Part shown: one piece after another, positions 1 to 64,000 of the stretch | Position numbering within the stretch: the first letter of the stretch is position 1 | How the letters are laid out: each line of letters opens with the position of its first letter | Virus record (IMG/VR): IMGVR_UViG_3300032286_000505 | Coordinates: 1 to 64,000 of that record | From: a virus | Taxonomy: Duplodnaviria > Heunggongvirae > Uroviricota > Caudoviricetes | Length of the DNA: 64,000 bases | Reading direction: 5' to 3' (one strand) | The notes under the pieces: generated by a model | Databases searched by the model: none | What the model saw: the letters and a program-made list of their open reading frames with translations, nothing else | Told to the model about the DNA's origin: nothing | Position numbers and translations under genes: made by a program

Positions 1-142
1 TGACGACAACGTACAATCAACTAATTCTTGCACAACTGTTATTAGATTTTGGTCAACAGGCAATAAGAGTATAAACGATTACTTCAGTAGAAGAATTGCA
101 GCAAATGAATCTACAGATCCATTATTCTATTATTTCCCTCTC

Positions 143-796
143 ATGACTGAGAATGTTATGGTAAGAGATGATTCAGTTTATATTAAGACTGTTGTATCTA
201 ACGCTACTACACCTGTTACTAAGTTTTATCTAACAGACAAAGATCAAAAGATTGATGTAAACTATCAAATGTCGGGCAACGGCCTGTCAAGAAAAGGTAC
301 ACTGTTATTAAATGTTGCGTCTGATGGCTATGTCAGCTACACAGACTATTACAATTATAGTCAAACAGTACAGTCATTAGACGAACCGTTTTACGTAACA
401 GAGCCACTGTCAACATCGAGTTTTACCATACTAAGAACTACGGCCACAAATTACATCGATACAGTGAATGCAGCGGGTAACTGGTATATTGTCGGTGTTA
501 ATGATGAAAACATAGGCGGCCAGATAGTTTCAATAACAACTGCAACTTCAGCGGGCTCACCGTACTTTGCCGGCGCCCAATATTATACTATTGATGTGGC
601 GGCCGCACCATTTGTAGATTTTACAGTCAATCCATCAACTACATCATACGACTTTGCCTATAGTGACTTCGAACAACCAACGGTCAATGTAAATACTGCA
701 TCAATCGGTACTACTACTAATTGGGCTTCACTAGAAGTAATTAGTGGTTCAGAATTTGATATGATGTTAGAATATAGAATCGATCAACAACTATAA
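143..796 (+). CDS. hypothetical protein (217 aa, Thr/Ser/Tyr-rich; possibly virion-associated)
   Basis: Intact ORF in six-frame track; composition resembles structural or fibre proteins; no motif recognised. Confidence 0.35.
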   Translation: MTENVMVRDDSVYIKTVVSNATTPVTKFYLTDKDQKIDVNYQMSGNGLSRKGTLLLNVASDGYVSYTDYYNYSQTVQSLDEPFYVTEPLSTSSFTILRTTATNYIDTVNAAGNWYIVGVNDENIGGQIVSITTATSAGSPYFAGAQYYTIDVAAAPFVDFTVNPSTTSYDFAYSDFEQPTVNVNTASIGTTTNWASLEVISGSEFDMMLEYRIDQQL

Positions 797-798
797 AA

Positions 799-1233
799 AT
801 GTTTAATTTATCCATTGACGACAGACTGTCGTCGTGGTCAAAGTTTAGAGCCGACTTAGACCATTCCACACAGCCGCTTGAGGATGTATGGGAATTTTGG
901 AGGCCTGCTCCATACATCCCTTACAATAAAGAAATTGATCCATATTATCAAGACTCTTGGCCGAGTCCTTGGGAAATCATCGTAGTCAACAAGTATGATG
1001 ATTTTACCAAATCATTAATGATTGGCTGGACATTAAAACTATCAAATCGATATAAAAATAATGTCATAGTGGTTAAAACATACCTAGACAAATCTAAAAA
1101 TTCCATATATAATGTTGTAAGCATTGACGACGCATGGCTCATTAACTATAGTGATAATGGGCCTATTAGAATGGAAAATTTGCCAGAGACGGTTTCTTTA
1201 CATAATCTTATTGAACTAAAGACTCCCAGGTAA
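799..1233 (+). CDS. hypothetical protein (144 aa)
   Basis: ORF begins 3 nt after upstream stop; no motif recognised. Confidence 0.35.
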   Translation: MFNLSIDDRLSSWSKFRADLDHSTQPLEDVWEFWRPAPYIPYNKEIDPYYQDSWPSPWEIIVVNKYDDFTKSLMIGWTLKLSNRYKNNVIVVKTYLDKSKNSIYNVVSIDDAWLINYSDNGPIRMENLPETVSLHNLIELKTPR

Positions 1234-1267
1234 ATATCTTCCTCGGAACAAGAAAAGGTAATAATTT

Positions 1268-3610
1268 ATGATCACAGTCGTGAAGCGTAGTGGAACTCGC
1301 GTTCCTCTAGACATTGGGAAGATACAGAGACAGGTAGCATACGCATGTAATGGTATTGATGGCGTTAGCCCATCAATGATTGAAATCAAAGCGCAATTAG
1401 AATTCCACGACGGGATGACTACAGAAACAATCGATGAACTATTATTGAAAGCAATGGTTAATCTAATTGACGAAGAAGAAAATTCAGAAATAAACAATAT
1501 AAACTATCAATATGTAGCAGGCCGTCAAATGAACAGTATGCTGCGAAAGAGAGCGTACGGACAATTTATACCCCCTTCATTATATGATATTGTAAAAAAG
1601 AATATCATGCTGGGCATGTACACTAGCGAACTATTGAATTGGTATACTAAAGAAGAATGGGATATTATTGATCTATTCATTGATCATGCCAAAGATGAAG
1701 ACTACACCTATGCCGCTATTGCACAGCTAACAGAAAAGTATCTGGTGCAGAATCGTGCCAATGGAAAAGTTTATGAAAGTCCCCAAGTTCGATATGCAAT
1801 AGCTGCCGCTACAGCGTTCCATGCTGAGTCAAAAGAAACACGCCTAAAGTGGGTTAAAGACTATTATGAGTGTGCCAGCTCTGGACACTTTACCCTGGCT
1901 ACACCAGTCTTGGCCGGCCTAGGAACAACCACCAAACAATTCAGTTCGTGTGTATTGATCAGCAGTGATGACACATTAGATAGCATCTTTGCTAGCGGCG
2001 AAATGATGGCCAAATATGCTTCAAAACGAGCCGGAATTGGCTTGGAAATAGGCAGAATTCGCCCCTTAGGCGCACCAATTCGCAACGGTGAGATCAAGCA
2101 TACTGGAATGATTCCTTTCTTAAAAAAGTGGTTTGCAGACCTACGTAGCTGTTCACAAGGCGGCATTCGAAATGCCAGTTGCACAGTTACATTCCCTGTT
2201 TGGCATTATCAATTTGAAGATTTAATTGTGTTAAAAAACAATCAGGGAACTGACGAAGTACGTGTGCGTCAGATGGATTACTCAGTAGTAGTTAATAAAA
2301 TGTTTTGGAATCGTTATCGCAACGGTGAAATGATCAGTCTATTTGATCCAGCAGAAGTTCCAGATCTGTATGAAGCCTATTACAGAGACAGTACAGAATT
2401 TGAAAAATTGTATCTACAATATGAGCAAGACAAGACAAAGAAAAAGAAGGTTGTATCGGCAGATGCGATATTCAAAGCTGGAATCCTTAAAGAGAGAACT
2501 GATACGGGGCGTATATATCTTGTCAATATCGACAACGTTATTAACCAGGGCCCATTTGATACAACTTTGGATCCAATATATCAATCAAACTTATGCCAGG
2601 AGATACTTTTACCCACCCGTCCTTTCCAGAGAATTGAAGATCCAGAGGGACGCATTGCTCTTTGCACTCTTGGCAGCATCAACTGGGGAGCGTTCCGCAA
2701 TCCACAGGAGATGAAAAAAGCATGTCGTGTATTAGTTCGTAGCCTAAGTAATTTGTTAAGCTATCAAGACTTCTTAAGTATTCAAAGTAAACTGGCCAAT
2801 ACAGACTTTGAACCTCTAGGCGTTGGCATTACCAACTTGGCCTACTGGCATGCAAAGCGTAACTTCAAATATGGTGAAGTTGATGCACTAGCCGAAGTTA
2901 AGCGTTGGATGGAACATCAAGCGTTCTATCTAACCGAGACCAGTGTAGAACTAGCTCAAGAGCGCGGCCCATGTAAGCGTAGCGAATACACTCACTATGG
3001 CAAAGGAGTATTTCCTTGGGAGCGTAGAGCAGAAGGTGTCAATGAACTAACCGACTTTACTCCCAGTATGGATTGGGAACCATTGCGTGAGCGCATGAAG
3101 AAGTATGGTATTCGTAATGCTACATTGATGGCTGTGGCACCGGTCGAGTCCAGCTCAGTTGTTCTAAACAGTACCAACGGAATTGAAATGCCGATGGAAT
3201 TGATTAGCGTTAAGGAATCAAAAGCTGGATCGTTTGTACAGGTCGTGCCAGAGTACAAACGTCTAAAGAATCGTTATCAGTTGATGTGGGATCAAAAGGA
3301 TTGTATAGATTACTTAAAGACAGCCGCAGTGCTTGCTGTTTACATTGATCAAAGTTTGAGTACCAATACATTTTATAACCCTGCTAATTATTCAGATAAC
3401 AAAGTTCCCGGCACATTAATTGCTAAGAATTTAATGTTGGCCTACAAGTGGGGCATTAAGACAATCTATTATAGCTTGATCAACAAGGTTGGTGCCAAGG
3501 CAGGTGTAACTGCTACTTCAGTTCCTATCGTAGCTGCCGGATATATCAATGCCGCAGACAATGTAGTGCTTTATGAAGACGAAGATGATTGTTTGGCCTG
3601 CAAGCTCTAA
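1268..3610 (+). CDS. nrdA: ribonucleoside-diphosphate reductase class Ia large subunit
   Basis: 780 aa; N-terminal ATP-cone (VVKRSGTRVPLDIGKI); active-site region YQSNLCQEILLP; C-terminal redox Cys pair CLACKL; RBS-like AAAAGG upstream. Confidence 0.9.
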   Translation: MITVVKRSGTRVPLDIGKIQRQVAYACNGIDGVSPSMIEIKAQLEFHDGMTTETIDELLLKAMVNLIDEEENSEINNINYQYVAGRQMNSMLRKRAYGQFIPPSLYDIVKKNIMLGMYTSELLNWYTKEEWDIIDLFIDHAKDEDYTYAAIAQLTEKYLVQNRANGKVYESPQVRYAIAAATAFHAESKETRLKWVKDYYECASSGHFTLATPVLAGLGTTTKQFSSCVLISSDDTLDSIFASGEMMAKYASKRAGIGLEIGRIRPLGAPIRNGEIKHTGMIPFLKKWFADLRSCSQGGIRNASCTVTFPVWHYQFEDLIVLKNNQGTDEVRVRQMDYSVVVNKMFWNRYRNGEMISLFDPAEVPDLYEAYYRDSTEFEKLYLQYEQDKTKKKKVVSADAIFKAGILKERTDTGRIYLVNIDNVINQGPFDTTLDPIYQSNLCQEILLPTRPFQRIEDPEGRIALCTLGSINWGAFRNPQEMKKACRVLVRSLSNLLSYQDFLSIQSKLANTDFEPLGVGITNLAYWHAKRNFKYGEVDALAEVKRWMEHQAFYLTETSVELAQERGPCKRSEYTHYGKGVFPWERRAEGVNELTDFTPSMDWEPLRERMKKYGIRNATLMAVAPVESSSVVLNSTNGIEMPMELISVKESKAGSFVQVVPEYKRLKNRYQLMWDQKDCIDYLKTAAVLAVYIDQSLSTNTFYNPANYSDNKVPGTLIAKNLMLAYKWGIKTIYYSLINKVGAKAGVTATSVPIVAAGYINAADNVVLYEDEDDCLACKL

Positions 3611-3639
3611 GCACAGACAGATTATAAAGGGAAAATAAA

Positions 3640-4740
3640 ATGAGTAAAGAACAATACAATTTATCAAAGCAGACAAACTATCTAAAACGCACAATGTTTT
3701 TAGATCCAGCAGGTCCGGTAACAGTACAAAGATTTGAAGAAGTCAAATATCCTAAGATTGCCAAATATGAAGAATTGGCTCGTGGATTTTTTTGGGTCCC
3801 TGAGGAGATCAGTCTAACCAAAGACAAGATGGATCATAAAGAAGCCAGTGATGCGGTTAAACATATCTTTACCAGCAACCTACTTCGTCAAACAGCATTG
3901 GACAGTATACAAGGTCGTGCACCCAGTCAAGTATTTCAACCTGTTATCAGTATCCCCGAACTAGAAGCACTGGTCAGCAATTGGAGTTTCTTCGAGACTA
4001 ATATTCATAGCAAAAGCTATTCACATATTATTAGGAATGTTTATGGAGTACCTAAAGAAGAGTTTAACAAGATTCACGACACAACTGAAATTGTTGGTAT
4101 GGCTGCTAACATTGGTCGTTACTATGAGGATCTTCATACTCTCAACTGCCGTAAAGAGTTGGGCGAAGAAATTAACACAATGGATCACAAGCGAGCCATT
4201 TGGTTGGCATTACATGCAAGCTACGCTCTGGAGGCCCTTCGCTTTATGGTGAGCTTTGCTACAAGTCTAGCTATGGTAGAGAATCGTATCTATATTGGTA
4301 ACGGCAACATTATCAGTCTTATTTTACAAGACGAACTATTGCATACTGAATGGACTGCTTGGTTGATCAACAATGTAACCAAAGACGATCCAGACTTTCT
4401 ACAATTAGAAAAAGAATGCGAAGCTGAAGTCTATGCAATGTACATGGAGGTTATCCAAGAAGAAAAAGATTGGGCAACCTTCTTGTTTAAGAAAGGTGTA
4501 GTCATTGGACTCAACGCTGCTATTCTATCTAACTTTGTGGACTACACAGCATTTACACGTTTAAAAGATATCGGTATTAAGTACTTGGGTGAGCATCCTA
4601 AGAACAGTCCCATCCCTTGGTTTAACAAGCACGTCAACATCAACAAGAAACAAACAGCTCTGCAGGAAAATGAGTCTACCAATTACGTTATTGGTGTTAT
4701 GTCTGAGAAAGTTGACAAAGAAGAACTCCCATCTCTGTAA
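3640..4740 (+). CDS. nrdB: ribonucleoside-diphosphate reductase class Ia small subunit
   Basis: 366 aa; FFWVPEEISL motif matches the NrdB di-iron and tyrosyl-radical family; lies immediately downstream of nrdA. Confidence 0.85.
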   Translation: MSKEQYNLSKQTNYLKRTMFLDPAGPVTVQRFEEVKYPKIAKYEELARGFFWVPEEISLTKDKMDHKEASDAVKHIFTSNLLRQTALDSIQGRAPSQVFQPVISIPELEALVSNWSFFETNIHSKSYSHIIRNVYGVPKEEFNKIHDTTEIVGMAANIGRYYEDLHTLNCRKELGEEINTMDHKRAIWLALHASYALEALRFMVSFATSLAMVENRIYIGNGNIISLILQDELLHTEWTAWLINNVTKDDPDFLQLEKECEAEVYAMYMEVIQEEKDWATFLFKKGVVIGLNAAILSNFVDYTAFTRLKDIGIKYLGEHPKNSPIPWFNKHVNINKKQTALQENESTNYVIGVMSEKVDKEELPSL

Positions 4741-4751
4741 GGAATTATCAT

Positions 4752-4919
4752 ATGGCAAAAATACAAGAAGAACTCGTAGTAATACGACTAAGCAAATTAA
4801 TTAAAAGTACCGACGACGACACGGAATCGTTGACAAATAAAGATTTTTCTGTTAATCTAGAAGCAATAGTACAAGAACTAGTCGGGGAGACAGTTGTTGT
4901 AGAAATAGAAAAGGAATAA
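4752..4919 (+). CDS. small acidic hypothetical protein (56 aa)
   Basis: Unlisted short ORF MAKIQEELVVIRLSKL... fills the gap between nrdB and glutaredoxin; found by my own reading. Confidence 0.25.
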   Translation: MAKIQEELVVIRLSKLIKSTDDDTESLTNKDFSVNLEAIVQELVGETVVVEIEKE

Positions 4920-4920
4920 A

Positions 4921-5145
4921 ATGAAAGCTATTGTATGGAGTAAGTATCATTGTCCGTATTGTGACCAAGCAAAGGCGTTGTTAAAACAACGAGGTATTGC
5001 ATTCGAAGAAAAGAAAATTGGAGATGGCTACACCAAAGAAGAACTGTTAGAAGCTGTGCCAGCAGCACGTACTGTTCCTCAGATTTTTTTAGATGATAAA
5101 TTAATCGGCGGATTCACGGAGTTAAAAGCTCACTTAAATGGCTAA
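4921..5145 (+). CDS. glutaredoxin (RNR reductant, NrdH/Grx-like)
   Basis: 74 aa; CPYC active site (SKYHCPYCDQAKALL); adjacent to nrdAB; RBS GAAAAGGAATAAA. Confidence 0.8.
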   Translation: MKAIVWSKYHCPYCDQAKALLKQRGIAFEEKKIGDGYTKEELLEAVPAARTVPQIFLDDKLIGGFTELKAHLNG

Positions 5146-5512
5146 TTATTTTTCTACATCGACTTCGTACACAATAGGTACTCAGGGCGCAACCGGATCT
5201 TATGGTACGATTGGTACCGCAGGACAGTTTTTAACAAGTGGGTCTAACGGAACATCTTGGTCCACTGCTAATAATAGCAACATGGCCTTTTCAACTTATT
5301 CCAATAGTGCCACTATGAGCGTTAACGGCAATCTCGACGTAAACGGAAACATAAAGATTAATGGAAAAGATTTGGCAAAGATAATGGAAAAAATTGAAGA
5401 ACGGCTCGCTATACTTCAAGAACCAGATCCTATTAAGTTAGAAAAGTTTCCTGCTTTAAAGAAGGCATACGATCATTACAAATTAATGGAAAAACTCATC
5501 GGTGAGGAATAA
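5138..5512 (+). CDS. hypothetical protein, Gly/Ser/Thr-rich N-terminus with coiled-coil C-terminus
   Basis: ORF overlaps glutaredoxin stop; low-complexity TIGTQGATGSYGTIGTAG repeats. Confidence 0.4.
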   Translation: MANYFSTSTSYTIGTQGATGSYGTIGTAGQFLTSGSNGTSWSTANNSNMAFSTYSNSATMSVNGNLDVNGNIKINGKDLAKIMEKIEERLAILQEPDPIKLEKFPALKKAYDHYKLMEKLIGEE

Positions 5513-5994
5513 TGGAACATAATTCTGCCAAAGGTAGAAACAGCTACGACAGCACTTCAACAGGTGCAGTCGTGGCTTTTTTTAACCGCAATGTTACTGA
5601 GTATCCTACTGAAGCCGGCGGATTTAAGTTTGATCTTGTACCTGTAGAAAAACAAAAAGACATCATGTTGAATGTTGCCAGGATGCACGCTCAACAGGAA
5701 TATGATCGTATCATGGATCTTGTCAGGGTGCTACACAAACAAGCAGACAGTATTAAACGTAGACTAGAAATTACAGATATGGTACATGCTGCCAAATATG
5801 AATTCCAAGTCTATCACGACCAAATATATTGGTTAGTTCACGATACACGAAAAGACCTTGCTAGATTAGTAAGGCATGGTCCCCAAGAATGGTCTACAGG
5901 ACCTCCTGCAGAATATAACTATATCTGCAGGGTCAAGTGGTTAGGTGACCATACATGGATAGAAATAGACAAAGAAGGAAATTATGTTAATTGA
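5512..5994 (+). CDS. hypothetical protein (160 aa)
   Basis: ATGA stop-start overlap with upstream ORF. Confidence 0.4.
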   Translation: MEHNSAKGRNSYDSTSTGAVVAFFNRNVTEYPTEAGGFKFDLVPVEKQKDIMLNVARMHAQQEYDRIMDLVRVLHKQADSIKRRLEITDMVHAAKYEFQVYHDQIYWLVHDTRKDLARLVRHGPQEWSTGPPAEYNYICRVKWLGDHTWIEIDKEGNYVN

Positions 5995-6271
5995 AAAACC
6001 TATTACTAGCGGCGATGTCGTTAGTTTAAAAATTGCAAACGGCGACGAACTAATTGCTCGCTACGAAAGCGAAACTGCTGACGAGATTAAAATCAACAGA
6101 CCATTAGCATTATCTGCAGGTCCACAAGGACTAGGCATGATGCCGTGGATTTTCTTAGGAGATAAGGAAACTATCAGCATCAAAAAAATGCATGTGTTTG
6201 TCATGGTACCTAGTAAGAAAGACGCTGCCGATCAATACATGCAAGGGACCACCGGTATCGCTCTAAAATAA
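5984..6271 (+). CDS. hypothetical protein (95 aa)
   Basis: Overlapping start with upstream ORF. Confidence 0.4.
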   Translation: MLIEKPITSGDVVSLKIANGDELIARYESETADEIKINRPLALSAGPQGLGMMPWIFLGDKETISIKKMHVFVMVPSKKDAADQYMQGTTGIALK

Positions 6272-6316
6272 ACTCAATATATTGATAGATAAATACTATC
6301 ATAGAGGAGAATAACT

Positions 6317-7078
6317 ATGGGTATCCCAATTACCACCCCAATGGGGGCAACTGGTGGCGCAGGGCTTTTTACTGCTATCGATAATAGCTTAGAACTTGGT
6401 GCAATATCGGTAGAGTTAGCTACTATCGCTGCGGCCCTTACCACAATAATTACAGTCAACGAAGCGAAATATTGGGGGACCACTGCGTTAGTTGTGCCAG
6501 GCAGTCCAGCAGCTAGTTTAGCTAACATCAGTAGTCAACTTGCAAACTTAAATGACACAATGATTGATATTCAAAAAGGTCAATCGGCGCTTACTGGTGC
6601 AATTGGGGAATTATCCAGTGCAATGAAACAGCAGTCACTAGGCGCAAGCAGATTAGAAACTTTACAGGCAATGGCCGTTGCTGATCAAATTGAAACTAAT
6701 AGATTTCAGAAAACTGAAACCATTGCAGCTCTACAACGAAACGGGATTGCCCCTCAGCCAACTCCGCCAATCATCGACACACTAAAAGAAAAAATATCAC
6801 AAGGTGCATTGCTTAACTTATCTACAGAGTTCCAAACAAGTGTGCAAGGTGTAGCAACCAAATTGATCACTCAACTTAAAGATTACATTGTTAACTCTTC
6901 AATAGTAACATGGGGCCAGGCGCAACTTACCAGCTTCTGGGCGTACCTCGGTCTTAACAAACTTACGGCGGCAGTGGCAGATCCTGCCAAAGCAGCGGCA
7001 GAACTTGCTAAGAAAGCAAGTAGCACAGCAGCTAGAACTGGTGTTTGGGTTCCTCCGGTAATTCCGCCGAACCCTTAA
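6317..7078 (+). CDS. hypothetical Ala-rich protein (253 aa), possibly structural
   Basis: RBS AGAGGAGAATAACTATG; Ala/Leu-rich heptad-like stretches. Confidence 0.4.
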   Translation: MGIPITTPMGATGGAGLFTAIDNSLELGAISVELATIAAALTTIITVNEAKYWGTTALVVPGSPAASLANISSQLANLNDTMIDIQKGQSALTGAIGELSSAMKQQSLGASRLETLQAMAVADQIETNRFQKTETIAALQRNGIAPQPTPPIIDTLKEKISQGALLNLSTEFQTSVQGVATKLITQLKDYIVNSSIVTWGQAQLTSFWAYLGLNKLTAAVADPAKAAAELAKKASSTAARTGVWVPPVIPPNP

Positions 7079-7087
7079 AGGATTAAT

Positions 7088-8002
7088 ATGTCTTACGGCA
7101 GTTCTATACAATCTAGGCTAGGGTTTAATTTTGATACTGCTAAATTCGGATCAGCAATAGATCCTTACGGCGATTTAGATCAACGTCTTGCAAAAGAATC
7201 GTCACTTATTAGAGATAATACTGCAACTGTTTATACAGCAATTGCAACTAGTAATGTTTCTACGTCAACATATTTTAAAAACCCTGTAGCATCAGTTGTA
7301 TCTTTGTTAACATCTATCTCAACAAACTTGTATTTTTCAATATGGAATTACTATGTGCCTATCCTCGATGGTGAAGGCGGATTTACTGCTGATTATATAC
7401 TAAGATCATATGCTAGTGAAATGGATACAAGATATACAGCCATAACAAAAGAATTAACAACTAGCGATACTAAAGCCAACGGAACACCCGAAGAATTTAA
7501 CACTTTTATTAGTCACACAGAACGATTAAGTAATCTTAGACAATCAAACAGTGCTGCACGACCTTCCTTTACTTCTGCTCAATCAGTATTAAAAACTGTT
7601 CAAACATTGGTGTATCAAACCGAAACTACTTCATCGTCTACCGTTGGGGCACTGGGTCTAGGAGCCTTTACTAGTTTGTTTATAGTATCAGATCTCGAAG
7701 GCTATTATACAGCGTTACTTAGTAATGTAAATACTATCAATACACTGCTGGCACCAAGTCCTACAGTTGTTACTCCGGCTATCAGTGCTGCCGTTAATTC
7801 AGCAAATACAAATTTTGCAAATTTATTATCTTTATTAGTTACTAGAAGAACAGGAGATGAGAGTTTCTATCAAAATGCAATGTCAATTACCCAAGACTTA
7901 GGTAAAATATCAACTAATAAAAGTGCAACATCAACATCATCTGCTGTATCGAGTTATCTGATTGATAATTTAATCGGCACCAACGCCTTAAAGAATCTAT
8001 AA
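7088..8002 (+). CDS. hypothetical Ser/Thr-rich protein (304 aa), possibly baseplate or fibre associated
   Basis: RBS AAGGATTAATATG; S/T-rich low-complexity sequence; sits immediately upstream of the PAAR-CHAP gene. Confidence 0.4.
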   Translation: MSYGSSIQSRLGFNFDTAKFGSAIDPYGDLDQRLAKESSLIRDNTATVYTAIATSNVSTSTYFKNPVASVVSLLTSISTNLYFSIWNYYVPILDGEGGFTADYILRSYASEMDTRYTAITKELTTSDTKANGTPEEFNTFISHTERLSNLRQSNSAARPSFTSAQSVLKTVQTLVYQTETTSSSTVGALGLGAFTSLFIVSDLEGYYTALLSNVNTINTLLAPSPTVVTPAISAAVNSANTNFANLLSLLVTRRTGDESFYQNAMSITQDLGKISTNKSATSTSSAVSSYLIDNLIGTNALKNL

Positions 8003-8003
8003 C

Positions 8004-8969
8004 ATGACTAATAGAGCAGTAGCTCGTGTTGAGCTTGATGGTACTGCTAGAAGTAAAATTGCCACCGGCGTTAACACTGTCTTTACAAACAACAAAAAAA
8101 CTGCACACGAAGGATCTATTACCCAGCGAGGAAATGCAGTAGTTCAGGGCGCAACCACTGTGTTTGTGGAAAATAAACCCATTGCTCGTGCAGGTGATTT
8201 AGTAGCAAGGGAAGGTGCTATTTTACAAGGGTCAAATAATGTGTTTGCCAGTGATATACTGGCTGCTACTGTAGACGCAAATGCGGTAAGCGTAGTGGCA
8301 TTGAATACACAAGCCTATGTAGGTAATCCTCAGCAGTACAATAACACTGTTGCAGCTCAAAATGGAGTAAAACAGTATTACACTCCTGTGCCAGTAGCTG
8401 TCACTGCTCCTACAGAAAATAGAGACCCTGTAGCATCTTCAAATGATCTTATACCTTGGCTTGAAGCTAGGCTAGAAGAAGCAGATAGGGGATTATGGAG
8501 AGAATCTGGTCAACGTGGCAGGCCTAGTAATCCAAGAATTCTTAATGTTTGGACTGAATTGGGATTTTCGCAATCTAGTCCCTGGAACACTGATCAGACA
8601 GCTTGGTGTGCAGGATTTGTTAATTATGCATTAAAAAATTGCGGATACCGTTGGGCGCCCGAAGCTCTTACCGTTGCTTTTCAAAATAATCCCAAACGAT
8701 GGAAAGCTCAGGTTGTATCTATAAAAGATGCACAGCCGGGCGATATAGTACGCTGGAATTTTAGTCATGTGTCATTTATATATCAGATAGCAGGCGGTAA
8801 GTATTCTTTCGTAGGTGGCAATCAAACTCCTAAAGCAGTAGCAGGTAAAAATAATAATCCAGACGATGGAGACCTAACAGTAGCTTGGGGCGGTCCAACT
8901 GGTAAAACACCTATTTGGACTCCTAGCCAAGGCGGCATTACGATAGTTCTACGTCCAAGTAAAACTTAA
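8004..8969 (+). CDS. PAAR-like repeat domain fused to CHAP-type peptidoglycan hydrolase (putative tail-tip or needle lysin)
   Basis: N-terminus carries repeated G-N/S-x-V-F-x-x-x-K-P-I-A-R-A-G-D units typical of PAAR spikes; C-terminus carries a Cys...His pair (AWCAGFVNYAL ... SHVSFIYQIAGG) typical of CHAP amidase or peptidase. Confidence 0.6.
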   Translation: MTNRAVARVELDGTARSKIATGVNTVFTNNKKTAHEGSITQRGNAVVQGATTVFVENKPIARAGDLVAREGAILQGSNNVFASDILAATVDANAVSVVALNTQAYVGNPQQYNNTVAAQNGVKQYYTPVPVAVTAPTENRDPVASSNDLIPWLEARLEEADRGLWRESGQRGRPSNPRILNVWTELGFSQSSPWNTDQTAWCAGFVNYALKNCGYRWAPEALTVAFQNNPKRWKAQVVSIKDAQPGDIVRWNFSHVSFIYQIAGGKYSFVGGNQTPKAVAGKNNNPDDGDLTVAWGGPTGKTPIWTPSQGGITIVLRPSKT

Positions 8970-9095
8970 TCATAAATAATTTAGACATAAATCTTATGTT
9001 GCTTTCGCAGGGGCAAGCTGCATAGCAGTAAGCAGTAGATCGGTACTACGGGCTCGGCAAAGGCCAAACACACTCTGGGAAGTTTGTCAAAGATA

Positions 9096-9124
9096 TTGAC
9101 ATTTTTGCAAAAAGATGTTTAAAT
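9096..9124 (+). promoter_or_regulatory. sigma70-like promoter (TTGACA-17-TTAAAT)
   Basis: Consensus -35 with 17-bp spacer and 4/6 -10; immediately precedes direct-repeat copy 1. Confidence 0.4.
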
Positions 9125-9175
9125 ATAAGTTAAGACTGTATGAAGTAGACAGAAAAGGATTCAAGACGCGGGGCA
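9125..9175 (+). repeat. approx. 50-bp direct repeat copy 1 (TAAGTTAAGACTGTATGAAGTAGACAGAAAAGGATTCAAGACGCGGG)
   Basis: About 92% identical to 11546..11596; both copies sit just downstream of a sigma70-like promoter. Confidence 0.7.
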
Positions 9176-9229
9176 AAACCGTGTTTCTACCATTTGGATA
9201 ATAGGCCTATTATTTTGGACAAACTGACC

Positions 9230-9258
9230 TTGACAAACTGGTAAAACTTTGCTATAAT
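9230..9258 (+). promoter_or_regulatory. sigma70 promoter TTGACA-17-TATAAT
   Basis: Perfect consensus hexamers with 17-bp spacer, 28 nt upstream of the ORF at 9286. Confidence 0.6.
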
Positions 9259-9285
9259 ATATATACAAACACACAGAGGTGATAA

Positions 9286-10182
9286 ATGCTAAAGTTCAAA
9301 TCCAAAGAGCAAAACTTACTTGTTGAAGCAGGTAAATTGGCCGACGAAAATTCTCGTGATTTTATTCGCGGGGCACTTGGATTAAAGAATAAAAAGGTAG
9401 AAGCAACACGCCATACTATCTTGTCAGGACCACCAGGAGTTGGTAAGACATACGGCACACAAGACGAGTGTAATAAGGCCAAAGTTAAATCTATTCTTAT
9501 TCCTCCAGGAATGACCGACATTGCTCTAACTATTAAACTGGCCTGCGGTGTGTATTCTCTCAAGCAAGGCGAAGAACTTGTTGTTATACTCGACGATGCC
9601 GACGATGTTGTGTTTAACAGTTATGAAACTCTAAACAAGTGGAAAATTGCAATGGCCGATGTTGATTACGACCAGGGCATTATTCCTACTTTTAATCACC
9701 CTGTTAGTATGACTAACACTCTTACTTCTTTACAAAAGCAAGCGGATACTGATCCCAAGCGTCAGGGCATTGTTGATGCTCTTAAAGAGTATATGCCAAG
9801 CGACGGAGTAGGCGTAAGTATTCCTATGGACCGTGTCCGTTTTATTGTTCTGTGTAATTTAGACTTAGAAGATCCAAAAGCATTCCGTGGCAAACTAAAA
9901 TCTGCTATTGGTCCTGTGTTAGACAGGGTTAAGTATAAACGAATGAATGTTGATTGGGAGAAGCAATGGGGCTGGACCGCGTTTGTTCTTGGTGATACAC
10001 AACCATTTGAAGGTCACGATCTTGATGAAGATCAAAAAACAGAACTGATGGGATGGATGTATTCAAACTGGGACAAACTCCGTAGCACATCTTACAGGAC
10101 TGTCCGCCGCCTTGCTGAGGCAATGATCAACGATCCAGAAAATTACATCGACCAGTGGCAACAGGAAATGAAAGGCCATTAA
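9286..10182 (+). CDS. AAA+ family ATPase
   Basis: Walker A ILSGPPGVGKTY; Walker B-like VVILDDADD. Confidence 0.6.
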   Translation: MLKFKSKEQNLLVEAGKLADENSRDFIRGALGLKNKKVEATRHTILSGPPGVGKTYGTQDECNKAKVKSILIPPGMTDIALTIKLACGVYSLKQGEELVVILDDADDVVFNSYETLNKWKIAMADVDYDQGIIPTFNHPVSMTNTLTSLQKQADTDPKRQGIVDALKEYMPSDGVGVSIPMDRVRFIVLCNLDLEDPKAFRGKLKSAIGPVLDRVKYKRMNVDWEKQWGWTAFVLGDTQPFEGHDLDEDQKTELMGWMYSNWDKLRSTSYRTVRRLAEAMINDPENYIDQWQQEMKGH

Positions 10183-10186
10183 AATA

Positions 10187-11020
10187 ATGACTACTAAAAA
10201 GAAATCGTTTAATTCCGAACTTGATGATTTGTTAGCAGGGTTAAAACTTCCATCTGACGAAGATATCAAAAGAGATACCACATCATTAAAAATATCAGAA
10301 AACAATCGAAGAACATGGGCAAACCCTAATGTATCAAATAAAAGATCTTCATCTATTAAACAGGCAAAAAAAGATGCTGGGGCGTGTCCAACTGAATTAT
10401 ATGAAGAGATTTACTTAAACAGTTTTGGATCAGATCGCAGAGATGGGTATGTAGATACAGCAAGAAAATTCTTAAAATCTAAAGGGTTTGACTTTCATAA
10501 AGATCGTGTGTATCACATTATCAATAACGGTCTCAATACTGTTGATGTAGAGACTCACGAACAAAATATTTCTAAGTGGGAAAAAACTTTTGGATTTGGT
10601 GTTTGGGAAATAACTTCGCCGGGTGTTGATCTACTTGAAGAATATGATATTGTATGGGGTGATAATAAGTTTCCACCGAGTGTTATATATCATATTCGAT
10701 TTAATATGTCAACTTGTTCTCCTAAAGAAATTAGAGATTATTTGCTTCCGTGGACTAACGGAGATTATATTAGGTCATCCGACGGTAGTAAAGTAGAAAA
10801 TGGTAGGTATATAAATCTTAGAAAAAAACAATACCCATTCCTTACAGATAAATCTTCTATTACAATTTCTATTTCTGATAGAGATGAAATGTGTGATTGG
10901 TTAAAGAAAAAAATGAAAAGGAAATCTCTTACTATAGGGTATATGTGGCAAATCCTAAATCAAGGAACTGATATAAAGCAGGTAGGGGAACTACAAGGTT
11001 GGTTGATTAGGAAACTATAA
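10187..11020 (+). CDS. hypothetical protein (277 aa)
   Basis: ORF follows the ATPase after a 4-nt gap; no motif recognised. Confidence 0.4.
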   Translation: MTTKKKSFNSELDDLLAGLKLPSDEDIKRDTTSLKISENNRRTWANPNVSNKRSSSIKQAKKDAGACPTELYEEIYLNSFGSDRRDGYVDTARKFLKSKGFDFHKDRVYHIINNGLNTVDVETHEQNISKWEKTFGFGVWEITSPGVDLLEEYDIVWGDNKFPPSVIYHIRFNMSTCSPKEIRDYLLPWTNGDYIRSSDGSKVENGRYINLRKKQYPFLTDKSSITISISDRDEMCDWLKKKMKRKSLTIGYMWQILNQGTDIKQVGELQGWLIRKL

Positions 11021-11522
11021 TAACACTATATCCTTTGTGCGGCTTACCTCTACCAACACATTGGTTATGAAAACTGTTGTAGTTCAAGCCGTTTGATTCA
11101 CACCAAGTTTTAAGAGATTTGATTGTTTCGGTAGTCCCGTCCGGATATACTACTGTAAATTCTTTAGCACTAGGATTTTTTTCGCCTTTGCGGGTGCCTA
11201 GTGCTTTAATTTTTTCCATATTATATTTCATACCTTTGTTCCCACCTTTAGATTGTCTTATAGCCCTGCCCTTTTTTCCTGCCGCAGATAACACTAGTTT
11301 TATATGTTCTTTATTAATAGAAAGTTTAGCAAGACCCTGCCACGCTAGATAATCTTGCCAATGTCCGTATTCTTCATACAATTTACGATGTGCCTCTGCG
11401 TGTTCTTCTGGACTTAGTTCTACTAGATTAGTAGTATCATCAGACCCTCCGCGATGCTTTGGAACAATATGGTGTTTATGTTTCATACATATATTTATGT
11501 CGATCCTAAAAGTTCTTGACAA
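11007..11522 (-). CDS. HNH homing endonuclease
   Basis: HHIVPKHRGGSDDTTNLVELSPEEHAEAHR His-Me finger motif; lone minus-strand gene in a + strand block. Confidence 0.8.
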   Translation of the reverse strand: MSRTFRIDINICMKHKHHIVPKHRGGSDDTTNLVELSPEEHAEAHRKLYEEYGHWQDYLAWQGLAKLSINKEHIKLVLSAAGKKGRAIRQSKGGNKGMKYNMEKIKALGTRKGEKNPSAKEFTVVYPDGTTETIKSLKTWCESNGLNYNSFHNQCVGRGKPHKGYSVIIVS

Positions 11523-11544
11523 GATTTACATATAAATATATAAT
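11516..11544 (+). promoter_or_regulatory. sigma70 promoter TTGACA-17-TATAAT
   Basis: Perfect consensus; fires into direct-repeat copy 2 and a non-coding stretch. Confidence 0.6.
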
Positions 11545-11545
11545 G

Positions 11546-11596
11546 TAAGTTAAGACTGTATGAAGTTGACAGAAACGGATTCAAGACGTGGGTTCG
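11546..11596 (+). repeat. approx. 50-bp direct repeat copy 2
   Basis: Matches 9125..9175; continues into a tRNA-like T-arm GTGGGTTCGACTCCCAC followed by CACCTCCACC. Confidence 0.7.
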
Positions 11597-11821
11597 ACTC
11601 CCACCACCTCCACCTAAGTGTATAAGGTATATTTAGGTGGGGGTGACCAGGCTATCGATTGGGTCAAGAGTACGGAAATGGACAGTCCGGCAATGTAGAA
11701 GCCGTTAGGATTGGGGATTCCCGGTTGCAGAAGCAAAACAAAGTAAATGCAAATGATGAAGCATTTTTGATGGCCGCCTAAATCGGCTATCGGGGCAGCT
11801 ATGCCTAGCAACAGGAAATAG

Positions 11822-11853
11822 CAGAAAGCACCTTCGGGTGCTTTCTTTATTGT
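11822..11853 (+). terminator. Rho-independent terminator (GAAAGCACC-TTCG-GGTGCTTTC followed by TTTATTGTT)
   Basis: 9-bp GC-containing stem, tetraloop, T-rich tail. Confidence 0.6.
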
Positions 11854-11987
11854 TAAAATCTATTGAGCTCATAAAAATATATTAGATAAAAGTTATTAAA
11901 AATGCTTGCTCTATAGTGTAAATAAAAGCATAATATAATTATAGAACACGAAGTTCTCAATATTCATTTCACACACAAGGAGAAGAT

Positions 11988-12548
11988 ATGAAAACAGTTG
12001 GCGATAAATTAGAAAAATTTGCAGTGATCGGTGTAAGGTTTGGTCAGCCAGAAGATGCTTTCTTTACAATTACAGATGAGAGCTTTCCGGGCAAGTGGAA
12101 AGTAATCGTTTACTATCCAAAAGACTTTACATTCGTTTGCCCTACAGAAATTGTAGCCTATGATAAGTTAGCAGCAGACTTTGACGACCGTGATGCAGTA
12201 TTGCTCACTGGTTCAACAGACAACGAGTTTTGTAAAGTAGCTTGGCAAAACGCACATCCAGATCTAAAGAACATTCGTCATAATCAGTTTGCCGACACTG
12301 CTCGTCACCAACCAGGTGAAGAACGTGGCAGTGTAAGTTTGATTGAACAGCTCGGTGTGTTCTATGCTCCGGCAGGTGCCGCACTTCGTGCTACATTCAT
12401 TGTTGACCCAGATAACGTTATTCAGCACGTGACTGTGAACAACTTGAACGTAGGTCGTAGCCCAGAAGAAACACTTCGTGTATTGGACGCATTGCAAACA
12501 GGTGAACTGTGTGCTTGCAACCGCACAGTGGGCGGCGAGACTCTCTAA
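11988..12548 (+). CDS. peroxiredoxin (AhpC/TSA 2-Cys family)
   Basis: FTFVCPTEI peroxidatic-Cys motif; RBS AAGGAGAAGATATG. Confidence 0.85.
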   Translation: MKTVGDKLEKFAVIGVRFGQPEDAFFTITDESFPGKWKVIVYYPKDFTFVCPTEIVAYDKLAADFDDRDAVLLTGSTDNEFCKVAWQNAHPDLKNIRHNQFADTARHQPGEERGSVSLIEQLGVFYAPAGAALRATFIVDPDNVIQHVTVNNLNVGRSPEETLRVLDALQTGELCACNRTVGGETL

Positions 12549-12745
12549 TGCTAAAATTCTTCAGTCGAGGCGTAGAAACTCTGCGCCAGCCTGATCGAAA
12601 TCCCAGATGTTATGAATTAACTGACCAAGAGCGACTTAATAAAATTCGTGAATGGAACAATCGTAACATCTGGAACGATCTTTCACTTACATACGAAGAC
12701 GCACTTGCTGTAGATATGCCAAAAAATAGATACTACGGAGCATAA
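12509..12745 (+). CDS. hypothetical protein (78 aa)
   Basis: ORF overlaps the end of the peroxiredoxin gene; weak support. Confidence 0.3.
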   Translation: MCLQPHSGRRDSLMLKFFSRGVETLRQPDRNPRCYELTDQERLNKIREWNNRNIWNDLSLTYEDALAVDMPKNRYYGA

Positions 12746-13384
12746 ATGTTAGAAACAATTTGTGAAGTTCTTGAAGACGCTTACCAGCGCAACTGGATTA
12801 CCAGCCGTGATGGTAATGTAAGTATTCGTCACCACGACCGCGATCACTTTTATATCACTCCCTCGGGTGTGCGTAAGCAGACTCTACAACCAGATCAGTT
12901 CAAGAAGATTGGTCTAATGTTCCAGCCCAATGACCTAAATCAGGATTGGTTCGATATGCCCTACACTGACATCAGTGCCAATCTCAAACCGTCTGGAGAG
13001 ATTCCTCTACATTTTGGACTACAACGAAAAATGGGACAACACAGCACAGATGTTCGAGTTGTAGTGCATGTTCATCCTACTTACTGTATCGCAGCCATGC
13101 ACGCCGGTATTGATTTGAGTACTATTAGCGATGCGTTTCCAGAACTTAATCGTTATACACGAGTTGCACCCAATGTAGGTGACGTTGCTCCCATCAGTCA
13201 AGAGCTTGCAGATCAATGTCATAAAGCATTACAACTAGATGATCAAGGAAATATTGCTTATGACATAGTGGGCATCAAAGGACACGGGGTTGTGGCTATT
13301 GATACTAGCCCCTGGCGTGCTTACGAGCATATTGAGCGCTTAGAGCATATTTGTAAGATTGTATTAGCTTCGGGGAAATATTAA
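12746..13384 (+). CDS. class II aldolase/adducin-family protein
   Basis: N-terminal GNVSIRHHDRDHFYITPSGV pattern, HVHPTYCIAAMHAG metal-binding-like region. Confidence 0.5.
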   Translation: MLETICEVLEDAYQRNWITSRDGNVSIRHHDRDHFYITPSGVRKQTLQPDQFKKIGLMFQPNDLNQDWFDMPYTDISANLKPSGEIPLHFGLQRKMGQHSTDVRVVVHVHPTYCIAAMHAGIDLSTISDAFPELNRYTRVAPNVGDVAPISQELADQCHKALQLDDQGNIAYDIVGIKGHGVVAIDTSPWRAYEHIERLEHICKIVLASGKY

Positions 13385-13385
13385 A

Positions 13386-13799
13386 ATGTTAGAATGTTTG
13401 ATTATAGGTGATAGTATTGCCGTTGGTACTGCTATGGCTCGCAAAGAATGTGTGAGCCATGCTCGAGGCGGTTGGAACAGTTGGCAATGGAACAAAGATT
13501 ACTTAGAAAAAGTAAAAGGCAATCCTGCCAAAACTGTGATCATCAGTCTGGGTGCTAATGACCATGCGGGCGTAAAAACTGAACGAGAACTTCGTAAAAT
13601 GCGAGAAGCAATTACAGCTCACAGGGTATTTTGGATTGATCCGGGAAAGGATCGAAAGCCAGTACCGCACGATGCTATAGTTCGTATTGCACAAGAATAC
13701 GGAGACACAATATTACCGAGACCCAAGGATCATATGAGTGCAGATGGCATTCATCCTACAGGTCGAGGATATAGAATTTTAGGAGATCAAACACGATGA
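13386..13799 (+). CDS. SGNH/GDSL-type hydrolase
   Basis: N-terminal IIGDSIAVG catalytic Ser block; GANDH block. Confidence 0.5.
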   Translation: MLECLIIGDSIAVGTAMARKECVSHARGGWNSWQWNKDYLEKVKGNPAKTVIISLGANDHAGVKTERELRKMREAITAHRVFWIDPGKDRKPVPHDAIVRIAQEYGDTILPRPKDHMSADGIHPTGRGYRILGDQTR

Positions 13800-14338
13800 C
13801 ACAATGGGTAGATATGGTCAAAGAGGCATTACCTGAATATGCCAAAGATACAAAGTTAAATCTTGACGCAGTCATCAAGCGTTCAACACTAGATCCTGTA
13901 GAAGCAGAAGCATGTGCTTTGGCTGCTCTAGTAGCAACAGGCAATGGCAAATTACTTGCTTGGGTTCTAGCAAACACAGATTTAAATATTAAGACAGACA
14001 CAGTAGACAATGTTAAAGAGCGTGATGCCGCAATGACGGCTGCAAGCATTATGGCACAGAATAACGTATGGTATCCCTATGTTGAAATGGCAGAAGATCC
14101 GGCATTAAAAGGATTGCCAGCACAGTTGCGTATGAACGCTATTGCCAGCCACGGTGGTACAACCAAAGCTCGTTTTGAAGCATATAGTTTAGCCGCTAGT
14201 ATTGTTGGCAAGTGTCACTTCTGCGTTAAGGCACACTATGACACGCTAAAGAAGGAAGGCTATACTGTGGAACAACTTCGTGACATTGGACGTATTGCAT
14301 CTGTTATAAATTCAGTTGCTAAAGTATTAAACAGTTGA
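13796..14338 (+). CDS. AhpD-like alkylhydroperoxidase / carboxymuconolactone decarboxylase family protein
   Basis: CHFCVKAH matches the AhpD C-x-x-C-x3-H redox motif; sits in the same block as the AhpC-type peroxiredoxin. Confidence 0.6.
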   Translation: MTQWVDMVKEALPEYAKDTKLNLDAVIKRSTLDPVEAEACALAALVATGNGKLLAWVLANTDLNIKTDTVDNVKERDAAMTAASIMAQNNVWYPYVEMAEDPALKGLPAQLRMNAIASHGGTTKARFEAYSLAASIVGKCHFCVKAHYDTLKKEGYTVEQLRDIGRIASVINSVAKVLNS

Positions 14339-14346
14339 TGTAAATC

Positions 14347-14378
14347 ACCAAAGGGTCTTGATAGACCCTTTGTTTACG
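14347..14378 (+). terminator. putative intrinsic terminator (CAAAGGGTC-TTGATA-GACCCTTTG then TTTACG)
   Basis: 9-bp stem directly after the AhpD-like gene; weak T-tail. Confidence 0.4.
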
Positions 14379-14392
14379 TATATAATATACAG

Positions 14393-14629
14393 ATGAAAAA
14401 ACATTTAATAAAACTATTACCAATTATTGGATTGTTGTTGACAGGATGTGCTACACCTGATGTAGAAAAGAGTGTTAGCCGTGATAAAACAATGAACGAT
14501 ATGGCAAAAACTGCGTTGATTGGCGAGATGCTTAACAGCGCGGATCCCGCAGTAAGATTGGAAGGCTCTAGAATTGCCAAAGATTTTATCGTGCCAAAAC
14601 GCAGTTTGATTGATGTTTTGGTAAAATAA
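14393..14629 (+). CDS. small lipoprotein (78 aa)
   Basis: Signal peptide with lipobox LLTGC. Confidence 0.4.
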   Translation: MKKHLIKLLPIIGLLLTGCATPDVEKSVSRDKTMNDMAKTALIGEMLNSADPAVRLEGSRIAKDFIVPKRSLIDVLVK

Positions 14630-14634
14630 TCGAT

Positions 14635-14663
14635 TTACAACAGGAAAGAAAACCTGTATAATA
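14635..14663 (+). promoter_or_regulatory. sigma70-like promoter TTTACA-17-TATAAT
   Basis: 5/6 -35, perfect -10, 17-bp spacer; 55 nt upstream of the nadM-like gene. Confidence 0.5.
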
Positions 14664-14718
14664 AATACATACAGCAAAGAGATAGACTCTGAGCGTATAT
14701 TATTCAAAGGATTTTTGA

Positions 14719-15738
14719 ATGTCAAAGAAATATCACACCCTAGTGCTCATTGGTAGGTTTCAACCGTTTCATTCAGCACACCTTGAGATTGTAAAACGTG
14801 CTACTGCCCTGTGCGAACAGTTAATCATCATCACTGGTTCAGCGGCTCAACCGCGCACCTACAAGAACCCATTTACATCAGCTGAACGTGCGGGCATGAT
14901 CAAATCAGCTACTCGTGGGTTGAATATGCAGATCTACGTTGAACCCAATGTGGACACTATCTATAACGACCAAGCCTGGGCCGTGCGTATCCAAGGTATT
15001 GTCAGCAAGTATGTAGTCCTTGGTACCAAAACTGGCATCATTGGCCACAAGAAAGACGACAGCAGCTTCTATTTGGACATGTTCCCGCAGTGGGGATACG
15101 AAAACGTAGAACTGATTGAGTTCCTTAGTGCCGTAGACATTCGTGACCTGTACTTCAAGCGTGATGTCAACATGAAGTTCATCCGTGGTGTAGTGCCAGA
15201 AACTGTGTTTGACTTTTTGGAAGAATTCCGCCATCATGCTGAATATGAACAGATCATACGTGAGCGTGAGTTTGTTGCCAACTACAAAAAACAGTATGCC
15301 TCGCTACCTTATCCTCCTATCTTTAGTACTGCTGATTCGATTGTAATCTGTAGTGGACACGTACTAATGATCAAGCGCCGTGCTGAGCCTGGCAAGGGTC
15401 TTTGGGCACTGCCCGGTGGCTATGTCAATGCTAACACAGATAAAAGCGTAGAGGATGCTGCCATACGAGAGTTACGTGAAGAAACAATGATTCGGGTACC
15501 TGCTCCAGTGTTGCGCGGTAGCATTGTACGTAGTAAGGTGTTTGATGCTGTTGACCGTAGTCCACGTGGACGTATCATTACCCACGCATTCCACATTCAA
15601 TTGCCAGATGGTGAACTGCCCAAGGTAAAGGGATCAGACGATGCTGAAAAGGCACGTTGGGTTCCTATCGCAGAGGTGCGTAGCGAAGAATGCTTCGAAG
15701 ACCATTATGAAATCATCCAACATTTTCTAGGAGCTTAA
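14719..15738 (+). CDS. nadM: bifunctional NMN adenylyltransferase / Nudix ADP-ribose pyrophosphatase (NadM-Nudix)
   Basis: N-terminal nucleotidyltransferase GRFQPFHSAHL (H-x-G-H class); C-terminal Nudix box GGYVNANTDKSVEDAAIRELREETMI. Confidence 0.8.
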   Translation: MSKKYHTLVLIGRFQPFHSAHLEIVKRATALCEQLIIITGSAAQPRTYKNPFTSAERAGMIKSATRGLNMQIYVEPNVDTIYNDQAWAVRIQGIVSKYVVLGTKTGIIGHKKDDSSFYLDMFPQWGYENVELIEFLSAVDIRDLYFKRDVNMKFIRGVVPETVFDFLEEFRHHAEYEQIIREREFVANYKKQYASLPYPPIFSTADSIVICSGHVLMIKRRAEPGKGLWALPGGYVNANTDKSVEDAAIRELREETMIRVPAPVLRGSIVRSKVFDAVDRSPRGRIITHAFHIQLPDGELPKVKGSDDAEKARWVPIAEVRSEECFEDHYEIIQHFLGA

Positions 15739-15739
15739 T

Positions 15740-15961
15740 ATGAACGAACGAATTCGAGAACTTATCAACCAAATGAATCAAGCAGGTCTTCCATATGGCG
15801 ATAACGCAATGACCGTCACAGACCGAGACTTGGAATATTTTGCCGAGTTGATTGTTCAGGAATGTGCCGAATTGTGTATTAATGAAGGTCGGACACACGA
15901 CCAATGGTTTGGGTCACATTGCGCTATCACAGTAAAAGAACATTTCGGAGTTGAAGAATGA
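15740..15961 (+). CDS. hypothetical protein (73 aa)
   Basis: Tightly packed ORF. Confidence 0.35.
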   Translation: MNERIRELINQMNQAGLPYGDNAMTVTDRDLEYFAELIVQECAELCINEGRTHDQWFGSHCAITVKEHFGVEE

Positions 15962-16149
15962 AAAAAGATACAAATACAGATACTGCAATTGCAGAATTCC
16001 TGGCCAGAGGCGGAGTTATTCAACAGGCAGCATACCGAGAAAGCGGTAGAGTAGAAGGTGCTCCCCCGTCGCCTTGGGGTGCTAAAAAAGCCGGCCGTAC
16101 TCCAAAAGCGGACTTGCCGCCCGAAGATTTGCACGAGGACGAAGAATGA
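15958..16149 (+). CDS. hypothetical protein (63 aa), acidic C-terminus
   Basis: Overlapping stop-start with its neighbours. Confidence 0.3.
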   Translation: MKKDTNTDTAIAEFLARGGVIQQAAYRESGRVEGAPPSPWGAKKAGRTPKADLPPEDLHEDEE

Positions 16150-16652
16150 AACACTATACAAACACAGACAATCCGGTTGACTTTCCCCAGTCAGCATTGA
16201 AACACACCAAGGGTAATCTACTAGATCTAGCAGAAGCAGGTGAATTCGATATTATTGTACAGGGATGTAACTGCTTCAACACAATGGGCGGAGGAATTGC
16301 CCGAGAGATCCGTGAACGATATCCAATGGCGGCAGAAGTTGATAACGAAACTCTAAAGGGCGACTATTGCAAGTTGGGCAATTTTACCACTGCCTTTACT
16401 GGAAAGTTTTTGATTGTCAACGCCTATACACAGTACAATATGAGTCAAGGTAACGATGTGTTTGAGTATACTGCTTTCTTGTTGATTCTGGAAAAATTGT
16501 TATACGCTTACGGCGATAAACGAATTGGCTTGCCCTACATTGGTATGGGTCTGGCAGGTGGCGATCGTGAGACAATCATTCCAATGATTGAAGAATTTGC
16601 CTACCGTGTTGCCGCTAAAGGTGGAACAGTAACTTTGGTAGAATTTGGTTAA
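16146..16652 (+). CDS. macro domain protein (ADP-ribose binding or processing)
   Basis: GCNCFNTMGGGIAREIRERYP resembles the macro-domain glycine-rich ADP-ribose-binding loop. Confidence 0.6.
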   Translation: MKHYTNTDNPVDFPQSALKHTKGNLLDLAEAGEFDIIVQGCNCFNTMGGGIAREIRERYPMAAEVDNETLKGDYCKLGNFTTAFTGKFLIVNAYTQYNMSQGNDVFEYTAFLLILEKLLYAYGDKRIGLPYIGMGLAGGDRETIIPMIEEFAYRVAAKGGTVTLVEFG

Positions 16653-16659
16653 GAATAGT

Positions 16660-16688
16660 TTGACACAGGAATAGGCCTGTGTTATACT
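16660..16688 (+). promoter_or_regulatory. sigma70 promoter TTGACA-17-TATACT with a 7-bp inverted repeat in the spacer
   Basis: ACACAGG...CCTGTGT hairpin or operator lies between the hexamers. Confidence 0.55.
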
Positions 16689-16741
16689 GTAAACAAGTCC
16701 AAGCGATAGACGCCTGGCATTTTAAATAAAGGAACTTTATT

Positions 16742-18139
16742 ATGAAACTCGCAAAAAACATCATCCTGAACACCGACTCATATAAAGTGAGTATGGATCG
16801 CCAATATCCAGTAGGTACTACCGGTGTATATTCATATATTGAGAGCCGCGGAGGCCGATACGATCAAACAGTATTCTTCGGACTACAGGCTTTTATCAAA
16901 GAGTACCTGCTGGAACCAATCACTCAAGCAGACATCGACATTGCTGAAGAAATCCTTACCGCTCACGGTGAGCCTTTCAACCGATCAGGATGGCAGTACA
17001 TTCTTGACAAACACATGGGATACCTCCCAGTTGTCATCAAATCTGTCCCCGAAGGCACAGTCGTCCCTGTTAAAAATGTACTTGCAACCATTGAAAACAC
17101 AGACCCCGAGTGCTTCTGGCTCACAACATGGCTAGAAACAGCCTTGCTTCGTGCAGTGTGGTACGGTACTACTGTGGCAACACAAAGCTGGACAATTAAA
17201 CAAGTCATTCTTGACTATCTGGAGAAAACTGGTGATCCTAGCACTATCGATTTTAAGTTGCATGACTTTGGCGCTCGGGGCGTATCTAGCCTTGAATCTG
17301 CTGCCATTGGGGGCGCGGCCCACTTGGTCAACTTTATGGGGACCGATACTATCAGTGGTATCCTACACGCTCGTGAGTTTTATAACGCTGGTATTGCTGG
17401 CTTCTCAATTCCTGCTGCCGAACACAGCACCATTACAAGCTGGGGACGAGATGGAGAAGTCGATGCCTACCGCAACATGCTCGATCAGTTCGCCAAGCCC
17501 GGAAGCATTGTTGCTGTCGTGTCTGATTCCTATGACATCTTCAACGCCGCCCGAACCCTCTGGGGAGAAGAACTTCGGCAACAAGTTATTGACAGCGGTG
17601 CAACTGTAGTCATTCGTCCAGATAGTGGAGATCCACTTACTATCAACCAACAGTTGATTGAGATCCTTGGAGAGAAATTTGGTTACACCAAAAACGCCAA
17701 AGGCTTCAAAGTACTTAACAATGTGCGTTTGATCCAAGGCGACGGTGTAAACGAATTGAGTATCCGTAGTATCCTCGGTGGGTTCATGGCCATGGGCTGG
17801 AGTGCTGATAACATTGCATTTGGTATGGGCGGCGCATTGCTCCAGCAATTGGATCGTGATACACTGAAGTTTGCAATGAAGTGTTCTAGTGCAGAAGTCA
17901 ACGGTCGTTGGATCGATGTACAAAAAGATCCGATTACTGACAGCGGCAAGAAGTCTAAAGCAGGTCGCGTAACATTGTGGCAAAGTGGACGCGAGTATTT
18001 TAGCTCTGTTGACAAGCCAAAGACCTGGACAGACTACGGCGTTGGTGACGCAACTGAAGTTCTTGAAGAAGTCTACCGTGACGGTAAGCTGATTAAAGAA
18101 ATCGACTTTGCTACTGTTCGAGCTAACGCTCGCAAATAA
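16742..18139 (+). CDS. nadV: nicotinamide phosphoribosyltransferase (NAMPT/NadV)
   Basis: 465 aa; VVIRPDSGDP and SDSYDIF motifs of the NAMPT/PncB-type phosphoribosyltransferase fold. Confidence 0.8.
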   Translation: MKLAKNIILNTDSYKVSMDRQYPVGTTGVYSYIESRGGRYDQTVFFGLQAFIKEYLLEPITQADIDIAEEILTAHGEPFNRSGWQYILDKHMGYLPVVIKSVPEGTVVPVKNVLATIENTDPECFWLTTWLETALLRAVWYGTTVATQSWTIKQVILDYLEKTGDPSTIDFKLHDFGARGVSSLESAAIGGAAHLVNFMGTDTISGILHAREFYNAGIAGFSIPAAEHSTITSWGRDGEVDAYRNMLDQFAKPGSIVAVVSDSYDIFNAARTLWGEELRQQVIDSGATVVIRPDSGDPLTINQQLIEILGEKFGYTKNAKGFKVLNNVRLIQGDGVNELSIRSILGGFMAMGWSADNIAFGMGGALLQQLDRDTLKFAMKCSSAEVNGRWIDVQKDPITDSGKKSKAGRVTLWQSGREYFSSVDKPKTWTDYGVGDATEVLEEVYRDGKLIKEIDFATVRANARK

Positions 18140-18142
18140 AAC

Positions 18143-18176
18143 TAACAAGGGGATTTACAACCCCTTGTTTTTATTG
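18143..18176 (+). terminator. Rho-independent terminator (CAAGGGGATTTACAACCCCTTG then TTTTTATT)
   Basis: Strong stem-loop with U-tract directly after the NAMPT stop. Confidence 0.7.
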
Positions 18177-18182
18177 TATAAT
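18169..18182 (+). promoter_or_regulatory. extended -10 promoter (TGTATAAT)
   Basis: TGn plus TATAAT directly after the terminator, upstream of the ORF at 18213. Confidence 0.35.
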
Positions 18183-18212
18183 TTATACATAACAACACAC
18201 TGAAAGACAGCA

Positions 18213-19295
18213 ATGACTTATTTTATGAAATCAGGTACTCGATTCAATGTTTCTACCAAGGAAGCAATGGATCTACATGAGCGCCTACCTGCTGGTAATT
18301 ACACTGTTAAGTTTGACAAAATGGCTGGGTGCTTTTATCTTGAACAGATTGAATCATTTGAGATCCGAGGCAAGGTCTACGGCGATACTCGCAAACAGAG
18401 CCAGCGTATCCTCAACACTTTTAATGATCGCACAGCATCTACTGGTGTAATGCTTACCGGAGAAAAAGGTTCAGGTAAAACTCTGTTGGCTAAGATGTTG
18501 GCAGTCACTGCCGCAGAAGCCGGAGTTCCGACTATTGTTATTAACGAACCATGGTGCGGCGAAGGATTCAATGCTTTCATGCAGATGATTGAGCAACCCA
18601 CTGTGATCTTGTTTGACGAGTTTGAAAAGGTCTACAGCAAGGATGACCAAGAAAAAATGTTGACCTTACTGGACGGTGTTTACCCCAGTAAGAAACTGTT
18701 CATCTTGACCTGTAACGACAAGTGGCGTATTGATAATCATATGCGTAACCGTCCCGGTCGTATCTTCTACAGTTTGGACTTTAAAGGCCTGGAACAGGAC
18801 TTCATTGTGGAATACTGTGAAGATAATCTAGTGAACAAGACACACATCCAAGGCGTGTGCCGTGTAGCTGCTATGTTCGATCAGTTCAACTTTGACATGC
18901 TAAAGGCATTGGTTGAAGAAATGAATCGCTACAACGAAAGCCCAAGCGAAAGCATGAAGATGCTGAACGCCAAGCCAGAGTTTGGCGGTGACAGCAAGTA
19001 CAAGGTTAGTCTTCAGATCAAAGGGCTAGACATCGATCCAGGGAAGGTTGAACCAGATCACTGGTCTGGCAACCCATTAACAAATCGTGTCTGTATTGAC
19101 TACAAGGTCTACGAGGACGAAAAGGATGACAACGGCGATGATGTCTGGAATTGGGAAGATGCCAGTTTTACTCAAGAAGATCTCAAGCAGATCGATCCGA
19201 CTGCTGGTAAGTTTGTCTTTATTAACGCAGAAGGCGACCGTGTCACTTTGAACCGTGTTAAAGAAAAGTATTACAACTATATGGACGCTTTTTAA
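18213..19295 (+). CDS. AAA+ ATPase
   Basis: Walker A GEKGSGKTLLAKM, Walker B ILFDEFE. Confidence 0.5.
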   Translation: MTYFMKSGTRFNVSTKEAMDLHERLPAGNYTVKFDKMAGCFYLEQIESFEIRGKVYGDTRKQSQRILNTFNDRTASTGVMLTGEKGSGKTLLAKMLAVTAAEAGVPTIVINEPWCGEGFNAFMQMIEQPTVILFDEFEKVYSKDDQEKMLTLLDGVYPSKKLFILTCNDKWRIDNHMRNRPGRIFYSLDFKGLEQDFIVEYCEDNLVNKTHIQGVCRVAAMFDQFNFDMLKALVEEMNRYNESPSESMKMLNAKPEFGGDSKYKVSLQIKGLDIDPGKVEPDHWSGNPLTNRVCIDYKVYEDEKDDNGDDVWNWEDASFTQEDLKQIDPTAGKFVFINAEGDRVTLNRVKEKYYNYMDAF

Positions 19296-19315
19296 TCAGT
19301 ATATAGCTTGAGGAG

Positions 19316-19627
19316 TTGATTTTGAGTAAAGAGGAAGATAAATTCAAACATAGCAAGAGATTGCTCAAAGATGGGAATGCTATTAAAAAGCAAACTAAAA
19401 TTGCCAAACAACATAATTCATTTGCTGATGAAAACAAGGTTTTAAAAGAACCGCATCGACTGGTCAAACACCATGCAATGGATTGTGGTAATCCACAATG
19501 CTTTATGTGTGGCAATCCTCGCAAGACTCATAAGGATAAGCTAACAGCACAAGAGAAACGTCTATTCCAAGACGTTGATGCACATACAGATAAAAAAAGT
19601 AACGGTATTCTTCCTAACGAACCATGA
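19316..19627 (+). CDS. hypothetical basic protein (103 aa)
   Basis: RBS GAGGAG upstream of a TTG/ATG start region. Confidence 0.35.
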   Translation: MILSKEEDKFKHSKRLLKDGNAIKKQTKIAKQHNSFADENKVLKEPHRLVKHHAMDCGNPQCFMCGNPRKTHKDKLTAQEKRLFQDVDAHTDKKSNGILPNEP

Positions 19628-19908
19628 CCAAGAGTATTTTGTCAGCTGATTGTATTAGCAAACTGACTCCTAAAGAGGCTCAAGCGTTTCTACGTAAAGT
19701 AATGGGGCCTCCAAAAAGGACACTTGAAGGAAAAGAACGAGAACAAGTTCTATTATTGTTGGCAATGATGGAACCTTACGAAACTTCAAACAATCAGCAC
19801 AGTTGGACAAGTTGTTATATGATTGGTGATAAAGATTATCATGTAACATCGTTGCCCAACTTTGAGGATATCGTGGATTTAATATTACCCGAAGATATTG
19901 AAGAATAA
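19624..19908 (+). CDS. hypothetical protein (94 aa)
   Basis: ATGA overlap with upstream ORF. Confidence 0.35.
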   Translation: MTKSILSADCISKLTPKEAQAFLRKVMGPPKRTLEGKEREQVLLLLAMMEPYETSNNQHSWTSCYMIGDKDYHVTSLPNFEDIVDLILPEDIEE

Positions 19909-19914
19909 TTGGAT

Positions 19915-19948
19915 AAACCAGTTCTTGACAGGACTGGTTTTTTCTTGT
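19915..19948 (+). terminator. intrinsic terminator hairpin AACCAGTTCTTGACAGGACTGGTT then TTTTCTT
   Basis: Stem-loop with T-tract; the loop carries the -35 of the next promoter. Confidence 0.55.
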
Positions 19949-19954
19949 ATAATA
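19926..19954 (+). promoter_or_regulatory. sigma70 promoter TTGACA-17-TATAAT
   Basis: Perfect consensus. Confidence 0.6.
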
Positions 19955-19987
19955 TATACATACAGACACACTACTGAAAGGTAAAAA

Positions 19988-22159
19988 ATGATTCTCAACA
20001 ATGCTCCAGTTAACGAAGCAGTTGTTTCCAATGTTGGTGAAATTGGCGAGTTCCGTATTCGCAACAGTGCCAAAGCATTCTCTATTTTGAGCTCTGGACT
20101 TTATGCAAACAAAATTCGGGCGATTGTTCGAGAGTTGAGCTGCAATGCTACCGACAGTCATGTTGCCGCTGGCAATACTGCTACTCCTTTTAATGTACAT
20201 CTTCCTAATACATTAGAACCCTATTTTTCCATCCGTGATTACGGTACAGGTCTAAGCCATGAACAAGTTACAAACATTTACACAACATACTTTGAGTCTA
20301 CTAAGACTGATAGCAATGCCTTCATCGGCGCTTTGGGTCTCGGCAGCAAGTCTCCTTTTAGTTATACTGATAACTTCACTGTAACCGCCATCAAAGGCGG
20401 CCGTAAAGGCATCTACACCGCGTTCATTAACGAGTCAGGTGTTCCATCTATTGCAAAGATGATGGAAGAAGCTACAGATGAACCTAGCGGTGTTGAGGTC
20501 AAGTTCAGCGTCAACGAACGCTACGACTTTGACAAGTTCCGTCAAGAAGCTCGAAATGTGTATCGTCACTTTGCTCTCAAACCTGTCATTACAGGCAATG
20601 CAGACTTTACATTTGATCTTATTGATTACGAAAGTCGTGATATTGTTCCCGGCGTCCATGCGCTGAAGAATCAACGCCAAAGCACGGCTGTTATGGGTAA
20701 TATTGCATACCCTATTGATATTCCAGCCGCTGATCAAACTATTGACGCAGATGTTCGTGCACTGTTGGGTTGCGGGTTGGAAATGCACTTTGGCATTGGC
20801 GAGCTGGACTTCCAAGCCAGTCGAGAAGGTTTGAGTTACATTCCGTCGACCATTGCGTCTATCAAAGCCAAGTTGGAACAGGTCAACTCGGCTCTAGCAG
20901 TGGTTATTGCTCGAGAAGCAGATCTCATTGAGAACCTGTGGGATCGTGCTGTGTTCTTATACAAGAAGAAAGAGCACCGACTGTGGACCGCGGCTGTGGC
21001 CAAGTATGCCTTTGACACTAACTTGCCTACTTATAATACTAAACAATACAGCCAAATGGCTCGCTTTGATTTCAAAGTAGAGGACTTGGCTAAAGACTGG
21101 AACATCCAAATTCGTCAACTACGTCAAAACCGCGGTATTAAGACTGTGAATAACGGCAAGTCAACTACCGAATATGCAGATAATCATGCTAAAGATGCCA
21201 ACGGACATTACATCACTTGGCAAGAATGGCAAGTGAATGTTGACGACAGCAGCCACTTCATCGTCAATGATTTGAAGACCGGTGCTGCTGAACGTGCTCG
21301 ATATCACTATCGTGAAACTGGTTGCGATGTTTATGCTCGTACTATCTGGATTTTGGAACGAGCTGACAAGACCAAGGTCATGGATACTGCCGCGTTCTTT
21401 GCCGCTATCCAAGAGCCCCCTACTGCTCGACGCTTTGCCGCAAGTACACTGAAACAACGTGAACGTGAGACTTTGGGCAAGAACGTTACTATCCTAAGCC
21501 TTCAAAAGCGTAACAGTAATAACTATCGCCGCAGTGATGAAGATATGGTTTGGCGTGACGCTGGCAAGGCTAACACGTTTGATAAAACAGCTACCTTCTA
21601 CTATGTTCCGTTGAGTGGTTTTACAATGCAGAGTGCCAAGGGATATTCCAGCGGTGCTGAGCTGTACGATGACGTCAAGGGCTTACCCGGATTGTTCAGT
21701 GGAACTATCTACGGTGTTCGCAAGAGCGATATTGAAGAAATCAAGAAGATGAAGAACTGGATCAACTTTGAAGAGCATGTTGCCGCAACATTGAATGGCA
21801 AAGATACTTCGAAGATTTTGATGAGTTTGGTTAAGAGCCGACTTGATAATGCGGATATTTTGCAGTACAATAAGAGTGTACTGGAACTGATTGATGGCAA
21901 TAGTCCCTACGCCAAAATTGTAGAGACATTTGCCAAAATTGATAAGTTCCAAGGTAACTCTTACAATGTTGAACGCTTGTTCCGTCGCTTTGCACCTTCA
22001 GCTAATCTTAGCCCGGACGCACTGTTGGTCAAGTACAACAATGAAATGAAGTTAGTAGCAAATAGGTATCCACTTTTGAACAAGCTGAACACCTACCGCG
22101 TAGAGGCAAGCGACATTGCCGAGTATGTAAATCTAATTGATGCAAAAAAGGGCATTTAA
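19988..22159 (+). CDS. rIIA-like protein with GHKL/HATPase_c-like N-terminus
   Basis: 723 aa, T4 rIIA size class; LYANKIRAIVRELSCNATDSH resembles the Bergerat-fold N-box (E-x-x-N-A-x-D). Confidence 0.4.
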   Translation: MILNNAPVNEAVVSNVGEIGEFRIRNSAKAFSILSSGLYANKIRAIVRELSCNATDSHVAAGNTATPFNVHLPNTLEPYFSIRDYGTGLSHEQVTNIYTTYFESTKTDSNAFIGALGLGSKSPFSYTDNFTVTAIKGGRKGIYTAFINESGVPSIAKMMEEATDEPSGVEVKFSVNERYDFDKFRQEARNVYRHFALKPVITGNADFTFDLIDYESRDIVPGVHALKNQRQSTAVMGNIAYPIDIPAADQTIDADVRALLGCGLEMHFGIGELDFQASREGLSYIPSTIASIKAKLEQVNSALAVVIAREADLIENLWDRAVFLYKKKEHRLWTAAVAKYAFDTNLPTYNTKQYSQMARFDFKVEDLAKDWNIQIRQLRQNRGIKTVNNGKSTTEYADNHAKDANGHYITWQEWQVNVDDSSHFIVNDLKTGAAERARYHYRETGCDVYARTIWILERADKTKVMDTAAFFAAIQEPPTARRFAASTLKQRERETLGKNVTILSLQKRNSNNYRRSDEDMVWRDAGKANTFDKTATFYYVPLSGFTMQSAKGYSSGAELYDDVKGLPGLFSGTIYGVRKSDIEEIKKMKNWINFEEHVAATLNGKDTSKILMSLVKSRLDNADILQYNKSVLELIDGNSPYAKIVETFAKIDKFQGNSYNVERLFRRFAPSANLSPDALLVKYNNEMKLVANRYPLLNKLNTYRVEASDIAEYVNLIDAKKGI

Positions 22160-22597
22160 ATGAGAGAATTTATTAACATTGTAGAAGGCACGGGTATTAC
22201 TGACAACTGGTTTAAAAATGGCGGATTTGAAACTTACAAAAAGCCTGCCAAAGAAAAATACACTATTGCAGATCAGGATGGAGTCATTCAAACCCTAGAA
22301 GGACCAGTTAATTACAAAAAAGGGTTTTACATCCTTACTGGCCCTAAAGGCGAACAGTATCCTATCCCTCCAGAAAAGTTTCACAGCCTCAAAGACGATT
22401 TAGGTAATGGTATTTGTCAGCCTAAGAAGATTATGAAGGTTGCCAAGTTAGCCGATCATTCCGGATCGGTTGACACTAGTTGGGGAGAGAAGTTACAATA
22501 TAATACCGGAGAAGACTATATCGTCCGTCACGGCTCAAATGACTACGGTGTAGTCAAAAAAGACATTTTTTATCAAACTTATCACACAGGAAATTAA
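22160..22597 (+). CDS. hypothetical protein (145 aa)
   Basis: 1-nt intergenic gap. Confidence 0.4.
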   Translation: MREFINIVEGTGITDNWFKNGGFETYKKPAKEKYTIADQDGVIQTLEGPVNYKKGFYILTGPKGEQYPIPPEKFHSLKDDLGNGICQPKKIMKVAKLADHSGSVDTSWGEKLQYNTGEDYIVRHGSNDYGVVKKDIFYQTYHTGN

Positions 22598-22598
22598 A

Positions 22599-23612
22599 AT
22601 GAGTTATCCGTTTATCCTCCAAGGATCCAATGTTACTGTTGTCATTGACGGCAAGCCACATACGATCTCTAAAACCCACGTCACTTACCAAAAGGTAGTT
22701 GATGCTATCAAAGCACAAGATTGGGACACTGTTAAAAGTATCATCGATCCAGTTAAGGTTGTGTTGAACTACGGTGCTGGCAACATCAGCGTCAAGGGCG
22801 AGCAACTGTTCTGGAAAGGTCAACCTTTTGCAGGTGTACTGGCAAGCCGCATGATTGCTATGTTGCAGGACGGTTTCACTATTGAGCCAATGGTTCTGTT
22901 CATGCATAATCTGATGAAGAACCCAAGCAAGCGTAGTGTCGATGAGCTCTATGGCTTTTTGGAAAAGAACAGTTTGCCGATTACTCCGGATGGTTACTTC
23001 TTGGCTTACAAGAAAGTACGCCGTGACTTCAAAGACATTCACAGTGGTACTATGGACAATAGCCCAGGTACTGTTGTTGAAATGGAACGCAACCAGGTCG
23101 ATGACAACAAGGACCAAACTTGCAGTACTGGTCTGCACTTCTGTGGTTTGAGCTACTTGGATCACTTTGGTGGCAGTGACAGCCGTATTGTTATCGTTAA
23201 GATTGACCCAGCTGATGTAGTATCCATCCCAAGTGACTACAACGGTGCCAAGGGCCGTGCTTGCCGATATGAAGTTATTGGTGAAATGGGTGTCGAAGCA
23301 AAGGATGCTTTTACTGCACCTGTCCAAAGTAATGCTCACGGTACAACCACAGTTCGTGCTCCTGCTCCTGAGCCAAAAGTTAACTACGGGCCGTTTAGCA
23401 AGGGTTACAGTGATGGCTTTTATGACAAAGGCTATAACGACGGTGAGTATCTAACTGACAAGGAATTTCAAGCATACGAAGACGGATTCGATGCTGGTAC
23501 AGAAGATCGTGAAGATGGTACTCCAGAACGCTATCGCTATGAGCCAAAGACTCCTCTAGGCACCGTGTTCAAAGCACAAGGCGGTGATTGGCCTTTTCCA
23601 ACTAACGGATAA
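22599..23612 (+). CDS. hypothetical protein (337 aa); possible rIIB-like by position
   Basis: Only synteny with the rIIA-like gene; no motif. Confidence 0.3.
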   Translation: MSYPFILQGSNVTVVIDGKPHTISKTHVTYQKVVDAIKAQDWDTVKSIIDPVKVVLNYGAGNISVKGEQLFWKGQPFAGVLASRMIAMLQDGFTIEPMVLFMHNLMKNPSKRSVDELYGFLEKNSLPITPDGYFLAYKKVRRDFKDIHSGTMDNSPGTVVEMERNQVDDNKDQTCSTGLHFCGLSYLDHFGGSDSRIVIVKIDPADVVSIPSDYNGAKGRACRYEVIGEMGVEAKDAFTAPVQSNAHGTTTVRAPAPEPKVNYGPFSKGYSDGFYDKGYNDGEYLTDKEFQAYEDGFDAGTEDREDGTPERYRYEPKTPLGTVFKAQGGDWPFPTNG

Positions 23613-23625
23613 ATGATATGATTAA

Positions 23626-23793
23626 ACTTTGGTTTGCATTCGCTATCCTTGCCGTTTTGATACATTTTGGCATTCGTGCCCTGAGAAATATGAACGGTTT
23701 GGAACAACTAGCCTTGACAAAAAGCATAGGCTATAGTATACTTGTATCACTGGCAGCAGTAATGTTGATGGCAGTGTTTGTAATTTTATTTTA
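23626..23793 (+). CDS. small hydrophobic membrane protein (55 aa)
   Basis: Unlisted ORF MIKLWFAFAILAVLIHFG... with two predicted TM segments. Confidence 0.25.
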
Positions 23794-23889
23794 AGGTATT
23801 ATATGATCAATGATCGTTGGCTCAGGCCCTTGTATTTTGTGTTTGGTTTTGTTGTTTGTCTTAATCTTTTTTTGTATGGAGTTATCTAA

Positions 23890-24693
23890 ATGAATCGTTA
23901 TTTTAAACTTGGCATTATTGCCGCCGCAGTTGCATTGACCAGTGCCTGCACTCGTATCGAAACTGGTGAGGTCGGTGTTCGAATTGGATTTGATAAACAG
24001 GTACAGCCAGGTGAACTGTTGCCCGGGTCGTTTAATCAGGTATTGATCGGTGATGTACTTACATTCCCAATCAAAGACGTTAATGTGGCACTGAATGACA
24101 TGACTCCTGTTGCCGCTGACAATTCAACAATGAAAGACTTTGATGCTGTGGTTGTTTATAACATCAACCCACAACAAGTGGCGGAACTGTATTCAACTAA
24201 GAACAAGAGTTTCCACGCCGAGTTCAAAGGCGACACCTATGTGATGTATAACTACATTGTTCAAAATGCTCGTAATGCCATCTACAAGGCAGCACGTAAG
24301 TACGAAGCATTGGACATGGCAGACAAGCGTAGCGAAATGGAAAAGTTCATTCAAGACGAAATCGTTCGTAACTTGGCAGAAGAAAAGTTGGACGGCACTA
24401 TTATGATCAGTCAGGTTTTGATTCGTAATATTGTGCCAGCAGACAGTGTTGTGGCCAGTGCTAACGAATTGGTCAAGGCCAAGAATGAGTTGAAGCAGAA
24501 GGAAATTGAAGTTAAGACTGCCGAAGCTGAATCGCGTCGTATGGCGGCGTTGGCTAACAACTCAACTAGCTCAATTGCGTTTATGCGGGCGCAGGCTGAA
24601 CTTAACATCTCTGAAGGTATTAAGAACGGCAAAGTGCAAACTATTGTTGTGCCAAGTAACATGACTGCATTGGGTAACATCAGCGGTCGATAA
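23890..24693 (+). CDS. lipoprotein with SPFH/band-7-like features
   Basis: Lipobox LTSAC; C-terminal Ala-rich coiled region ending GKVQTIVVP, as in HflK/C-type proteins. Confidence 0.35.
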   Translation: MNRYFKLGIIAAAVALTSACTRIETGEVGVRIGFDKQVQPGELLPGSFNQVLIGDVLTFPIKDVNVALNDMTPVAADNSTMKDFDAVVVYNINPQQVAELYSTKNKSFHAEFKGDTYVMYNYIVQNARNAIYKAARKYEALDMADKRSEMEKFIQDEIVRNLAEEKLDGTIMISQVLIRNIVPADSVVASANELVKAKNELKQKEIEVKTAEAESRRMAALANNSTSSIAFMRAQAELNISEGIKNGKVQTIVVPSNMTALGNISGR

Positions 24694-24736
24694 TTGTTAG
24701 AAACAATCGTTTTAACGATTATGGAAGGGCTGGTTC

Positions 24737-24775
24737 TTTTTGGGCTAGCCCTTTTATTGATTCCTGTAATAGGAA
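24737..24775 (+). terminator. putative terminator (AAGGGCT...AGCCCTT then TTATTG)
   Basis: Imperfect hairpin after the lipoprotein gene. Confidence 0.3.
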
Positions 24776-24805
24776 TTATGTTTGAATTATTAAGGAAGAT
24801 ATAAA

Positions 24806-25366
24806 ATGATTAATATTAAACAATGGATGGAAGTTACTGAGTATCGAATTACCGAAGGCGATACCTATGGTTGGAACTGCTACGGCTACACTGCATATCA
24901 ACTAAGTGCATGGAACGGAATTCACGGCAAGGGTGGCTGGAGCATTGATATAGTGTTTGATACTAAAACTCAAACAGTGTACGAAGTCGGCGTATGTGAT
25001 TACACGCACGATCGAGCGTATCGAATTATCAATCCTGATTACAAATCTGCATATGATGCAGAAGTTAGTCAGCGTGGCGAATTGGGCAATCAAGCATGGG
25101 ATAATGTGGACTACACAGATTTGGAAACTGATGAAGACTGGATCGAAAAGACTCGGGCTATTGTTGCAGGTGAAGATTACGACACTCGTGTTAGTATTCC
25201 ACTTGACTTCACAGACGAAGAACTGCTCAAATATATGAAATTGGCACACGACCGTGATATGACGTTTAATCAGTTTATCGAAGAAGCACTTCGTTCGGCT
25301 CTTGAAGATTACAAGCGTGATCCGGAAGGTACGAAGCAACGTGCCAAAGAGTGGATCAATAGTTGA
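24806..25366 (+). CDS. hypothetical acidic protein (186 aa)
   Basis: RBS AAGGAAGATATAAAATG. Confidence 0.4.
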   Translation: MINIKQWMEVTEYRITEGDTYGWNCYGYTAYQLSAWNGIHGKGGWSIDIVFDTKTQTVYEVGVCDYTHDRAYRIINPDYKSAYDAEVSQRGELGNQAWDNVDYTDLETDEDWIEKTRAIVAGEDYDTRVSIPLDFTDEELLKYMKLAHDRDMTFNQFIEEALRSALEDYKRDPEGTKQRAKEWINS

Positions 25367-25391
25367 CAAAACCTTAAAATTTTGTTATAAT
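25363..25391 (+). promoter_or_regulatory. sigma70 promoter TTGACA-17-TATAAT
   Basis: Perfect consensus. Confidence 0.6.
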
Positions 25392-25410
25392 ATGCTATAG
25401 GAGATTTATA

Positions 25411-25725
25411 ATGAACGCAGAACACACACTTACACAGTTAAAACTTTGGTGCAGTAATCAATCTGGTGATGAACAAATTTGGGCAAACAAAGGAGTTACC
25501 TATCATTGGAACAGAGGTAAAGATACTGCTACTGGTTTGATTAACGGAGTTGTCCGAAAGCTAGCGGGCGTTGATGCTAACGGGTCTAAAATTTGGGTAG
25601 TAGCAGGTAGTCTTAAAATTGACCAAACTGGCACTATTCTTCGATTTACAGGTATTCCTAAAAAAATACAAAAGACCTTTGAATTAGCAGTTCAATCTGT
25701 AGAACTCGAAACTGAAACTGTATGA
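25411..25725 (+). CDS. hypothetical protein (104 aa)
   Basis: RBS GGAGATTTATAATG. Confidence 0.4.
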   Translation: MNAEHTLTQLKLWCSNQSGDEQIWANKGVTYHWNRGKDTATGLINGVVRKLAGVDANGSKIWVVAGSLKIDQTGTILRFTGIPKKIQKTFELAVQSVELETETV

Positions 25726-26012
25726 TTTACTTTAATGTAAACATTCGAAATCCCAAATGGTGTAATCGATTTGACAGCCTTTGGTCCAAGCACGGAAAGA
25801 CTCCGTTCAAACACAAGTTCTGGGAAGTGCAGTTTATGAAGAACTCTGAACTTTTTCGTATTGAGTTTAACTGGACTGTTTGTCAGGACCACGCAGGCGC
25901 ACGTCTTGAATTAGGACTATTTGGTTATCAATTGGATATGAGTTTTACTGATAGTCGCCACTGGAATTATGAAAAAGGTCAGTGGTGTGAATATAATGAA
26001 GAAAAAGGATAG
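25722..26012 (+). CDS. hypothetical Trp-rich protein (96 aa)
   Basis: ATGA overlap. Confidence 0.35.
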   Translation: MIYFNVNIRNPKWCNRFDSLWSKHGKTPFKHKFWEVQFMKNSELFRIEFNWTVCQDHAGARLELGLFGYQLDMSFTDSRHWNYEKGQWCEYNEEKG

Positions 26013-26014
26013 TA

Positions 26015-26296
26015 TTGATGTTTGATTGGTTTAATAAAGGCAAAGAGCCTAGTAACATTGTTCCATTTCCAGAACTTAAAGAAATTCCTAAAATGCCCTA
26101 TATTGTTCCACCAGAACCTAAAGAAGCACCTGCACGTACATACTACCGATTGGGTCGAACTGATAATAATCGAGTTAGTTTACAAATAGGAGTCAACGAG
26201 ATTACAATGAATAAAGAGGGTGTTCAAAATCTTATTGAACAGCTTAATGTGTTTATGAATCAATTATCGGATGAAGATTATGACGATGCATCTTGA
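26015..26296 (+). CDS. hypothetical protein (93 aa)
   Basis: ORF. Confidence 0.35.
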   Translation: MMFDWFNKGKEPSNIVPFPELKEIPKMPYIVPPEPKEAPARTYYRLGRTDNNRVSLQIGVNEITMNKEGVQNLIEQLNVFMNQLSDEDYDDAS

Positions 26297-26672
26297 AGGT
26301 CCTTGGCTCAGTACCACAGGTAAGAAAAAAGGCAAAGTCAAATTCCGCAATGCTGAAGAAGCTCGCAAGGCACGTGAACTAGACGAGTCATGGAATGCTA
26401 TTCAGAAAAAGTGGGGTGTTGAAGCTGAAGATAAAAAACGCAAGCGAGCAATGGCAGCAGAGACATTAACTTACTCCCTGCCCACACCTATTGGTAGAAC
26501 AAATACACATCATATCAAGAGTCTCAATTCCGGCGCAGGGGTTGCTACTCTGTTACCTGCAAAAATATACACTGGTACTAAGGTAAAAGGTATTGCTACT
26601 ATGCATAAATCGAATGCTGTGCCAGTTTTTAGTGATGAAGAAGCAATTGACATTTCGAGGATGCGACGATGA
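26271..26672 (+). CDS. hypothetical basic protein (133 aa)
   Basis: ORF. Confidence 0.35.
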   Translation: MKIMTMHLEGPWLSTTGKKKGKVKFRNAEEARKARELDESWNAIQKKWGVEAEDKKRKRAMAAETLTYSLPTPIGRTNTHHIKSLNSGAGVATLLPAKIYTGTKVKGIATMHKSNAVPVFSDEEAIDISRMRR

Positions 26673-27196
26673 TTACACAATATATTCCAGCCGTTTACAC
26701 TATAGATTTTAAAACTATTGACGACTACACAGATATTATGAGATTCTGTCGTCTGAGAGATATCCAAATCTATGTTTACTGTTTCACATGGAAGGGGCAT
26801 ATATTAAAATACGGCATTCAACATAAGTTTGGCAATGGGGGTAATGATTACGGTGAACGTACATACACACAAGCAGGGCATATGCCAGGCTGGTCTAAAC
26901 CCAATCTCGCCCGAGCACCTTCCACTAAGGTAGATATCGATGAGATGATTAATAAAATAGAGACTACGTTTAACGTTATTTTTGATAAGAATGATGTAGT
27001 ATTGACTATTATGGATTACACTCTTGCTCCCTTTGAAATTGATAATCCTCGTGCCGAATTACAACGTATTGAAGATAAACTAGTTGAGTCTCATGTAACA
27101 AAACACGGATATAGACCTATAGGTAATAAAATCCAAATAATTTCCACCAAAAAGACACCGTTGTTAAGATCTACAGGCCTCTTTAATTGGAAATAA
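26669..27196 (+). CDS. hypothetical protein (175 aa)
   Basis: ATGA overlap. Confidence 0.35.
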   Translation: MITQYIPAVYTIDFKTIDDYTDIMRFCRLRDIQIYVYCFTWKGHILKYGIQHKFGNGGNDYGERTYTQAGHMPGWSKPNLARAPSTKVDIDEMINKIETTFNVIFDKNDVVLTIMDYTLAPFEIDNPRAELQRIEDKLVESHVTKHGYRPIGNKIQIISTKKTPLLRSTGLFNWK

Positions 27197-28392
27197 ATAT
27201 CATTCTTATGAACATAACTTATAGTGAAAAAATCATTGCTTTCTTAGCATTATTATCAGGTCTTAGTATTTCTGCCGTGGCGGTCTACTACTCAGTAGTG
27301 GGTCTTACGGCTATTTTTGCGGCTGCTGCCATTCCCATTATCATTATGGGAGCAGTACTAGAAGTTAGCAAACTGGTCGCCACAGTATGGTTAAAACAAA
27401 ACTGGGCAATTGCTCCGTGGACAGTTAGAGCCTATCTGTTAGCCTCTATTGTTATACTCATGGTGATCACATCAATGGGTATTTTTGGATTCTTAAGTAA
27501 AGCACACAGTGATCAAAGTTTGGTAAGTGGAGATGTACAAAGCAAGATTGCTGTGTATGATGAAAAGATTAAAACAGCAAAGGATAATATAGATGCTAAC
27601 CGTAAGGCGCTTAAACAGATGGATGAGGCTGTGGACCAAGTCATGGCAAGGAGCAGTTCAGAGACGGGTGCGGATAAAGCAGTTGGACTACGCCGCGCAC
27701 AACAAAAAGAACGTACCCGCCTTCAATCTGAGATCTCCGCCGAACAGAAAACTATTGCTGGCCTTACAGAAGAAAGGGCTCCGATTGCCGCAGACGTTCG
27801 AAAGATCGAAGCGGAAGTTGGTCCAATAAAGTATATTGCACAGTTTGTCTACGGTGAAACAGACGCCAACGTATTAGAAAAATCAGTAACATGGGTTATC
27901 ATTCTAATTGTTTCAGTATTTGATCCGCTAGCAGTTATTCTATTATTGTCTAGTCAAATTAGTTTCCAAAATTTCCGCAAGCGAGAGAAAGAATTAGAGG
28001 AGGGTAACAGCCCATCAGGACCGGTTGTTGATGTAGTCTCCCCGGAACCCACTGTTACAGAACAACAAGAGACCACGGAGGGTAACAGCCCTGAAAAGGA
28101 ATCTGACGTAGTCAGCACAGCCACTGTTACATCTATTTTAGCGCAGCATCCGTATCTAAACCAACCGTTTACACATTTTAAAGATCTCAAACCTGTAGTA
28201 TCTACTCCGGAAACTGAAGAAAACGAAGAATGGAAGCGATGGGTTGAGCACGGAGAAATTCCTAATGTAGAAACTCCAAACAACGATCCGTTGTTTATAC
28301 AGAATGAAGAACAGAAGGATAGTCATCTTTGGAGTGAGATAACTCAAGAAGAATATCTAAAGGCTGCACAACAAAGAAAAAACAAAGAATAA
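27187..28392 (+). CDS. membrane protein with long coiled-coil region (401 aa)
   Basis: Two or three N-terminal TM helices, central heptad region, C-terminal acidic tail. Confidence 0.4.
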   Translation: MEINIILMNITYSEKIIAFLALLSGLSISAVAVYYSVVGLTAIFAAAAIPIIIMGAVLEVSKLVATVWLKQNWAIAPWTVRAYLLASIVILMVITSMGIFGFLSKAHSDQSLVSGDVQSKIAVYDEKIKTAKDNIDANRKALKQMDEAVDQVMARSSSETGADKAVGLRRAQQKERTRLQSEISAEQKTIAGLTEERAPIAADVRKIEAEVGPIKYIAQFVYGETDANVLEKSVTWVIILIVSVFDPLAVILLLSSQISFQNFRKREKELEEGNSPSGPVVDVVSPEPTVTEQQETTEGNSPEKESDVVSTATVTSILAQHPYLNQPFTHFKDLKPVVSTPETEENEEWKRWVEHGEIPNVETPNNDPLFIQNEEQKDSHLWSEITQEEYLKAAQQRKNKE

Positions 28393-28393
28393 T

Positions 28394-28804
28394 ATGGACG
28401 GAAGAATAACATTAATTACACCACCGGATATATTTGAAAATAGCAATACCAGTGTATTGTTTGTAAATCTCAGTGAGCCCGATCAAGACATTGTCAGTCG
28501 CTGGTTGTCAGCCAACACAATAACAGAAAACTTAAATTTTTATGTGTATTCGGGAGAGCCCAGCGTTCCTTGGTTTTTACACGCTTCGAGTCGTTGTGAG
28601 CATAAGTATATAGACTTAAATAATTCTAACTATGTTATAAATGCATTAAGCAGCTACATGTTGAGTAAGAGTGGAGTTTACTATAAAGTTGACGATGAAA
28701 ACATCTCTTCAATTTATAGTCATATCAATCCAAATAAAATAACACGTATTGAAACATTTCTCGAAAGGTTGTTAATTGAACAAGGATACAAACCACAGTT
28801 GTGA
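28394..28804 (+). CDS. hypothetical protein (136 aa)
   Basis: ORF. Confidence 0.35.
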   Translation: MDGRITLITPPDIFENSNTSVLFVNLSEPDQDIVSRWLSANTITENLNFYVYSGEPSVPWFLHASSRCEHKYIDLNNSNYVINALSSYMLSKSGVYYKVDDENISSIYSHINPNKITRIETFLERLLIEQGYKPQL

Positions 28805-30005
28805 TTTCTGCGGCAAAAGTAAAGAAGACGTAGAAAAACTGATCGTAGGAGAAAACGCAGCCATTTGTAATGACTGTATTGATCTCTGTGTTGATATACT
28901 AAAAGACGAAAAGATCAAGACTCGGCCTTCTGATAAGAAAATTCTCAATCCTGCGTCTCTCAAAGACTACCTTGACGAATTTGTTATTGGACAGGACGAA
29001 GCTAAAATTGCTTTGAGTGTAGCAGTTAGTCAACACTTTAAAAGAATAAACAATCCTAGCAAAAATATCAAACTAGAGAAGACCAACGTACTGTTGCTTG
29101 GTCCTACTGGCTGTGGCAAGACCATGTTGGCTCGTAAAATTGCCGAATACCTAGATCTACCATTTGCTATCTGTGATGCTACTGGTATTACAGAAGCAGG
29201 ATATGTAGGCGACGATGTAGAAAGTATCTTAACTCGCTTGATCAATGAAGCTGACGGCGACATTGAAAAGGCAGGGCGAGGTATTGTCTACATTGACGAG
29301 ATTGACAAAATTGCCCGCAAAGGCGAAAGTGCCAGTCTTACTCGAGATGTTAGCGGAGAAGGTGTACAGCAGGCTCTACTTAAGATGGTAGAAGGCAGTA
29401 TTATGCGTATTCCTAGTACAGGCAAGCGTAAGCATCCTGGTAGCGATATGCAGGAAATTGATACTAGCGGTATTCTTTTTATCTGCGGTGGCGCCTTTGT
29501 TGGTTTAGATAAAATCATACAGCATCGATTAGAAGCTCGAAGTATTGGATTTAGTGCTAAGATAGCTGACAAAGAAGACAATAGTAAAAGCTACAGCGAT
29601 GTGAGTACAAAGGATCTTGTCCAATTTGGATTCATTCCAGAATTTATTGGCCGATTTGGATTGATCACTAATGTAGAAGAGCTTACACAAGATCAACTAG
29701 TATCTGTACTAGTCGATACTAAAAATAGCACTGTGCAACAGTATCAATACATATTTGAATTAGATGGAATTGAGTTAGAATTTGAAAAATCAGCTCTCCG
29801 AGAGATTGCCAGAAAAGCTAAAGATCTTAAAACCAATGCCCGAGGACTTAAAAATATCATAGAAAAGATACTATTACCGTATCAGTTTGATGCTATGAAC
29901 CTTGTAGAGCGTGGTTTGATAAAGATACTGATAAGTAAAGATACGGTGAGCGGAAAGGCCGCTACTATGATATTTGATAAAAAAGCAAACAATGAGCAAA
30001 AATAA
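28776..30005 (+). CDS. clpX: ATP-dependent protease ATPase subunit ClpX
   Basis: N-terminal C4 zinc finger CDFCGKS...CNDC; Walker A LLGPTGCGKT; sensor and arginine-finger regions; TTG start at 28776 or a downstream start. Confidence 0.85.
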   Translation: MNKDTNHSCDFCGKSKEDVEKLIVGENAAICNDCIDLCVDILKDEKIKTRPSDKKILNPASLKDYLDEFVIGQDEAKIALSVAVSQHFKRINNPSKNIKLEKTNVLLLGPTGCGKTMLARKIAEYLDLPFAICDATGITEAGYVGDDVESILTRLINEADGDIEKAGRGIVYIDEIDKIARKGESASLTRDVSGEGVQQALLKMVEGSIMRIPSTGKRKHPGSDMQEIDTSGILFICGGAFVGLDKIIQHRLEARSIGFSAKIADKEDNSKSYSDVSTKDLVQFGFIPEFIGRFGLITNVEELTQDQLVSVLVDTKNSTVQQYQYIFELDGIELEFEKSALREIARKAKDLKTNARGLKNIIEKILLPYQFDAMNLVERGLIKILISKDTVSGKAATMIFDKKANNEQK

Positions 30006-30225
30006 AGTTTTAACAGGCTGCAAAGTTATTGTGGGAGATCTGCCTATAAATGTGGCTTTGAGAAAGTTTAAACAACGAGTAGACGACAACGGCGTGTTAG
30101 AAGTTATTAAAGAGCGTATGCACTTTGAAAAACCAACTACAGAACGCAAAAGAAAAGCAGGAGCCGCTAAAGCTCGTTGGCTTAAAAAATTGCGCGAGCA
30201 AGAGCTACCTAAAAAAATGTATTGA
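29992..30225 (+). CDS. rpsU: 30S ribosomal protein bS21
   Basis: KVIVGDLPINVALRKFKQ...FEKPTTERKRKAGAAKARWLKKL aligns with bacterial S21 (VALRRFKR...YEKPTTERKR). Confidence 0.7.
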   Translation: MSKNKVLTGCKVIVGDLPINVALRKFKQRVDDNGVLEVIKERMHFEKPTTERKRKAGAAKARWLKKLREQELPKKMY

Positions 30226-30250
30226 CGCACAATACATAAGATGTTATACT
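30222..30250 (+). promoter_or_regulatory. sigma70 promoter TTGACG-17-TATACT
   Basis: 17-bp spacer; upstream of the restriction-modification genes. Confidence 0.5.
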
Positions 30251-30367
30251 CAATGTATGACAAAATTTAAAGTAACTAAATTAGGTAACGTTGGTATTCT
30301 TGTAGATGACACTATGGCTGATCGGAGTTATAAGATGTCAACACAAACAGGCACAAAGGAATACTAA

Positions 30368-31027
30368 ATGGCTAATTCAGCTCAACTCTCTAAAAACAAT
30401 AAAAATGCCCAAATATGGACCAATTGGGGTGATAACACAGAACGAGATTTTAAAACTTGTATCAAAGAAGTATTTGAACAATTGTCAACAATCTATCCAA
30501 ACTATGATTTTACACATCAAGGTAAAGTTAACAATCAAAAATTGATTGAGAGTTTTAACAATTACAACCCATCACATACATCTATCTTAAATGGTTCCAA
30601 CGGCGGTGGCTGCAATCCAGATGGTGGTGTAATTTACGTTAAAATTAATAATGGAAAATATATGCCTGTATTCATTGGTGAAAATAAACACCAAGAAGAT
30701 AATCCAGGAAATGCTATTGAACGATCTTTAAAAAATATATCGTTTTTTAAAAATCTTCTTATTAATGAAGATTACTTTCCATATCTTCTTAACATAAATG
30801 GTCCTATTGTAAATGATAGAAAAGGTAGTCTGTTTGATAGGATTGCACAGGACGGAGGATTTATGCCGATAAATACTGTACATGTAAAAAATAATCCAAA
30901 TACTCCACGACTCCGACCCTTTACTATTATACTTGATAAAAACTTTGATTATGATAAAGTCAAAAAAGTAAGTTTTGAAATTATAAAAGAATCAATTGAT
31001 CATTTAAAAAATGTTAATAAACTTTAA
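30368..31027 (+). CDS. EcoRI/RsrI-family type II restriction endonuclease
   Basis: NPDGGVIYVK...IGENKHQ...GNAIERSLKNISFF...YFPYLLNINGP parallels the EcoRI core (PDGGIVEVK...AEAKHQ...AAGNAIERSHKNISEI...HFPYVLFLEG) including the PD...E-x-K catalytic triad. Confidence 0.75.
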   Translation: MANSAQLSKNNKNAQIWTNWGDNTERDFKTCIKEVFEQLSTIYPNYDFTHQGKVNNQKLIESFNNYNPSHTSILNGSNGGGCNPDGGVIYVKINNGKYMPVFIGENKHQEDNPGNAIERSLKNISFFKNLLINEDYFPYLLNINGPIVNDRKGSLFDRIAQDGGFMPINTVHVKNNPNTPRLRPFTIILDKNFDYDKVKKVSFEIIKESIDHLKNVNKL

Positions 31028-32105
31028 GACTCCTTATCTAACTGAAAACATTATTACCTATATAGGTAATAAGCGAAAACTACTAATTGAAATTAGTGAT
31101 GTAGTTGATGACATTGTAAAGGATAATGAATCCTTTACAACTTGTCTCGATGCATTTAGTGGTAGCGGTATTGTCAGTCGATTGCTACGCCTTAAAGGAT
31201 TTACTGTATATGCCAACGATCTAGAAGATTATACACTTCCGATCAATCGAGCATTTTTAACACTTTCATCCGATCCGTTAACAACAGTAGATTATGAATT
31301 CTTAAATTCTGTTAATACAACTAACGCTCCTTATTTTAGTAAACACTATGCTCCTAAGAATACGGCAAATCCAGATTTAATAAATGAACGATTGTTCTAT
31401 TCAGCTGAGAATGCAGTGTTTATAGACGGAGTGTTAGAACACATACAGCAGTGGCCACAAAATAAAAAAGACGCCGTGCTGGCAAATCTTCTTTATAAAA
31501 TGAGTAAGAACATCAACACCAGTGGTGTGATGAAAGGATTTTATAATGGATTTGGCGGACCGAAAGGTCAAAACTTAGGAAGAATATTAGGAAAAATACA
31601 AATAGATCCTATCTATTATGTAGATAAACCGATTGGTGGAGTTTTTCAATCAAAGGCTGAAGAACTTTATTCCACTACAAGATGTCCGGCTGTTGACATA
31701 GCATACCTCGATCCTCCATATAACGGACATCAATACAGTTCAAATTATCATTTATTAAACAGTGCTGTAAAATATGATTTTTATGATCCAGGACTTACTA
31801 CCGCTAAGAAATCAAAAGTTGGTATTAGGAAAGATCATAACAGAAGTGTGTTTTGTTATAAGGATCAAGCAAAAGACGGATTTAAATCTGTAATCGATAC
31901 ACTACAGGCAAAATATCTTATTATTAGTTATAATAACGAAGGTATACTATCCATCAAAGAAATTGAAGATCTTTTGAAAACAAAATCCTCAAACATTAAA
32001 ATCCTATCAAAAAATTATAAAAAGTTTGCTGGTGGTTATGGCGGATATGAAAATACCTTAAACAAAAAAGTTCAAGAATTTTTTATTGTTGCAAAAATGA
32101 AATAA
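31011..32105 (+). CDS. N6-adenine DNA methyltransferase (Dam/D12-like alpha class)
   Basis: YIGNKRKLL, FSGSG (F-x-G-x-G) and LDPPY motifs in alpha-class order. Confidence 0.75.
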   Translation: MLINFKTPYLTENIITYIGNKRKLLIEISDVVDDIVKDNESFTTCLDAFSGSGIVSRLLRLKGFTVYANDLEDYTLPINRAFLTLSSDPLTTVDYEFLNSVNTTNAPYFSKHYAPKNTANPDLINERLFYSAENAVFIDGVLEHIQQWPQNKKDAVLANLLYKMSKNINTSGVMKGFYNGFGGPKGQNLGRILGKIQIDPIYYVDKPIGGVFQSKAEELYSTTRCPAVDIAYLDPPYNGHQYSSNYHLLNSAVKYDFYDPGLTTAKKSKVGIRKDHNRSVFCYKDQAKDGFKSVIDTLQAKYLIISYNNEGILSIKEIEDLLKTKSSNIKILSKNYKKFAGGYGGYENTLNKKVQEFFIVAKMK

Positions 32106-32109
32106 CTTC

Positions 32110-32138
32110 TTGACAATCTCTCTATATTCCTGTAAAAT
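32110..32138 (+). promoter_or_regulatory. sigma70 promoter TTGACA-17-TAAAAT
   Basis: Consensus -35, 17-bp spacer. Confidence 0.5.
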
Positions 32139-32163
32139 ATACTTTTACATATAGAAAGACAAT

Positions 32164-32694
32164 ATGGCAAAACATTTGATGCTAGATATGGAGACAATGG
32201 CAGTCTCCCCAAACGCAGTTGTTTTATCCCTGGGAGCTGTGCATTTTAACCCTTATGGCAATGGCTACGGAGATAAACTTTATTTCCGAGTCAGTATCGA
32301 CGACCAAGATGCTCTAGGTCGCGAAGTTGATCCAAATACTATAGATTGGTGGAGTAAACAGGATCCTGCTATTATGGAGGAAGCGTTTAGTCCAGACAAT
32401 CGTATCAGTTTAGTAGATGCAATGGATCAGTTCCATAAGTTTGCATGGGGTTGTAGTGCGTTTTGGTCACATGGCGCTACCTTCGACTTGATGATTATTC
32501 AAAATATCTACAAGCAGCTTAACAAGCCATTGCCTTGGAATTATTGGCAATTGCGTGATACTCGTACTTTATTTGATTTGGGTGTAGATCCGGATATGCC
32601 TCAAGGCAGTAAGCATGATGCTTTACAAGATGCTATCCGGCAAGCAGTCGGTGTACAAAACGTCTATGCTAAACTAAAGATTCGTCCACGTTAA
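32164..32694 (+). CDS. DEDDh 3'-5' exonuclease (DnaQ/RNase T superfamily)
   Basis: Exo I LDMET; Exo III H-x4-D KHDALQDA. Confidence 0.55.
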   Translation: MAKHLMLDMETMAVSPNAVVLSLGAVHFNPYGNGYGDKLYFRVSIDDQDALGREVDPNTIDWWSKQDPAIMEEAFSPDNRISLVDAMDQFHKFAWGCSAFWSHGATFDLMIIQNIYKQLNKPLPWNYWQLRDTRTLFDLGVDPDMPQGSKHDALQDAIRQAVGVQNVYAKLKIRPR

Positions 32695-33110
32695 CGGAAC
32701 CAGCCAATCTTTTTGCCAGCGGCCTTACGTTGATCATATTCTTCTGGGGTGCTAGGATAACGTAGTGCCCAGATAGCACATAGTGCCATGCCGGCAGCTA
32801 CTCCCAATACCAGCTTCCAGTTTTGGGTAGTGACCCAAAGTATGATCAAACTAATGTCCATTGTAATGATCATGGCCCATTTTCCATAAGTTGGAAATAC
32901 TCTTTTTTCTGCCCAATTGCGTAAGAAAGGTCCAAACAGTTTGTGATTCATAATCCAATTGTGCCAGCGTTCGCTTCCTTTGGCAAAGCAGTAAGCGGCA
33001 ATAACAGTGGGTGTTGACCACGGGATTCCAGGTGTAACTACTCCGATATAGGCAATGCCTAAAAAGATAAAACCTAATGTTGCCCAAAGGGCCTTTTTGA
33101 ATTTGTTCAT
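32691..33110 (-). CDS. inner-membrane protein, YbaN/DUF454 family
   Basis: GIAYIGVVTPGIPWSTPTVIAAYCFAKGSERWHNW resembles E. coli YbaN. Confidence 0.5.
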   Translation of the reverse strand: MNKFKKALWATLGFIFLGIAYIGVVTPGIPWSTPTVIAAYCFAKGSERWHNWIMNHKLFGPFLRNWAEKRVFPTYGKWAMIITMDISLIILWVTTQNWKLVLGVAAGMALCAIWALRYPSTPEEYDQRKAAGKKIGWFR

Positions 33111-33116
33111 AACTAG

Positions 33117-33145
33117 TTGACTTTCTTGGTAAAATACTGTATAAT
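33117..33145 (+). promoter_or_regulatory. sigma70 promoter TTGACT-17-TATAAT
   Basis: 17-bp spacer; divergent from the minus-strand YbaN-like gene. Confidence 0.55.
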
Positions 33146-33151
33146 ATACTT

Positions 33152-33964
33152 ATGATAATTAATCTCATCTCAGATCTACATTTGGACATCAGCAAACACC
33201 TGGAATTGCCTGGGGGTGATGTTCTAATCATTGCCGGTGATGCTTGCGAGGCACGTGAACTGGTCAAAGAACATCACAGTACAAAACCCTTGCCCTATAC
33301 AGGTGGTAGTTTTCCCTGCTACGACTTCTTTGAGTTCGAGTGCGCCAAGTACAAAAAAGTGTTTTACGTAATGGGTAACCATGAACACTATCGCGGAAAG
33401 TTTTGGAAGACCAAATCTGAGCTAGAACGTGTTCTGCCCAAGAACGTGACTGTGCTTGAGAATCAATGTGAGGTCTACGAAGGTGTATTGTTCATCGGTG
33501 CTACTCTGTGGACTGATATGAACAAGGGCGACCCGATGACCATGCACTCAATGCAAAACTACATGAACGACTATAAGGCTATTACTTTCAGTTACCCGCA
33601 GTATAACGCATATCACAAAATGCGACCTGCAGATACTGTTAAGATGCACCACGAGTCTAAGCGTTACATTGAAGAAAAAGTCATAGAACATCCAAACTTG
33701 CCAGTTGTTGTTATCACTCATATGGCTCCTACCTTTATGAGTGTTAACGACAAATACAAAGGTCAGTTGAGCAACGGTGCGTATGCGTCCGACCTGTCTG
33801 ATTTGATCTTGGATCATACCAACATTAAGGTGTGGGTACATGGTCATATGCATAATCCTTGTGATTACAAGGTAGGCGATACTCGTGTGCTCTGCAACCC
33901 TAGAGGTTATATACCTTGGGAAGAAGGCAACGGATTTGAACCAGGACTTTACTTCGAGGTATAA
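33152..33964 (+). CDS. calcineurin-like metallophosphoesterase
   Basis: ISDLHLD, GDACE, GNHEHY, ITHMAP, GHMH motif series. Confidence 0.7.
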   Translation: MIINLISDLHLDISKHLELPGGDVLIIAGDACEARELVKEHHSTKPLPYTGGSFPCYDFFEFECAKYKKVFYVMGNHEHYRGKFWKTKSELERVLPKNVTVLENQCEVYEGVLFIGATLWTDMNKGDPMTMHSMQNYMNDYKAITFSYPQYNAYHKMRPADTVKMHHESKRYIEEKVIEHPNLPVVVITHMAPTFMSVNDKYKGQLSNGAYASDLSDLILDHTNIKVWVHGHMHNPCDYKVGDTRVLCNPRGYIPWEEGNGFEPGLYFEV

Positions 33965-33965
33965 C

Positions 33966-34166
33966 ATGAAACCTATTCATTTACCATGTGGTGATACAGC
34001 ATACTTTGATCATGATTCAGGTATCAGTTATCGTTGTGAAACTTGCTTTGCTGTCGTAGGATCTGTGGGTCAGCCAAGGTCCTGCACGGAAGAAGCACAG
34101 AAGTACGAAGCATGGGAAGCCATTGGCGGCAAGGGTTGGGACTATGATAAAGGGTGTTCAAAATGA
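33966..34166 (+). CDS. small Cys-rich (zinc-ribbon-like) protein (66 aa)
   Basis: Internal ATG of listed ORF 33885..34166 chosen to avoid the 80-nt overlap; CGD...C...C motifs. Confidence 0.3.
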   Translation: MKPIHLPCGDTAYFDHDSGISYRCETCFAVVGSVGQPRSCTEEAQKYEAWEAIGGKGWDYDKGCSK

Positions 34167-34414
34167 CATCAACTGTTCGTATTCCTTGGATCCGTAAATA
34201 CGATAACCAATTCTATTGGAATGAAGTCTGTGCCTGGGCAATTGAATATTTTGGATTGCCTGGGGACAGATTCCAAACTCACGCCAATGTACATCATATG
34301 GACTTTGTTTTTAAAAGTAACAAGGATGCATTATTGATGGCGTTACATTGGAATGCCAACATTGTACCCGATGACGAATTAACTGTGGAAACTATAGGAA
34401 GGTTTATGCGATGA
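34154..34414 (+). CDS. small protein, WC-x-QQFG paralogue family member
   Basis: CAWAIEYFGLPGDRF...DALLMALHW shares a motif with 35018, 35489 and 35731. Confidence 0.4.
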   Translation: MFKMTSTVRIPWIRKYDNQFYWNEVCAWAIEYFGLPGDRFQTHANVHHMDFVFKSNKDALLMALHWNANIVPDDELTVETIGRFMR

Positions 34415-34674
34415 AACTTTGGTCTTTTATTAAATGGCAATGGGCCAAGTGTGAAGCTTGGCAAAAGTGGTTTATCTTTACAGCGTTTTTATTTGGAATT
34501 GGAGTAACATCTAAATCTACAGTTGGAGCATTTTGCTTAGGATTTAGTATCAGTATCTTTTTCTATTTTGTTACCAAATGGTTTTTAGTAGATCCTGTTA
34601 GAAAAAGTTGGGAAGAATTCAAAAAAGAGCAGAACGGCTTGTTCGATACAATTAAAGACAGCGACAAAAAATGA
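34411..34674 (+). CDS. small membrane protein (87 aa)
   Basis: Two TM helices. Confidence 0.35.
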   Translation: MKLWSFIKWQWAKCEAWQKWFIFTAFLFGIGVTSKSTVGAFCLGFSISIFFYFVTKWFLVDPVRKSWEEFKKEQNGLFDTIKDSDKK

Positions 34675-35021
34675 CAACCAATTCTTACATCTTTAGCTGG
34701 GATAATCTAGGCATAGAAAGCATTGTGCCTATCACACAATACGAACATCATGATAAACAAAATTTGATTCGTATGCTGTCTGAAAAGAAAACAGAAACTA
34801 ATCCCCTTAATGCTATCATGCATAATCTATTGTTACGGGCAAGATTTAACACACAGCGACACTACGAAATCTATGCTATAGATTGTGACAGTAGCATGGA
34901 CGAAAAGTTTTGGCAGGAGCAATGGAACGAGTATCCGCAAGAAACCGCTGACTTGATCAGAGAGCGCGGCCATAAAATTTATAGCGATAGACTCAAACCT
35001 GGCAAGATGAAGATAACATGA
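34671..35021 (+). CDS. hypothetical protein (116 aa)
   Basis: ATGA overlap. Confidence 0.35.
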   Translation: MTTNSYIFSWDNLGIESIVPITQYEHHDKQNLIRMLSEKKTETNPLNAIMHNLLLRARFNTQRHYEIYAIDCDSSMDEKFWQEQWNEYPQETADLIRERGHKIYSDRLKPGKMKIT

Positions 35022-35284
35022 AATTAAAAAAGTTAGATAAGAGACATAAAGGACATGGTCAGTTTAAGTACATGGCCTCCTTTACGCAAAGAGAAAAAGA
35101 AAAGTTCTGTCAGGTTAGAAATTGGTGTTGGCAACAATGGGGACCAGGTTGTGAGATAGACTTTTATCCTAACGTTACCAGTAGAAGTAATGAGTGGTCC
35201 TGGGTAAGTGAGCAATATAGAATGAACGTCTATATTGCTACCGATAAAGAATATCAATGGTTCCTACTAAAGTGGCATGATTAA
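35018..35284 (+). CDS. small protein, WC-x-QQFG paralogue family member
   Basis: NWCWQQWGPG...EYQWFLLKWHD. Confidence 0.4.
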   Translation: MKLKKLDKRHKGHGQFKYMASFTQREKEKFCQVRNWCWQQWGPGCEIDFYPNVTSRSNEWSWVSEQYRMNVYIATDKEYQWFLLKWHD

Positions 35285-35492
35285 AATAACATTACATAGG
35301 AAAAATGTAGGCGAGGTAATGGACATTCTATATTCACTTAGGGAGATGGGTTGGGTACAAGGACAAGATTTTGATTTTGCATTTAATCAAAGCAAGTGGG
35401 ATGACATGATCGGAGAGATACCTAAATACACTGAGTTTACTTTTTATACTGAAAAGTATGCTTCTTTCTTTTCTTTAAAATACGGATCATGA
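35277..35492 (+). CDS. hypothetical protein (71 aa)
   Basis: ORF. Confidence 0.3.
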   Translation: MIKITLHRKNVGEVMDILYSLREMGWVQGQDFDFAFNQSKWDDMIGEIPKYTEFTFYTEKYASFFSLKYGS

Positions 35493-35734
35493 CCTCAACT
35501 GAAGTTGTTAAAGAAGAATTTAGACACTTAGACCACGAAGTGTTAGTAGATTCTATAAAACATAATGACGCAGCTCGATGGTGTGTCCAACAGTTCGGAC
35601 AGCGTTGGGAAGCTATAGGCTATCGGTACGGTCGATGGTGTATGTTTTGGGCCGGGCGAGACAATCCGGGCAAGTACCGTTTTTGTTTTGCCCACGAACG
35701 AGATTTGTTGCTTTTTATTTTAAGGTGGATATGA
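35489..35734 (+). CDS. small protein, WC-x-QQFG paralogue family member
   Basis: ARWCVQQFGQRW...ERDLLLFILRWI; stop overlaps the next start (ATGA). Confidence 0.4.
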   Translation: MTSTEVVKEEFRHLDHEVLVDSIKHNDAARWCVQQFGQRWEAIGYRYGRWCMFWAGRDNPGKYRFCFAHERDLLLFILRWI

Positions 35735-36006
35735 ATATTAATTCAAATGTTTTTAACAACATTCAACTAGAGCCCGAACTTGAAGCGATGCAAACCGGCA
35801 AGGCCAAAGGCTGGATAGGTGAATACCATTGGGTATCAATGCCGGTTACTGATCAGAATAAGTATGATGATACAACAACACCTGCGATCGAATGGTGCCA
35901 ACAGTATTTTGGTAAAAGTGGTTCACGATGGTTTGAAAAGAAAAAGAAGTTTTACTTCAAAGACGAAAAGGACATGACCATGTTCATTCTTAGATTCTGT
36001 TCATAA
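35731..36006 (+). CDS. small protein, WC-x-QQFG paralogue family member
   Basis: Start moved to ATG 35731 (RBS AAGGTGG); EWCQQYFGKSGSRWF...MTMFILRFCS. Confidence 0.4.
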   Translation: MNINSNVFNNIQLEPELEAMQTGKAKGWIGEYHWVSMPVTDQNKYDDTTTPAIEWCQQYFGKSGSRWFEKKKKFYFKDEKDMTMFILRFCS

Positions 36007-36007
36007 A

Positions 36008-36226
36008 ATGATCTTGTTAAAGATAAAAGATCAACGCAAGGTAGAACATTATTGTGTAAAAAATATAGGGCGCAGGCTGTACTACCTGCATAATAAAATA
36101 GGCGGACAAGGATGGTCAATTAAAAAACAGAGTACAGAATTATTATTGACTATAGACGATGATAAAAAAGCGCTAATGGCTGTATTGATTTTGAGCGACG
36201 AAATATATGAAGCCCAGAGAAGGTGA
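36008..36226 (+). CDS. hypothetical protein (72 aa)
   Basis: ORF. Confidence 0.3.
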   Translation: MILLKIKDQRKVEHYCVKNIGRRLYYLHNKIGGQGWSIKKQSTELLLTIDDDKKALMAVLILSDEIYEAQRR

Positions 36227-36509
36227 AGATTATGCAGCATGGTTAGATCGTGCTAAAATGTACGAACACGGAATTGCCATGCAACGTATTGCCAAGGGCG
36301 AAGATTCAATCAAAGTTATGGAAGAGATGAGCAGGCGTTTGATAGAAAAAGCACTACACCCGATTTTTAAAGCTATTAAAGAAAGCTCAACGCAACCTTT
36401 TGATGCAGAGAAAAGCAGGCAAGAATACGAAGAAAAGTACTTAAAAAACAGCAAACCTGTAGCAGATCACGTGGATGGCAACTTATTTGACAATACTGAT
36501 AAAAGATAG
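36207..36509 (+). CDS. hypothetical protein (100 aa)
   Basis: ORF. Confidence 0.3.
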   Translation: MKPREGEDYAAWLDRAKMYEHGIAMQRIAKGEDSIKVMEEMSRRLIEKALHPIFKAIKESSTQPFDAEKSRQEYEEKYLKNSKPVADHVDGNLFDNTDKR

Positions 36510-36597
36510 TATAAATATATGTGTAGCAGATACTTTATAGGTCAGTTACACGGGCACAGTGCCCAAAAAATGATTCTTACTTATTAAGGAGAAAATT

Positions 36598-37032
36598 ATG
36601 AATCAACTAGTACGCTTCGACACCAACGCTTTAAACAAAGCCCTTTTAGGATTTGACCAACTGTTCGATAACTTCGAACATCGTTTTGCAAATCAAATCC
36701 AGCAAAACTACCCCCCATATAATGTCTTGAAACACAATGACGATTCTTACGAATTGGAAATTGCTGTTACTGGATTTACTCCGGAGGAAATTACAGTTGA
36801 GATCGATCAGACTCAACTAATTGTTAAAGGACAGCGATTGCGTGACGAAGACACAAACACACAGTATCTACACCGCAGTCTTGCCACTCGCGACTTTACA
36901 CGATCATGGACTCTTGCAGAGCACATGGAAGTAGGCGAAGGCAAGATTAAAAACGGCGTTCTTACTATTGCTCTAACACGAGTGATTCCAGAAGCGCTTA
37001 AACCGCGTCAACTGAAAATTACTGCCGAGTAA
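36598..37032 (+). CDS. small heat-shock protein, Hsp20/IbpA family
   Basis: Alpha-crystallin domain; YPPYNV, AVTGFTPEEITVE, LTIALTRVIPEALKPR closely parallel E. coli IbpA; RBS AAGGAGAAAATTATG. Confidence 0.85.
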   Translation: MNQLVRFDTNALNKALLGFDQLFDNFEHRFANQIQQNYPPYNVLKHNDDSYELEIAVTGFTPEEITVEIDQTQLIVKGQRLRDEDTNTQYLHRSLATRDFTRSWTLAEHMEVGEGKIKNGVLTIALTRVIPEALKPRQLKITAE

Positions 37033-37035
37033 TCC

Positions 37036-37062
37036 CCGGGGGCGTAAATGCCCCCATTTTTT
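37036..37062 (+). terminator. Rho-independent terminator GGGGGCGTAAATGCCCCC then ATTTTTTAA
   Basis: GC stem with T-tract after the Hsp20 gene. Confidence 0.65.
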
Positions 37063-37081
37063 AACTCTTATTAAATAAAAA

Positions 37082-37390
37082 ATGAGCACCGAAACACCAG
37101 TTATCGAAAAGAAAAAACAAACAAGTAGGCAAATTAAAGAACCAGGTAAGTTCAAAGTTGTTGTTTGTAATGATGATGTAACCACAGCAGATTTTGTTGT
37201 AGCCATGCTAATGAACATTTTCCGCTACGACGAGAAGCGGGCATATGAATTAACTATTTTAATTCATCAAAGGGGTAGTGCAGTAGCAGGTGTTTATTCA
37301 TACGAGATTGCTGAACAAAAAGCAGTCGATGCAACCAATATGGCTCGTATCAACGGATTCCCTTTGATAACTAAAGTGGAACCAGAATGA
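37082..37390 (+). CDS. clpS: ATP-dependent Clp protease adaptor ClpS
   Basis: FKVVVCNDDVTTADFVVAMLMNIF matches the ClpS core ([24 protein letters not shown]). Confidence 0.85.
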   Translation: MSTETPVIEKKKQTSRQIKEPGKFKVVVCNDDVTTADFVVAMLMNIFRYDEKRAYELTILIHQRGSAVAGVYSYEIAEQKAVDATNMARINGFPLITKVEPE

Positions 37391-37397
37391 GGATACT

Positions 37398-37934
37398 GTG
37401 AGCCTAAAAGACCTAACAGCAGAAAAACATAAACTAGCAGAATCAACTCCCTTTATGAAAGCGGTGTTTGCTCAAACTTTGCCGCGTGATATTTGGGTTG
37501 ATTGGACTTATCAGAAATGGTTGTTCTACGGTGCCATCGAAGGTGCCGCAGGTGCTAATCGTTTACTAGAAGACTTGCCAGATTTGCGTAGAGCATTTTA
37601 TTTGGCAATGGACTATGCAGAAATGAACGGCAGTAATCCACTACATGAGTTCCGCCCCGTTGTTGTAGACTACTACAACTACCTGCTATCCATTAGCAAA
37701 GACCCCGAGAAGATTATGGCGCACTTGTACACATGGCACATGGGCGACATGTTCGGTGGGCAAATGATTAAGAAGATTGTTTCAGGACCACATCGTAATT
37801 TAGAATTTGAAGACCCCCGCACACTAATGACCAACATTCGTGCTAAACTAGACGACAGCATGGGCGACGAAGCCAATGTGGCCTTTGACTGGGCAATACG
37901 CATGATGAGAGATTATGACAGTAGTTTGGGATAA
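37398..37934 (+). CDS. heme oxygenase
   Basis: YTWHMGDMFGGQMIKKIV parallels cyanobacterial HO1 YTRYLGDLSGGQILKKIA; N-terminal LKDLTAEKHKLAE helix. Confidence 0.7.
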   Translation: MSLKDLTAEKHKLAESTPFMKAVFAQTLPRDIWVDWTYQKWLFYGAIEGAAGANRLLEDLPDLRRAFYLAMDYAEMNGSNPLHEFRPVVVDYYNYLLSISKDPEKIMAHLYTWHMGDMFGGQMIKKIVSGPHRNLEFEDPRTLMTNIRAKLDDSMGDEANVAFDWAIRMMRDYDSSLG

Positions 37935-38586
37935 GATTAGTAAATTAGCCGCCGATATTACAGAACGATTTAATGCTAATGGTGAACAGACAACTACACC
38001 GTCTGAACATCAATACAATTGGCATAATACCCTGTGGACTAGCAATCGATTTCGCAGGGCACATGTTGAAATTGTAGATTTCCGAGAATCCCACAATATC
38101 TACATATTACACTGTACGGTATTTCCGCACTACAACGATCCGAGTCCTATCTACGGGTTTGATGCAGTATGCGGTCCCAACAAAATAACAGGTGCCTTCC
38201 ACGATTTTAGCCATGCTGGTGACCCCCATAGTTTTATGTATCTGTGGTTCAAAGCCCAAGTACACGGTCTAGAGTGGAACAAGCCCAGAGCGCTTCCTGA
38301 ATGGGCTCAGCAGATCTTTAGTCCGGCCATGGTAGCTGCTGGTAACCTACAGGACGAAGCAGAAATAGATCAATTGTGCAGTACAGCACTGACTACGCTA
38401 GATTTCTATTTAAAGAATGTAGGGTTAGATCAACAAGATACTGCGGATTTTCATATAGCACAGAACCGTTATTGCCATTGGCAAAAGCAGAATCCGCATG
38501 TAGTTAAGAGCATGATTAGCATGGGTGTGCCTGAATCTACTATGAAGAAGTTTGTTAGCGAAGTGTTGTTTCCTGAAGTTAGATAA
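37915..38586 (+). CDS. ferredoxin-dependent bilin reductase (PcyA/PcyX/PebS family)
   Basis: RAHVEIVDFRESHNIYILHCTVFPHYNDPSPIYGFDAVCGPNKITGAFHDFS and C-terminal QNRYCHWQKQ...VLFPEV align with the PcyA core and C-terminus. Confidence 0.7.
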   Translation: MTVVWDKISKLAADITERFNANGEQTTTPSEHQYNWHNTLWTSNRFRRAHVEIVDFRESHNIYILHCTVFPHYNDPSPIYGFDAVCGPNKITGAFHDFSHAGDPHSFMYLWFKAQVHGLEWNKPRALPEWAQQIFSPAMVAAGNLQDEAEIDQLCSTALTTLDFYLKNVGLDQQDTADFHIAQNRYCHWQKQNPHVVKSMISMGVPESTMKKFVSEVLFPEVR

Positions 38587-38596
38587 ATATTAGATT

Positions 38597-40399
38597 ATGA
38601 GATCACGTGAATTTTTAAAAGAAGCAACCCTTCAAAGCTCGTCCACTTCTAGCTGGCCCACTTATCTAGCAAATCTTATTACTGCAAAAGATATCGGAGT
38701 TGGTCCACAGGGTGAAAAACGTAGCGGACAACAATTAGACGATAAATCTAAAAAAATAGTAAAAGATCTAATAACACTGCTTAAAAACAACATTAATACA
38801 GGAGAACTAACTTCTCGAGAAATAAAAGCATCAATAGAAAATACTGTTGTTACATTAATTCCAGATGAAGTATCTGTTCCAATAAAATTTATTTACAAAA
38901 ATGCAGAAATTAAAGGCGGAAAATCAGAGGCAGGCTCTGAAAAGAAACCTTGGAATGAAGGTGAAGTTACCGAAACAATCCTCGGCGCTGCCTTATACGC
39001 TAGATTTATCAGTAATAAAAATATCTCAGGCGGCGAAGTTTTAAATGCTCTCAAAGAGTTTGTACAGAATCCTACACCAAATGGATTTGAAATTACAGAT
39101 GCTGTGAGAAACAAAACAAGTCCTATTCAAATGAAGGCATTAAATAAACCTGGAAACAATGAAGTTATCAACGAATACATAACTAATAAAAAAGATCTAG
39201 CTCTTAAATTTCCAGAAGGCGTAGCAGCTCTAGATCGTAAAGTAGAAGCCTGTGCTGCCTATGTAAATGAATCATCTAAAGTAAAAAAAGCATTGGAAGA
39301 AGCAGATGCCGTTCCTGGTAATACAATTATTATTAAAACTGACGGTGTAACTGAGCAAAAAGGAACTAAGGCTGACTTAGAAATTAGTGTTGGGAAATAT
39401 AAACAGCTACTAAGTTTAAAAGTAAACGATGTCAAGCAATTTGGTCAAGACAGCGGTTCAAGTGGTGTTATAGTATCTACGTTTTTTAAACGTTTTATTC
39501 CAGATTTAGACATATCAAATCTATACATGAATGGAGATATACCTAAGTCCTGGACTCCAGAAACAGGTGAGGGCTGGCCCAATATGGGTAGCAAGGCATC
39601 GACAAATGCGCTCAAACGTGACGGACTATGGGAATCAGCAGTTGATCAAGTATACAAGTTAACTGGCATGGCCTATCAACAGGCACACGATTTGTTACAA
39701 CGGCAACTGTCAACTCCGGTCGGAGCAGAGCAAGTTATTTCAAATATTTACAACGGCATACTACATCACGCACAAGGCAGTAATGCTGACCAATCTTTGG
39801 TTATATTAAATCCAGATACTAAGACAGCTTGGAAAGAATTAGAATTTGGACCTCCACTACTTCAAGCGTTAAAAAATTATCGCTTGGAAGTCTCGGTTCA
39901 AATAGCACCACCTGGAACTGATAGCAATCACCGACTTAAAGTCTTCGGTAGACCACTGACTCCAATAGCTGGCGCGGCAGCGGCCATTGATATTAGCAGT
40001 CCAGAAAAAGCCAAGAAAGTCAAGAAAGATCTAGATTCTAATAAACCTGTAAGAGAAAAAATGGATCCGGAGATGTTATTCCAATTAAGATCCTATATAC
40101 AAGAATCTGGTAATATGCGTAATCCAGTAGAAATGGGACCATTGCTAAAGAGTCTTACCGAAGTACAGGCAATTAATGCAGCGCCTGAGGTTGCGCCTGC
40201 GGCCGTTCCGGACGAATTAGACAGAATTAAAAATCTAGCAGGTGTTCCTGCAACTCCTCCAAAACCTGGACCAAATACAACTACTATGCAGGGAACTACT
40301 ATGCAGACCCCTACAACAGCTGGTATAACCAATCAAAATCGTACACTGGGTAACAAGATTCCTATGGGATCTGCGCCGTTGCCTACAATGCCACAATAA
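38597..40399 (+). CDS. hypothetical protein (600 aa), Pro/Ala/Thr-rich C-terminus
   Basis: Large ORF; no motif recognised. Confidence 0.4.
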   Translation: MRSREFLKEATLQSSSTSSWPTYLANLITAKDIGVGPQGEKRSGQQLDDKSKKIVKDLITLLKNNINTGELTSREIKASIENTVVTLIPDEVSVPIKFIYKNAEIKGGKSEAGSEKKPWNEGEVTETILGAALYARFISNKNISGGEVLNALKEFVQNPTPNGFEITDAVRNKTSPIQMKALNKPGNNEVINEYITNKKDLALKFPEGVAALDRKVEACAAYVNESSKVKKALEEADAVPGNTIIIKTDGVTEQKGTKADLEISVGKYKQLLSLKVNDVKQFGQDSGSSGVIVSTFFKRFIPDLDISNLYMNGDIPKSWTPETGEGWPNMGSKASTNALKRDGLWESAVDQVYKLTGMAYQQAHDLLQRQLSTPVGAEQVISNIYNGILHHAQGSNADQSLVILNPDTKTAWKELEFGPPLLQALKNYRLEVSVQIAPPGTDSNHRLKVFGRPLTPIAGAAAAIDISSPEKAKKVKKDLDSNKPVREKMDPEMLFQLRSYIQESGNMRNPVEMGPLLKSLTEVQAINAAPEVAPAAVPDELDRIKNLAGVPATPPKPGPNTTTMQGTTMQTPTTAGITNQNRTLGNKIPMGSAPLPTMPQ

Positions 40400-40463
40400 T
40401 TCAGTTTTCTTTTCTAAGACTTAAATAAGTCTACAGAGTTAAATACTCTTATATAGGAAAGAT

Positions 40464-40835
40464 ATGGAAATACTGTTCTTACTGCTATTATTCCAAATCA
40501 AGCACTGGTACGCTGATTTTAAGATTCAAACCTACATGCAGACTGTAAAGAAGGGCGTGTGGTTAGATCCAATTGGCATGAGCCATACATGGGACCACGT
40601 TAAGTTTACTATTGTAGTCCTAGCAATCTTTTGGTTTATTCATCCAATAAGTTTATGGTCGGCACTATTAGTCATATTGCTAGAGGGCCCGTATCACTAT
40701 ATAATTGATTATACCAAAGTTAGATACGGTTGTAAAGATAATACCAAACCGTTATTCTGGAATCAGTTTGGCTTAGACCAATTAGCTCATCAAATATCTT
40801 ATCTTGCCATTGCGTGGTATCTATTAGTTTTTTAA
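40464..40835 (+). CDS. integral membrane protein (4 TM, 123 aa)
   Basis: Hydrophobic helices. Confidence 0.4.
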   Translation: MEILFLLLLFQIKHWYADFKIQTYMQTVKKGVWLDPIGMSHTWDHVKFTIVVLAIFWFIHPISLWSALLVILLEGPYHYIIDYTKVRYGCKDNTKPLFWNQFGLDQLAHQISYLAIAWYLLVF

Positions 40836-40903
40836 TCTAGACTAAAGTACTACGATAATTTGTAGTAATTACTCCTTAAATATTATTAATAAGGGAGCAG
40901 TCT

Positions 40904-41389
40904 ATGAAAAAGATCGTAGTAGCATTAGGGGTATGGCTCGCACTAGCTGTAAATTCCGCAAATGCAGAGCTAGTTCAACAGTTTAAAAATCCAGCTTTTA
41001 GCGGTATTGGATACAGCAGTCATGTATTGACTATTGACAGTATCGAAAAATCACGCAAAGATGCAATTGAAGCTGATAAAAAAGCAACCATTGCTAGAGC
41101 AGAAGCTGAACTGCTAAACACACCTTTGAATAGATTCATGGGCCTATTTCAAAGCCAAGTTTATGCTCAACTTGCAACACAATTAAGCAATAACCTATTC
41201 ACAAATAAATGCGCTAATGCAGACGGCACTGCAATTCCGGGCTGTGTAAATCCAACAACAGGTAACTTTAATCTAGACGGTAATACAGTTACCTGGGCCA
41301 AAGCCAATGACAAAGTTACACTGACAGTTGTAGATGCCAAAGGCACTGTAACTCGAGTTATTGTTCCAATTGCTAGTTTCAGTTTTTAA
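40904..41389 (+). CDS. csgF: curli assembly protein CsgF-like
   Basis: Signal peptide followed by ELVQQFKNPAFSG, matching the CsgF N-terminus TMTFQFRNPNFGG; RBS AAGGGAG. Confidence 0.65.
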   Translation: MKKIVVALGVWLALAVNSANAELVQQFKNPAFSGIGYSSHVLTIDSIEKSRKDAIEADKKATIARAEAELLNTPLNRFMGLFQSQVYAQLATQLSNNLFTNKCANADGTAIPGCVNPTTGNFNLDGNTVTWAKANDKVTLTVVDAKGTVTRVIVPIASFSF

Positions 41390-41399
41390 GGAGTAAACA

Positions 41400-42248
41400 A
41401 TGAAAGCAATTAAATTATCCTTAATCACACTAGCCGCAGTGACTCTAGTAGGTTGCTCAACTGTACGCCCATTTGGCAGTACACAAATCAAAGAAGAAGC
41501 TCGAGTCAGTGAAACTATCAATAAAAGTTTTGTTGATGTTCCAAGTCCAGCAGGCCCAGCAGTCACTGTGGCAGTCTATGGCTTCAAAGACCTAACAGGA
41601 CAGCGTAAACCAAGTTCAACATTGAGCTTGTTTAGTACAGCAGTTACACAAGGTGCTGAAGCATACTTGATGAAAAGTTTACAAGAAGTTGGCAATCGTC
41701 AATGGTTCACAGTAGTTGAACGTGTTGGCCTTGACAACCTATTGAAAGAGCGTCAGATGATCAAACAGACACGTGAGATCTACGAAGGCGCAAATGCCAA
41801 ACCTTTACCTCCACTACAAATGGCGGGCGTTATTTTAGAAGGCGGCATTATTGACTACAACAGTAACACCTTAACAGGCGGAACTGGAGCACGTTGGTTA
41901 GGTATTGGAACACAAACAGCTTACACTCAGGACGTGGTTGTTATTAGTCTGCGTCTAGTAAGCGTACAAACTGGCGAAGTCTTAACTACGGTAACAGTGG
42001 AAAAGAATTTGCTCAGTACCGCCGATGGTGCAACAGCGTTGAAGTTTTTCAACCAGGCAACACAGGCGTTCGAATTTGATACGAGTCAAACATTCAATGA
42101 GCCGGGCAACTATGCCCTACGTTCAGCAATTGAGACAGCGGTTATCGAATTGATTAAAAAAGGTGAGCGTCAAAACCTGTGGAAATTCAAAGAGCAAACA
42201 ACTGAGTTGGTTCAAGACAATACCTCACTTGAAGAAAGCAAAAAATAA
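41400..42248 (+). CDS. csgG: curli secretion channel lipoprotein CsgG
   Basis: Lipobox LVGCS; VAVYGFKDLTGQRKP, FSTAVTQGAEAYLMKSLQ, WFTVVERVGLDNLLKERQ, VILEGGIIDYNSNTLTGGTGARWLGIG, LRLVSVQTGEVL align along the length of E. coli CsgG. Confidence 0.85.
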   Translation: MKAIKLSLITLAAVTLVGCSTVRPFGSTQIKEEARVSETINKSFVDVPSPAGPAVTVAVYGFKDLTGQRKPSSTLSLFSTAVTQGAEAYLMKSLQEVGNRQWFTVVERVGLDNLLKERQMIKQTREIYEGANAKPLPPLQMAGVILEGGIIDYNSNTLTGGTGARWLGIGTQTAYTQDVVVISLRLVSVQTGEVLTTVTVEKNLLSTADGATALKFFNQATQAFEFDTSQTFNEPGNYALRSAIETAVIELIKKGERQNLWKFKEQTTELVQDNTSLEESKK

Positions 42249-42284
42249 AGTAAAACAGGTTGAACAGACCAGGAGCAAACAAAA

Positions 42285-43079
42285 ATGAAAAAAACACTAT
42301 TAACAATTTTATTAGCCGCAACACTACCGGCTTTTGCACAGACAGCAGTATCTGCACCATCAGCACCTATTATTCCATCAATGACTACAGTTAGTCCTAA
42401 TGCAACAGCCGCATTGGCCATTGCTACTACTAACCGTGTCTTCATTGATCAAAGTGGTGCAAACCCTAATGTCAACATGACACAAGATGGTACAGGCAAC
42501 AAGGCAGGTTCAGCTGCTCGACCAGTATACCTACGTGGCATTGACCAAGTTATTGTTACCAGACAAGTTGGTATCAACAATGAAATCAATCTAGAAGTAT
42601 CAAACGATACTACTGGAACAGGTAAAGGTGCAAAGGTCACTATTCAACAATTAGGTGACAGTAACACGGTTGACGCGGCCTGCGGATACGGTTTTGCCAG
42701 TAACGGCACAACGGCACTAACAGGATGTAACAATGCTGATCTAAACTGGAAATTCAATACCGGCAGTGATAGCAATGTATTACAGTTCCGTGGATCGGGA
42801 ACAGATCTAAAGAGTGCAATTGATGTTACAGGTGATACTAACAAGTTCTATGTAGATACTATTGGTAATAAACACAGCCAGACTATCAAAGTAGTAGGTA
42901 ACACTAACGAGTTCAATATTAACCAACAATCGACTGGTGCAGCAGGATCTAGCATTTGGGTTGATGTTAATGGTGATGGCAACAAGTTTGCTATGAGCCA
43001 AACTGGAACTATTGATAACGTTATTAATATCAAAAGTGTAGCCACAAGCGGCACATTTAACATCACTCAGAAGAACTAA
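42285..43079 (+). CDS. secreted curlin-repeat protein (CsgA/CsgB-like)
   Basis: Signal peptide; repeated x-I/V-x-Q-x-G-x-x-N-x-x-x-V units (IDQSGANPNVNM, IQQLGDSNTV, INQQSTG, MSQTGTIDNV). Confidence 0.5.
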   Translation: MKKTLLTILLAATLPAFAQTAVSAPSAPIIPSMTTVSPNATAALAIATTNRVFIDQSGANPNVNMTQDGTGNKAGSAARPVYLRGIDQVIVTRQVGINNEINLEVSNDTTGTGKGAKVTIQQLGDSNTVDAACGYGFASNGTTALTGCNNADLNWKFNTGSDSNVLQFRGSGTDLKSAIDVTGDTNKFYVDTIGNKHSQTIKVVGNTNEFNINQQSTGAAGSSIWVDVNGDGNKFAMSQTGTIDNVINIKSVATSGTFNITQKN

Positions 43080-43088
43080 GGAGCGGCA

Positions 43089-44267
43089 ATGAGAGTTGCC
43101 TCTCTTATCATTGGCTTATTGGTAGCCAGTTCAGCTTGGGCGGAAATTGGTTCCGTTACAGAAGCCTCTGGAACTGCTATCATTAAGCGTGGTAAAGAAA
43201 CTATTCAAGTTTCTAAAGGAACTCTTATTGAAACCAACGACCGAGTTGAGACCAAAAACGGTAAGATTAAAATTGTTTTTAAAGACGATACTAATGTTAC
43301 CGTTACTGAGTCTAGTAGCTTAATCATAGATGACTTTGTTTATGATCCCAAAAGCGGTGCTGGAAAGCTAGGACTTAAAGCAGCCGCAGGTACGATACGC
43401 TATGTATCTGGCAACATTGCTAAAGATCCTAAGAATGTAAAAATCAATACGCCTACAGCAGCCATTGCTGTTCGTGGTACTGATTTTGTTATGGCAGTCA
43501 GTGAAACTGGCGCTAGTATGGTCATGCTGATGCCCACCTGTGAAATAGAACAAAATGTAAACTTAAAAGGTCTTAGCTGTGGCAGTGGTGCTATCGATGT
43601 AGAAACACCAGCAGGCATTGTTAAACTAAATCGCCCTTATCAAGCTACCCTAGTTGAAACACTAAACGGCATGCCCAGTCCTGCTGTAGTTGTTGCTCTT
43701 AATGGCATGGCTATTGGCAATAACTTAATAGTTAGTCCTCCACAAACAACTACCGGTATAAATGTTATTGCTGCTGCCCGTGCTGCCGCAGTAGCTACAG
43801 GTGATGCAAAGAAAGACGATAAAAAAGATAAGCGTGACGATAAAGAAGATAAAGATGACGCCAAAGAAGAACGTCAACATGCTGCCAATAAAGATAACGG
43901 TGGAGCAAATAAGTCACAGAAGCAAGGACGCGGATCTAACGACAACAGTGAAGAAGAGAAAACTAGAACTGCTGCCAATAGCATCGATCCTCCTACAAAT
44001 AAAGAAGTTGCATCTAGTGAATCTACAGCAATAGGTGATATTGAAAATCCCTACGTTAAGAAGTTATGGAAAGACAAAAGCGAAACGCAACAAGTTGGAT
44101 GGATGTATGAAAGTTTAAGTCCAAACAATCGTAACTATGCAAATATCGTTATGCCTTTAGACACTAAAGTTCAGGTTACTGTAACACAAGATATGCAAAC
44201 CAATCAATGGAACTTTGCTCCAGGCAAACCTATAGGACAGATTGTTATCAATCAGAACTTCAGATGA
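43089..44267 (+). CDS. secreted FecR-domain protein with charged low-complexity linker
   Basis: Signal peptide; IIKRGKETIQVSKGTLIETNDRVETKNGKIKIVFKDDTNVTV resembles a FecR/DUF4974-type beta sandwich. Confidence 0.45.
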   Translation: MRVASLIIGLLVASSAWAEIGSVTEASGTAIIKRGKETIQVSKGTLIETNDRVETKNGKIKIVFKDDTNVTVTESSSLIIDDFVYDPKSGAGKLGLKAAAGTIRYVSGNIAKDPKNVKINTPTAAIAVRGTDFVMAVSETGASMVMLMPTCEIEQNVNLKGLSCGSGAIDVETPAGIVKLNRPYQATLVETLNGMPSPAVVVALNGMAIGNNLIVSPPQTTTGINVIAAARAAAVATGDAKKDDKKDKRDDKEDKDDAKEERQHAANKDNGGANKSQKQGRGSNDNSEEEKTRTAANSIDPPTNKEVASSESTAIGDIENPYVKKLWKDKSETQQVGWMYESLSPNNRNYANIVMPLDTKVQVTVTQDMQTNQWNFAPGKPIGQIVINQNFR

Positions 44268-46345
44268 AAAAGATATTTCTAGCCTTAATGTTGTTATGTG
44301 CCAATGCATATGCCGACCTAACTGATATCAAGTTTGGTCAAAGCCAGATCGCTGATAGTCAGTGGAATGTCAACGCTTGTCTTAATACCACTACCTGCCA
44401 AATCTACAGTAAGAATCCAGGTACTGCCTATAAGATTCCTTGGACTAACGGGCAGGTATCTTGGGCCTCAGGAGACTATGTAAAATTCAGCTCTAGCGGT
44501 AATGGTTCCTTTCCTTATACAGCAACACAATATACAAATGCAGGCACAGTAAAATCCACATTGGGCAACGGTAAGATTGTCAATATGGGTCCTGACTATT
44601 TCTTTTTTGTAGGCAGTGACAACAACACAGGACAGTTATTCAGCGGCAGTACTGGTATGAGCGGAACTACTGGTGTTAGTTGGACTGGCACATTAAACCC
44701 TACAGTAGCACAGGCCAACGCTTATGCCAATGCTACATATTCTACAGTTCCTTTAACAGCGGGACAGACTGCTACAACTACGCCAAGTAGTCCTCCGCCG
44801 GCACCTCCTAATTTGGGTTTCGAAACAGGTAATACTAACTCATGGACTATTAGTAATACTACAGGTGCCGCAAACTGGGGCAGTGGTTCTGGCGCGGCAG
44901 TTGTTACAGGACTCCAGCATACACCTGACGGCGGAAAGTCCTGGACCGTAACTCCGTATGGAACTTATATGTTGAGTCTACAGCCAGGTAGTGGAGCACC
45001 TACATTTGATGCTGCAACTACTAGTCTAGGTTTGACTTCAGCACAAAATATAGCAATTAAAAATTTATTAACGCAACAGGCACAGACTAGTGGTGGCGAT
45101 CCAACTCCTACTAATGCCTCTTGGGTTAAGAGGGATATGTCCTTAAAGGCAGGTGTAACGTATTCAATTGCATGGCAGTATCTATCAACTGATTATACAC
45201 CATTCAATGACGGTAGTGTTATTACACTGGTTCACAAAACAGACAGTAGTAAAGTTCCTACACTAAACAACGCGGTTCGAAACTATTCCTTATTAGGATT
45301 TACCAATCCTGGAACAGGTGACTATTCTACCAACAGTTACGGATCAACTGGATGGCAGGTAGCAACATTTACAGTTCCAACTGATGGAGATTATAGTTTA
45401 GGATTTGCAGTTTTTAATCTTGGAGACACTGCTCTAAGTCCTATTTTACTAATTGACGAAATGCAGGGAACTACTATGTTAAACGGATCAGCGTTTAATC
45501 CAGTTCCTCCTAACCCGGGTACTGGCGCTCCAGCAACGGGTGGCGGTACAGTTGAACCTACTTGGCCAACAACTAGCGACATTACAGCAGGACAGACTAC
45601 ACAAAAAAACGCTGCCAAGACTCGTGTTACTAATATCCAATTAGGTAACTATGTTTATATTGATCAAAAGATTGGTAGCAGTAGTAATACAGTAACTATT
45701 GAACAAACTGGCAACTACAACAAGATTAGTGGGTTGGGTGGCGGAACTTACGCGGTGTCAGATGGTGACAGCAATACTATTAACATTAAGCAAGGCGATA
45801 CTTTGGGTAAAAACTTGATTGAGTTTAACATTGTAGGTAATACTAATAATGTCAGTATATGGCAAGCACGTAATCCTACAACAGGTTTACAAGATGGCAA
45901 CGAAAGTGGTGGACACTATCTAGGCCTAAATATAAACGGTAACACAAATAATCTATCATTAAAACAAAGTAACAACGGCGGAACATCAAGTGGACACTTT
46001 GCCTATGTTGATGTTACAGGTAACGGCAACAACGGGACATTAAACCAGCTAGGCAATGGTGAAAAAACATTCTTTGGTATTGTTAATGGCAACACCAATG
46101 TGTTTGATATTACCCAACAAGGTTCAGGCAGTTACTTTGATCTAAGTTTAACAGGCACCGGTCACAATGTCTCTGCTAACCAAAAAGACGCAGGAAGTCA
46201 CAAAGCCACAATCAACTTAACCAACGCTGGTGGTGCTAGCAATGTTACCCTAGTTCAACAAGGTGCTACAGCACAAAACATCAACATTACACAGCAGTGT
46301 GCTACATTATCCGGTTGCTCCGTAAGTGTTACACAAGGTCAATAA
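44264..46345 (+). CDS. large secreted protein with C-terminal curlin-like repeats (693 aa)
   Basis: Start moved to MKKIFLALMLLCANAYA (ATGA overlap with upstream stop); C-terminal third carries 10 or more N-x-x-x-V-x-Q-x-G-x-x-N units. Confidence 0.5.
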   Translation: MKKIFLALMLLCANAYADLTDIKFGQSQIADSQWNVNACLNTTTCQIYSKNPGTAYKIPWTNGQVSWASGDYVKFSSSGNGSFPYTATQYTNAGTVKSTLGNGKIVNMGPDYFFFVGSDNNTGQLFSGSTGMSGTTGVSWTGTLNPTVAQANAYANATYSTVPLTAGQTATTTPSSPPPAPPNLGFETGNTNSWTISNTTGAANWGSGSGAAVVTGLQHTPDGGKSWTVTPYGTYMLSLQPGSGAPTFDAATTSLGLTSAQNIAIKNLLTQQAQTSGGDPTPTNASWVKRDMSLKAGVTYSIAWQYLSTDYTPFNDGSVITLVHKTDSSKVPTLNNAVRNYSLLGFTNPGTGDYSTNSYGSTGWQVATFTVPTDGDYSLGFAVFNLGDTALSPILLIDEMQGTTMLNGSAFNPVPPNPGTGAPATGGGTVEPTWPTTSDITAGQTTQKNAAKTRVTNIQLGNYVYIDQKIGSSSNTVTIEQTGNYNKISGLGGGTYAVSDGDSNTINIKQGDTLGKNLIEFNIVGNTNNVSIWQARNPTTGLQDGNESGGHYLGLNINGNTNNLSLKQSNNGGTSSGHFAYVDVTGNGNNGTLNQLGNGEKTFFGIVNGNTNVFDITQQGSGSYFDLSLTGTGHNVSANQKDAGSHKATINLTNAGGASNVTLVQQGATAQNINITQQCATLSGCSVSVTQGQ

Positions 46346-46781
46346 ATACAGCATAGAAGAACATTATGCACAAATTTATTGTATGAGAGCAAACGAATTT
46401 ATTAGTGAACTAGTTAATCCCGACGTGCAGGATATGCGTTTCCACCATAAGCAAGCAATTGGGGATTTTGTTTATACTGCTACTACAGAAATAGAACCCT
46501 ATCACAAAACTAAAATGTTAGTCATTAGAGCACTTGACGGTAAAGAAGCAATAGGCAAGGCCAAATTTTATATTGATCACGGTGATACATTAACAGCGGC
46601 ATTGACTACAGTTCGACCCGAATACCAAAAGCACGGCATTGCCAGCACCATGTATGCGTATGCTAAAATGTTAGGCAACGACATTGAGCCTAGCAAGAAT
46701 CAACTACCGCCCGGAAAGGCCATGTGGCGCAGTTGGAAAAAATCCGGCGATGCTAAATTCCTACTTCCTGACAAAAAATAA
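46326..46781 (+). CDS. GNAT-family N-acetyltransferase
   Basis: RPEYQKHGIASTMYAYA resembles the GNAT acetyl-CoA-binding motif A. Confidence 0.45.
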   Translation: MLHKVNKYSIEEHYAQIYCMRANEFISELVNPDVQDMRFHHKQAIGDFVYTATTEIEPYHKTKMLVIRALDGKEAIGKAKFYIDHGDTLTAALTTVRPEYQKHGIASTMYAYAKMLGNDIEPSKNQLPPGKAMWRSWKKSGDAKFLLPDKK

Positions 46782-46786
46782 ACTTT

Positions 46787-46830
46787 GAAGATCTTTCCAA
46801 AATCTTCATTTGTGATCATTTTGGATCACC
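46787..46830 (+). terminator. tandem hairpins (TGAAGATC...ATCTTCA; GTGATC...GATCAC) with T-runs
   Basis: Directly after the GNAT gene. Confidence 0.4.
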
Positions 46831-47279
46831 TGTATACTGTATAAACACACAAATACACTATACAGCGAGACATAAGGTTGGCAGGCCGGGCTACAATTCT
46901 GCTGAAAAATCCGTTCTGATGTGTGACGGTAATCATTCTTTTCCTCCGCAAAAGGCTTCAACTCACTACCTCAAGCCTTGACTTGAGATGCCTTAAAAAC
47001 GCCAGTCCCTTGACTGTTCACGTTTGAGTTGTCGTAACAGGTTGCACAATATTTTCCAATACGTCCATGAGAGCAATGACACCGAAGCTCTCTTAAAAAT
47101 CGTAGTAGGTTGGGTAAGGTACAGAGCCCAGAGACGTGGAATACAAATACCTACTGTCCTAGTGTGGCTGAAGCAACTCAGCAAACATCTCATGCGGCAT
47201 CCTTAACAGGGTGTCGTATGGCCTCACAATCTAGCAAAACTTCAAAATTCTTCCTCTGAGGAATTTAATAAATATCTGT
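46831..47279 (+). other. long GC-elevated untranslated leader with hairpins and a 13-bp palindrome TTCCTC-T-GAGGAA at 47262..47274
   Basis: 480 nt without a credible ORF, upstream of the CHASE2-cyclase gene. Confidence 0.4.
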
Positions 47280-49346
47280 ATGTTTAAAAAGCTCTTACTT
47301 AATCCTTGGACTGCATTGTTCACCCTCGCACTAGTTCTACTAGTTAGATTCATTGATCCCTCATTTGTAGAATCAGTTCGACTTAGGTATTTTGATCAAT
47401 TAATTACCAGTCAACCCACAAATACTGCTCCCGTACACACAGTCAATATAGATGAAGCTACCTTAGACAAATATGGGCAATTCCCATTCCCTAGAGGAAC
47501 TTATGCAAACATTATTAAAGACCTTTATGATAGAAATGCTGGACTTGTTGTGTTCAATATCCTTATGCCTGAGCAAGATAGGTTTGGTCAAGATAATCAA
47601 TTGGCCCGAGTGTTAGAGAAATATCCTACTATACTCCCGGAGTTGGGAAGCATATCAGGAAAGAACAAAACATTTGGTTCTGCTGTACAGGTAATTGGTC
47701 AAGATCCTGGCGGTGCACTAGTCGACTATCTAGGCATTATTGCCAACGTCCCTGTTTTAGAAGAACGTGCAGCCGGCGTGGGCATTGTAAATACCTTTCC
47801 TGAGATCGACGGTGTTGTTCGTCGTATGCCGTTGCTTATTATGAGTAACAATACTGTGCATCCTAGTATAGCATTAGAGACGCTACGCATTGCCGCAGGT
47901 GATACAAAGATACAGGTTAAAATAACAGACATGGGCGTAGAAGCTCTACGTGTTCCAAAGTTGAGTAAAATTACTGTAGATTCGTTAAGCCGAGTTTGGA
48001 TTGATTGGGCACAAACTCCTAAAGAACATAGCTTGGCTGATTTGCCAAAAGACTTTAACGGTGAAATTGTTATAGTAGGATTAAGTGCAGCAGGGCTGGT
48101 TCAACCAGTTGCTACTGCCCGTGGCGAGGTGTGGCCGCAATATTTGCAGGCCAGTTTGCTAGGCACAATGCTTAACGGCAAGACTATTCAACGTCCGAGC
48201 TATGCAGATGATTTAGAAATTGTTGCCATCTTACTAGCAGGCGTTGCTTTACTGTTATTAACAAGGTGGACTTATGTTGGACTTGCCGCAGTGGTTGTAT
48301 TGGTTGGTGGTGGTGTCGCTGGCAGCATCTATGCTTACAGCAATTTTTTATGGTTATTCGATACTACTGCCTTTGCAGTTGGCACAACTTTGGTCGCTTT
48401 GCATGCCTATGGCGTCAAGTTTGTAAGTGAGTTCTTACAGAAGTCAGCAATCAAAAAACAGTTTGGAAGTTATGTGAATCCTGTTATTGTGGAGCGCCTA
48501 CAAAAAGATCCTAGTTTTATCAAATTGGGCGGTGAGAAAAAAGACCTTACAGTTATCATGAGTGACATGCGTAACTTTACAGGACTAGGTGAAACCTATG
48601 GTGACGACGTTGTAGCATTTACACAAACCATGAACCGTTACATGACTGCCATTGCGGAGCCTATCCTACGCAACAACGGTTGTTTGATCAAATTCATTGG
48701 TGATGCGTCATTACACGTACACGGTGCTCCTATTCAAGAAGAACAAGATCCTGACCACGTGTTGGCCGCTGTTCGTACTGGTTTAGAAATGTTACACGCC
48801 GTTGAACTGTTTAACATTGAACTTACCAAAGAAGGCAAACCTTTGGTAGGTTGCGGACTAGGTATCAACACAGGTCCTACACTAATTGGTAACATTGGTA
48901 GCAAAGACCGTTTTGGTTATGACGTACTAGGTGACAGTGTAAGTCTTACTGCTCGACTAGAAGGACAGACCAAGAATTACGGTGTGTTGATTATCATCAG
49001 TGAATTTACACAGGCTAGAGTAGGGGACAACTATTTTACAATCGAACTTGATAACATTGCTGTTAAAGGTAAGAGCATTGGAGTTACTATCTACACAGTG
49101 TTCTACAATCCAGATATCACAGTGGCAGCAGATTGGATCATGGCTCGTGATATGCACAATGGTATGTTGACTTATTATCGTCAGCAAAAATGGGATCTTG
49201 CCATTGAACTATGTCAAGAACTTACAGGAGAGTTTGATGGTAAGATGGATGATTACTATACGCTATGGCAAGAACGTATTGCTGAAATGCGCTCTAGAGA
49301 TCTTCCTGCAGATTGGGATGGTACTTACAGGGCTACGTCAAAGTGA
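47280..49346 (+). CDS. CHASE2 sensor domain, TM helices, class III adenylate/guanylate cyclase
   Basis: N-terminal TM then periplasmic CHASE2-like domain; three TM helices; cyclase core KDLTVIMSDMRNFTGL...FIGDASL...LGDSVSLTARLEG. Confidence 0.75.
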   Translation: MFKKLLLNPWTALFTLALVLLVRFIDPSFVESVRLRYFDQLITSQPTNTAPVHTVNIDEATLDKYGQFPFPRGTYANIIKDLYDRNAGLVVFNILMPEQDRFGQDNQLARVLEKYPTILPELGSISGKNKTFGSAVQVIGQDPGGALVDYLGIIANVPVLEERAAGVGIVNTFPEIDGVVRRMPLLIMSNNTVHPSIALETLRIAAGDTKIQVKITDMGVEALRVPKLSKITVDSLSRVWIDWAQTPKEHSLADLPKDFNGEIVIVGLSAAGLVQPVATARGEVWPQYLQASLLGTMLNGKTIQRPSYADDLEIVAILLAGVALLLLTRWTYVGLAAVVVLVGGGVAGSIYAYSNFLWLFDTTAFAVGTTLVALHAYGVKFVSEFLQKSAIKKQFGSYVNPVIVERLQKDPSFIKLGGEKKDLTVIMSDMRNFTGLGETYGDDVVAFTQTMNRYMTAIAEPILRNNGCLIKFIGDASLHVHGAPIQEEQDPDHVLAAVRTGLEMLHAVELFNIELTKEGKPLVGCGLGINTGPTLIGNIGSKDRFGYDVLGDSVSLTARLEGQTKNYGVLIIISEFTQARVGDNYFTIELDNIAVKGKSIGVTIYTVFYNPDITVAADWIMARDMHNGMLTYYRQQKWDLAIELCQELTGEFDGKMDDYYTLWQERIAEMRSRDLPADWDGTYRATSK

Positions 49347-49439
49347 TGGAAGATATCTTAGATGAATATGCCAGGCTTTTTATCCTGGCATATTATTGGC
49401 CTTATTTTGTTTTAGGAAACGCTGACAACATTAAAGAAA

Positions 49440-49796
49440 TTAATCGTCTCCGGCAGAATCCTTAATTTCTTCTCTAGTTGCTCTGCGTTTGTGTCCGATC
49501 GACGTATCATTTTCTTCTGAAACTTTGTTAATCTCATGTTCAGCTTTGATACGCTCGTACTCAATAGTCTTGCCGCGTAGTTCCATAACCGTCTCTACTT
49601 TCTGGTTTAATCTGATAAGATCGTTGTCTAACATACGAATACGATCAATAAGAGCAATGAGGGTTCCGTTAGCCTGTCCTATGACAGGTTTAATCTCTGT
49701 AGTAACCCAGGTCCACACGTAGTAGATGAAATAGCCCATGCCGCCGGCAGCAACAATAGGGAAACCGTACTTGTTTACTAATTCTACCGGATCCAT
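49440..49796 (-). CDS. small TM plus coiled-coil protein (paralogue A; holin/XhlA-like?)
   Basis: N-terminal TM KYGFPIVAAGGMGYFIYYVW then coiled coil; paralogue of 50121..50396. Confidence 0.4.
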   Translation of the reverse strand: MDPVELVNKYGFPIVAAGGMGYFIYYVWTWVTTEIKPVIGQANGTLIALIDRIRMLDNDLIRLNQKVETVMELRGKTIEYERIKAEHEINKVSEENDTSIGHKRRATREEIKDSAGDD

Positions 49797-49802
49797 TATT
49801 TG

Positions 49803-49979
49803 TATCCTTTTATAAATTTTATTAACGGATCAACCCGAACTAATTCAACTTGCCCGTCTTTTTCTTTAACTTCAAAGTAGTCACCTTTGTTCCATTCGAG
49901 TTTTTTAAGAGTTATTTCTCGGTCAAGCAGTATTCTTTCTTTAGAAAGATCTAGATCATAGTCTATATATTTCATCGGG
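49803..49979 (-). CDS. small hypothetical protein (58 aa)
   Basis: Unlisted ORF MKYIDYDLDLSKERILLDREITLKK... sits between the two paralogues. Confidence 0.25.
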
Positions 49980-50120
49980 CATTTTCCACTGTGTTAAGAA
50001 TAAGATAGACCTGTTGATAAGCCTTTTCAATCATTTCTAACTGTTCTTCGCTTAATTCGCTCTGTTCAAAAATTACTAAATCTTTTGCCAGTTCAGTCTG
50101 TAGTCGCTTAATTGCATTCA

Positions 50121-50396
50121 TTAGTCTTTCCTTTGGTCTACTTGCTCTGCTCTGCTGATTCGATCATAGTCGGGTTGTAACCCTAGGGCGTGACTTACCT
50201 TAACATCAATACGTTGCAGTTGATTAGTCATAGTATCAACTCGACTATCTAATCCTTTAATAATTCCGCCCATTCCGTTGACACTACTAGTAACACCTGC
50301 CAAAATGAACTTCAGTGTAAGGAAAACAAAGTAGCCAGCAGCCATTGCACCAGCTATAGGAAAACCTAATTCTGCTACTAATTTTAAAAAATCCAT
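50121..50396 (-). CDS. small TM plus coiled-coil protein (paralogue B)
   Basis: ELGFPIAGAMAAGYFVFLTL TM then coiled coil. Confidence 0.4.
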   Translation of the reverse strand: MDFLKLVAELGFPIAGAMAAGYFVFLTLKFILAGVTSSVNGMGGIIKGLDSRVDTMTNQLQRIDVKVSHALGLQPDYDRISRAEQVDQRKD

Positions 50397-50461
50397 AGTT
50401 TGCTCCCAATACAGCTATATTTACTGAGTAATATAACTATCGAAATATTGGTAGATAACTC

Positions 50462-50490
50462 TTGACGGTTAAATAAACTTAGTATATAAT
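50462..50490 (+). promoter_or_regulatory. sigma70 promoter TTGACG-17-TATAAT
   Basis: 17-bp spacer, directly upstream of tRNA-Arg. Confidence 0.6.
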
Positions 50491-50497
50491 AAACTAT

Positions 50498-50569
50498 CTG
50501 GCGTTAGGTAAATGGATATACCAGGAGCCTTCTAAGCTCTTATTCCAGGTTCGATTCCTGGACGCCGGA
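50498..50569 (+). tRNA. tRNA-Arg (anticodon TCT)
   Basis: Hand-folded cloverleaf: acceptor CTGGCGT/ACGCCGG, D-arm GGTA/TACC, anticodon loop CTTCTAA, T-arm CCAGG-TTCGATT-CCTGG, encoded CCA. Confidence 0.7.
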
Positions 50570-50586
50570 CCAATATAAAAATAACA

Positions 50587-51372
50587 ATGAGCCGAAAATT
50601 AACCGTAATTCTAAGAACCTGCGGAAGGGTGTTTGCACAACACGGTACAAGATACTTAGACAAAACCAAGCCAGAAATTATCAATGTCTGTGTTAGCAGT
50701 CTTATAGACAGTATCAATCGGGTAAAAGGTCATCAAATAGAGCTGTTTGTTCTAGACGATGCTAGCCCAGACGAATGTGCCAGTGATTTGATTAAAATTG
50801 TTAGTCAGTGTAAATTTCCTGCAACTTTTGTCCCTGTGCAAAATGGTAGCGGCAACGCATTTACTATGAAGGAGGTCTACAATATTGTAGAAACTCACTG
50901 TACAGATCTTTGGTACCATGTAGAAGATGATTATCTACATTTTCCAACTGCAATACAGGATCTTATAGACAGCGTAGATCAGTTTGAAGCCAACACAGAG
51001 CAAATGGTAGCCATTAATCCACATGATGACATATGGCGCTATAACATGAATCTCTATAAGAGTTTTATCCTATTAGGACCTTATAGGCATTATAGAACAG
51101 TTGAGCATACTACCTATACTTGCCTTGCCAGTAAAGATATCTACAACAAGTATAAAAAGCATTTTCAAGATGTTGTAACACTTACTGAACAGGGCGCTGA
51201 TTGGGTTGAAGACAAAAGTATCAATCTGGTATGGCGTAAGGATGATGTCATGTTGTTCAGTCCAATTCCCAGTCTAGCACTGCACATTATGGATCCTAGC
51301 GGCAAAGATCCTTATATTGATTTTGATGCTTTATGGAACAGTGTTCCAGAATTGTGGAGGCTCGGTGAGTAA
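50587..51372 (+). CDS. putative glycosyltransferase (GT2-like)
   Basis: N-terminal LTVILRTCGR and ELFVLDDASPDE (DxD-like). Confidence 0.4.
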   Translation: MSRKLTVILRTCGRVFAQHGTRYLDKTKPEIINVCVSSLIDSINRVKGHQIELFVLDDASPDECASDLIKIVSQCKFPATFVPVQNGSGNAFTMKEVYNIVETHCTDLWYHVEDDYLHFPTAIQDLIDSVDQFEANTEQMVAINPHDDIWRYNMNLYKSFILLGPYRHYRTVEHTTYTCLASKDIYNKYKKHFQDVVTLTEQGADWVEDKSINLVWRKDDVMLFSPIPSLALHIMDPSGKDPYIDFDALWNSVPELWRLGE

Positions 51373-52114
51373 AAATATCACACTTTTTATAGCAGACAAC
51401 AGAAATCATGCTCTGGCCAAGTTTGCTATTGAAAAGACTCTAGAGAACATTGACTGTAGAGAAATTATTACCTACAGTGATCGTTCCATTATAGATGGTG
51501 CCAAACATGTACCTCTGAGAAAAGAAATCAATCTATATGACTACAGTAGTATTGTGCTTAAACAACTATGGAGCCATGTGGAAACTGATCATGTGCTGAT
51601 CATTCAATATGACGGAATGGCCATAAGGGGAGACCTTTGGGACGATGCCTGGCTACAATATGATTACATCGGTGCAGTATGGCCGTGGCCCATTAAGGGT
51701 AGAAATATGGGCAATGGTGGATTTAGTCTACGCAGTCGCAAACTTATCGATGCCTGTAGAGACAATGCAATACAGTTAGGCGGTGAAAGTGGACAAAACG
51801 AAGACACCGCTATCTGTGTAGAGTTTAGGCCTTACTTAGAAGAAAAATATAGTATTCAATATGCATCCAAAGAAACTGCTACCAAGTTTAGTACGGAAAA
51901 TTACTTTCAAGGAGCTAGCTTTGGATTCCATGGTCTATGGAACGCTGCTAAATTCATGAACAAGAAAGATGTTGAATTCATAATGAATCACATACAGCCC
52001 TACACATGGAAAGATGCTAGTAAAACTCGAGTGTGGATACAGATGCTTATGGAGAGAGGATTTGACGATCTTGTTATGCAGACAATAAAAATACTCGAAA
52101 AGGCAGATCAATGA
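51317..52114 (+). CDS. DUF5672-like protein (glycosylation-associated); start may be GTG 51365
   Basis: GGFSLRSRKLIDAC and WDDAWLQYDYIG blocks shared with 61125..62009. Confidence 0.45.
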   Translation: MILMLYGTVFQNCGGSVSKNITLFIADNRNHALAKFAIEKTLENIDCREIITYSDRSIIDGAKHVPLRKEINLYDYSSIVLKQLWSHVETDHVLIIQYDGMAIRGDLWDDAWLQYDYIGAVWPWPIKGRNMGNGGFSLRSRKLIDACRDNAIQLGGESGQNEDTAICVEFRPYLEEKYSIQYASKETATKFSTENYFQGASFGFHGLWNAAKFMNKKDVEFIMNHIQPYTWKDASKTRVWIQMLMERGFDDLVMQTIKILEKADQ

Positions 52115-52965
52115 AGATATACGATTGTTTTACTTTTAATAACGAACTAGACCTGCTGGAACTTAGGCTAGAAGAAATGTCTAGCAGTGTTGATTATTTT
52201 GTTGTTGTAGAAGCAAACCACACTTTCCAAGGATCTCCCAAATCTCTGCACTTAAAGAACAACTGGGACCGATACAGCAAGTGGCACAATCAAATTATAC
52301 ATGTCGTGGTCGAAGACATGCCTAATGACGGTAATGCTTGGCACAATGAACACCACCAGAGAAACAGTATCATGCGCGGTTTGGTTAGTGCTGCTGATGA
52401 CGATTTTATCATTGTAGGAGACGTAGACGAAATACTGCGAGCAGCTACGGTAGACTCTCTAAGAACAGATCCTAGGGACCTGGTAGGATTTAGAATGCCC
52501 TATTTTAATTTCCGGCTAAACTATATGCTTCTAAAGGATAAAGAAACTTATCACGTTTGGACCGTGGGCAGTCGTAAAAAATATCTAGTTCCTAACCCAG
52601 AAAGTTTTAGGAATAGGCGCTTTGGCTTACAGGGACTCAGTTACGGATTTGACGACGGTCGTACACAAGTCTGCGAACATGCTGGATGGCATTTTACCTA
52701 TCTAGGCAATACAGACTGGGTCCGAGACAAGATACGTAGTTTTGCTCACAGCGAATTGAACAGACAGGATGTTCTGGATCAAATTAATGTGGAAGACATG
52801 ATGAACAAGGGCGTGGGCTTTAACCCACTAAATCCTTTACCTTTTATCAAGGTAAAATTAGATGACTACTTTCCTGCGACATTGATAGCAGACACCATTA
52901 AATACGCAGATTATATCACAACCGGCGGAACTGAATCTGCCAGAGAATACTTACCGAAAGAATAA
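52111..52965 (+). CDS. GT17-like glycosyltransferase (bisecting GlcNAc transferase-like)
   Basis: IYDCFTFNNELDLLELRLEEM...DYFVVVEANHTFQG N-terminal signature; paralogue of 60128..60943. Confidence 0.55.
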   Translation: MKIYDCFTFNNELDLLELRLEEMSSSVDYFVVVEANHTFQGSPKSLHLKNNWDRYSKWHNQIIHVVVEDMPNDGNAWHNEHHQRNSIMRGLVSAADDDFIIVGDVDEILRAATVDSLRTDPRDLVGFRMPYFNFRLNYMLLKDKETYHVWTVGSRKKYLVPNPESFRNRRFGLQGLSYGFDDGRTQVCEHAGWHFTYLGNTDWVRDKIRSFAHSELNRQDVLDQINVEDMMNKGVGFNPLNPLPFIKVKLDDYFPATLIADTIKYADYITTGGTESAREYLPKE

Positions 52966-52967
52966 AA

Positions 52968-53516
52968 ATGGAACACTTTTTTCAAAACATACACGGATGG
53001 TTTAACTTCATCAGCATTTACAATTATGTAATAGAGGACGGAGAAGACGGAGATCACTTTGTCGAAGTAGGCGCTTGGAAAGGACGTAGTGCTGCTTACA
53101 TGGCTGTAAATATTGCCAATAGCGGCAAGAAGATCAAGTTTGATGTAGTAGATACTTGGCAAGGTAGTGAAGAACACAAAGATGACGACAGTGTAAAGAA
53201 TGATAATCTATACCAAGAATTCTTAACCAACATGGAACCTGTCAAAGACTATTATACACCCTTGCGAACGACCAGCTTAGAAGCTGCTGCCCAGTACCCG
53301 GACGACAGTCTTAGCTTTGTATTGTTGGATGCAAGTCATACATACAACGACGTAGCAGCAGATATAGAAGCTTGGTTGCCAAAAGTCAAAAGCGGCGGCA
53401 TCCTTGCAGGAGATGATTATCATCACACATGGCAAGGCGTAGTCGATGCTGTTGACGAACTACTACCTGATGCGGAAATTATCGACAATGTCAGCTGGGC
53501 CTACAGAAAGCCATGA
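52968..53516 (+). CDS. class I SAM-dependent methyltransferase (Methyltransf_24-like)
   Basis: VEVGAWKGRSAAYMA glycine-rich SAM loop; LDASHTY; GGILAGDDY. Confidence 0.55.
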   Translation: MEHFFQNIHGWFNFISIYNYVIEDGEDGDHFVEVGAWKGRSAAYMAVNIANSGKKIKFDVVDTWQGSEEHKDDDSVKNDNLYQEFLTNMEPVKDYYTPLRTTSLEAAAQYPDDSLSFVLLDASHTYNDVAADIEAWLPKVKSGGILAGDDYHHTWQGVVDAVDELLPDAEIIDNVSWAYRKP

Positions 53517-54328
53517 ACATATTAATCACAGGAGCTGCTGGATACATAGGACAACATCTTATCAAGTATCTAACTTCTGTTGATTATAACATTGATACCT
53601 TAGATATTTTAGATTCAGCTAATCCTATTGACATTAGGTCGTTGCCTAAGATTAAGAAAGAGTATCATACTGTGATACATCTTGCCGCGTTGGTTAGAGT
53701 AAATGAATCTGTTAAACACCCCGAAGAATATTACAAAACAAACATAACAGGCACTCTCAACATTCTTAACCAAATTAACTTTAAGAATTTTATATTTGCC
53801 AGTACTGGTGCTGCCGAACACTGCAACAGTCCTTATGCACTCAGTAAACGAGCAGCTGAAGATCTAGTCAGCAGCATCTGTAACAGAAATAGCATAGACT
53901 ACACAATTTTTAGATTTTATAACGTACTGGGCAGTGATGGTCCTGCACCTACAAACACAGATGGTCTTTTTTACAATTTAATCAAAGCAGAGTCGACAGG
54001 GGTGTTTAACTTATATGGTACAGATTATTGTACCAAAGATGGCACCTGTGTTAGAGATTATGTGCATGTTAACGAAATATGCAGTGCTATCATAAAAGCA
54101 ATAGACTCACCGTCAAACAGTGTAGAAAACTTAGGACATGGCACTGGATGGACAGTGCGAGAAATCATCAATACTTACAAACAAGCAAATCTTGTTGACT
54201 TTAAAGTTAATGAATTTCCTCGCAGGACGGGCGATTTAGAAATTAGTGTGCTAGATCGTCCGTCTAAGTATATGGAAACTCTCTATACAATAGAACAACT
54301 ACTAACTAACCCCTCATTAAAATTATGA
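53513..54328 (+). CDS. NAD-dependent sugar epimerase/dehydratase (SDR)
   Basis: ILITGAAGYIGQHL Rossmann motif; catalytic YALSK (Y-x3-K). Confidence 0.75.
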   Translation: MNILITGAAGYIGQHLIKYLTSVDYNIDTLDILDSANPIDIRSLPKIKKEYHTVIHLAALVRVNESVKHPEEYYKTNITGTLNILNQINFKNFIFASTGAAEHCNSPYALSKRAAEDLVSSICNRNSIDYTIFRFYNVLGSDGPAPTNTDGLFYNLIKAESTGVFNLYGTDYCTKDGTCVRDYVHVNEICSAIIKAIDSPSNSVENLGHGTGWTVREIINTYKQANLVDFKVNEFPRRTGDLEISVLDRPSKYMETLYTIEQLLTNPSLKL

Positions 54329-55170
54329 ACGAATTAACCATTGTATGGAATAGAGCTAGATCTGCCAGTTGGGAAAGCACTTGGATAGAATACCTTTTTC
54401 GAAATATTCCTCACAAGACTATAGAAAATTTAGATCGCTCACAGTTTATAGACAACAGTATAATTGTTGAAAGTATCTGCTGGGCTCCGCACCATAACCA
54501 GTATTGTCAAGACCTGCATGATCGTGGTCTTAAATTTGGTATCATACATTTAACAGACGAAAGCACTAGAGATAATATTGACAGCTATCGACATGCAAAA
54601 TTTGTTCTACGTAATTACTATAGAGAAGGTCTGCCAGAAAAAGTCTTGAACATTCCCTTGGGCTATAATGACAACTTTACGGACCTCACAAATAATCTCA
54701 ATTCTAGAGAAAGAAAATATCTTTGGAGTTACGTAGGGGAACGCTGGGACCAAAACAGAAACGTCATGGCGGGTGCCATGCGAACTGTCCCTAATGGGAA
54801 CTTGTATGTTGTTCATCATACCGGACCTAGGATGAGTGTAGTTGATATGAGTCGCATGTATCGAGACAGCGTGTTTGTGCCTTGCCCTAGAGGCGCAATC
54901 AGCATGGATAACTTTAGAGTGACAGAAGCACTAGAAGCCGGCTGCATCCCTATTGTAGAACGTAGTGACTATTGGGCAAAAATGCACGGTCCTAATCCCC
55001 CTTTGATACAAATTGGCAATTGGCAGGAGGTGCCAAATATCATTGCTGACCTAGCCAATGATCCAGCACGTTTAGAAATGGTTAGATTAACCTGTAAACA
55101 ATGGTGGGAAGAAAGAAAATTACAGCTAACAGATCAAATAGAAGATCTAGTAGCATCAAGAATGGGTTAA
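54325..55170 (+). CDS. exostosin-like (GT47-like) glycosyltransferase, paralogue 1
   Basis: C-terminal FRVTEALEAGCIPIV resembles the exostosin motif; paralogue of 55860..56696. Confidence 0.4.
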   Translation: MNELTIVWNRARSASWESTWIEYLFRNIPHKTIENLDRSQFIDNSIIVESICWAPHHNQYCQDLHDRGLKFGIIHLTDESTRDNIDSYRHAKFVLRNYYREGLPEKVLNIPLGYNDNFTDLTNNLNSRERKYLWSYVGERWDQNRNVMAGAMRTVPNGNLYVVHHTGPRMSVVDMSRMYRDSVFVPCPRGAISMDNFRVTEALEAGCIPIVERSDYWAKMHGPNPPLIQIGNWQEVPNIIADLANDPARLEMVRLTCKQWWEERKLQLTDQIEDLVASRMG

Positions 55171-55171
55171 T

Positions 55172-55876
55172 ATGCAATATAGTCAACTTATAACACAAAG
55201 CGATAAATTCTTCTGGCACGGATATATTCCTTTTTACGAACAATTCTTTAAAGATAGAGATTTCAAAAGCATTGCTGAGATCGGTGTTTTTAAAGGAAAC
55301 AGTGTTCGTTGGCTGATGGAGAGATTCCCTAATAGCAAAGTACTGGCAGGAGATATTTTACCTGTACAGGACACCTGGCCTCAAGATACTAGGGTAAGTT
55401 ATATTCAAATGGATCAGTCTCAGGCAGCTGATGTTGATACTTTTTTTGGAAACAATTCCTTTGATCTCATCATTGATGATGGTAGTCATATACCAGAACA
55501 CCAAGTTACAAGTCTAGTAATCGGGTGGAATAACTTAGAATCAGGTGGCGTCTATATTCTAGAAGACATTCATACTAATCTTGGGCATGACAAAGGCACA
55601 GCAATGAGCGCTTTGATGGCCATAGACCATTGCCTGCGTACAGGGCTACCGTTTAACTTTGATAAAATTACCAAAAATAACTATATGACTGCACCAGATG
55701 CAGCCAATATTGTTGGAAGTCTAAAGCGAGTTAGCTTTTTTAGACGTACACAGTTGCCCCTAAGCTGCCATAATTGCGGCAGCACTGACTTCGATTACAG
55801 TCAACTTCTTTGTAGTTGTGGTGTTGATCTATTCAGCGCCACTGACAGTATGACCTGTGTTATTGAGAAAATTTAA
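55172..55876 (+). CDS. class I SAM-dependent methyltransferase (Methyltransf_24-like)
   Basis: IAEIGVFKGNSVRWL and IIDDGSH motifs. Confidence 0.5.
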   Translation: MQYSQLITQSDKFFWHGYIPFYEQFFKDRDFKSIAEIGVFKGNSVRWLMERFPNSKVLAGDILPVQDTWPQDTRVSYIQMDQSQAADVDTFFGNNSFDLIIDDGSHIPEHQVTSLVIGWNNLESGGVYILEDIHTNLGHDKGTAMSALMAIDHCLRTGLPFNFDKITKNNYMTAPDAANIVGSLKRVSFFRRTQLPLSCHNCGSTDFDYSQLLCSCGVDLFSATDSMTCVIEKI

Positions 55877-56696
55877 TCAATTCGTTTGCAATACGATTAA
55901 TTAGGTTCTGTTTGTAGTTTTGCCACCAAATTAACGTATCAAATCTGCGCTTTTCTAGGGCAAGTTTGTCCTGCAATAACTTGTTAATCATGTCGGGTGC
56001 CTGGTCCCAATTCTCGATCATAAGTAACGGATGGTCAGGACCATACAATTGTGACCAATAATCGCTAGCCTCTACTATAGGCAGTGCTCCTACCTGTAGA
56101 GCTTCGTTGACTCTTAGTGTGTCAAAACTCATATTTCCTCGGCTGCAAGGCACAAAGATGCTTTTACTATAGTATTCAGCCATTTCTATGCTGGTAATAG
56201 CAAAGGAAATATGACTGGGAATATAGTAGTAAACACCCATAGGCACAGACAGCATGGCATCTGCCATATGCTTACGAGTAGGCTTGCCTTCAATGTGTCC
56301 AAAGAAGCTCCAGTTGAATTCGCGTTCAAACACTGTACGGTCTGGAATGTCAGTAGGACTGTCCTTCATCCAACCTGTGCTGAAGTTGATTACATTGGGA
56401 CCGCAATCTTTGTAATAGGTTCTCAACACTAGATCCGCATACTGGTAAGCTTCTGTACTGTCCACTAGCCATTCATCGGACAAATGTACTAACACAAACT
56501 TTTTTCCTTGACTGTGCAGCCGTTTGAGATAGGCTAGGTTATCAACTGTGCTGTTATAGACAATGATAGATCTATCTTCTTCTAGTTGCAGAGCATGGTC
56601 CTCAACTGTTTGGTGAGGTACCTTTTTAAAAATGTATTCAATCCAGTCTCGACTCCAATCAACGTGTCGATCTACTTGCCATATTAGTTTAATCAT
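55860..56696 (-). CDS. exostosin-like glycosyltransferase, paralogue 2
   Basis: LRVNEALQVGALPIV; convergent with the + strand cluster. Confidence 0.4.
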   Translation of the reverse strand: MIKLIWQVDRHVDWSRDWIEYIFKKVPHQTVEDHALQLEEDRSIIVYNSTVDNLAYLKRLHSQGKKFVLVHLSDEWLVDSTEAYQYADLVLRTYYKDCGPNVINFSTGWMKDSPTDIPDRTVFEREFNWSFFGHIEGKPTRKHMADAMLSVPMGVYYYIPSHISFAITSIEMAEYYSKSIFVPCSRGNMSFDTLRVNEALQVGALPIVEASDYWSQLYGPDHPLLMIENWDQAPDMINKLLQDKLALEKRRFDTLIWWQNYKQNLINRIANELIKFSQ

Positions 56697-56771
56697 ATGA
56701 GGTATTTATAGACTAGTAAAAAGTACTAAAAACTTTTTGATCAATTTGTGGCAAAATTACAACAATAATTG

Positions 56772-56800
56772 TTGACAAATATAAATAGTTCAAGTACACT
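56772..56800 (+). promoter_or_regulatory. sigma70 promoter TTGACA-17-TACACT (tandem 1 of 3)
   Basis: 17-bp spacer. Confidence 0.5.
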
Positions 56801-56865
56801 AGCTGTATGGTTAGATAGTGATGTAAAGAAAGACCCTACAATTTGCTCAAGTTTGCAAATAAGGG

Positions 56866-56894
56866 TTGACAAGAGAACTAAATAACTGTACAAT
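56866..56894 (+). promoter_or_regulatory. sigma70 promoter TTGACA-17-TACAAT (tandem 2 of 3)
   Basis: 17-bp spacer; shares AAATAACTGTA spacer text with tandem 3. Confidence 0.55.
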
Positions 56895-56953
56895 AGAGAC
56901 TAGTTAGGAAGAGAAGTTGTTAAAAACTTTTTGTTCAAAAGAATAAAAAGAGG

Positions 56954-56982
56954 TTGACAAGGATGCTAAATAACTGTATAAT
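56954..56982 (+). promoter_or_regulatory. sigma70 promoter TTGACA-17-TATAAT (tandem 3 of 3)
   Basis: Perfect consensus. Confidence 0.6.

Positions 56983-64000: not shown

Follow-up and report, generated by a model that had tools for sequence, protein, structure and literature searches.

The two copies of a direct repeat in the window (the whole stretch of phage DNA analysed, 64,000 nucleotides) come from different tmRNA alleles: the downstream copy is part of a complete, circularly permuted (two-piece) tmRNA gene of a known family at about 11547 to 11849, and the upstream copy is an orphan fragment. The bracketed segment is missing from close relatives and is composite, made of the cassette of a free-standing HNH homing endonuclease gene and a separately mobile module encoding a P-loop ATPase and a 277-aa protein. 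Probably, the HNH cassette entered a permuted tmRNA gene, which left a fragment upstream and an intact gene downstream, and the ATPase/277-aa module was later wedged between them.

The repeat comprises 51 nt (9122 to 9172 and 11542 to 11592, spacing 2420), of which 47 are identical (92%). The initial annotation had described two such copies, and their identity lies far above chance expectation: allowing up to 3 mismatches, the 44-nt core occurs at just these two sites in the 64 kb, with 0 expected from shuffles. A search for further leader copies in the window with nhmmer, using the acceptor piece as query, also returned two matches only, namely the two repeat copies.

A complete two-piece tmRNA gene

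Two-piece tmRNAs occur in Alpha- and Betaproteobacteria, in one cyanobacterial lineage, and in aquatic phages (RF01850, RF01849, RF04321; OM43 phage Melnitz, PMC9004378). In the window, ARAGORN reports a tagged, permuted tmRNA ("tmRNA*"). The Rfam scan matched the same RNA to RF01850 (beta_tmRNA; 121.3 bits, gathering threshold 84, model positions 1 to 331 of 331) and to RF04321 (tmRNA_permuted; 104.5 bits, gathering threshold 47, model positions 1 to 213 of 213). The initial annotation was thus right to propose a structured RNA of about 300 nt with tRNA-like parts that runs up to a terminator, but not to regard it as a new noncoding RNA. The gene consists of the following parts:

11516–11544, plus strand: tmRNA promoter TTGACA-17-TATAAT, matching the consensus at 12/12 positions and lying under the unpaired 5′ part of the beta_tmRNA model
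11547–11614, plus strand: acceptor piece, including repeat copy 2 (to 11592), from Rfam alignments, ARAGORN, and fold
11588–11604, plus strand: T arm, hairpin GTGGG-TTCGACT-CCCAC
11605–11611, plus strand: acceptor 3′ strand CACCTCC, followed by ACC at 11612–11614
11615–11638, plus strand: intervening segment, self-paired and lengthening the acceptor helix
11639–11853, plus strand: coding piece, from the ARAGORN tag, Rfam, the terminator, and co-varying acceptor stems
11639–11645, plus strand: acceptor 5′ strand GGGGGTG
11749–11781, plus strand: tag reading frame GCA...TAA, from ARAGORN
11823–11846, plus strand: terminator and T run, from terminator scan and fold

Like known two-piece tmRNA genes, this one has the order acceptor piece, intervening segment, coding piece, and it possesses a T arm, a 7-bp acceptor stem with a G3.U70 pair, an ANDE...AA tag, and a terminator. 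The order is permuted in that the T arm and the 3′ acceptor strand precede the 5′ acceptor strand and the tag frame. In the acceptor stem (GGGGGTG/CACCTCC), G3.U70 corresponds to G11641/T11609, and the discriminator is A11612; acceptor stems co-vary among alleles, with G3.U70 constant. The tag (GCA AAT GAT GAA GCA TTT TTG ATG GCC GCC TAA) reads ANDEAFLMAA, and those of relatives read ANDEQFALAA or ANDSQFALAA. It opens with an alanine resume codon and closes with hydrophobic residues and AA. Unlike known members, the window gene is phage-borne without a close cultured relative, has a very compact intervening segment of 24 nt, encodes ACC-T, and adjoins an orphan fragment of another allele. A compact intervening segment of this kind is also found in four related loci (L021/L026/L077/L056). 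Most phage tmRNA alleles have the T loop GGCAGTG. Since megablast of 8900 to 12100 against deposited phages gave no match, the region has no cultured reference.

Several earlier observations fall into place within this gene. The hairpin noticed as T-arm-like is a genuine tmRNA T arm and not the relic of an old tRNA-targeted integration that had been suggested. The 13-bp hairpin reported next to it does pair, but as a portion of a continuous 19-bp helix (11605 to 11645; fold z = −6.1) formed by the 7-bp acceptor stem and 12 bp of intervening-segment pairing; the intrinsic terminator is confirmed. The region had been said to contain no ORF longer than 20 aa, yet a 40-codon TTG ORF runs from 11659 to 11781 and closes with the tmRNA tag as its final 10 codons. 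Copy 2, taken for a transcript 5′ leader, is part of the mature acceptor piece according to Rfam, ARAGORN, and the fold.

The tmRNA would be made as a single precursor, from which tRNA-processing enzymes would remove the short intervening hairpin. The acceptor and coding pieces would stay base-paired and be charged with alanine via the G3.U70 pair, and the predicted tmRNA would rescue stalled ribosomes with host SmpB, appending the tag ANDEAFLMAA. The host protein is presumably used because no SmpB gene was detected in the window (approximate E. coli SmpB probe, best E = 0.33). As the gene encodes ACC-T and not ACCA, CCA completion is needed.

Group I introns with LAGLIDADG endonuclease genes sit in the T loop of some tmRNA genes (PMC11915505). 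We rejected an intron-form tmRNA here: the window has no Intron_gpI match, and group I and II scores are below gathering in the window and in five related loci (L033, L041, L062, L067, L087). There is also nothing to splice, since the downstream tmRNA gene is complete by itself. The window resembles those introns in that a homing endonuclease gene is tied to the T-loop region of tmRNA; it differs in that the gene is of the HNH or, in other loci, GIY-YIG type and often lies on the opposite strand, and in that integrity is preserved by duplication and not by splicing.

The upstream copy is a fragment of another allele

The upstream copy lies among these features:

8999–9091, plus strand: conserved non-coding block, about 80% identical to blocks abutting the tmRNA start in 16 loci
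9096–9124, plus strand: fragment promoter, read from the sequence, with −35 TTGACA (9096–9101), a 17-nt spacer, and −10-like TTAAAT (9119–9124)
9127–9173, plus strand: copy 1, the 5′ part of a type-B acceptor piece, ending at the 5′ strand of the T stem (GACGCGGGG) and 98% identical to intact type-B alleles
9174–9209, plus strand: junction filler with two weak hairpins (9164–9186 and 9196–9215), fold z = −1.8

By its sequence, copy 1 evidently derives from a tmRNA allele other than that of copy 2. Copy 1 is of type B (T stem GCGGG, −10 TTAAAT) and copy 2 of type A (T stem GTGGG, −10 TATAAT), and their promoter spacers are unrelated. Copy 1 shares 98% identity with type-B alleles of other phages but only 92% with copy 2; copy 2 and the remainder of its gene are 92.7% identical to the type-A gene of L021. 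Taken together, promoter and fragment share 88% identity with the intact tmRNA genes of L020/L048 over their promoter and 5′ end. A sigma70-type promoter had been placed ahead of each copy. This is fully borne out for copy 2; the promoter of copy 1 was not flagged in the consensus scan, and its −10 is shared by the intact tmRNA genes of L020/L043/L048. A partner coding piece with the strand GGGCCTG for copy 1 was not found in the window.

In every comparison, the homology of copy 1 to intact tmRNA genes breaks off at 9173, in the T arm (nhmmer match, 9126 to 9174). We asked whether the tail (9174 to 9228) could be a decayed acceptor end. Compared with the 3′ acceptor regions of 52 tmRNA targets, the filler was at best marginally similar (highest z 4.1, median 0.15), which is unconvincing after multiple testing; a sharp break at 9173 is the more economical interpretation.

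The block at 8999 to 9091 has stop codons in every frame and a predicted closing stem with three hairpins, and an Rfam scan of it gave no match. Its position next to tmRNA starts elsewhere suggests that it marks the ancestral site of the tmRNA 5′ end. In L008, L009, and L052, a single tmRNA directly follows this block.

Two scenarios would give copy 1 a local origin or a role of its own. First, the promoter-leader might have been duplicated in tandem in situ, followed by unrelated gene insertions, which would account for two direct copies 2420 nt apart with this level of identity. Because the copies belong to different tmRNA alleles, as T stem, −10 box, and promoter spacers show, we find this scenario scarcely credible. 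Alternatively, the promoter and first ~50 nt may have been duplicated or kept for their usefulness, whether in driving the ATPase operon as a strong promoter with its leader or in yielding a small RNA whose pairing with the coding piece modulates tmRNA assembly. Copy 1 does retain a perfect −35 and all coding-piece-pairing residues, with everything 3′ of the T stem lost, and in L041 and L062 a truncated fragment directly precedes a forward endonuclease ORF and would be its leader. Yet the ATPase is served by a perfect promoter of its own, 57 nt past the fragment, its relatives elsewhere lack such a leader, and the fragments of L087 and L106 have diverged in the pairing part. A recent event explains the perfect conservation equally well, and the fragment by itself folds unremarkably (z = −0.12), a value on which we also rejected copy 1 as a specially stable RNA. 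A functional duplication is therefore quite improbable.

A mobile HNH cassette recurrently tied to tmRNA genes

Divergent from the tmRNA gene lies the HNH cassette:

11007–11489, minus strand: free-standing HNH homing endonuclease gene (Pfam HNH, phrog_655)
11490–11521, no strand assigned: intergenic end of the cassette; homology to L087 reaches through the −35 box of the tmRNA promoter

The HNH protein matches Pfam HNH (21.6 bits, cut-off 21.4) and phrog_655 "homing endonuclease" (E = 2.6e-13) and carries the motif HKHHIVPKHRGGSDDTTNLVELSPEEHAEAH; in T4-like phages, its distant relatives bear the annotation Mob-type HNH homing endonuclease. The gene forms an ORF of its own, on the opposite strand and not within an intron or intein; at its 3′ end it shares 14 nt with the 277-aa ORF. 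Together with the ATPase gene, these are the genes previously annotated between the copies, and all three stand; the "AAA" label of the ATPase is not established by the Pfam search, which gave no AAA match.

The 20-mer common to both copies occurs in 82 IMG/VR contigs, nearly all with a coding piece 21 to 1,000 nt downstream. The HNH gene is missing from these 82 tmRNA loci, including relatives with 83 to 90% nrdA/B identity. ORFs at 1268 to 4740 of the window are nrdA and nrdB (best NrdB tblastn identity, 63%), and the nearest relatives by these genes (83 to 90% aa; L008, L009, L052, L064, L032) have one intact tmRNA each and none of the three intervening genes. This comparison agrees with the earlier suggestion of a homing-endonuclease-associated insertion; the duplication in situ offered with it conflicts with the allelic difference between the copies.

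Relatives of the cassette indicate that it is mobile and recurrently tied to tmRNA. The HNH proteins of L087/L103/L111 are 94 to 98% identical to that of the window. In L087, the cassette is 94% identical in amino acids and 91% in nucleotides (blastn, window 11020–11521 against L087 6467–5966), while nrdA/nrdB are merely 41/39% identical in amino acids. L111 (98% aa HNH) and L087 share the junction ...GCCCGCCAGGT|TAGATAACAC although their upstream genes are unrelated; identity is 100% over the adjacent 30 nt, about 60% deeper in the fragment, and absent beyond. A type-B, HNH-free tmRNA allele reads ...GCCCGCCAGGTCCACCATAAA... Of 17 lineages that could be assessed, 14 have a full-length member of the HNH clade adjoining a tmRNA gene or fragment, and the adjoined tmRNAs include alpha-like permuted and one-piece forms. 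Seven lineages, including the window, have a complete or truncated acceptor-piece copy past the HNH 3′ end (the others being L087/L103, L111, L106, L108, L110, and L090/L135; z 4 to 24). In L033, L041, and L062, GIY-YIG genes have independently entered the same T-arm region, splitting the acceptor piece.

From these associations, we infer that the HNH enzyme would cut tmRNA genes. Some observations count against homing. Namely, in L107, L112, and L114 the HNH gene adjoins a tmRNA with no detectable fragment; in L090/L135 the intact and displaced copies are the same at the presumed target, which raises the matter of self-immunity; and type-A tmRNAs without HNH exist (L021, L026, L077). Moreover, the left junction of the window (9173) is unlike that of L087/L111 and requires a second event with a small deletion.

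A separately mobile ATPase module

Between the fragment and the HNH gene lies a second element:

9210–11020, plus strand: ATPase/277-aa module with its own promoter at 9230–9258 (perfect consensus)
9286–10182, plus strand: P-loop ATPase, Walker A GPPGVGKT and Walker B-like VVILDDAD
10187–11020, plus strand: 277-aa ORF, no family match

Judging from these motifs, the P-loop ATPase label is safe for ORF 9286–10182. The protein matches phrog_1250 (unknown function) and, below threshold, the RFC large subunit (E = 0.009); a Pfam search gave no match at E ≤ 0.01, and PDB matches have E ≥ 0.3. A role of the ATPase and 277-aa pair in defence found no support, with no PADLOC match and only sub-threshold P-loop similarity in NCBIfam and PDB. 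Relatives of the ATPase (70 to 96% aa) occur in L083–L086 in other contexts without tmRNA, with DNA homology from about 9210/9229 to 10278. Neither L087 and L111 nor any of the 82 tmRNA loci has the module.

Proposed history and its alternatives

Two steps may explain the arrangement. The scar at 9096 to 9173, consisting of the promoter and first ~47 nt of another allele's acceptor piece, would have been displaced as the HNH cassette inserted itself close to the T arm/acceptor end of a permuted tmRNA gene. Because the cassette stands back-to-back with a complete tmRNA gene, tmRNA function would be retained. The displaced fragment could be the upstream homology arm when double-strand-break repair copies the cassette into a new genome. 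Later, in the window lineage, a promoter, the P-loop ATPase, and the 277-aa ORF would have been inserted between the fragment T stem and the HNH stop codon, with removal of about 20 nt. We infer the order of these events and the homology-arm role of the fragment from sequence comparison.

The fragment might instead be the by-product of a recombination joint without endonuclease targeting, if the extremely conserved 5′ part of phage tmRNA genes is a hot spot for homologous or illegitimate exchange in co-infecting phages and HNH and ATPase are passengers. The window is indeed mosaic on two sides of the tmRNA: to the left it resembles L008/L009/L064, and to the right (tmRNA, AhpC, aldolase, GDSL) L021/L031/L077. 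The region downstream of tmRNA is hypervariable, the intervening segment takes up small ORFs too, and L067 has a non-endonuclease ORF behind a truncated fragment. However, this reading leaves unexplained why one HNH clade lies within tens of nucleotides of three tmRNA forms in most assessable lineages, why an identical junction with an identity gradient recurs in two unrelated backgrounds, and why three different GIY-YIG genes break the same 25-nt stretch. We consider it unlikely.

Genomic islands in tRNA and tmRNA genes, as described for the Islander database (PMC4383910), leave a regenerated target and a displaced fragment at their ends. A site-specific recombinase could likewise have inserted an element in the tmRNA gene, regenerating the gene and displacing the fragment. 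Islands and window share their geometry, in that inserted DNA lies between direct repeats of a portion of the target, one belonging to an intact gene and the other being an orphan fragment. Unlike in those islands, the host here is a lytic-type phage genome and not a bacterial chromosome, and the displaced part is the 5′ (promoter-proximal) end rather than the 3′ end because the tmRNA gene is permuted. Neither the segment nor its surroundings carry an integrase or recombinase gene, whether in the window or in L087, L090, L106, or L111; Pfam, PHROGs, NCBIfam, and PADLOC yielded no recombinase family among the ORFs between the repeats. In addition, junctions differ by lineage (intervening segment, acceptor strand, T loop). 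An integrase-type island is thus very unlikely.

Taking entry of the HNH cassette as the preferred account, one may go further. Tentatively, and without favouring it, we raise the possibility that the HNH clade is a dedicated tmRNA-gene homing element which, without being an intron or intein, remains harmless in a manner of its own: it would bring along a promoter together with either a substitute acceptor piece or an entire compact tmRNA. A permuted tmRNA gene would then still work after insertion, and the displaced resident acceptor piece would become the next upstream homology arm, in parallel to integrase islands that carry the 3′ end of their tRNA target. As a corollary, endonuclease pressure would drive the diversity of T loops and intervening segments in phage tmRNA genes.

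T4-like phages carry free-standing homing endonucleases (HNH Mob and GIY-YIG Seg) that spread by "intronless homing." The window HNH gene is similar in being small, with its own expression signals, in lying between conserved sequences, and in its patchy presence among close relatives. It is also near-identical across genomes with ~40% core-gene identity, with a co-conversion-like gradient at the junction. It differs in that its associated, putative cleavage target is an RNA gene (tmRNA), and in that a partial duplicate of the promoter-proximal part of the target flanks the cassette, so that the gene stays intact. If this cleavage specificity is true, an RNA gene outside introns would join the targets of phage homing endonucleases, partial tmRNA matches that confuse phage genome annotation would be explained, and these would be natural enzymes recognising a very conserved sequence of 20 to 30 bp.

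The tmRNA itself adds one phage-borne two-piece member to a known class, which explains the "mystery" noncoding RNA. The more useful result is its context: an HNH clade and, independently, several GIY-YIG genes are tied to phage tmRNA genes and leave orphan acceptor-piece fragments, in an arrangement that recurs in many uncultured phages. The part of the literature covered describes phage two-piece tmRNAs and intron-borne endonucleases in tmRNA genes, but we met no account linking free-standing HNH or GIY-YIG genes to the tmRNA genes of phages, and the HNH–tmRNA association looks undescribed so far. For this group of large aquatic phages, the tmRNA locus stands out as a hot spot of both recombination and insertion. 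A scan of the genome collection with the T-arm/acceptor 25-mer matched standard tmRNA 3′ ends across many unrelated phyla and is therefore uninformative on the host.

Copy 2 belongs to a permuted tmRNA gene

A repeat search of the window recovered a 51-nt direct repeat at 9122-9172 (copy 1) and 11542-11592 (copy 2), with 92% identity and a spacing of 2420 nt. Its 44-nt core, at up to three mismatches, occurs at only these 2 sites in the 64-kb window, with 0 expected from shuffles; thus, the two copies described in the initial annotation are real, and the window holds no others. That annotation also placed a promoter before each copy. Copy 2 begins 2 nt after a perfect TTGACA-17-TATAAT promoter (11516-11544). 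Copy 1 is preceded by TTGACA-17-TTAAAT (9096-9124), which a consensus promoter scan missed, yet its -10 box also heads intact homologous genes in other contigs.

The RNA beginning with copy 2, previously listed as a 300-nt ncRNA candidate, is identified as a permuted (two-piece) tmRNA both by ARAGORN, which called it at 11523-11872 with the tag ANDEAFLMAA, and by full-length Rfam matches to beta_tmRNA (121.3 bits, gathering 84, E = 1e-37) and tmRNA_permuted (RF04321; 104.5 bits, gathering 47). Its anatomy is complete.

Features of the repeat-bounded segment and the tmRNA gene
9286-10182: P-loop ATPase
10187-11020: 277-aa ORF
11007-11489, minus strand: HNH endonuclease
~11547-11614: acceptor piece, with T arm GTGGG/TTCGACT/CCCAC and 3' strand CACCTCC-ACC
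Between acceptor and coding pieces: intervening segment, 24 nt
Coding piece: 5' end GGGGGTG; G3.U70 is G11641/T11609
11749-11781: tag frame
11823-11846: terminator

Given this anatomy, copy 2 is not the transcript leader it was taken for but the 5' portion of the mature acceptor piece, which supplies the strand that base-pairs with the coding piece. The downstream hairpins and terminator are likewise real, although the "13-bp hairpin" is part of a longer, 19-bp precursor helix (z = -6.1) to which acceptor stem and intervening segment both contribute, and the region said to lack any ORF above 20 aa contains a 40-codon ORF with a TTG start (11659-11781). The precursor of a two-piece tmRNA is processed at its tRNA-like ends, its two pieces remain base-paired, and the molecule is charged by AlaRS via G3.U70 and acts in trans-translation together with SmpB. 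Judging from its sequence features, the window's tmRNA would be processed, paired, charged, and used with SmpB in the same way; no SmpB gene is encoded in the window. Two-piece tmRNAs have been documented on phages, mostly aquatic ones (PMC9004378), and RF04321 derives from a 2025 tmRNA database paper (PMC11915505). The window's gene agreed with the permuted family in every sequence-level membership test and adds one more member to it. The RNA itself is already explained.

Exact matches to a 20-mer that both copies share occur in 82 IMG/VR contigs (L001-L082), nearly all of which carry an acceptor piece followed by a coding piece 21-1000 nt further on. Together they make up a phage family of permuted tmRNA genes in which the first ~45 nt hardly vary; the alleles differ at three sites, namely T arm, acceptor stem, and intervening segment. 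Since the acceptor stems co-vary (CAGGTCC/GGGCCTG, CATCTCC/GGGGATG, CACCTCC/GGGGGTG, and CTGGTCC/GGGCCAG) with G3.U70 kept in all, the pattern argues that the members are working genes.

Among the 75 genes with a clean T arm, 53 have a T loop of GGCAGTG or GGCAGTT (e.g., L001, L009, L014, and L020) in contrast to the near-universal TTCRAnT; these genes retain the coding piece, and their acceptor stems still co-vary and keep G3.U70. Such T loops may reflect escape from endonucleases. The intervening segment ranges from 21 to 370 nt (L009, L002, L045, L061/L022, L018, L032, L053/L071, and L011). Because the segments of at least 118 nt are occupied by ORFs (37-119 aa) whose ribosome-binding site comes immediately behind the CCA end, protein genes appear to be nested inside tmRNA precursors.

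Copy 1 as a fragment of another allele

Copy 1 could be an in-situ duplicate of copy 2 or the remnant of a different gene. It is 98% identical over 52-57 nt to type-B alleles (T stem GCGGG), and with its promoter it is 88% identical to the tmRNA loci L020/L048. In all comparisons this homology runs through GACGCGGGG, which forms the 5' side of the T stem, and stops at 9173; an HNH-free type-B allele contains GACGCGGGGGCAGTGCCCGCCAGGTCCACCATAAA. Copy 2 and the rest of its gene match type-A alleles (T stem GTGGG; 92.7% over 248 nt to L021). Moreover, the window has a single coding piece, whose 5' strand, GGGGGTG, does not partner a type-B acceptor strand. These type-B versus type-A matches and the missing partner strand argue against an in-situ duplicate, and copy 1 is an orphan fragment of a different allele. 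A filler of 36 nt follows the fragment. The 55 nt behind copy 1 show only marginal similarity to tmRNA 3' ends, and nothing unusual was seen in the folding of the fragment.

Just upstream of copy 1, a non-coding block of ~95 nt (8999-9091) has a predicted 11-bp closing stem and three hairpins, with compensatory changes in two pairs; Rfam offers no match for it. The block may serve as leader to the tmRNA precursor or be a small RNA in its own right.

A composite insertion between the copies

The block at 8999-9091 is ~80% identical to blocks directly abutting an intact tmRNA gene in 16 contigs. The closest contigs by nrdA/nrdB (83-90% aa identity; L008, L009, L052, L064, and L032) each have one complete tmRNA, directly 3' of the conserved block in L008, L009, and L052, and all five lack the fragment, the ATPase, the 277-aa ORF, and the HNH gene. 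All 82 tmRNA loci lack relatives of the ATPase, the 277-aa ORF, and the HNH. Because the nearest relatives have a single tmRNA and no such segment, the 9.2-11.5 kb segment is an insertion, the outcome of the comparison with related phages that the initial annotation had asked for.

The initial annotation of the three intervening genes holds, except that the label "AAA" goes beyond the P-loop motifs of the ATPase. Relatives of this ATPase (70-96% aa identity; L083-L086) occur in other contexts with no tmRNA nearby, and DNA homology of the ATPase module begins at ~9210/9229, at the ATPase promoter, and stops within the next gene. The segment is thus a composite of an ATPase/277-aa module and an HNH cassette. 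In L084, the ATPase lies between a Seg-like GIY-YIG ORF upstream (5358-5945) and a 272-aa ORF downstream (6848-7666) whose basic repeats look NUMOD-like on inspection of its sequence; endonuclease genes may accompany the ATPase module as it moves.

At the DNA level, L087, a contig without the ATPase and 277-aa genes, matches the HNH cassette (11020-11521) with 91% identity. Because nrdA and nrdB of the two phages share only 41% and 39% protein identity, the cassette has moved horizontally.

Order along the tmRNA strand in L087
Promoter, then a type-B acceptor piece through the T arm to CAGGT
Directly after CAGGT, the stop codon of the reverse-strand HNH gene
Promoter, two small ORFs, and lastly an entire compact tmRNA

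Contig L111, whose HNH is 98% identical in amino acids to that of the window, has the identical junction (...GCCCGCCAGGT/TAGATAACAC..., with the slash at the joint) behind a completely different upstream gene. The L087 and L111 fragments are 100% identical over 30 nt at the junction and ~60% identical in the rest, with no identity farther upstream, a gradient that would be expected of break-repair copying with co-conversion. Copy 1 agrees with their fragment allele up to GACGCGGGG, and on the HNH side the window's homology to them ends at the HNH stop codon (11020). In the simplest two-step history, an L111-like arrangement would have come first, and the ATPase/277-aa module would then have entered the interval from the fragment's T stem to the HNH stop codon, ~20 nt being lost.

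The HNH-tmRNA association in other phages

Full-length HNH relatives (42-98% aa identity) were gathered from IMG/VR and metagenomes and scanned with ARAGORN, nhmmer, and Rfam. The HNH gene adjoins a tmRNA gene or fragment in 14 of 17 assessable lineages (the window, L111, L087/L103, L106, L088/L107, L108, L091/L110, L090/L135, L112/L113, L092/L114, L116, L117/L118, L119, and L122); in four further lineages, outside the 17, the contig stops within 175 nt of where the HNH gene starts. In most cases the tmRNA is divergent and lies within tens of nucleotides; it may be beta-like permuted, alpha-like permuted, or standard one-piece. In deposited phages, HNH relatives are distant (at most 35% identity) and annotated as Mob-type homing endonucleases of T4-like phages.

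Acceptor copy past the HNH 3' end
L106: T-loop truncation
L087/L103, L111: acceptor-strand truncation
L108, L110, L090/L135: complete, with CCA and the first nt of the intervening segment included
L107, L112, L114: none detected

The same architecture recurs independently with a different nuclease family: three different GIY-YIG/Seg-like genes are each inserted behind an acceptor piece whose break falls in the same T-arm region, in the stem or the loop (L033, ~2990-3950; L041, 4518-5270; L062, 8519-9450; also L037 and L051). In L033, L041, and L062, a second acceptor piece (trimmed at its 5' end in L062) and a coding piece come after each ORF.

These arrangements suggest a free-standing HNH homing endonuclease that would target the T-arm/acceptor/intervening region of permuted tmRNA genes. 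With a complete tmRNA gene on one side of the cassette and the displaced front end of the resident gene on the other, both flanks would supply homology for repair-mediated copying, and the phage would retain a working tmRNA after cassette entry. The main rival holds that the conserved 5' region of tmRNA genes is no more than a hot spot for recombination, with the HNH as a passenger; it fits the mosaic flanks but explains neither the clade-wide HNH-tmRNA association nor the identical L087/L111 junction. The homing model has weaknesses of its own: no fragment was detected in three lineages (L107, L112, and L114), the right-hand end of the window's cassette has no defined boundary, the 36-nt filler is not accounted for, and self-immunity is not explained in L090, where both acceptor copies carry the presumed target. 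The locus was also tested as an intron and as an integrase element and is neither; no group I intron was detected in the window or in L033, L041, L062, L067, and L087.

The endonuclease context resembles the intronless homing of T4 Mob/Seg enzymes, and the geometry of a regenerated gene plus a displaced fragment is also like that of integrase islands in tRNA/tmRNA genes. In the literature searched, endonuclease genes in tmRNA genes occur only within T-loop group I introns. Of the earlier proposal of a homing-endonuclease-associated insertion or duplication, the mobile, endonuclease-linked part survives, and duplication falls, with copy 1 coming from another allele. The structured RNA expected behind the segment is the complete tmRNA.

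In L117/L118, the HNH gene (4576-5061) lies directly upstream of a one-piece tmRNA (5063-5382) on the same strand, as it does before a standard one-piece tmRNA in L122 and a permuted one in L116 (HNH identities of 42-47%); thus, the association crosses tmRNA gene forms. The upstream acceptor piece of L108, L110, and L090/L135 has a T arm, acceptor strand, CCA, and its own promoter, so these loci have two acceptor pieces per coding piece; that of L090 could still pair with the coding piece via a single U.G wobble. A window-like layout without a recognisable endonuclease occurs in L067 (11345-11990), where a degenerate acceptor fragment is followed by an ORF of 164 aa outside any Pfam family and then by a second acceptor piece, which is better preserved and has a promoter of its own; the locus stops before any coding piece. 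The fragment's hairpin, ACACG...CGTGT, resembles the window's ACGCGG...CCGTGT.

Beyond the window's tmRNA, ~13 kb of accessory genes (11900-25400; an AhpC-type peroxiredoxin, a class II aldolase, a GDSL lipase, and others) separate it from homologs of the genes that directly follow the tmRNA in L008/L009/L052/L023/L015, so the tmRNA marks the edge of a hypervariable region. The window's 23 tRNA genes cluster at 50.5-63.5 kb (50498-63484), with no GOLLD RNA in the window at threshold. GOLLD RNAs (RF02032, ~200 bits), each with an embedded tRNA, sit within large tRNA clusters of the related contigs L033 (7073-7534, minus strand) and L067 (2968-3431, plus strand).

Follow-up and report, generated by a model that had tools for sequence, protein, structure and literature searches.

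A putative AAATTT-specific restriction-modification operon of the EcoRI family on a large uncultured phage

EcoRI and RsrI cut G^AATTC. MunI/MfeI (C^AATTG) and ApoI/XapI (R^AATTY) are arm-less or relaxed relatives of EcoRI, and to our knowledge no type II prototype has been characterised for AAATTT itself, as opposed to the degenerate RAATTY. The methylase partner of EcoRI, M.EcoRI, differs in type from the D12 (alpha) class found at the locus described here. A relationship between EcoRI, MunI and MluCI is mentioned in a review (PMC4081073). Complete restriction-modification (R-M) systems are rare in virulent phages, with nine found in 831 genomes (PMC4176335). When the literature was searched for an AAATTT-specific enzyme or motif (REBASE being outside the scope), only EcoRI star sites, RAATTY motifs wrongly called as AAATTT and the motifs of the methylase AamA were returned.

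The nuclease and methylase genes

We analysed a two-gene cassette in a phage DNA stretch of 64,000 nt, referred to below as the window. The following features were assigned:

29992/29974-30225: phage gene of ribosomal protein bS21, directly upstream of the cassette (PF01165 7e-13, TIGR00030 1e-13)
30222..30250, + strand: predicted sigma70-like promoter of the cassette, TTGACG, 17-nt spacer, TG-n-TATACT (10/12 matches, extended -10)
30356..30361, + strand: Shine-Dalgarno-like AAGGAA, 6 nt 5' of the nuclease ATG (read from the sequence)
30368..31027, + strand: EcoRI-family type IIP restriction endonuclease, 219 aa, minimal, without inner and outer arms (PF02963, PADLOC, phmmer, Foldseek)
30617..30688, + strand: catalytic PD...ExK segment of the nuclease (P84-D85 at 30617-30622, E105 at 30680-30682, K107 at 30686-30688)
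30698..30724, + strand: recognition strand of the nuclease, D111-N112-P113-G114-N115-A116-I117-E118-R119 (alignment to EcoRI, family conservation)
30830..30841, + strand: L155-F156-D157-R158 of the nuclease (HMM alignment to EcoRI; L155 at R200, D157/R158 at D202/R203)
31011..32105, + strand: alpha-class (D12) N6-adenine DNA methyltransferase, 364 aa (PF02086, PADLOC, motifs)
32110..32138, + strand: strong promoter-like site after the methylase stop, TTGACA-17-TAAAAT (11/12 matches)
32164..32694, + strand: Rv2179c-like 3'-5' exonuclease (PF16473 6e-37)

The original prediction had placed an EcoRI-family nuclease downstream of bS21, and both parts of it were borne out. The nuclease matched the Pfam EcoRI model (PF02963) with 58.1 bits against a gathering cut-off of 22 (E 9.4e-16), the PADLOC REase_II model with 4.4e-16 and EcoRI chains with 7e-13 (phmmer), a similarity well beyond chance. 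When its AlphaFold model (pLDDT 85.4) was used in Foldseek, the only significant matches were EcoRI chains (E 5.7e-14 to 1.3e-12, TM 0.73 as TMq); MunI was matched neither by sequence search nor by Foldseek. The nuclease profile aligned to EcoRI over its full length at 8.7e-49, a score that is inflated because the underlying alignment (A1) holds one canonical EcoRI-like sequence, P0043.

The catalytic core (PDGG...E-N-K-HQ) and the GNAIER block were found to be kept as proposed. D85 aligned with EcoRI D91, E105-N-K107-HQ with E111/K113, and GNAIERSLKNIS with G140-N141-A142-I143-E144-R145. In 22 family members, including methylase-less ones, D85, E105 and K107 were invariant, as were G114, N115, A116, E118 and R119, with N112 at least 90% conserved. 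In the family as a whole, L, Y or H occupies the column of EcoRI R200, and the D157 and R158 columns do not vary. Relative to both EcoRI and the canonical relative P0043, the nuclease has two deletions, one of about 20 and one of about 19 residues. Judging from these alignments, the GNAIER part of the strand is the predicted counterpart of the AATT reader of EcoRI, and the enzyme is without the guanine-contact arginine (R200 replaced by L155) and without both DNA-wrapping arms. N112, which stands at the position of EcoRI A138, may read the outer A:T pair.

The methylase gene starts within the nuclease gene, with an overlap of 17 nt, and the proposed assignment to the alpha-class N6-adenine methyltransferases was confirmed. 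It matched the Pfam D12 model (PF02086) with 60.9 bits (cut-off 22, 2e-16) across profile positions 1-250 of 253, and PADLOC MTase_II over its full length with 3.3e-75. Its motifs follow the D12 order of YxGxK (YIGNKRK, residues 17-23, 31059-31079; YIGNKRKLL, 17-25), FxGxG (FSGSG, residues 49-53, 31155-31169), a target-recognition region and the catalytic DPPY (residues 234-237, 31710-31721), and YIGNKRK, FSGSG and DPPY were invariant in 13 relatives. The further description of the methylase as Dam-like is correct at the level of class but not of the Dam subfamily, whose model (TIGR00571) scored 17.5 bits, below the threshold of 114.85. No match among PDB sequences was obtained with the single sequence or a profile, and in fold searches the methylase could not be told apart from class I methyltransferases in general.

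Both genes had also been credited with a consensus promoter of their own. This was upheld for the nuclease, for which the 10/12 site at 30222 is a likely promoter by its sequence; a TTGAC-N17-TGnTAtAAT-like site also lies 5' of the nuclease gene in L088, L172, L092, L174 and L168. It was not upheld for the methylase: sites inside the nuclease gene reached only 9/12 matches, and such sites were not above chance (17 across the region against 11 +/- 3.7 in shuffles). The promoter-like site at 32110..32138 belongs to the next gene rather than to the methylase. The 17-nt type of nuclease/methylase overlap is conserved in L088, L172, L009, L092, L174 and L176. Since the two genes overlap and the methylase has no separate promoter, they look like one operon behind a single promoter. 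An AAATTT in the 5' UTR (30263) was considered as a conserved methylation-sensitive operator and rejected, as it was not conserved in other paired loci.

The carrier is a large uncultured T4-like or jumbo phage. Genes for rIIA, NrdA, NAMPT, ClpX and bS21 are found in its context, the best match of its rIIA (about 30%) being to PA5oct-like phages. The phage collection, searched at both the DNA and the protein level, gave no match to the nuclease. The nuclease subfamily was absent from the cellular genomes of 185,579 species scanned (best 34% identity), and the members found were all on phage or metagenome contigs. No other 1.9-kb segment of the window is as low in GC as the cassette (31.4% vs 40.8%). 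Comparison with a syntenic phage (L088) revealed a block of high nucleotide identity at 30355-32682 (84.5%, against 70% or less in the flanks), and protein identities of 86% for the nuclease, 94% for the methylase and 86% for the exonuclease, against 63% for bS21 and 44-49% for the neighbours. The cassette thus looks mobile between phages and horizontally exchanged, and the exonuclease may be part of the same exchanged module. The same methylase type adjoins EcoRI-family genes in many distant viral loci, and close methylase relatives were always paired or overlapping with an EcoRI-family gene. As the pairing recurs in related and distant viral loci, the earlier suggestion of a shuffled pairing was overstated.

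Site content of methylase-less and methylase-bearing loci

Close homologues of the nuclease (41 clusters, compared at 42-86% identity) are found with and without a methylase. The methylase-less set comprised 8 independent phage loci (111.5 kb, GC 35-56%), all of them partial contigs covering at most 10 kb on each side; the methylase-bearing set comprised 7 loci (137 kb). L008 was left out because it is the same phage as L010 (11.8 kb at 100% identity), and the statistics were recomputed. In the methylase-less loci, tblastn detected no D12 homologue, and a motif scan with Pfam searches of the candidates detected no ORF combining DPPY/NPPY with FxGxG and no amino-methyltransferase families; the candidate ORFs were only small-molecule-type SAM methyltransferases.

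We found that AAATTT was completely missing from the methylase-less loci, with 0 sites observed against 27.1 expected from a Markov model and 68.0 from base composition. It was the most depleted of 2080 hexamers (z -5.2, the next being -2.9), with a Poisson probability of 1.7e-12, or 3.5e-9 when corrected for 2080 words. The 7 methylase-bearing loci contained 98 AAATTT sites against 113.2 expected (rank 105), so that the word was absent from 8/8 methylase-less and 0/7 methylase-bearing loci (Fisher 1.6e-4). In a neighbour-joining tree drawn without support values, the methylase-less lineages were interleaved with the paired ones. The window itself holds 25 AAATTT sites. GATC had no bearing on the avoidance pattern.

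Other AATT-containing words behaved differently from AAATTT in the methylase-less loci: GAATTC was observed 11 times (21.5 expected), CAATTG 30 times (32.8 expected) and AAATTC/GAATTT 76 times (51.2 expected), and AATT occurred hundreds of times, with mild under-representation. As a positive control, pooled loci with the canonical EcoRI recognition strand were depleted in GAATTC (102 vs 183, rank 2). In the window, GAATTC was not depleted (16 observed, 20.1 expected), in line with the original prediction. The GAATTC or CAATTG target assumed in the checks proposed with that prediction did not hold up, given the loss of R200 and the methylase-less homologues that tolerate both words and have zero AAATTT. 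From this combination of a missing AAATTT with tolerated GAATTC and CAATTG, AAATTT is the predicted site.

Predicted specificity and competing explanations

The most likely explanation is that nuclease and methylase form an AAATTT-specific type IIP system, the exact site being deduced only from the word avoided across roughly 110 kb of incomplete contigs. We give the whole reading, a functional R-M operon of this specificity on a large uncultured phage, a probability of about 0.72.

Could the enzyme instead recognise one of the known sites? A GAATTC isoschizomer of EcoRI/RsrI, or a CAATTG enzyme of the MunI type, joined to a methylase of unrelated class, would agree with a nuclease whose sequence and fold are closest to EcoRI, whose GNAIER block and catalytic residues are identical to those of EcoRI, and with GAATTC counts that are mildly low in both the window and the methylase-less loci. 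We nevertheless regard it as very unlikely: the residue at EcoRI R200 is not conserved, MunI was detected by neither sequence nor fold search, and the GAATTC and CAATTG sites present in the methylase-less relatives would make an active enzyme of such specificity self-destructive. A degenerate or shorter target, RAATTY (ApoI-like) or AATT (MluCI/Tsp509I-like), seems improbable to us as well, since the excess of AAATTC/GAATTT, the presence of GAATTC and the hundreds of AATT in the methylase-less loci speak against it. The mild under-representation of AATT is on its side, and RAATTY-like depletion was seen in a paired subfamily (L009), despite its methylase, and in other EcoRI-family motif classes in viral loci. 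From the L009 pattern, specificity may vary within the nuclease family. The probable methylase relative AamA also has a RAATTY core (PMC10483419).

Two further explanations concern the origin of the avoidance and the purpose of the cassette. AAATTT might be purged in response to a host restriction system, with the phage nuclease having another or no sequence-specific activity (domesticated or inactive) and the window methylase serving mainly as an anti-restriction device. Loss of host restriction sites is a common phage trait, phages often encode solitary methylases (PMC4176335), and other palindromes are also low in the methylase-less loci (GTGCAC, 6 observed vs 18.5 expected). We consider this unlikely, however, as an AATT core, the one expected for the EcoRI family, is present in the avoided word and avoidance tracks methylase absence across interleaved lineages. 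The invariant catalytic residues of the methylase-less nucleases, the close methylase relatives never seen without a nuclease gene, and the nuclease subfamily missing from every cellular genome scanned also argue against it. It is similarly unlikely, in our view, that the cassette serves selfishly as an addiction or stabilisation module, or as a temperate-element defence island, rather than as an offensive tool of a lytic phage. Type II systems do stabilise mobile elements, the mobility of the cassette is clear, and prophages carry R-M systems more often than virulent phages do (PMC4176335), but the T4-like or jumbo gene context points the other way, related phages keep the nuclease alone, which has no addiction logic, and early cutting is favoured by a layout in which the nuclease gene leads and a controller protein is lacking.

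Returning to an AAATTT-specific operon, one host-type promoter, presumably early, would drive the nuclease and then the overlapping methylase, which is probably translationally coupled to it. By analogy with EcoRI, MunI and ApoI, the nuclease would cut A^AATTT, and the methylase would modify the same site, so that the phage genome, with its AAATTT sites in the window, would be protected. The nuclease would cut unmethylated host DNA as well as the DNA of co-infecting phages, the former leading to host shutdown and a supply of nucleotides and the latter to the exclusion of rival phages. Such an offensive use, already suggested in the original prediction, is plausible by analogy. Related phages would do without the methylase and protect themselves by eliminating every AAATTT. 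A protecting methylase could sit in these phages outside the flanks covered, which extend at most 10 kb to either side; the total absence of AAATTT would then be left unexplained. For the broader proposal of a phage-restricted minimal EcoRI-like clade with AAATTT specificity, offensive use, and switching between a methylase and AAATTT purging, we see the chances as even.

If AAATTT is the true site, it would be a new specificity in the best-studied restriction enzyme family, and the arm-less nuclease, a small scaffold of natural origin with 219 aa, would show which residues re-target the outer base pair, a problem with which EcoRI engineering has struggled; the replacements at R200 and A138 would reveal how this pair is read in an EcoRI scaffold. 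The sister phages, protected either by methylation or by complete elimination of the site, would form a clean natural experiment. Nuclease specificity would be readable from metagenomes by comparing site counts in methylase-bearing and methylase-less carriers. The findings also suggest a host-takeover or competitor-exclusion function for phage restriction enzymes, and may provide an A^AATTT cutter of practical use whose ends are AATT-compatible.

Comparison with known systems

The nuclease has its fold in common with EcoRI/RsrI (G^AATTC; PF02963; PDB 1ERI, 1CKQ, 2OXV; TM 0.73), together with the catalytic D/E/K, a GNAIER strand with equivalents of N141, E144 and R145, equivalents of D202 and R203, and a conserved N-terminal tail. 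It differs in size (219 aa vs 277 aa for EcoRI), in the deletion of two arms, the inner (about EcoRI 119-138) and the outer (about 172-190), in the replacement of R200 by L155 and of A138 by N112, and in its predicted site, AAATTT rather than GAATTC. MunI/MfeI and ApoI/XapI resemble it in that a small EcoRI-like scaffold recognises an AATT core and the outer base pair varies, but there is no detectable match to MunI, and the avoidance data exclude CAATTG and RAATTY.

For the methylase, an A. baumannii protein adjoining nrdR-ribD was matched with 30% identity at 97% coverage (E 5e-42). This is probably AamA (A1S_0222), identified by gene context rather than by an accession match, and would be the nearest experimentally studied relative. 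AamA is an orphan D12-type adenine methylase that targets the AATT-core sites TTTRAATTYAAA and blocks EcoRI at GAATTC (PMC10483419). Unlike the window methylase, it is an orphan encoded on a chromosome, has a regulatory role and recognises a motif that is longer and degenerate. The layout of the window pair recalls Eco29kI-type operons (PMC3113576), where the R gene likewise precedes and partly overlaps the M gene with no controller protein; the enzymes are unrelated, and Eco29kI has internal promoters and regulation of a kind that was not found above chance in the window.

Chlorovirus R-M systems and the T4 endonucleases EndoII and EndoIV, which go together with modified phage DNA, differ from the window pair in nuclease families and protection chemistry, and the role proposed here is a predicted one, but they follow the same logic, in which a virus labels or adapts its own DNA and cleaves host DNA that lacks the mark. 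Virus nucleases that degrade host DNA are described for giant viruses (bioRxiv 10.1101/2019.12.21.884833) and for T4 EndoII (PMC2764454). The window enzyme is not solitary, is borne by a phage and belongs to a clade in which some members methylate instead; its methylase-less relatives nevertheless resemble PacI-type solitary enzymes, in that they lie in DNA with zero predicted sites, as judged from flanks of up to 10 kb. The genome that encodes PacI is itself without the PacI site, following the same logic (PMC3488263).

Identity and layout of the cassette

Model score, fold and the catalytic and AATT-reading residues all placed the 219-aa nuclease in the EcoRI family. The protein scored 58.1 bits against the Pfam EcoRI model (cut-off 22), also matched PADLOC REase_II, and had EcoRI as its sole match in a phmmer search of the PDB (7e-13), with PDGG aligned to D91, E-N-K-HQ to E111/K113 and GNAIERS-KNIS to G140-S146. 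A family profile spanned all of EcoRI at 8.7e-49, a score inflated by one canonical EcoRI-like sequence in the alignment. The AlphaFold model (pLDDT 85.4) matched EcoRI chains only (E 5.7e-14, TM 0.73); MunI was detected neither in this fold search nor by sequence similarity.

The methylase covered the entire Pfam D12-class N6-adenine methyltransferase model (60.9 bits vs 22) and matched the PADLOC type II methylase model at 3.3e-75. Its motifs run YIGNKRK, FSGSG, a long variable region, then DPPY, which is the alpha arrangement; its model (pLDDT 85.6) gave fold matches that did not set it apart from generic class I methyltransferases. The predicted EcoRI-family nuclease beside an alpha-class m6A methylase is thus borne out by family-model and motif matches, and for the nuclease by fold as well. 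The label 'Dam-like' holds for the D12/alpha class and fails for Dam orthology (17.5 bits vs 114.85 for TIGR00571). Among annotated relatives the best match is a gene on the A. baumannii chromosome, after nrdR-ribD (30% identity, 97% length, E 5e-42), probably AamA judging by its gene neighbourhood. AamA is reported to methylate TTTRAATTYAAA and block EcoRI at GAATTC (PMC10483419); given this identification, AATT-core sites are probably already tied to the methylase lineage.

Features of the cassette and its surroundings (window positions)
28776-30005, ClpX-like ATPase gene
29992-30225, ribosomal protein bS21 gene
30222-30250, promoter-like site (TTGACG, 17-nt spacer, TATACT, TG upstream of TATACT)
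6 nt 5' of the nuclease ATG, ribosome-binding site AAGGAA
30368-31027, nuclease ORF, 219 aa
31011-32105, methylase ORF, 364 aa, starting 17 nt ahead of the nuclease ORF end
32110-32138, second strong promoter, past the methylase stop codon
32164-32694, Rv2179c-like 3'-5' exonuclease gene, co-transferred with the pair here and in the syntenic phage L088
36598-37032, HSP20 gene
37082-37390, ClpS gene

This layout shows the intact nuclease and methylase as one predicted operon behind a host-type promoter. A separate consensus promoter had been proposed for the methylase, yet the second strong site lies past that gene's stop codon, and matches within the nuclease gene were at chance level. No terminator-like site was found on the + strand between the two ORFs. 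In most loci the nuclease gene has a TTGAC-N17-TGnTAtAAT promoter ahead of it.

The gene upstream is a phage bS21 (PF01165 7e-13; TIGR00030 1e-13), itself preceded by the ClpX-like gene; downstream lie the exonuclease, a DUF454 gene on the opposite strand and a metallophosphoesterase. A translation/proteostasis gene set (ClpX-like ATPase, bS21, HSP20, ClpS) surrounds the cassette. The phage is large and uncultured; it also encodes NrdA, nicotinamide phosphoribosyltransferase and rIIA, the last only ~30% identical to that of PA5oct-like jumbo phages.

Relatives and horizontal exchange

Close homologues of the nuclease formed 41 clusters (46-95% identity), all metagenomic. The subfamily was found in none of 185,579 species-representative bacterial/archaeal genomes, where the best match (34% identity) was to canonical EcoRI-like genes.

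Loci carrying the nuclease gene
Paired with an overlapping methylase gene: window (also recovered as L007), L088, L172, L092, L009/L005, L176, L174
Methylase-less: L001/2, L003/4, L010 (= L008 phage), L089, L091, L094, L168, L169-171

In the methylase-less loci no methylase homologue was found in the visible <=10 kb either side of the nuclease gene, and no ORF joined an amino-methyltransferase motif IV with an FxGxG motif; the sole methyltransferase-like genes were small-molecule-type SAM enzymes. Unusual cargo occurs among these phages (L169 1-18081, L168, L001): an eIF-1A/IF1-like gene, ClpP, a CHASE2-guanylate cyclase, a class II aminoacyl-tRNA synthetase-like gene, TauD, a carbamoyltransferase and a penicillin-binding-protein-like transglycosylase. 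Just 5' of the L001 nuclease gene (~5830-5990) lies a putative tRNA 3' end (GGTTCGACTCC...).

Close methylase relatives (63-93% identity) lay directly 3' of an EcoRI-family gene in every context examined, and remoter viral EcoRI-family genes, including those in giant-virus bins, often adjoin a methylase 33-37% identical to the window's. These neighbourhoods indicate a recurrent R/M combination, not one shuffle, and the 'shuffled pairing' of the original prediction is set aside. In a neighbour-joining tree without support values, the deepest branches were paired, methylase-less lineages appeared in several places and the window's clade was nested among them.

Evidence of horizontal exchange comes from base composition, an identity block and genomic contexts. 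Over 1.9 kb the cassette averages 31.4% GC against 40.8%, the lowest of any such segment in the 64-kb window, and just 0.2% of sliding windows reach so low a value. Identity to L088 was 86% for the nuclease, 94% for the methylase and 86% for the exonuclease, vs 63% for bS21 and 44-49% for neighbouring genes; an 84.5%-identity nucleotide block covers 30355-32682. The pair occupies unrelated contexts in other phages.

Recognition residues and avoidance of AAATTT

An alignment of 22 relatives and a profile-to-EcoRI alignment were used to compare the nuclease with EcoRI. P84-D85-G-G, E105, K107, Q109, G114-N115-A116, E118-R119 and D157-R158 (the equivalent of EcoRI D202-R203) were invariant in the relatives. 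About 20 residues corresponding to the EcoRI inner arm and ~19 of the outer arm are deleted. R200, which in EcoRI touches the outer guanine, is replaced by L155 in a variable column (L/Y/H), and A138, two positions ahead of the GNAIER glycine, by the nearly invariant N112. Given the invariant core, the loss of R200 and the change of A138 to N112, the AATT-reading core is predicted to be intact and the readers of the outer base pair altered. The best structural match was the EcoRI A138T 'promiscuous' mutant (2oxv), which is uninformative on N112; its label suggests that position 138 bears on EcoRI selectivity.

We counted all NAATTN words in the loci and then ranked the 2080 strand-symmetric hexamers, leaving out L008 as a duplicate of L010 (11.8 kb, 100% identity). 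AAATTT was absent from the eight independent methylase-less loci (111.5 kb, GC 35-56%), where 27.1 were expected from a maximal-order Markov model and 68.0 from base composition. It was their most under-represented hexamer (z -5.2; next word -2.9), with a Poisson probability of absence of 1.7e-12, or 3.5e-9 after multiplication by 2080 words. The AATT tetramer occurred hundreds of times in the same loci, with AAATTC/GAATTT (76 observed, 51.2 expected by Markov), CAATTG (30, 32.8) and TAATTA (35, 49.4) all present. The nuclease is without GAATTC-linked features: R200 and the arms are missing, and GAATTC is tolerated in methylase-less carriers (11 observed, 21.5 expected). The seven paired loci (137 kb) held 98 AAATTT vs 113.2 expected (rank 105), and the window alone 25 vs 34.3. 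Zero AAATTT was thus seen in 8/8 methylase-less vs 0/7 paired loci (Fisher 1.6e-4), and these loci have next to no DNA in common outside the nuclease gene. As a positive control, pooled loci with the canonical EcoRI strand (xLM[AV]A-GNAIER) held 102 GAATTC vs 183 expected (rank 2/2080); a third motif class showed RAATTY-like depletion.

The simplest reading is that AAATTT is the site cut by this subfamily and protected by the linked methylase, and that methylase-less carriers would survive because they have no AAATTT sites. Avoidance is the sole basis for assigning the site, and this is the main uncertainty.

EcoRI-family genes in the viral and metagenomic loci L011-L167 sort into classes by the residues ahead of GNAIER, each with its own site depletion; Q[AS]T-GNAIER loci were depleted in AAATTC (31 vs 78) and AAATTT (43 vs 74). 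These classes point to a readable specificity code. The paired L009/L005 subfamily (nuclease 55%, methylase 77% identical to the window's) shows RAATTY-like avoidance despite its methylase: across the whole loci AAATTC/GAATTT was 0 vs 4.1 (Markov) or 12.8 (composition), GAATTC 0 vs 0.5 or 3.9, and AAATTT 2 vs 7.4. One AAATTT lies in the window's 5' UTR just 3' of the cassette promoter (30263-30268), probably by chance, as conservation was not found in other paired loci. The window has few or no copies of several mostly GC-rich palindromes (TGCGCA 0 vs 5.4 expected, ACGCGT 0 vs 1.7, AAGCTT 3 vs 11.9, GCATGC 3 vs 9.1), a pattern that restriction by the host, independent of the cassette, may explain.

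Proposed role and comparison with known systems

Both enzymes would be made early. Incoming phage DNA would already be methylated at AAATTT, and replicated DNA would pass from hemimethylated to fully methylated, while unmethylated host DNA and co-infecting phages would be cut, the likely position being A^AATTT, as the analogy to EcoRI, MunI and ApoI suggests. Such cutting could bring host shutdown, a supply for nucleotide salvage and competitor exclusion. The phage encodes ribonucleotide reductase, and the exonuclease moves with the cassette. Two unrelated contexts have an exonuclease gene after the R-M pair, the second of these genes encoding a 5'-3' exonuclease (PF02739) at L176 9180-10181, and this suggests an endonuclease-plus-exonuclease DNA-degradation module. 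Sister phages keep the nuclease only, a state that speaks for offence or exclusion and against host-cell protection or addiction.

We know of no AAATTT-specific prototype, and no description of such a system was found in the literature searched, a search that did not extend to REBASE. MunI is a small, arm-less EcoRI relative; the nuclease is nearer to it in size, without detected sequence or fold similarity. Virulent phages seldom carry complete R-M systems (PMC4176335). Eco29kI has an operon layout similar to that of the window's cassette (PMC3113576). The methylase-less relatives find a parallel in PacI, a solitary nuclease whose producer is without its site (PMC3488263).

Follow-up and report, generated by a model that had tools for sequence, protein, structure and literature searches.

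Phages of non-photosynthetic hosts can carry genes for bilin synthesis, and the purpose of bilin in such phages is an acknowledged puzzle. In the window, that is, the whole 64,000-nucleotide stretch of phage DNA analysed here, three tightly packed plus-strand genes at 37082-38586 encode a ClpS-type adaptor, a short heme oxygenase (HO) and a ferredoxin-dependent bilin reductase (FDBR), and a gene for Hsp20 lies upstream. The locus raises the question of whether these genes act as one unit on host tetrapyrroles or whether HO and FDBR occupy a position that other genes may also fill. It is also asked which bilin the reductase would make and which protease ClpS would serve. A sequence-only reading had placed ClpS, HO and FDBR in one run; the three reading frames lie exactly at these positions, and Pfam matches, all above GA, support the identities given to them. 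The locus probably consists of a backbone pair, Hsp20 and ClpS, followed by a two-gene heme-catabolic cassette in the cargo slot of a giant aquatic phage with a jumbo-phage-type genome. HO and FDBR are here an ordinary, already known phage accessory, and the locus does not solve the puzzle of the bilin's purpose. The features are as follows:

28776..30005, plus strand: ClpX unfoldase, 409 aa (NCBIfam ClpX equivalog)
36207..36509, plus strand: homologue of the GluTR dimerisation domain, 100 aa (PF00745)
36598..37032, plus strand: Hsp20, alpha-crystallin family, IbpA/IbpB-like (PF00011, 6e-16; PHROG 432, 5e-38)
37038..37055, plus strand: terminator-like GC-rich hairpin with a T-run behind it, between Hsp20 and ClpS
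37082..37390, plus strand: ClpS-type N-degron adaptor, 102 aa (PF02617)
37398..37934, plus strand: HemO-type heme oxygenase, 178 aa, GTG start (PF01126)
37915..38586, plus strand: ferredoxin-dependent bilin reductase, 223 aa (PF05996)
38597..40399, plus strand: 600-aa protein closing the cargo slot, no Pfam match
47280-49346: CHASE2-adenylate/guanylate cyclase, a context gene of the window

A probable backbone of Hsp20 and ClpS with a variable cargo slot

A nucleotide search of a phage collection with positions 36500-40500 gave no match, and relatives were therefore sought through proteins. Seeding a scan with ClpS gave 69 distinct loci, in 67 of which Hsp20 immediately precedes ClpS; the genes downstream of ClpS vary: HO and FDBR are present in 42 of 66 loci and neither is found in 22. 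The alternative cargoes are IMPDH/GMP reductase, a fatty-acid desaturase, or a pyridine-nucleotide reductase with a 2Fe-2S ferredoxin, and the same downstream gene families flank HO-bearing and HO-less loci. The order is strictly Hsp20-ClpS-HO-FDBR in 19 loci (an FDBR-seeded scan and two encoding-contig look-ups), and contigs of 308 kb and 374 kb share the gene order of the window. Conversely, the HO-FDBR pair is also found unaccompanied by ClpS in other types of phage, e.g., Pelagibacter phage Mosig. Hsp20-hairpin-ClpS is thus a lineage-wide backbone, and HO-FDBR is cargo in the variable position behind ClpS. Of the single run described earlier, the adjacency stands and the functional unit is not supported, since ClpS goes with Hsp20 and HO-FDBR is one of several cargoes. 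The existence of a cargo slot behind the backbone argues against ClpS as part of a pigment pathway; moreover, Hsp20-hairpin-ClpS offers a landmark for finding further accessory genes in these phages.

The hairpin between Hsp20 and ClpS consists of seven pairs, six of them G-C, followed by ATTTTTT. By inspection, a GC-rich hairpin with differing stems lies at the same site in most of approx. 67 related spacers, many of which lack a clear T-run. The hairpin parts Hsp20 from ClpS, and ClpS-HO junctions mostly measure -4 to +9 nt across loci; taken together, these two features make co-expression of ClpS with HO-FDBR probable, so that some functional link between them is conceivable. The sites of ATTAAATA or of a TTAAATA motif before ClpS, considered as late-promoter-like motifs, are too few in the window to judge. 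Purifying selection acts on the genes: omega for Hsp20, ClpS, HO and FDBR against relatives is about 0.05-0.23 (rough values, dS being saturated), and with dN so far below dS they are maintained genes rather than chance reading frames. Hsp20 had been called IbpA-like, which agrees with IbpA and IbpB being its best NCBIfam models; both scores fall below the equivalog cut-offs (108.9 bits for IbpA against 212), and the protein is thus IbpA-like and not an equivalog.

The 600-aa protein behind FDBR belongs to a mosaic, fast-evolving group ('MRxxEF...') with 114 homologues, none of which has a Pfam domain, and its AlphaFold2 model (pLDDT 83) has no PDB match at E<1. It shows no recognisable bilin-binding fold, and for these reasons it was provisionally rejected as a bilin acceptor. 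An invariant D...TKADL...LSLK motif in the group, together with weak restriction-enzyme-like matches, suggests a nuclease-like core. Reading frames that follow the cargo form at least five clusters sharing only terminal modules; clustering and profile-profile comparison revealed that two of these families (c2 and c6/c7) follow either HO-FDBR or a GMP-reductase-type gene, depending on the locus. The family of the 600-aa protein was also sought behind ClpS in HO-less loci, where profile search did not find it.

Heme oxygenase and bilin reductase

The HO gene starts with GTG 7 nt past the ClpS stop codon and has a GAGGA Shine-Dalgarno sequence. The protein matches PF01126 (7e-16; 59.1 bits against a GA of 23) over profile positions 6-141 of 204, as well as HmuO (1IW0, 5e-13); NCBIfam models gave no match. 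In particular, the proximal heme ligand, on which the sequence-only reading had made the assignment depend, is present: His11 aligns with His20 of HmuO, and G116, D117, G120 and G121 of the distal helix (G116-D117-x-x-G120-G121) align with G135, D136, G139 and G140. Among 50 unique phage HOs, which are 173-197 aa long, H11, D117, G120 and G121 are invariant and Y111 is conserved, and 49 of them have G116. The protein is similar in length to the active 174-aa vHemO of CB_2, with which it shares C-terminal motifs. By analogy, HO is predicted to convert heme into biliverdin IX-alpha, Fe and CO.

The HO and FDBR genes share 20 nt. The reductase matches PF05996 (3.1e-20; 73.2 bits against a GA of 31) and has more than 1100 homologues in metagenomes, on contigs of up to 374 kb. 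The residues Glu52, His66 and Asp83 correspond to the triad Glu76/His88/Asp105 of PcyA (numbering checked on Synechocystis PcyA), so that the Asp/His pair named earlier as decisive for a functional reductase is there, along with the Glu. His66 and Asp83 (His69 and Asp86 of PcyX) are invariant in the alignment, and of the 122 sequences aligned (the window protein, the 120 closest homologues listed and PcyX), 120 have Glu at position 52: the window protein and 119 of the homologues.

The reductase may simply be a PcyX, i.e., a phycoerythrobilin synthase acting via 15,16-dihydrobiliverdin, a reading to which we give somewhat less than an even chance. Its best solved match is PcyX (5OWG; 1.6e-46 in phmmer, 37% identical), whereas PcyA matches reach about 1e-11 to 2e-11. 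Lys123, Asn144 and Pro194 represent the PcyX states at PcyA positions 147, 167 and 220, and the Gln147, Pro167 and acidic residue at 220 of proven phycocyanobilin makers are absent. In neighbour-joining trees with bootstrap (212-219 columns), the window protein falls inside a phage clade that holds PcyX (bootstrap 92-98%), outside which the proven phycocyanobilin makers of CB_2 and Bradyrhizobium branch, as do the cyanobacterial PcyAs. A PcyX variant with Asp55 replaced by Glu reportedly did not yield PcyA and made no phycocyanobilin; Glu alone thus does not predict the product.

However, the residue that separates PcyX from PcyA in the literature is Glu in the window protein and in nearly all of the closest homologues listed. 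PcyX lacks Glu76, a residue needed for 18-vinyl reduction (PMC13446030; PMC10151467). Moreover, the catalytic His lies in an ILHC motif like that of cyanobacterial PcyA, versus MAHL in PcyX, and a freshwater phage enzyme annotated as 'pcyX-like' turned out to be a true PcyA (PMC11480375). Within the phage clade, whose deep nodes are weak (15-45%), the Glu-type sequences form one clade (96-99%) and all Asp-type sequences fall in a separate clade with PcyX (99%). Judged by sequence, the window FDBR is a member of a largely freshwater clade that is sister to PcyX, with a PcyA-type Glu on a PcyX-like scaffold. The earlier assignment to a PcyA/PcyX/PebS-type therefore holds for the PcyA/PcyX lineage, in which the enzyme fits neither PcyX nor PcyA cleanly. 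It fails for PebS, whose branch has an Asn/Asp/Asp active site without His88: a PebS-like reductase was rejected because His66 is present and the PDB matches at E<=1 include no PebS or PebA chain. The NCBIfam PcyA equivalog scores 81.7 bits against a cut-off of 206.

Since Glu52 is kept on a PcyX-like scaffold, the product would be either phycocyanobilin or phycoerythrobilin; these residues and relationships suggest a slight and tentative lean towards the former. The Glu-type clade could show whether Glu alone suffices in nature for 18-vinyl reduction, and, if the clade stands between PcyA and PcyX as a natural intermediate, the product would show which residues set regiospecificity. HO and FDBR together provide the heme-to-bilin route that had been proposed, provided that the host supplies ferredoxin and reductant. 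As in tested homologues, HO would open host heme during infection to biliverdin IX-alpha with release of Fe2+ and CO, and FDBR would then reduce biliverdin by four electrons, presumably drawn from host ferredoxin, to a phycobilin. The benefit to the phage might lie in the iron set free, in the removal of heme or in a signalling role of the bilin.

ClpS, the GluTR-like protein and the host

The adaptor matches PF02617 (2.1e-25; 88.8 bits against a GA of 23) and aligns with E. coli ClpS over 86 residues without gaps (7e-17), while remaining below the NCBIfam equivalog cut-offs. It keeps the pocket residues N34, D35, T38 and H66, as well as D36, and the ClpA contacts E79, E82 and K84. Among 63 phage ClpS proteins, E79 and K84 are invariant, E82 is found in 62 and the pocket residues in 60. 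The gatekeeper Met40 is replaced by Ala36 in the window protein, the sole Ala among the 63, of which 48 have Met. The substitution M40A broadens the specificity of E. coli ClpS.

ClpX is encoded about 7 kb upstream of ClpS. It exceeds the NCBIfam equivalog cut-off (525 bits against 359) and carries a zinc finger, Walker A, GYVG and RKH motifs and an IGF loop at residue 257. The order ClpX-IF3-S21-Hsp20-ClpS is found in relatives, and in a marine sub-lineage ClpX lies near Hsp20-ClpS. The sequence-only reading had taken the co-occurrence of ClpS and this ClpX to suggest hijacked N-degron proteolysis. As its ClpA-docking residues are conserved, host ClpA and not phage ClpX is the expected partner of ClpS, and the IGF loop implies that ClpX should use ClpP. 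Neither clpP nor clpA was found among window reading frames of at least 55 aa. ClpS would thus dock on the N-domain of host ClpA and redirect host ClpAP, and phage ClpX would use host ClpP. Literature searches for phage-encoded ClpS with N-degron, or for phage ClpS with heme oxygenase, returned nothing relevant.

Upstream of Hsp20 lies a 100-aa protein that matches the GluTR dimerisation domain (PF00745) at 8.2e-05, with 23.3 bits against a GA of 22.9. All 10 orthologues examined match the same profile (best 6.5e-07), and most of its 57 database clusters, which measure 55-106 aa (54 at 92-106 aa, three shorter), have a precomputed PF00745 match. The top PDB sequence match is 4YVQ, the GluTR1 dimer domain, at an E value of only 0.2-0.6. 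A fold search with the protein model gave generic helical matches only and was uninformative, so the assignment stays at the level of sequence. On that footing the protein is a domain homologue of GluTR/HemA and not a reductase, as the catalytic and NADPH-binding domains are absent. Its gene is an accessory of the freshwater clade, located upstream of chaperone genes, and the run GluTR-like-(GroES-GroEL)-Hsp20-ClpS-HO-FDBR recurs in many freshwater loci. Profile search found it in 21 loci, of which 20 have HO and FDBR; in the other (L032) the sequence ends inside HO. It is missing from L001, L007-9, L011, L013 and all marine ClpS-HO-FDBR loci. Literature searches for a phage GluTR dimerisation domain yielded nothing relevant.

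These genes could be read as one module that seizes host tetrapyrrole metabolism, in which the GluTR-like protein would bind host GluTR or a regulator, ClpS would alter the turnover of GluTR by ClpAP, and HO-FDBR would drain heme into free iron and a bilin; some relatives would contribute a phage 5-aminolevulinate synthase as well. HemA is a proteolytic substrate of Lon and ClpAP in Salmonella, and in plastids GluTR is recognised by ClpS1. The idea also gains from a GluTR-like protein that is real at the sequence level and conserved, from its place in the cassette run with HO and FDBR in 20 of 21 loci, from ClpS-HO junctions that are tight or overlapping with the hairpin upstream of ClpS, and from a ClpS-HO-FDBR adjacency that holds even where FDBR identity is 36-43%. 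In L001, an Aminotran_1_2 gene, possibly an ALA synthase, lies 6 kb upstream, and phage ALA synthase-HO-FDBR cassettes have been published (PMC11480375). We nevertheless consider such a module unlikely. The constant neighbour of ClpS is Hsp20 and not HO; the unrelated cargoes in 22 of 66 loci stand behind equally tight junctions; pelagiphage-type contigs have HO-FDBR without ClpS; and the fold search lent the GluTR-like fold no structural support. In addition, only one freshwater subclade carries the GluTR-like gene, which several close relatives lack, so the co-occurrence of this gene with the cassette is inseparable from shared ancestry. That all five genes (GluTR-domain mimic, Hsp20, ClpS, HO and FDBR) form one unit seizing host tetrapyrrole flux is quite unlikely. 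If they did, the mimic would act on host GluTR, or on a regulator whose target is the dimerisation domain of GluTR, ClpS would redirect ClpAP turnover, and HO and FDBR would turn the heme pool into iron and bilin. A phage ClpS and a stand-alone GluTR domain, of which the literature searched gave no description, point to manipulated host proteolysis and possibly heme synthesis.

The backbone and its heme-catabolic cargo are part of a jumbo-phage-type genome. Nearly all window genes lie on one strand and window genes match PHROG families; the window, with a GC content of about 40%, encodes 23 tRNAs, a tmRNA, ribosomal protein S21 and ClpX. It represents 64 kb of a genome of roughly 300+ kb, elsewhere in which ClpP, ClpA, ferredoxin or a bilin acceptor could lie; ferredoxin, GAF domain, globin and phytochrome, like ClpP and ClpA, were not found among the window reading frames of at least 55 aa. 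The context genes listed earlier exist: CsgF and CsgG (curli, by profile search), the CHASE2-cyclase and ClpX. The curli genes and the cyclase, together with a tmRNA that matches Rfam beta_tmRNA at 121 bits, agree with the Gram-negative heterotrophic host proposed from the sequence, which is probably correct. NAD salvage genes are also present. Literature searches for a jumbo phage with CsgG returned nothing relevant. The relatives, viral contigs from IMG/VR, measure 200-390 kb, and one carries T4 rIIB. Some of their contig names follow the style of a German-lake dataset (GROS21-1_...), a link that rests on naming style only; the names KRAE22, SAMEA8798223 and 3300045447 are absent from the supplements of PMC11480375.

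That the region is a bacterial chromosome or prophage remnant whose cassette serves a bacterial photoreceptor is very improbable: although many genes look cellular (curli, ClpX, S21, NAD salvage) and FDBR relatives occur on contigs binned into bacterial MAGs, two of them from a Polynucleobacter MAG, these matches are at most 48% identical and lie mostly on 3-30 kb contigs, with two of 335-368 kb, from bins of scattered taxonomy, as is typical of mis-binned phage DNA, and the one-strand genes, 23 tRNAs, tmRNA, PHROG matches, large viral relatives (one with rIIB) and the lack of phytochrome, GAF domain and globin in the window speak against it.

Comparison with known systems

HO-FDBR cassettes of marine and freshwater phages have been published, and vHemO and vPcyA of CB_2 are active (PMC11480375). 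PcyX cassettes were published in 2016/2018, and the freshwater CB_2 cassette and lake contigs of 318-374 kb followed in 2024 (PMC11480375). The statement that such pairs occur in phages of non-photosynthetic hosts is thereby borne out; the role of the cassette, which the sequence-only reading had left open, has already been discussed in print for near relatives (PMC11480375).

The freshwater jumbo-phage cassettes are the closest parallel (PMC11480375; Chen et al. 2020). They have the same short HO (about 175-180 aa) with similar motifs, adjoining FDBR, and the CB_2 and Grosse Fuchskuhle GROS21-1 contigs (318-374 kb) have 38-41% GC, comparable with the window. The published GROS21-1_SAMEA9560623 sequence falls beside the Glu-type clade of the window. 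In contrast, CB_2 vPcyA, the only freshwater enzyme tested, groups with Bradyrhizobium PcyA outside this clade and has Glu at PcyA position 220, where the window protein has Pro. ALA synthase (vAlaS) is present in some freshwater cassettes and was not found in the window, and ClpS is not mentioned in the text and supplements of PMC11480375.

The marine HemO-PcyX cassettes (PcyX_EBK42635, Mosig) share the overlapping HO-FDBR pair, the lineage, the His/Asp pair and Pro at position 220, but PcyX has Asp55 where the window protein has Glu52. In Mosig, whose T4-like genome measures 141 kb, the cassette lies among genes for 2OG-Fe(II) oxygenase and ferrochelatase, and neither ClpS nor Hsp20 adjoins it. 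The PcyAs of cyanobacteria, cyanophages and Bradyrhizobium ORS278 have the triad in common with the window FDBR, which is only about 26% identical to Synechocystis PcyA and lacks an acidic residue at 220.

Compared with the ClpS-ClpAP system of E. coli, the window ClpS has the same pocket and ClpA contacts and an N-terminal extension of about 22 residues; it differs in being encoded by a phage, in a window where neither ClpA nor ClpP was found, and in the replacements Met40 to Ala and Pro39 to Thr. Hsp20 has the alpha-crystallin domain in common with IbpA/IbpB, and in the window it is followed by the hairpin and ClpS. Hsp20 is a core gene that adjoins accessory genes in cyanophages and large freshwater phages; in the latter it has likewise been described beside an accessory gene, pmoC, and was judged unrelated to pmoC function (Chen et al. 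2020).

Gene order at the Hsp20-ClpS locus

The segment at 37082-38586 consists of three plus-strand open reading frames with nearly no spacing between them, and both their coordinates and their Pfam matches bear out a sequence-only reading of a run of ClpS, heme oxygenase (HO) and ferredoxin-dependent bilin reductase (FDBR) beside Hsp20. All three Pfam matches lie well over the curated thresholds, and PHROGs agree with the Pfam calls at the locus. HO, whose start is preceded by GAGGA, begins 7 nt past the ClpS stop; its end overlaps the FDBR start by 20 nt, and the gap between the FDBR stop and the next gene start is 10 nt. In comparison with relatives, omega is approx. 0.05-0.23 for all four genes (dN far below dS; dS saturated).

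Features of the locus
36207-36509: stand-alone homologue of the glutamyl-tRNA reductase (GluTR) dimerisation domain, 100 aa, just upstream of Hsp20 (PF00745, 23.3 bits; threshold 22.9)
36598-37032: Hsp20, upstream of ClpS (Pfam HSP20, 6e-16)
37038-37055: GC-rich hairpin in the Hsp20-ClpS spacer, 7 pairs and a T-run
37082-37390, plus strand: ClpS, 102 aa (Pfam, 2.1e-25)
37398-37934, plus strand: HO, 178 aa, GTG start (Pfam Heme_oxygenase, 7e-16)
37915-38586, plus strand: FDBR, 223 aa (Pfam Fe_bilin_red, 3.1e-20)
38597-40399: post-cargo gene (in related loci, L001 10680-12464; L004 10682-12202; L060 6496-7857; L095 6078-7160)

When viral contigs were scanned with FDBR as the seed and contigs from encoding-contig look-ups were added, the order Hsp20-ClpS-HO-FDBR was found in all 19 loci with an FDBR at least 66% identical; nine more distant viral-contig loci and the Pelagibacter phage Mosig have HO-FDBR only. 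A ClpS-seeded scan yielded 76 loci, for which counts were made on distinct sequences. A reading of the run as one pigment unit that includes ClpS is not upheld by these counts, as the steady neighbor of ClpS is Hsp20, directly upstream in 67 of 69 distinct sequences, while HO and then FDBR follow ClpS in 42 of the 66 loci whose downstream sequence is long enough, FDBR only in 2 and neither in 22. In these 22 loci, other genes (cargo) adjoin ClpS equally tightly.

Cargo of the loci without HO and FDBR
IMPDH/GMP-reductase: L060, L095 and others
Fatty-acid desaturase (tandem): L051
Pyridine-nucleotide reductase and 2Fe-2S ferredoxin, a possible electron-supply pair: L102 3969-5290; L103 5267-6588
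Unknown genes: others among the 22

A marine sub-lineage has ClpX, IF3 and S21 ahead of the pair, in the order ClpX-IF3-S21-Hsp20-ClpS (e.g., L051 2614-4426; L064 2431-4350). The simplest reading is that Hsp20-ClpS forms a backbone within a proteostasis/translation gene region and is followed by a cargo slot that HO-FDBR fills most often; the same view has been taken of Hsp20 beside pmoC (Chen et al.).

A GC-rich hairpin lies right after the Hsp20 stop in most of approx. 67 related spacers (by inspection). Its position is kept while the stems vary (GGGGGC/GCCCCC, GGGAGG/CCTCCC, GCGGCGC/GCGCCGC and others), and a clear T-run is missing from many copies; the element could act as a terminator, an attenuator or an RNA-stability element. 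ClpS-HO junctions in related loci are mostly -4 to +9 nt. Given the hairpin and the tight junctions, ClpS is probably co-expressed with its cargo, which leaves room for a functional link between the two.

The post-cargo genes encode fast-evolving mosaic 'MRxxEF...' proteins that fall into at least five clusters and have only terminal modules in common, namely the N-terminal ~100 aa or the C-terminal ~25-35 aa. All of the proteins inspected start with MRxxEF (or QF, DF, EL), a beginning that resembles MKTYQEFIAE, the sequence that targets T4 internal proteins to the capsid. Members of clusters c2 and c6/c7 come after HO-FDBR at certain loci and after GMP-reductase-type cargo at others. An invariant D...TKADL...LSLK motif in the window copy could be the core of a PD-(D/E)xK nuclease; the confident AlphaFold2 model of this copy (pLDDT 83) gave no PDB fold match.

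Heme oxygenase and bilin reductase

The closest solved relative of the window HO is Corynebacterium HmuO (5e-13). The catalytic residues expected of such an enzyme are in place: His11 aligns to the proximal His20 of HmuO, and the distal-helix motif G135-D136-x-x-G139-G140 is kept as G116-D117-x-x-G120-G121. A set of 50 unique phage HOs (173-197 aa) keeps His11, Tyr111, Asp117, Gly120 and Gly121 throughout and Gly116 in 49 members. The Pfam match stops at profile position 141 of 204. The short format appears normal for the cassette, judging by the 174-aa vHemO of the freshwater phage CB_2, which has the same C-terminal motifs and yields biliverdin IX-alpha from heme in vitro (PMC11480375). In the marine relative L091, an HO-like gene (5264-5800) that adjoins an Asp-type FDBR keeps the proximal His but has LDLNLAEM in place of the distal-helix Gly motif, and its product may be a heme oxygenase that has degenerated or taken on another role.

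Among solved structures, the window FDBR is closest to the phage phycoerythrobilin synthase PcyX_EBK42635 (5OWG; 1.6e-46), with phycocyanobilin-type PcyA of cyanobacteria at approx. 1e-11. No PebS or PebA chain occurs among its PDB matches at E<=1, and the PebS-type option of the sequence-only reading was dropped. Glu52, His66 and Asp83 occupy the positions of PcyA Glu76, His88 and Asp105 (numbering checked), so that the conserved His and Asp are present, whereas PcyX has Asp55, His69 and Asp86. An alignment of the window protein with 120 homologues and PcyX (122 sequences) has Glu at the PcyA-76 position in 120 of them. This residue is treated in print as the PcyA signature; 18-vinyl reduction needs Glu, and PcyX has Asp instead (PMC13446030; PMC10151467). 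The CB_2 enzyme, which is without the PcyX Asp, makes phycocyanobilin (PMC11480375).

Neighbor-joining trees were built from the published sequences in the supplement of PMC11480375 and the FDBRs of 60-odd loci. The window FDBR falls in a Glu-type clade (96-99% bootstrap), which is enclosed, together with an Asp-type clade (99%) that holds PcyX and Mosig, in a phage clade (92-98%). The proven phycocyanobilin makers, i.e., CB_2, Bradyrhizobium and cyanobacteria, branch outside this phage clade. Among the columns that tell these proven makers apart from Asp-type sequences, position 76 alone is PcyA-like in the window clade; 147, 167 and 220 are PcyX-like, the last being Pro in the window clade and Asp/Glu in PcyA. 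The ILHC motif around the catalytic His of the window FDBR equals that of cyanobacterial PcyA. An Asp55Glu variant of PcyX reportedly did not become PcyA; with this mixture of residues, sequence does not decide the product. Phycocyanobilin would be a tentative first choice and phycoerythrobilin a close second, while some other product seems unlikely.

The GluTR-like gene, which is conserved in freshwater relatives and there always lies upstream of the chaperone/ClpS/HO/FDBR block, raises the thought of a broader module for tetrapyrrole control. PF00745 is matched independently by 10 of 10 orthologues from related loci (best 6.5e-07), and a large protein database holds 57 GluTR-like clusters, 54 of them of 92-106 aa and three shorter, on contigs of up to 393 kb; most carry a precomputed PF00745 match. 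The top PDB sequence match, the Arabidopsis GluTR1 dimerisation domain, is not significant, and a fold search with the AlphaFold2 model (pLDDT 81, four helices) returned no informative match. JGI labels members 'glutamyl-tRNA reductase', yet the catalytic domains are missing. The gene occurs only in freshwater Glu/Ser-type loci, where GroES-GroEL sometimes separates it from Hsp20, and was found in none of the marine or HO-less loci. However, this distribution is inseparable from shared ancestry, and a tetrapyrrole module including the GluTR-like protein is therefore of low probability beside the reading of HO-FDBR as cargo.

ClpS and ClpX

Window ClpS aligns gap-free to E. coli ClpS across 86 residues and keeps N34, D35, D36, T38 and H66 as well as the ClpA-contact residues E79, E82 and K84; of 63 phage ClpS sequences, all have E79 and K84 and 62 have E82. 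Residues 35-36 are Thr-Ala, in contrast to the gatekeeper Pro39-Met40 of E. coli, and Ala at the gatekeeper position is found in the window protein alone (1/63). The M40A change in E. coli ClpS relaxes specificity, and the gatekeeper Ala may widen the N-degron specificity of the window protein.

ClpX (28776-30005, approx. 7 kb upstream of Hsp20-ClpS) scores above the NCBIfam equivalog cut-off, has zinc finger, GYVG, RKH and IGF elements, and is overlapped by the gene for ribosomal protein bS21 (both genes together, 28776-30222). This overlap and the marine gene order argue that translation and proteostasis genes cluster in these phages. Neither ClpP nor ClpA was found among the window ORFs of at least 55 aa. 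Given this, the ClpA-contact residues and the ClpX IGF element, the expected partners are host ClpA-ClpP for ClpS and host ClpP for ClpX. The co-occurrence of ClpS and ClpX noted earlier stands, but a partnership between them is not implied.

Genome type, host and known systems

Nearly all window genes lie on the plus strand, and 23 tRNA genes accompany a permuted tmRNA. Ribonucleotide reductase and ribosomal protein S21 are also encoded, and the curli and cyclase genes cited in the sequence-only reading are indeed present.

Other features of the window
11502-11849: permuted (two-piece) tmRNA (Rfam beta_tmRNA, 121 bits; gathering score 84), tag peptide ANDEAFLMAA
14719-18139: NAD salvage genes, nicotinamide phosphoribosyltransferase (NAMPT) and a cytidylyltransferase-like/Nudix fusion (NadR/NMNAT-like, NMN-adenylyltransferase)
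30368-32105: EcoRI-like restriction endonuclease domain protein (219 aa) and adjoining D12-class (Dam-like) N6-adenine methyltransferase
40464-44267: curli-like secretion block (DUF3307 membrane protein, CsgF, CsgG, weak curlin-repeat protein, FecR-domain protein)
47280-49346: CHASE2-adenylate/guanylate cyclase, after the curli-like block

Inserted downstream of ClpX-S21 and upstream of the Hsp20 block, the EcoRI-like/D12-class genes may make up a restriction-modification pair carried by the phage. Many of the related loci also have CsgF-CsgG past their cargo slot.

A nucleotide search of a phage collection with 36500-40500 gave no match. Metagenomic FDBR homologues number more than 1100, of which the best 120 are 75-90% identical and lie on contigs of up to 374 kb. 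Relatives at still higher identity are P0121 (96%) and P0235 (98%). The same local gene order is found on two relatives' contigs (374 kb and 308 kb), whose names (KRAE22-1_SAMEA...) resemble the style of the German-lake dataset of PMC11480375; the Grosse Fuchskuhle contigs of that study are 318-374 kb with 38-41% GC. One relative carries T4 rIIB. Reference bacterial genomes held no close FDBR relatives, and the sole bacterial matches were MAG contigs in scattered bins (at most 48% identity). Distant relatives are found on L119 (OZ248446.1, a 367.9 kb 'chromosome' of a Spirosomataceae assembly) and L114 (335 kb, Neomarinimicrobiota MAG), which may be jumbo-phage genomes mis-assigned to bacteria. 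The beta_tmRNA match hints at a betaproteobacterial host, to which the binning of two FDBR-bearing contigs (L107, L113) in one Polynucleobacter MAG also points weakly. We conclude that the window belongs to a jumbo phage and infer a Gram-negative aquatic host, which probably lives in freshwater and may be a betaproteobacterium.

The HO-FDBR cassette in phages of heterotrophs, including freshwater jumbo phages, is already published, and its role is an open question in print (PMC11480375). Descriptions of three elements were not found in the literature searched: the Hsp20-hairpin-ClpS backbone with the slot for cargo behind it, the clade of Glu-type FDBRs that is sister to PcyX and the stand-alone GluTR-domain protein.

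Follow-up and report, generated by a model that had tools for sequence, protein, structure and literature searches.

A curli-like secretion module with a chimeric curlin-repeat protein in a jumbo phage genome

Phage-borne curli modules and their carriers

Curli-type (type VIII) secretion modules of marine phages were reported between 2013 and 2022. They were analyzed in the pelagiphages HTVC008M and Melnitz and in uncultured HTVC023P-type podophages (PMC7029224, PMC9004378, PMC9599517), and transcripts of phage curli genes occur in ocean metatranscriptomes (PMC9599517). The module described here, found in a 64,000-nucleotide stretch of viral DNA (the window), has the same parts in the same order as these pelagiphage modules. 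Its gene order, CsgF, CsgG, CsgA/B-like, FecR, second CsgA/B-like and adenylate cyclase, matches the phage T8SS-FecR-cyclase module (Wittmers et al. 2022), and HTVC008M and Melnitz have an orthologue of every core window protein (27–46% identity). The author of the preliminary description was not aware of such a system having been described; however, the same order was already annotated in both phages and analyzed in the three studies above, especially PMC9599517. The module is thus of a known kind, here in a different and much larger phage. Modestly new are the jumbo-phage carrier and a second curlin subunit with swappable N-terminal domains, one of which (D2) is common to autotransporter- and cadherin-type adhesins.

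Known pelagiphage carriers are 140-kb T4-like myophages or podophages, whereas the carrier of the window module is a jumbo phage and not a T4-like pelagiphage. Relatives of the window were located on contigs of 345–383 kb, and its rIIA is nearest to that of PA5oct-type Pseudomonas jumbo phages (~30% identity). The tmRNA of the window phage is of the beta type, that of Melnitz of the alpha type. All phage genes named earlier as flanking the module (RNR, rIIA/rIIB, a tRNA island and a weak HNH) were found in the window, with rIIA (match 9.8e-129) and rIIB (3.8e-80) upstream of the module and the tRNA island downstream.

Gene content of the module

Five adjoining ORFs on the + strand at 40904–46345 encode CsgF, CsgG, the CsgB-like Cur264 (264 aa), a FecR-domain protein and Cur693 (693 aa), which has curlin repeats at its end. 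A Sec signal peptide or lipobox is present in 5/5 of these products. The six ORFs listed in the preliminary description, which include a GNAT-like gene, were confirmed in their coordinates and + orientation. From csgF to GNAT, the successive intergenic distances are 10, 36 and 9 bp, a 4-bp overlap and 37 bp, so the claim of an operon-like layout (co-directional genes packed with gaps of 9–37 bp and one overlap) also stands. Pfam matches to CsgF and CsgG and the synteny among viral loci support the identification as a curli-type secretion module within a phage genome, which we regard as highly probable.

The CsgF homologue (161 aa; 40904–41389, + strand) matched Pfam PF10614 over the whole profile (E 2.4e-11; 44.3 bits, cut-off 25.8). 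Its signal peptide ends in A-N-A and the mature N-terminus is ELVQQFKNPAFSG. With QQFKNPAFSG against FQFRNPNFGG of E. coli, it carries the N-terminal F-x-N-P-x-F-x-G motif, and the CsgF N-terminus was indeed recognizable, as had been proposed. Pairwise BLAST with E. coli CsgF found only QF(K/R)NP, which is not significant alone. Orthologues in Melnitz and HTVC008M are 33–39% identical, and CsgF was present in 78/78 viral loci.

CsgG (282 aa; 41400–42248, + strand), an outer-membrane lipoprotein channel, was the clearest assignment (Pfam PF03783, E 1.1e-50). Full-length matches to E. coli CsgG structures (PDB 3x2r and 4uv3; E 3e-43 to 8e-42, residues 10–266), 40% identity to E. coli CsgG by tblastn and a lipobox, L-V-G-C, read from the sequence bear out the strong call made before. 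In the constriction loop, F56 is retained, while Y51 is replaced by Ser and N55 by Leu. The closest bacterial CsgG sequences are alphaproteobacterial, as reported previously (PMC7029224, PMC9004378, PMC9599517). The noted absence of CsgE and CsgD was upheld, as tblastn of the window with the E. coli proteins gave no match (best E 0.9–1.1). CsgC, CsgD and CsgE are missing from alphaproteobacterial curli loci too (PMC9599517), and therefore these three do not define the wider family.

Gene neighborhoods were counted over 80 IMG/VR viral loci, with denominators that differ by gene. Six core genes (CsgF, CsgG, Cur264, FecR, Cur693 and cyclase) are syntenic across viral loci, and their dN/dS of 0.08–0.13 relative to the close relative L005 indicates purifying selection. 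The module had been ended too early, leaving out a CHASE2/class III cyclase gene (47280–49346) that follows it in 44/47 viral loci. Conversely, of the six genes first listed, five belong to the module but GNAT does not (0/80 related viral loci). The GNAT-like acetyltransferase (46383–46781, alternative start 46326, + strand) lacks a signal peptide and is a borderline match to Pfam Acetyltransf_1 (21.3–21.6 bits, cut-off 20.7). Its gene was present only in the window and in a second locus of the same phage (L003), and is absent from L005, in which a 147-bp spacer separates the conserved genes versus 934 bp in the window. It is a strain-specific insertion outside the module.

The histidine kinase that precedes csgF in the podophage form was not found among the upstream genes, which are a DUF3307 gene and one whose 600-aa product matched nothing in Pfam or NCBIfam. 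The DUF3307 integral membrane protein (40464–40835, + strand; Pfam PF11750, E 6e-8) is 64% identical in L005. Where the viral CsgG is 70% identical or more, its gene is directly 5' of csgF (17/17 loci), as against 1/61 among more distant viral loci. It is a lineage-specific upstream companion and not part of the pan-phage core.

Secreted repeat proteins

Cur264 (42285–43079, + strand) has a signal peptide ending in A-F-A and matched the NCBIfam CsgB model (E 1.4e-6) and, by tblastn, E. coli CsgB (E 3.8e-4). Curlin-type repeats had been assigned to it. The CsgB-model match supports this, but the Pfam Curlin_rpt (PF07012) score of 19.3 bits is under the cut-off of 20.7, and its 3 strict curlin kernels (N-x-h-x-h-x-Q) are not significant by themselves. 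Structure prediction, suggested earlier as a check, gave a two-sheet beta-solenoid with strands ~11 residues apart (AlphaFold, pLDDT 79). Its dN/dS relative to L005 is 0.13.

Cur693 (44264–46345, + strand) is a secreted, chimeric subunit with orthologues in HTVC008M and Melnitz. Its signal peptide is followed by domain D1 (44315–44743), a Pro-rich linker, a beta-sandwich domain D2 (44804–45508) and C-terminal curlin repeats (45575–46342), all on the + strand. Of the 11 curlin kernels counted in the entire protein (mean after whole-protein shuffling, 1.55), 10 lie in the C-terminal 256 residues, and this C-terminal part shows 30–35% identity to the HTVC008M and Melnitz second curlin proteins. 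These data favor the curlin repeats claimed for its C-terminal third. However, searches of Cur693 against Pfam gave nothing over threshold, and its curlin score (16.6 bits, cut-off 20.7) was too low; the HTVC008M and Melnitz orthologues scored above this cut-off (21.8–33.1 bits). The repeats are degenerate, with the full kernel on only one strand per rung. An AlphaFold model of Cur693 was of moderate confidence (pLDDT 68).

With Cur693 as query, Foldseek retrieved adhesin domains of gingipains as well as carbohydrate-binding modules, at probabilities of up to 1.0 and E ~1e-2. These matches were assigned to D2 by aligned length and not by coordinates. D1 and D2 are swapped, added or dropped among variants of the family; HTVC008M has a PA14 domain at their position, and relatives have an F5/8 type C domain there. 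In the proteins that carry it, D2 is mostly N-terminal; an autotransporter beta-domain was found in 8/45 of those scanned, and further D2-bearing proteins have cadherin/Ig repeats or Curlin_rpt. D1 and D2 are 53–81% identical in loci whose other module parts reach only 33–55% identity. The Foldseek matches of D2, the PA14 and F5/8 type C domains of relatives and the presence of D2 on autotransporter- and cadherin-type proteins suggest that Cur693 is an adhesin. It is possible, although we hold this only tentatively, that it is a modular one, with the curlin domain polymerizing into, or anchored to, a phage-built fibre and D1/D2, PA14 or F5/8 type C swapped between phage lineages like tail-fibre tips. 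In that case, infected cells might attach to a selected target, such as a sibling host, a particle or a competitor phage, and the FecR-domain protein and CHASE2-cyclase might report the state of envelope or fibre as cAMP.

Sensor genes, proposed function and known systems

The periplasmic FecR-domain protein (392 aa; 43089–44267, + strand; Pfam PF04773, E 9.5e-10) has a signal peptide ending in A-W-A and a Lys/Asp/Glu-rich linker. The gene at 47280–49346 (+ strand) encodes an inner-membrane sensor with a periplasmic CHASE2 domain (Pfam, E 3.6e-37), transmembrane helices and a class III nucleotidyl cyclase domain (Guanylate_cyc, E 6.2e-15). Proteins at the same positions in Melnitz and HTVC008M are 44–46% (FecR) and 35–41% (cyclase) identical. 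The FecR-domain gene occurs in 69/69 viral loci and the cyclase is the conserved last gene of the module, whereas neither was found near CsgG in bacterial loci (0/75 and 0/69, respectively). The best PDB matches of the cyclase are Cya2 and CyaB. The two metal-binding Asp residues are retained, in MSDMRNFT and IKFIGDA, as are the substrate pair of Lys and Asp (the latter in YD) and the Arg, but the catalytic, transition-state Asn of class III adenylate cyclases is Ser in YDVLGDSVSLTARLE. Because of this replacement, which also occurs in 28/52 viral cyclase homologues, cyclase activity is uncertain, and this counts against the explanation given below.

The most likely role of the module, we infer, is to build curli-like fibres or adhesins on the surface of the infected cell, with a periplasmic sensor. 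During infection, the Sec and Lol machinery of the host would export the module proteins; CsgG would form the outer-membrane channel and CsgF its cap. Cur264 and Cur693 would cross the channel unfolded and then fold or polymerize at the cell surface, Cur264 as nucleator or anchor, Cur693 joining the fibre via its curlin domain and displaying the N-terminal binding domains D1 and D2. The FecR-domain protein and the CHASE2-cyclase, a pairing with a precedent in the Burkholderia operon described below, may be a sensor pair that converts an envelope signal to cAMP. The outcome would be an adhesive, remodelled cell surface leading to aggregation, capture of neighboring hosts or exclusion of competing phages. 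We consider fibre or adhesin display about evenly balanced between right and wrong, and the explanation as a whole, a phage-borne curli-like secretion module that remodels the infected-cell surface, slightly more probable than that.

Several observations count against fibres. Both repeat proteins of the window are under the Pfam curlin cut-off, Cur264 has few strict kernels, and the Cur693 model is of limited confidence. To pass a channel ~1 nm wide, Cur693 has to be kept unfolded in the periplasm despite its two folded domains, with no CsgE-like and apparently no CsgC-like helper. In addition, clumping of Melnitz-infected cells was not seen in cytograms or electron micrographs (Buchholz et al., PMC9004378).

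This lack of clumping would also fit secretion with no amyloid, in which CsgG and CsgF export both repeat proteins as monomeric beta-solenoid adhesins, anchored or released, that do not polymerize. Their degenerate repeats agree with it, and beta-solenoids are mostly scaffolds rather than polymerizing units (PMC10192328). However, the best structural match is a polymerizing curli subunit, and a CsgB-like protein paired with another curlin protein recalls the division of curli into nucleator and subunit. We consider export of monomers rather unlikely.

Less probable still is the proposal of Buchholz et al. 2022 (PMC9004378), made from structure models and gene neighborhood in Melnitz and from the missing aggregation, that CsgG and CsgF are repurposed as a gated channel for lysis timing, in the manner of pinholins or secretins, with the repeat proteins irrelevant. 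In the window, the CsgE gate was not found, the constriction residues Y51 and N55 are altered, and the lysis-inhibition genes rIIA and rIIB are in the same genome, all of which would suit such a channel. However, CsgG resides in the outer membrane and pinholins depolarize the inner membrane, which CsgG cannot do from its location. Moreover, csgA and csgB were assumed to be missing (PMC9004378), whereas the window has both repeat proteins with signal peptides, and their genes are syntenic in 65/74 and 43/55 viral loci and under the purifying selection described above.

The idea that an ungated CsgG-CsgF pore admits haem, siderophores or cofactors to the periplasm, where FecR and the cyclase sense them (PMC7029224, PMC9599517), is improbable to the same degree. 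The missing CsgE, the FecR domain and a haem oxygenase and bilin reductase pair 2–4 kb upstream in 35/68 viral loci speak for import. However, this linkage is absent in Melnitz and HTVC008M, FecR domains are a general sensor fold of the periplasm that is also present in Leptospira surface proteins, and two conserved secreted beta-solenoid proteins and the adhesin-type domains of one of them are left unexplained. Finally, although curli genes are typical of bacteria and JGI names some homologues 'autotransporter adhesin', a chimeric assembly of bacterial and phage DNA, or repeat proteins that are ordinary virion tail-fibre beta-helices, can practically be dismissed: separate assemblies of several samples show the same succession of genes, haem oxygenase to glycosyltransferase, and it is found again in IMG/VR contigs as long as 383 kb, which settles the contiguity check proposed earlier, GC is flat (0.38–0.42 over 37–50 kb), rIIA/rIIB and the tRNA island lie on either side, and every repeat protein carries a Sec signal peptide, a feature missing from virion proteins that assemble in the cytoplasm.

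Compared with the pelagiphage modules, which are likewise without CsgD, CsgE and apparently CsgC, the window module differs in its GC of ~40%, the larger second curlin protein with D1 and D2, the upstream DUF3307 gene, the GNAT insertion and the lack of an upstream histidine kinase. With the csgBAC-csgDEFG system of E. coli and Salmonella, it shares a full-length, ~40% identical CsgG, a CsgF of the same Pfam family, and secreted subunits with N-x-h-x-h-x-Q kernels and a two-sheet beta-solenoid (in the window, a predicted model). Unlike that system, it has no CsgE or CsgD and apparently no CsgC, forms one co-directional block instead of two divergent operons, has a FecR-domain protein and a CHASE2-cyclase embedded, and has degenerate repeats and one subunit with ~420 extra N-terminal residues.

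The sensor genes resemble a biofilm-regulating operon of Burkholderia contaminans (PMC5192318), in which a secreted FecR-domain protein is also encoded beside a membrane sensor with a periplasmic CHASE2 domain. There, however, the output runs through a histidine kinase with its response regulator, and a LysM domain accompanies the FecR domain, whereas the window pair has a class III cyclase output and is embedded in a secretion module. As for Cur693, Van Gerven and colleagues are said to have engineered, in 2014, CsgA fusions in which a curlin-repeat domain carries a passenger that CsgG is meant to export and the fibres to display. The passenger of Cur693 is N-terminal and large (~420 residues) and its export is putative, but in its arrangement this protein looks like a natural version of such engineered display.

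Composition and extent of the module

Six ORFs, all on the + strand, lie between 40904 and 46781; the first four are 10, 36 and 9 bp apart, the fourth and fifth overlap by 4 bp, and 37 bp precede the sixth, in agreement with the preliminary description, which had read them as co-directional genes with very short gaps or overlap. Since a scan of the region 37-50.6 kb yielded fewer promoter-like sites than shuffled sequences (24 versus 33.8) and weak terminators only, it was uninformative on the claim that these genes form an operon. A Pfam profile search supported four of the six ORFs: CsgF (40904-41389, E = 2.4e-11), CsgG (41400-42248, E = 1.1e-50), a FecR-domain protein (43089-44267, E = 9.5e-10) and, weakly, a GNAT protein (from 46326 or 46383 to 46781; 21.3 bits against a cut-off of 20.7). 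The other two encode secreted proteins of 264 aa (Cur264, 42285-43079) and 693 aa (Cur693, 44264-46345). The original CsgG call was borne out: E. coli CsgG from PDB aligned over residues 10-266 (E = 3e-43), an L-V-G-C lipobox is present, and the constriction loop retains F56, with Ser at the position of Y51 and Leu at that of N55. The CsgF call also stands, its resemblance to E. coli CsgF being at the profile level only: pairwise BLAST aligned just QF(K/R)NP, and phmmer with the window protein found no CsgF match in PDB. By inspection, a basic N-terminus, a hydrophobic core and an A-x-A cleavage site could be read in CsgF, Cur264, the FecR-domain protein and Cur693.

To delineate the module, the window proteins were searched against the surroundings of CsgG relatives in 80 IMG/VR and 79 bacterial loci. 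CsgF was detected in 78/78 viral and 6/76 bacterial loci, the low bacterial number probably reflecting divergence from the phage query and not absence. Viral and bacterial counts were 69/69 and 0/75 for the FecR-domain protein, 65/74 and 0/77 for the 264-aa-like protein, and 43/55 and 1/71 for the curlin C-terminal domain. A CHASE2-cyclase, encoded at 47280-49346, was found in 44/47 viral and 0/69 bacterial loci, so the module end previously placed at 46781 was too short. The GNAT protein, earlier counted as a member, was absent from all 80 viral and all 79 bacterial loci. It sits in an insertion relative to L005, the locus of a close relative: similarity ends at the stop codon of the Cur693 gene and returns within the cyclase gene, with 934 bp in the window versus 147 bp in L005. 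The 498 bp between GNAT and cyclase (46782-47279) contain no convincing ORF, and an Rfam search of this spacer gave no match. With the GNAT gene and the 498-bp stretch in place of the 147-bp spacer, the site looks like a hot spot for insertions. In the comparison of the window with L005, dN/dS was 0.08-0.13 for CsgF, CsgG, Cur264, Cur693, FecR and cyclase, values that are approximate because dS (0.7-1.4) is near saturation; judged from sequence, these six core genes are kept by selection. A single "bacterial" CsgG locus had viral-type neighbors: JADHSL010000125.1 (6.9 kb, binned as Pirellulales), where CsgG is accompanied by haem oxygenase, bilin reductase, CsgF and a 264-aa-like protein. This contig is probably of phage origin and was placed in a bacterial genome by faulty binning.

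The CHASE2-cyclase has strong Pfam matches to both of its domains (CHASE2, E = 3.6e-37; cyclase, E = 6.2e-15), and Cya2 and CyaB are closest to its cyclase domain. Both metal-binding Asp residues, the Lys/Asp adenine pair and the Arg are retained, and Ser replaces the transition-state Asn. Viral homologs fall into two classes. The first, to which the window domain belongs (48480-49346), accounts for 28/52, has the motif YD(V/I)LGDxVS..AR(L/I)E and shows the same replacement of the catalytic Asn by Ser; the rest keep Asn, and about 23/52 form a second class with YTCLGDxVNLA(S/A)RLE (Asn and Thr). In a biofilm-regulating operon of Burkholderia, a periplasmic FecR-domain protein is encoded beside a CHASE2 sensor (PMC5192318). 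By analogy only, this supports the idea that the FecR-domain protein and the cyclase work together.

A haem oxygenase (37398-37934, Pfam E = 7e-16) and a ferredoxin-dependent bilin reductase (37915-38586, E = 3e-20) are encoded 2-4 kb upstream of csgF. The pair was present upstream of the module in 35/68 viral loci, even where CsgG was only ~50% identical. Its linkage to the module is physically real, and it may reflect shared ancestry alone. The hemO-pcyX cassettes of large freshwater phages have been published, in papers that do not mention curli. A 600-aa protein (38597-40399), encoded after the bilin reductase and before DUF3307, had no Pfam or NCBIfam match and is barely conserved even in close relatives (23-42% identity, four loci).

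Cur264 and Cur693

The preliminary description had assigned curlin-type repeats to both secreted proteins. Pfam Curlin_rpt scored them at 19.3 and 16.6 bits, both just under the cut-off of 20.7. For Cur693, the evidence that it is a curlin is good. Its residues 437-691 are 30-35% identical (E = 1e-20 to 2e-24) to the second curlin protein of two cultured phages, Methylophilales phage Melnitz and Pelagibacter phage HTVC008M, and the latter proteins clear the cut-off (21.8 and 33.1 bits). The curlin core has been defined as the kernel N-x-h-x-h-x-Q (PMC10192328). Cur693 contains 11 such kernels, 10 of them within the last 256 residues and spaced 22-34 residues apart, whereas whole-protein shuffles (n = 2000) averaged 1.55 and never exceeded 9; the same pattern detected 10 kernels in E. 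coli CsgA and 6 in CsgB. For Cur264, the evidence is moderate. It has 3 strict kernels only, but the NCBIfam CsgB model matches it (E = 1.4e-6), and it was retrieved when E. coli CsgB was searched against all six frames of the window (E = 3.8e-4). Its AlphaFold model (pLDDT 79) has strands of 7-8 residues, ~11 residues apart. A sequence profile of the Cur264 family retrieved nothing from PDB sequences, even at E = 10, and hhalign of the family with E. coli CsgA aligned a single 22-residue repeat (probability 15%).

The Cur693 model (pLDDT 68) shows a first domain, D1 (~20-150), a Pro-rich linker, a second domain, D2 (~185-410), a second linker, one helix and a solenoid (460-693). Foldseek matched this model to beta-sandwich carbohydrate-binding modules (CBM16, CBM61 and CBM4) and gingipain adhesin domains, with probabilities up to 1.0 and E values of only ~1e-2. 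These matches were assigned to D2 by aligned length (~220-235 columns), as the output did not include query coordinates. On this model, Cur693 joins putative binding domains to curlin repeats. The curlin end is constant in its family and the N-terminal part is variable: in addition to the D1-D2-curlin arrangement of the window, we observed D2-curlin, D1-curlin, D1 followed by an F5/8 type C domain and curlin, and D1 with an extra domain ahead of D2 and curlin. In HTVC008M, a PA14 domain of the second curlin protein takes the place of D1/D2. D1 and D2 are 53-81% identical in loci where CsgG is ~50%, FecR ~35% and the curlin part ~33% identical, which suggests that they may have been exchanged between lineages.

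When only D2 was searched against the full library, 288 clusters of proteins of 236-2776 aa were returned, in which D2 is mostly N-terminal. When 45 of these clusters were scanned against Pfam, an autotransporter beta-domain was found in 8, cadherin/Ig repeats in 4-5, fn3 in 3 and Curlin_rpt in 3 (up to 7e-11); other partners were F5/8 type C, C-type lectin and OmpA. Given this N-terminal position and the autotransporter, cadherin and Curlin_rpt partners, D2 looks like an uncharacterised adhesin "head" carried by several surface-display scaffolds.

The carrier phage

An artefact is very unlikely. A host-phage chimera was rejected on the basis of independent assemblies and recurrence in viral loci: the exact CsgG protein occurs on contigs from several samples, at least three of them with the same neighbors. 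One 20.6-kb contig with this exact protein runs from haem oxygenase to glycosyltransferase, and GC content is flat over the module region. A reading of the repeat proteins as virion tail fibers was likewise rejected because of the signal peptides (by inspection) and synteny.

Among the flanking phage genes named initially, RNR, rIIA and the tRNA island were found, and HNH_3 (62536-63150) was a weak match. The window encodes rIIA (PHROG E = 9.8e-129), rIIB (3.8e-80) and a PAAR and baseplate-hub-like protein, as well as RNR, NAMPT, a NUDIX/NMNAT protein, ClpX, Dam methylase, 23 tRNAs and a two-piece tmRNA. The best matches of rIIA are in PA5oct-type Pseudomonas jumbo phages (~30% identity), and module-bearing relatives are on contigs of 345,448 bp and of 250-383 kb. 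The permuted tmRNA (11502-11849, tag ANDEAFLMAA) best fits the betaproteobacterial Rfam model (121 bits), whereas Melnitz has a permuted tmRNA of the alpha type with a glutamine riboswitch behind it; the window yielded no riboswitch. From the rIIA type, the size of the relatives and the beta-type tmRNA, the carrier is thus a jumbo phage lineage apart from the published carriers.

Several other genes were observed. Where the GC content of the window is lowest (0.326), the gene for an EcoRI-family restriction endonuclease (30368-31027, Pfam E = 9.4e-16) runs into the beginning of that for a D12 N6-adenine methyltransferase (31011-32105, E = 2e-16); the pair may be a type II restriction-modification cassette carried by the phage. 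The NMNAT and NUDIX protein (14719-15738) and NAMPT (16742-18139) constitute an NAD salvage pair, which occurs in other large phages. The ClpX-like ATPase (28776-30005) has a zinc finger. Two clusters of glycosyltransferases (GT17, GT47-like, DUF5672), methyltransferases and an epimerase (51317-56696 and 60059-62009) flank and interleave with the tRNA island (57730-63484).

Proposed role and relation to published phage curli genes

The ORFs, Pfam matches and viral neighbors confirm a curli-type gene set in a phage-like genome, and its identity as a secretion module of this type is very likely. Genes, export signals (by inspection), synteny and selection are seen directly. We give roughly even chances to a role in the display of fibers and adhesins, coupled to a sensor pair, that makes the infected cell adhesive or masked. 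CsgG and CsgF would form an outer-membrane channel through which Cur264 and Cur693 would be exported unfolded; the CsgB-like Cur264 would nucleate or anchor, and Cur693 would join via its curlin domain with D1 and D2 displayed. The FecR-domain protein and the CHASE2-cyclase would turn an envelope signal into cAMP, and the infected cell could become adhesive or masked. Less probably, the secreted proteins might act as monomeric adhesins, or the channel might serve for import. A third and likewise less probable reading, that CsgG and CsgF are a pore only and time lysis, is weakened by the completeness of the module, since neither secreted subunit is missing and purifying selection acts on both.

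The gene set itself has been described before, contrary to what was first supposed, and it opens no new category; of the preliminary description, the curli-type secretion module in a phage stands, and its undescribed status, GNAT membership and end coordinate do not. Zaragoza-Solas et al. (2020) described it from pelagimyophages, with "sibling capture" as its suggested role (PMC7029224). Buchholz et al. (2022), who held that csgA and csgB were missing, favored a pore that times lysis (PMC9004378). CsgA/B-like genes, FecR and cyclase were recognized in both myo- and podophages by Wittmers et al. (2022), who also detected phage curli genes at each of the 65 GOV2 stations as well as in metatranscriptomes (PMC9599517). 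None of these three papers mentions PA14, lectin or adhesin domains, and a literature search for jumbo phages and curli returned nothing relevant. The adhesin-type domains of Cur693 are testable for binding and could address the purpose of phage curli, a question since 2020.

Blastn with 40000-47500 found no match among GenBank phages, and relatives are visible at the protein level only: tblastn with the window CsgG detected Melnitz (45% identity) and HTVC008M (42%). Both are annotated with the same order, i.e., CsgF, CsgG, a curlin-associated protein, a FecR-domain or hypothetical protein, a second curlin or hypothetical protein and adenylate cyclase, and each core window protein has an ortholog in them. 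The curli/FecR/cyclase module extends beyond phages of SAR11 and OM43 to jumbo phages with beta-type tmRNA, and explanations based on the SAR11 lifestyle are therefore too narrow. Compared with the published module, what is added here is this jumbo-phage context and the reading of the second subunit as a putative modular adhesin.
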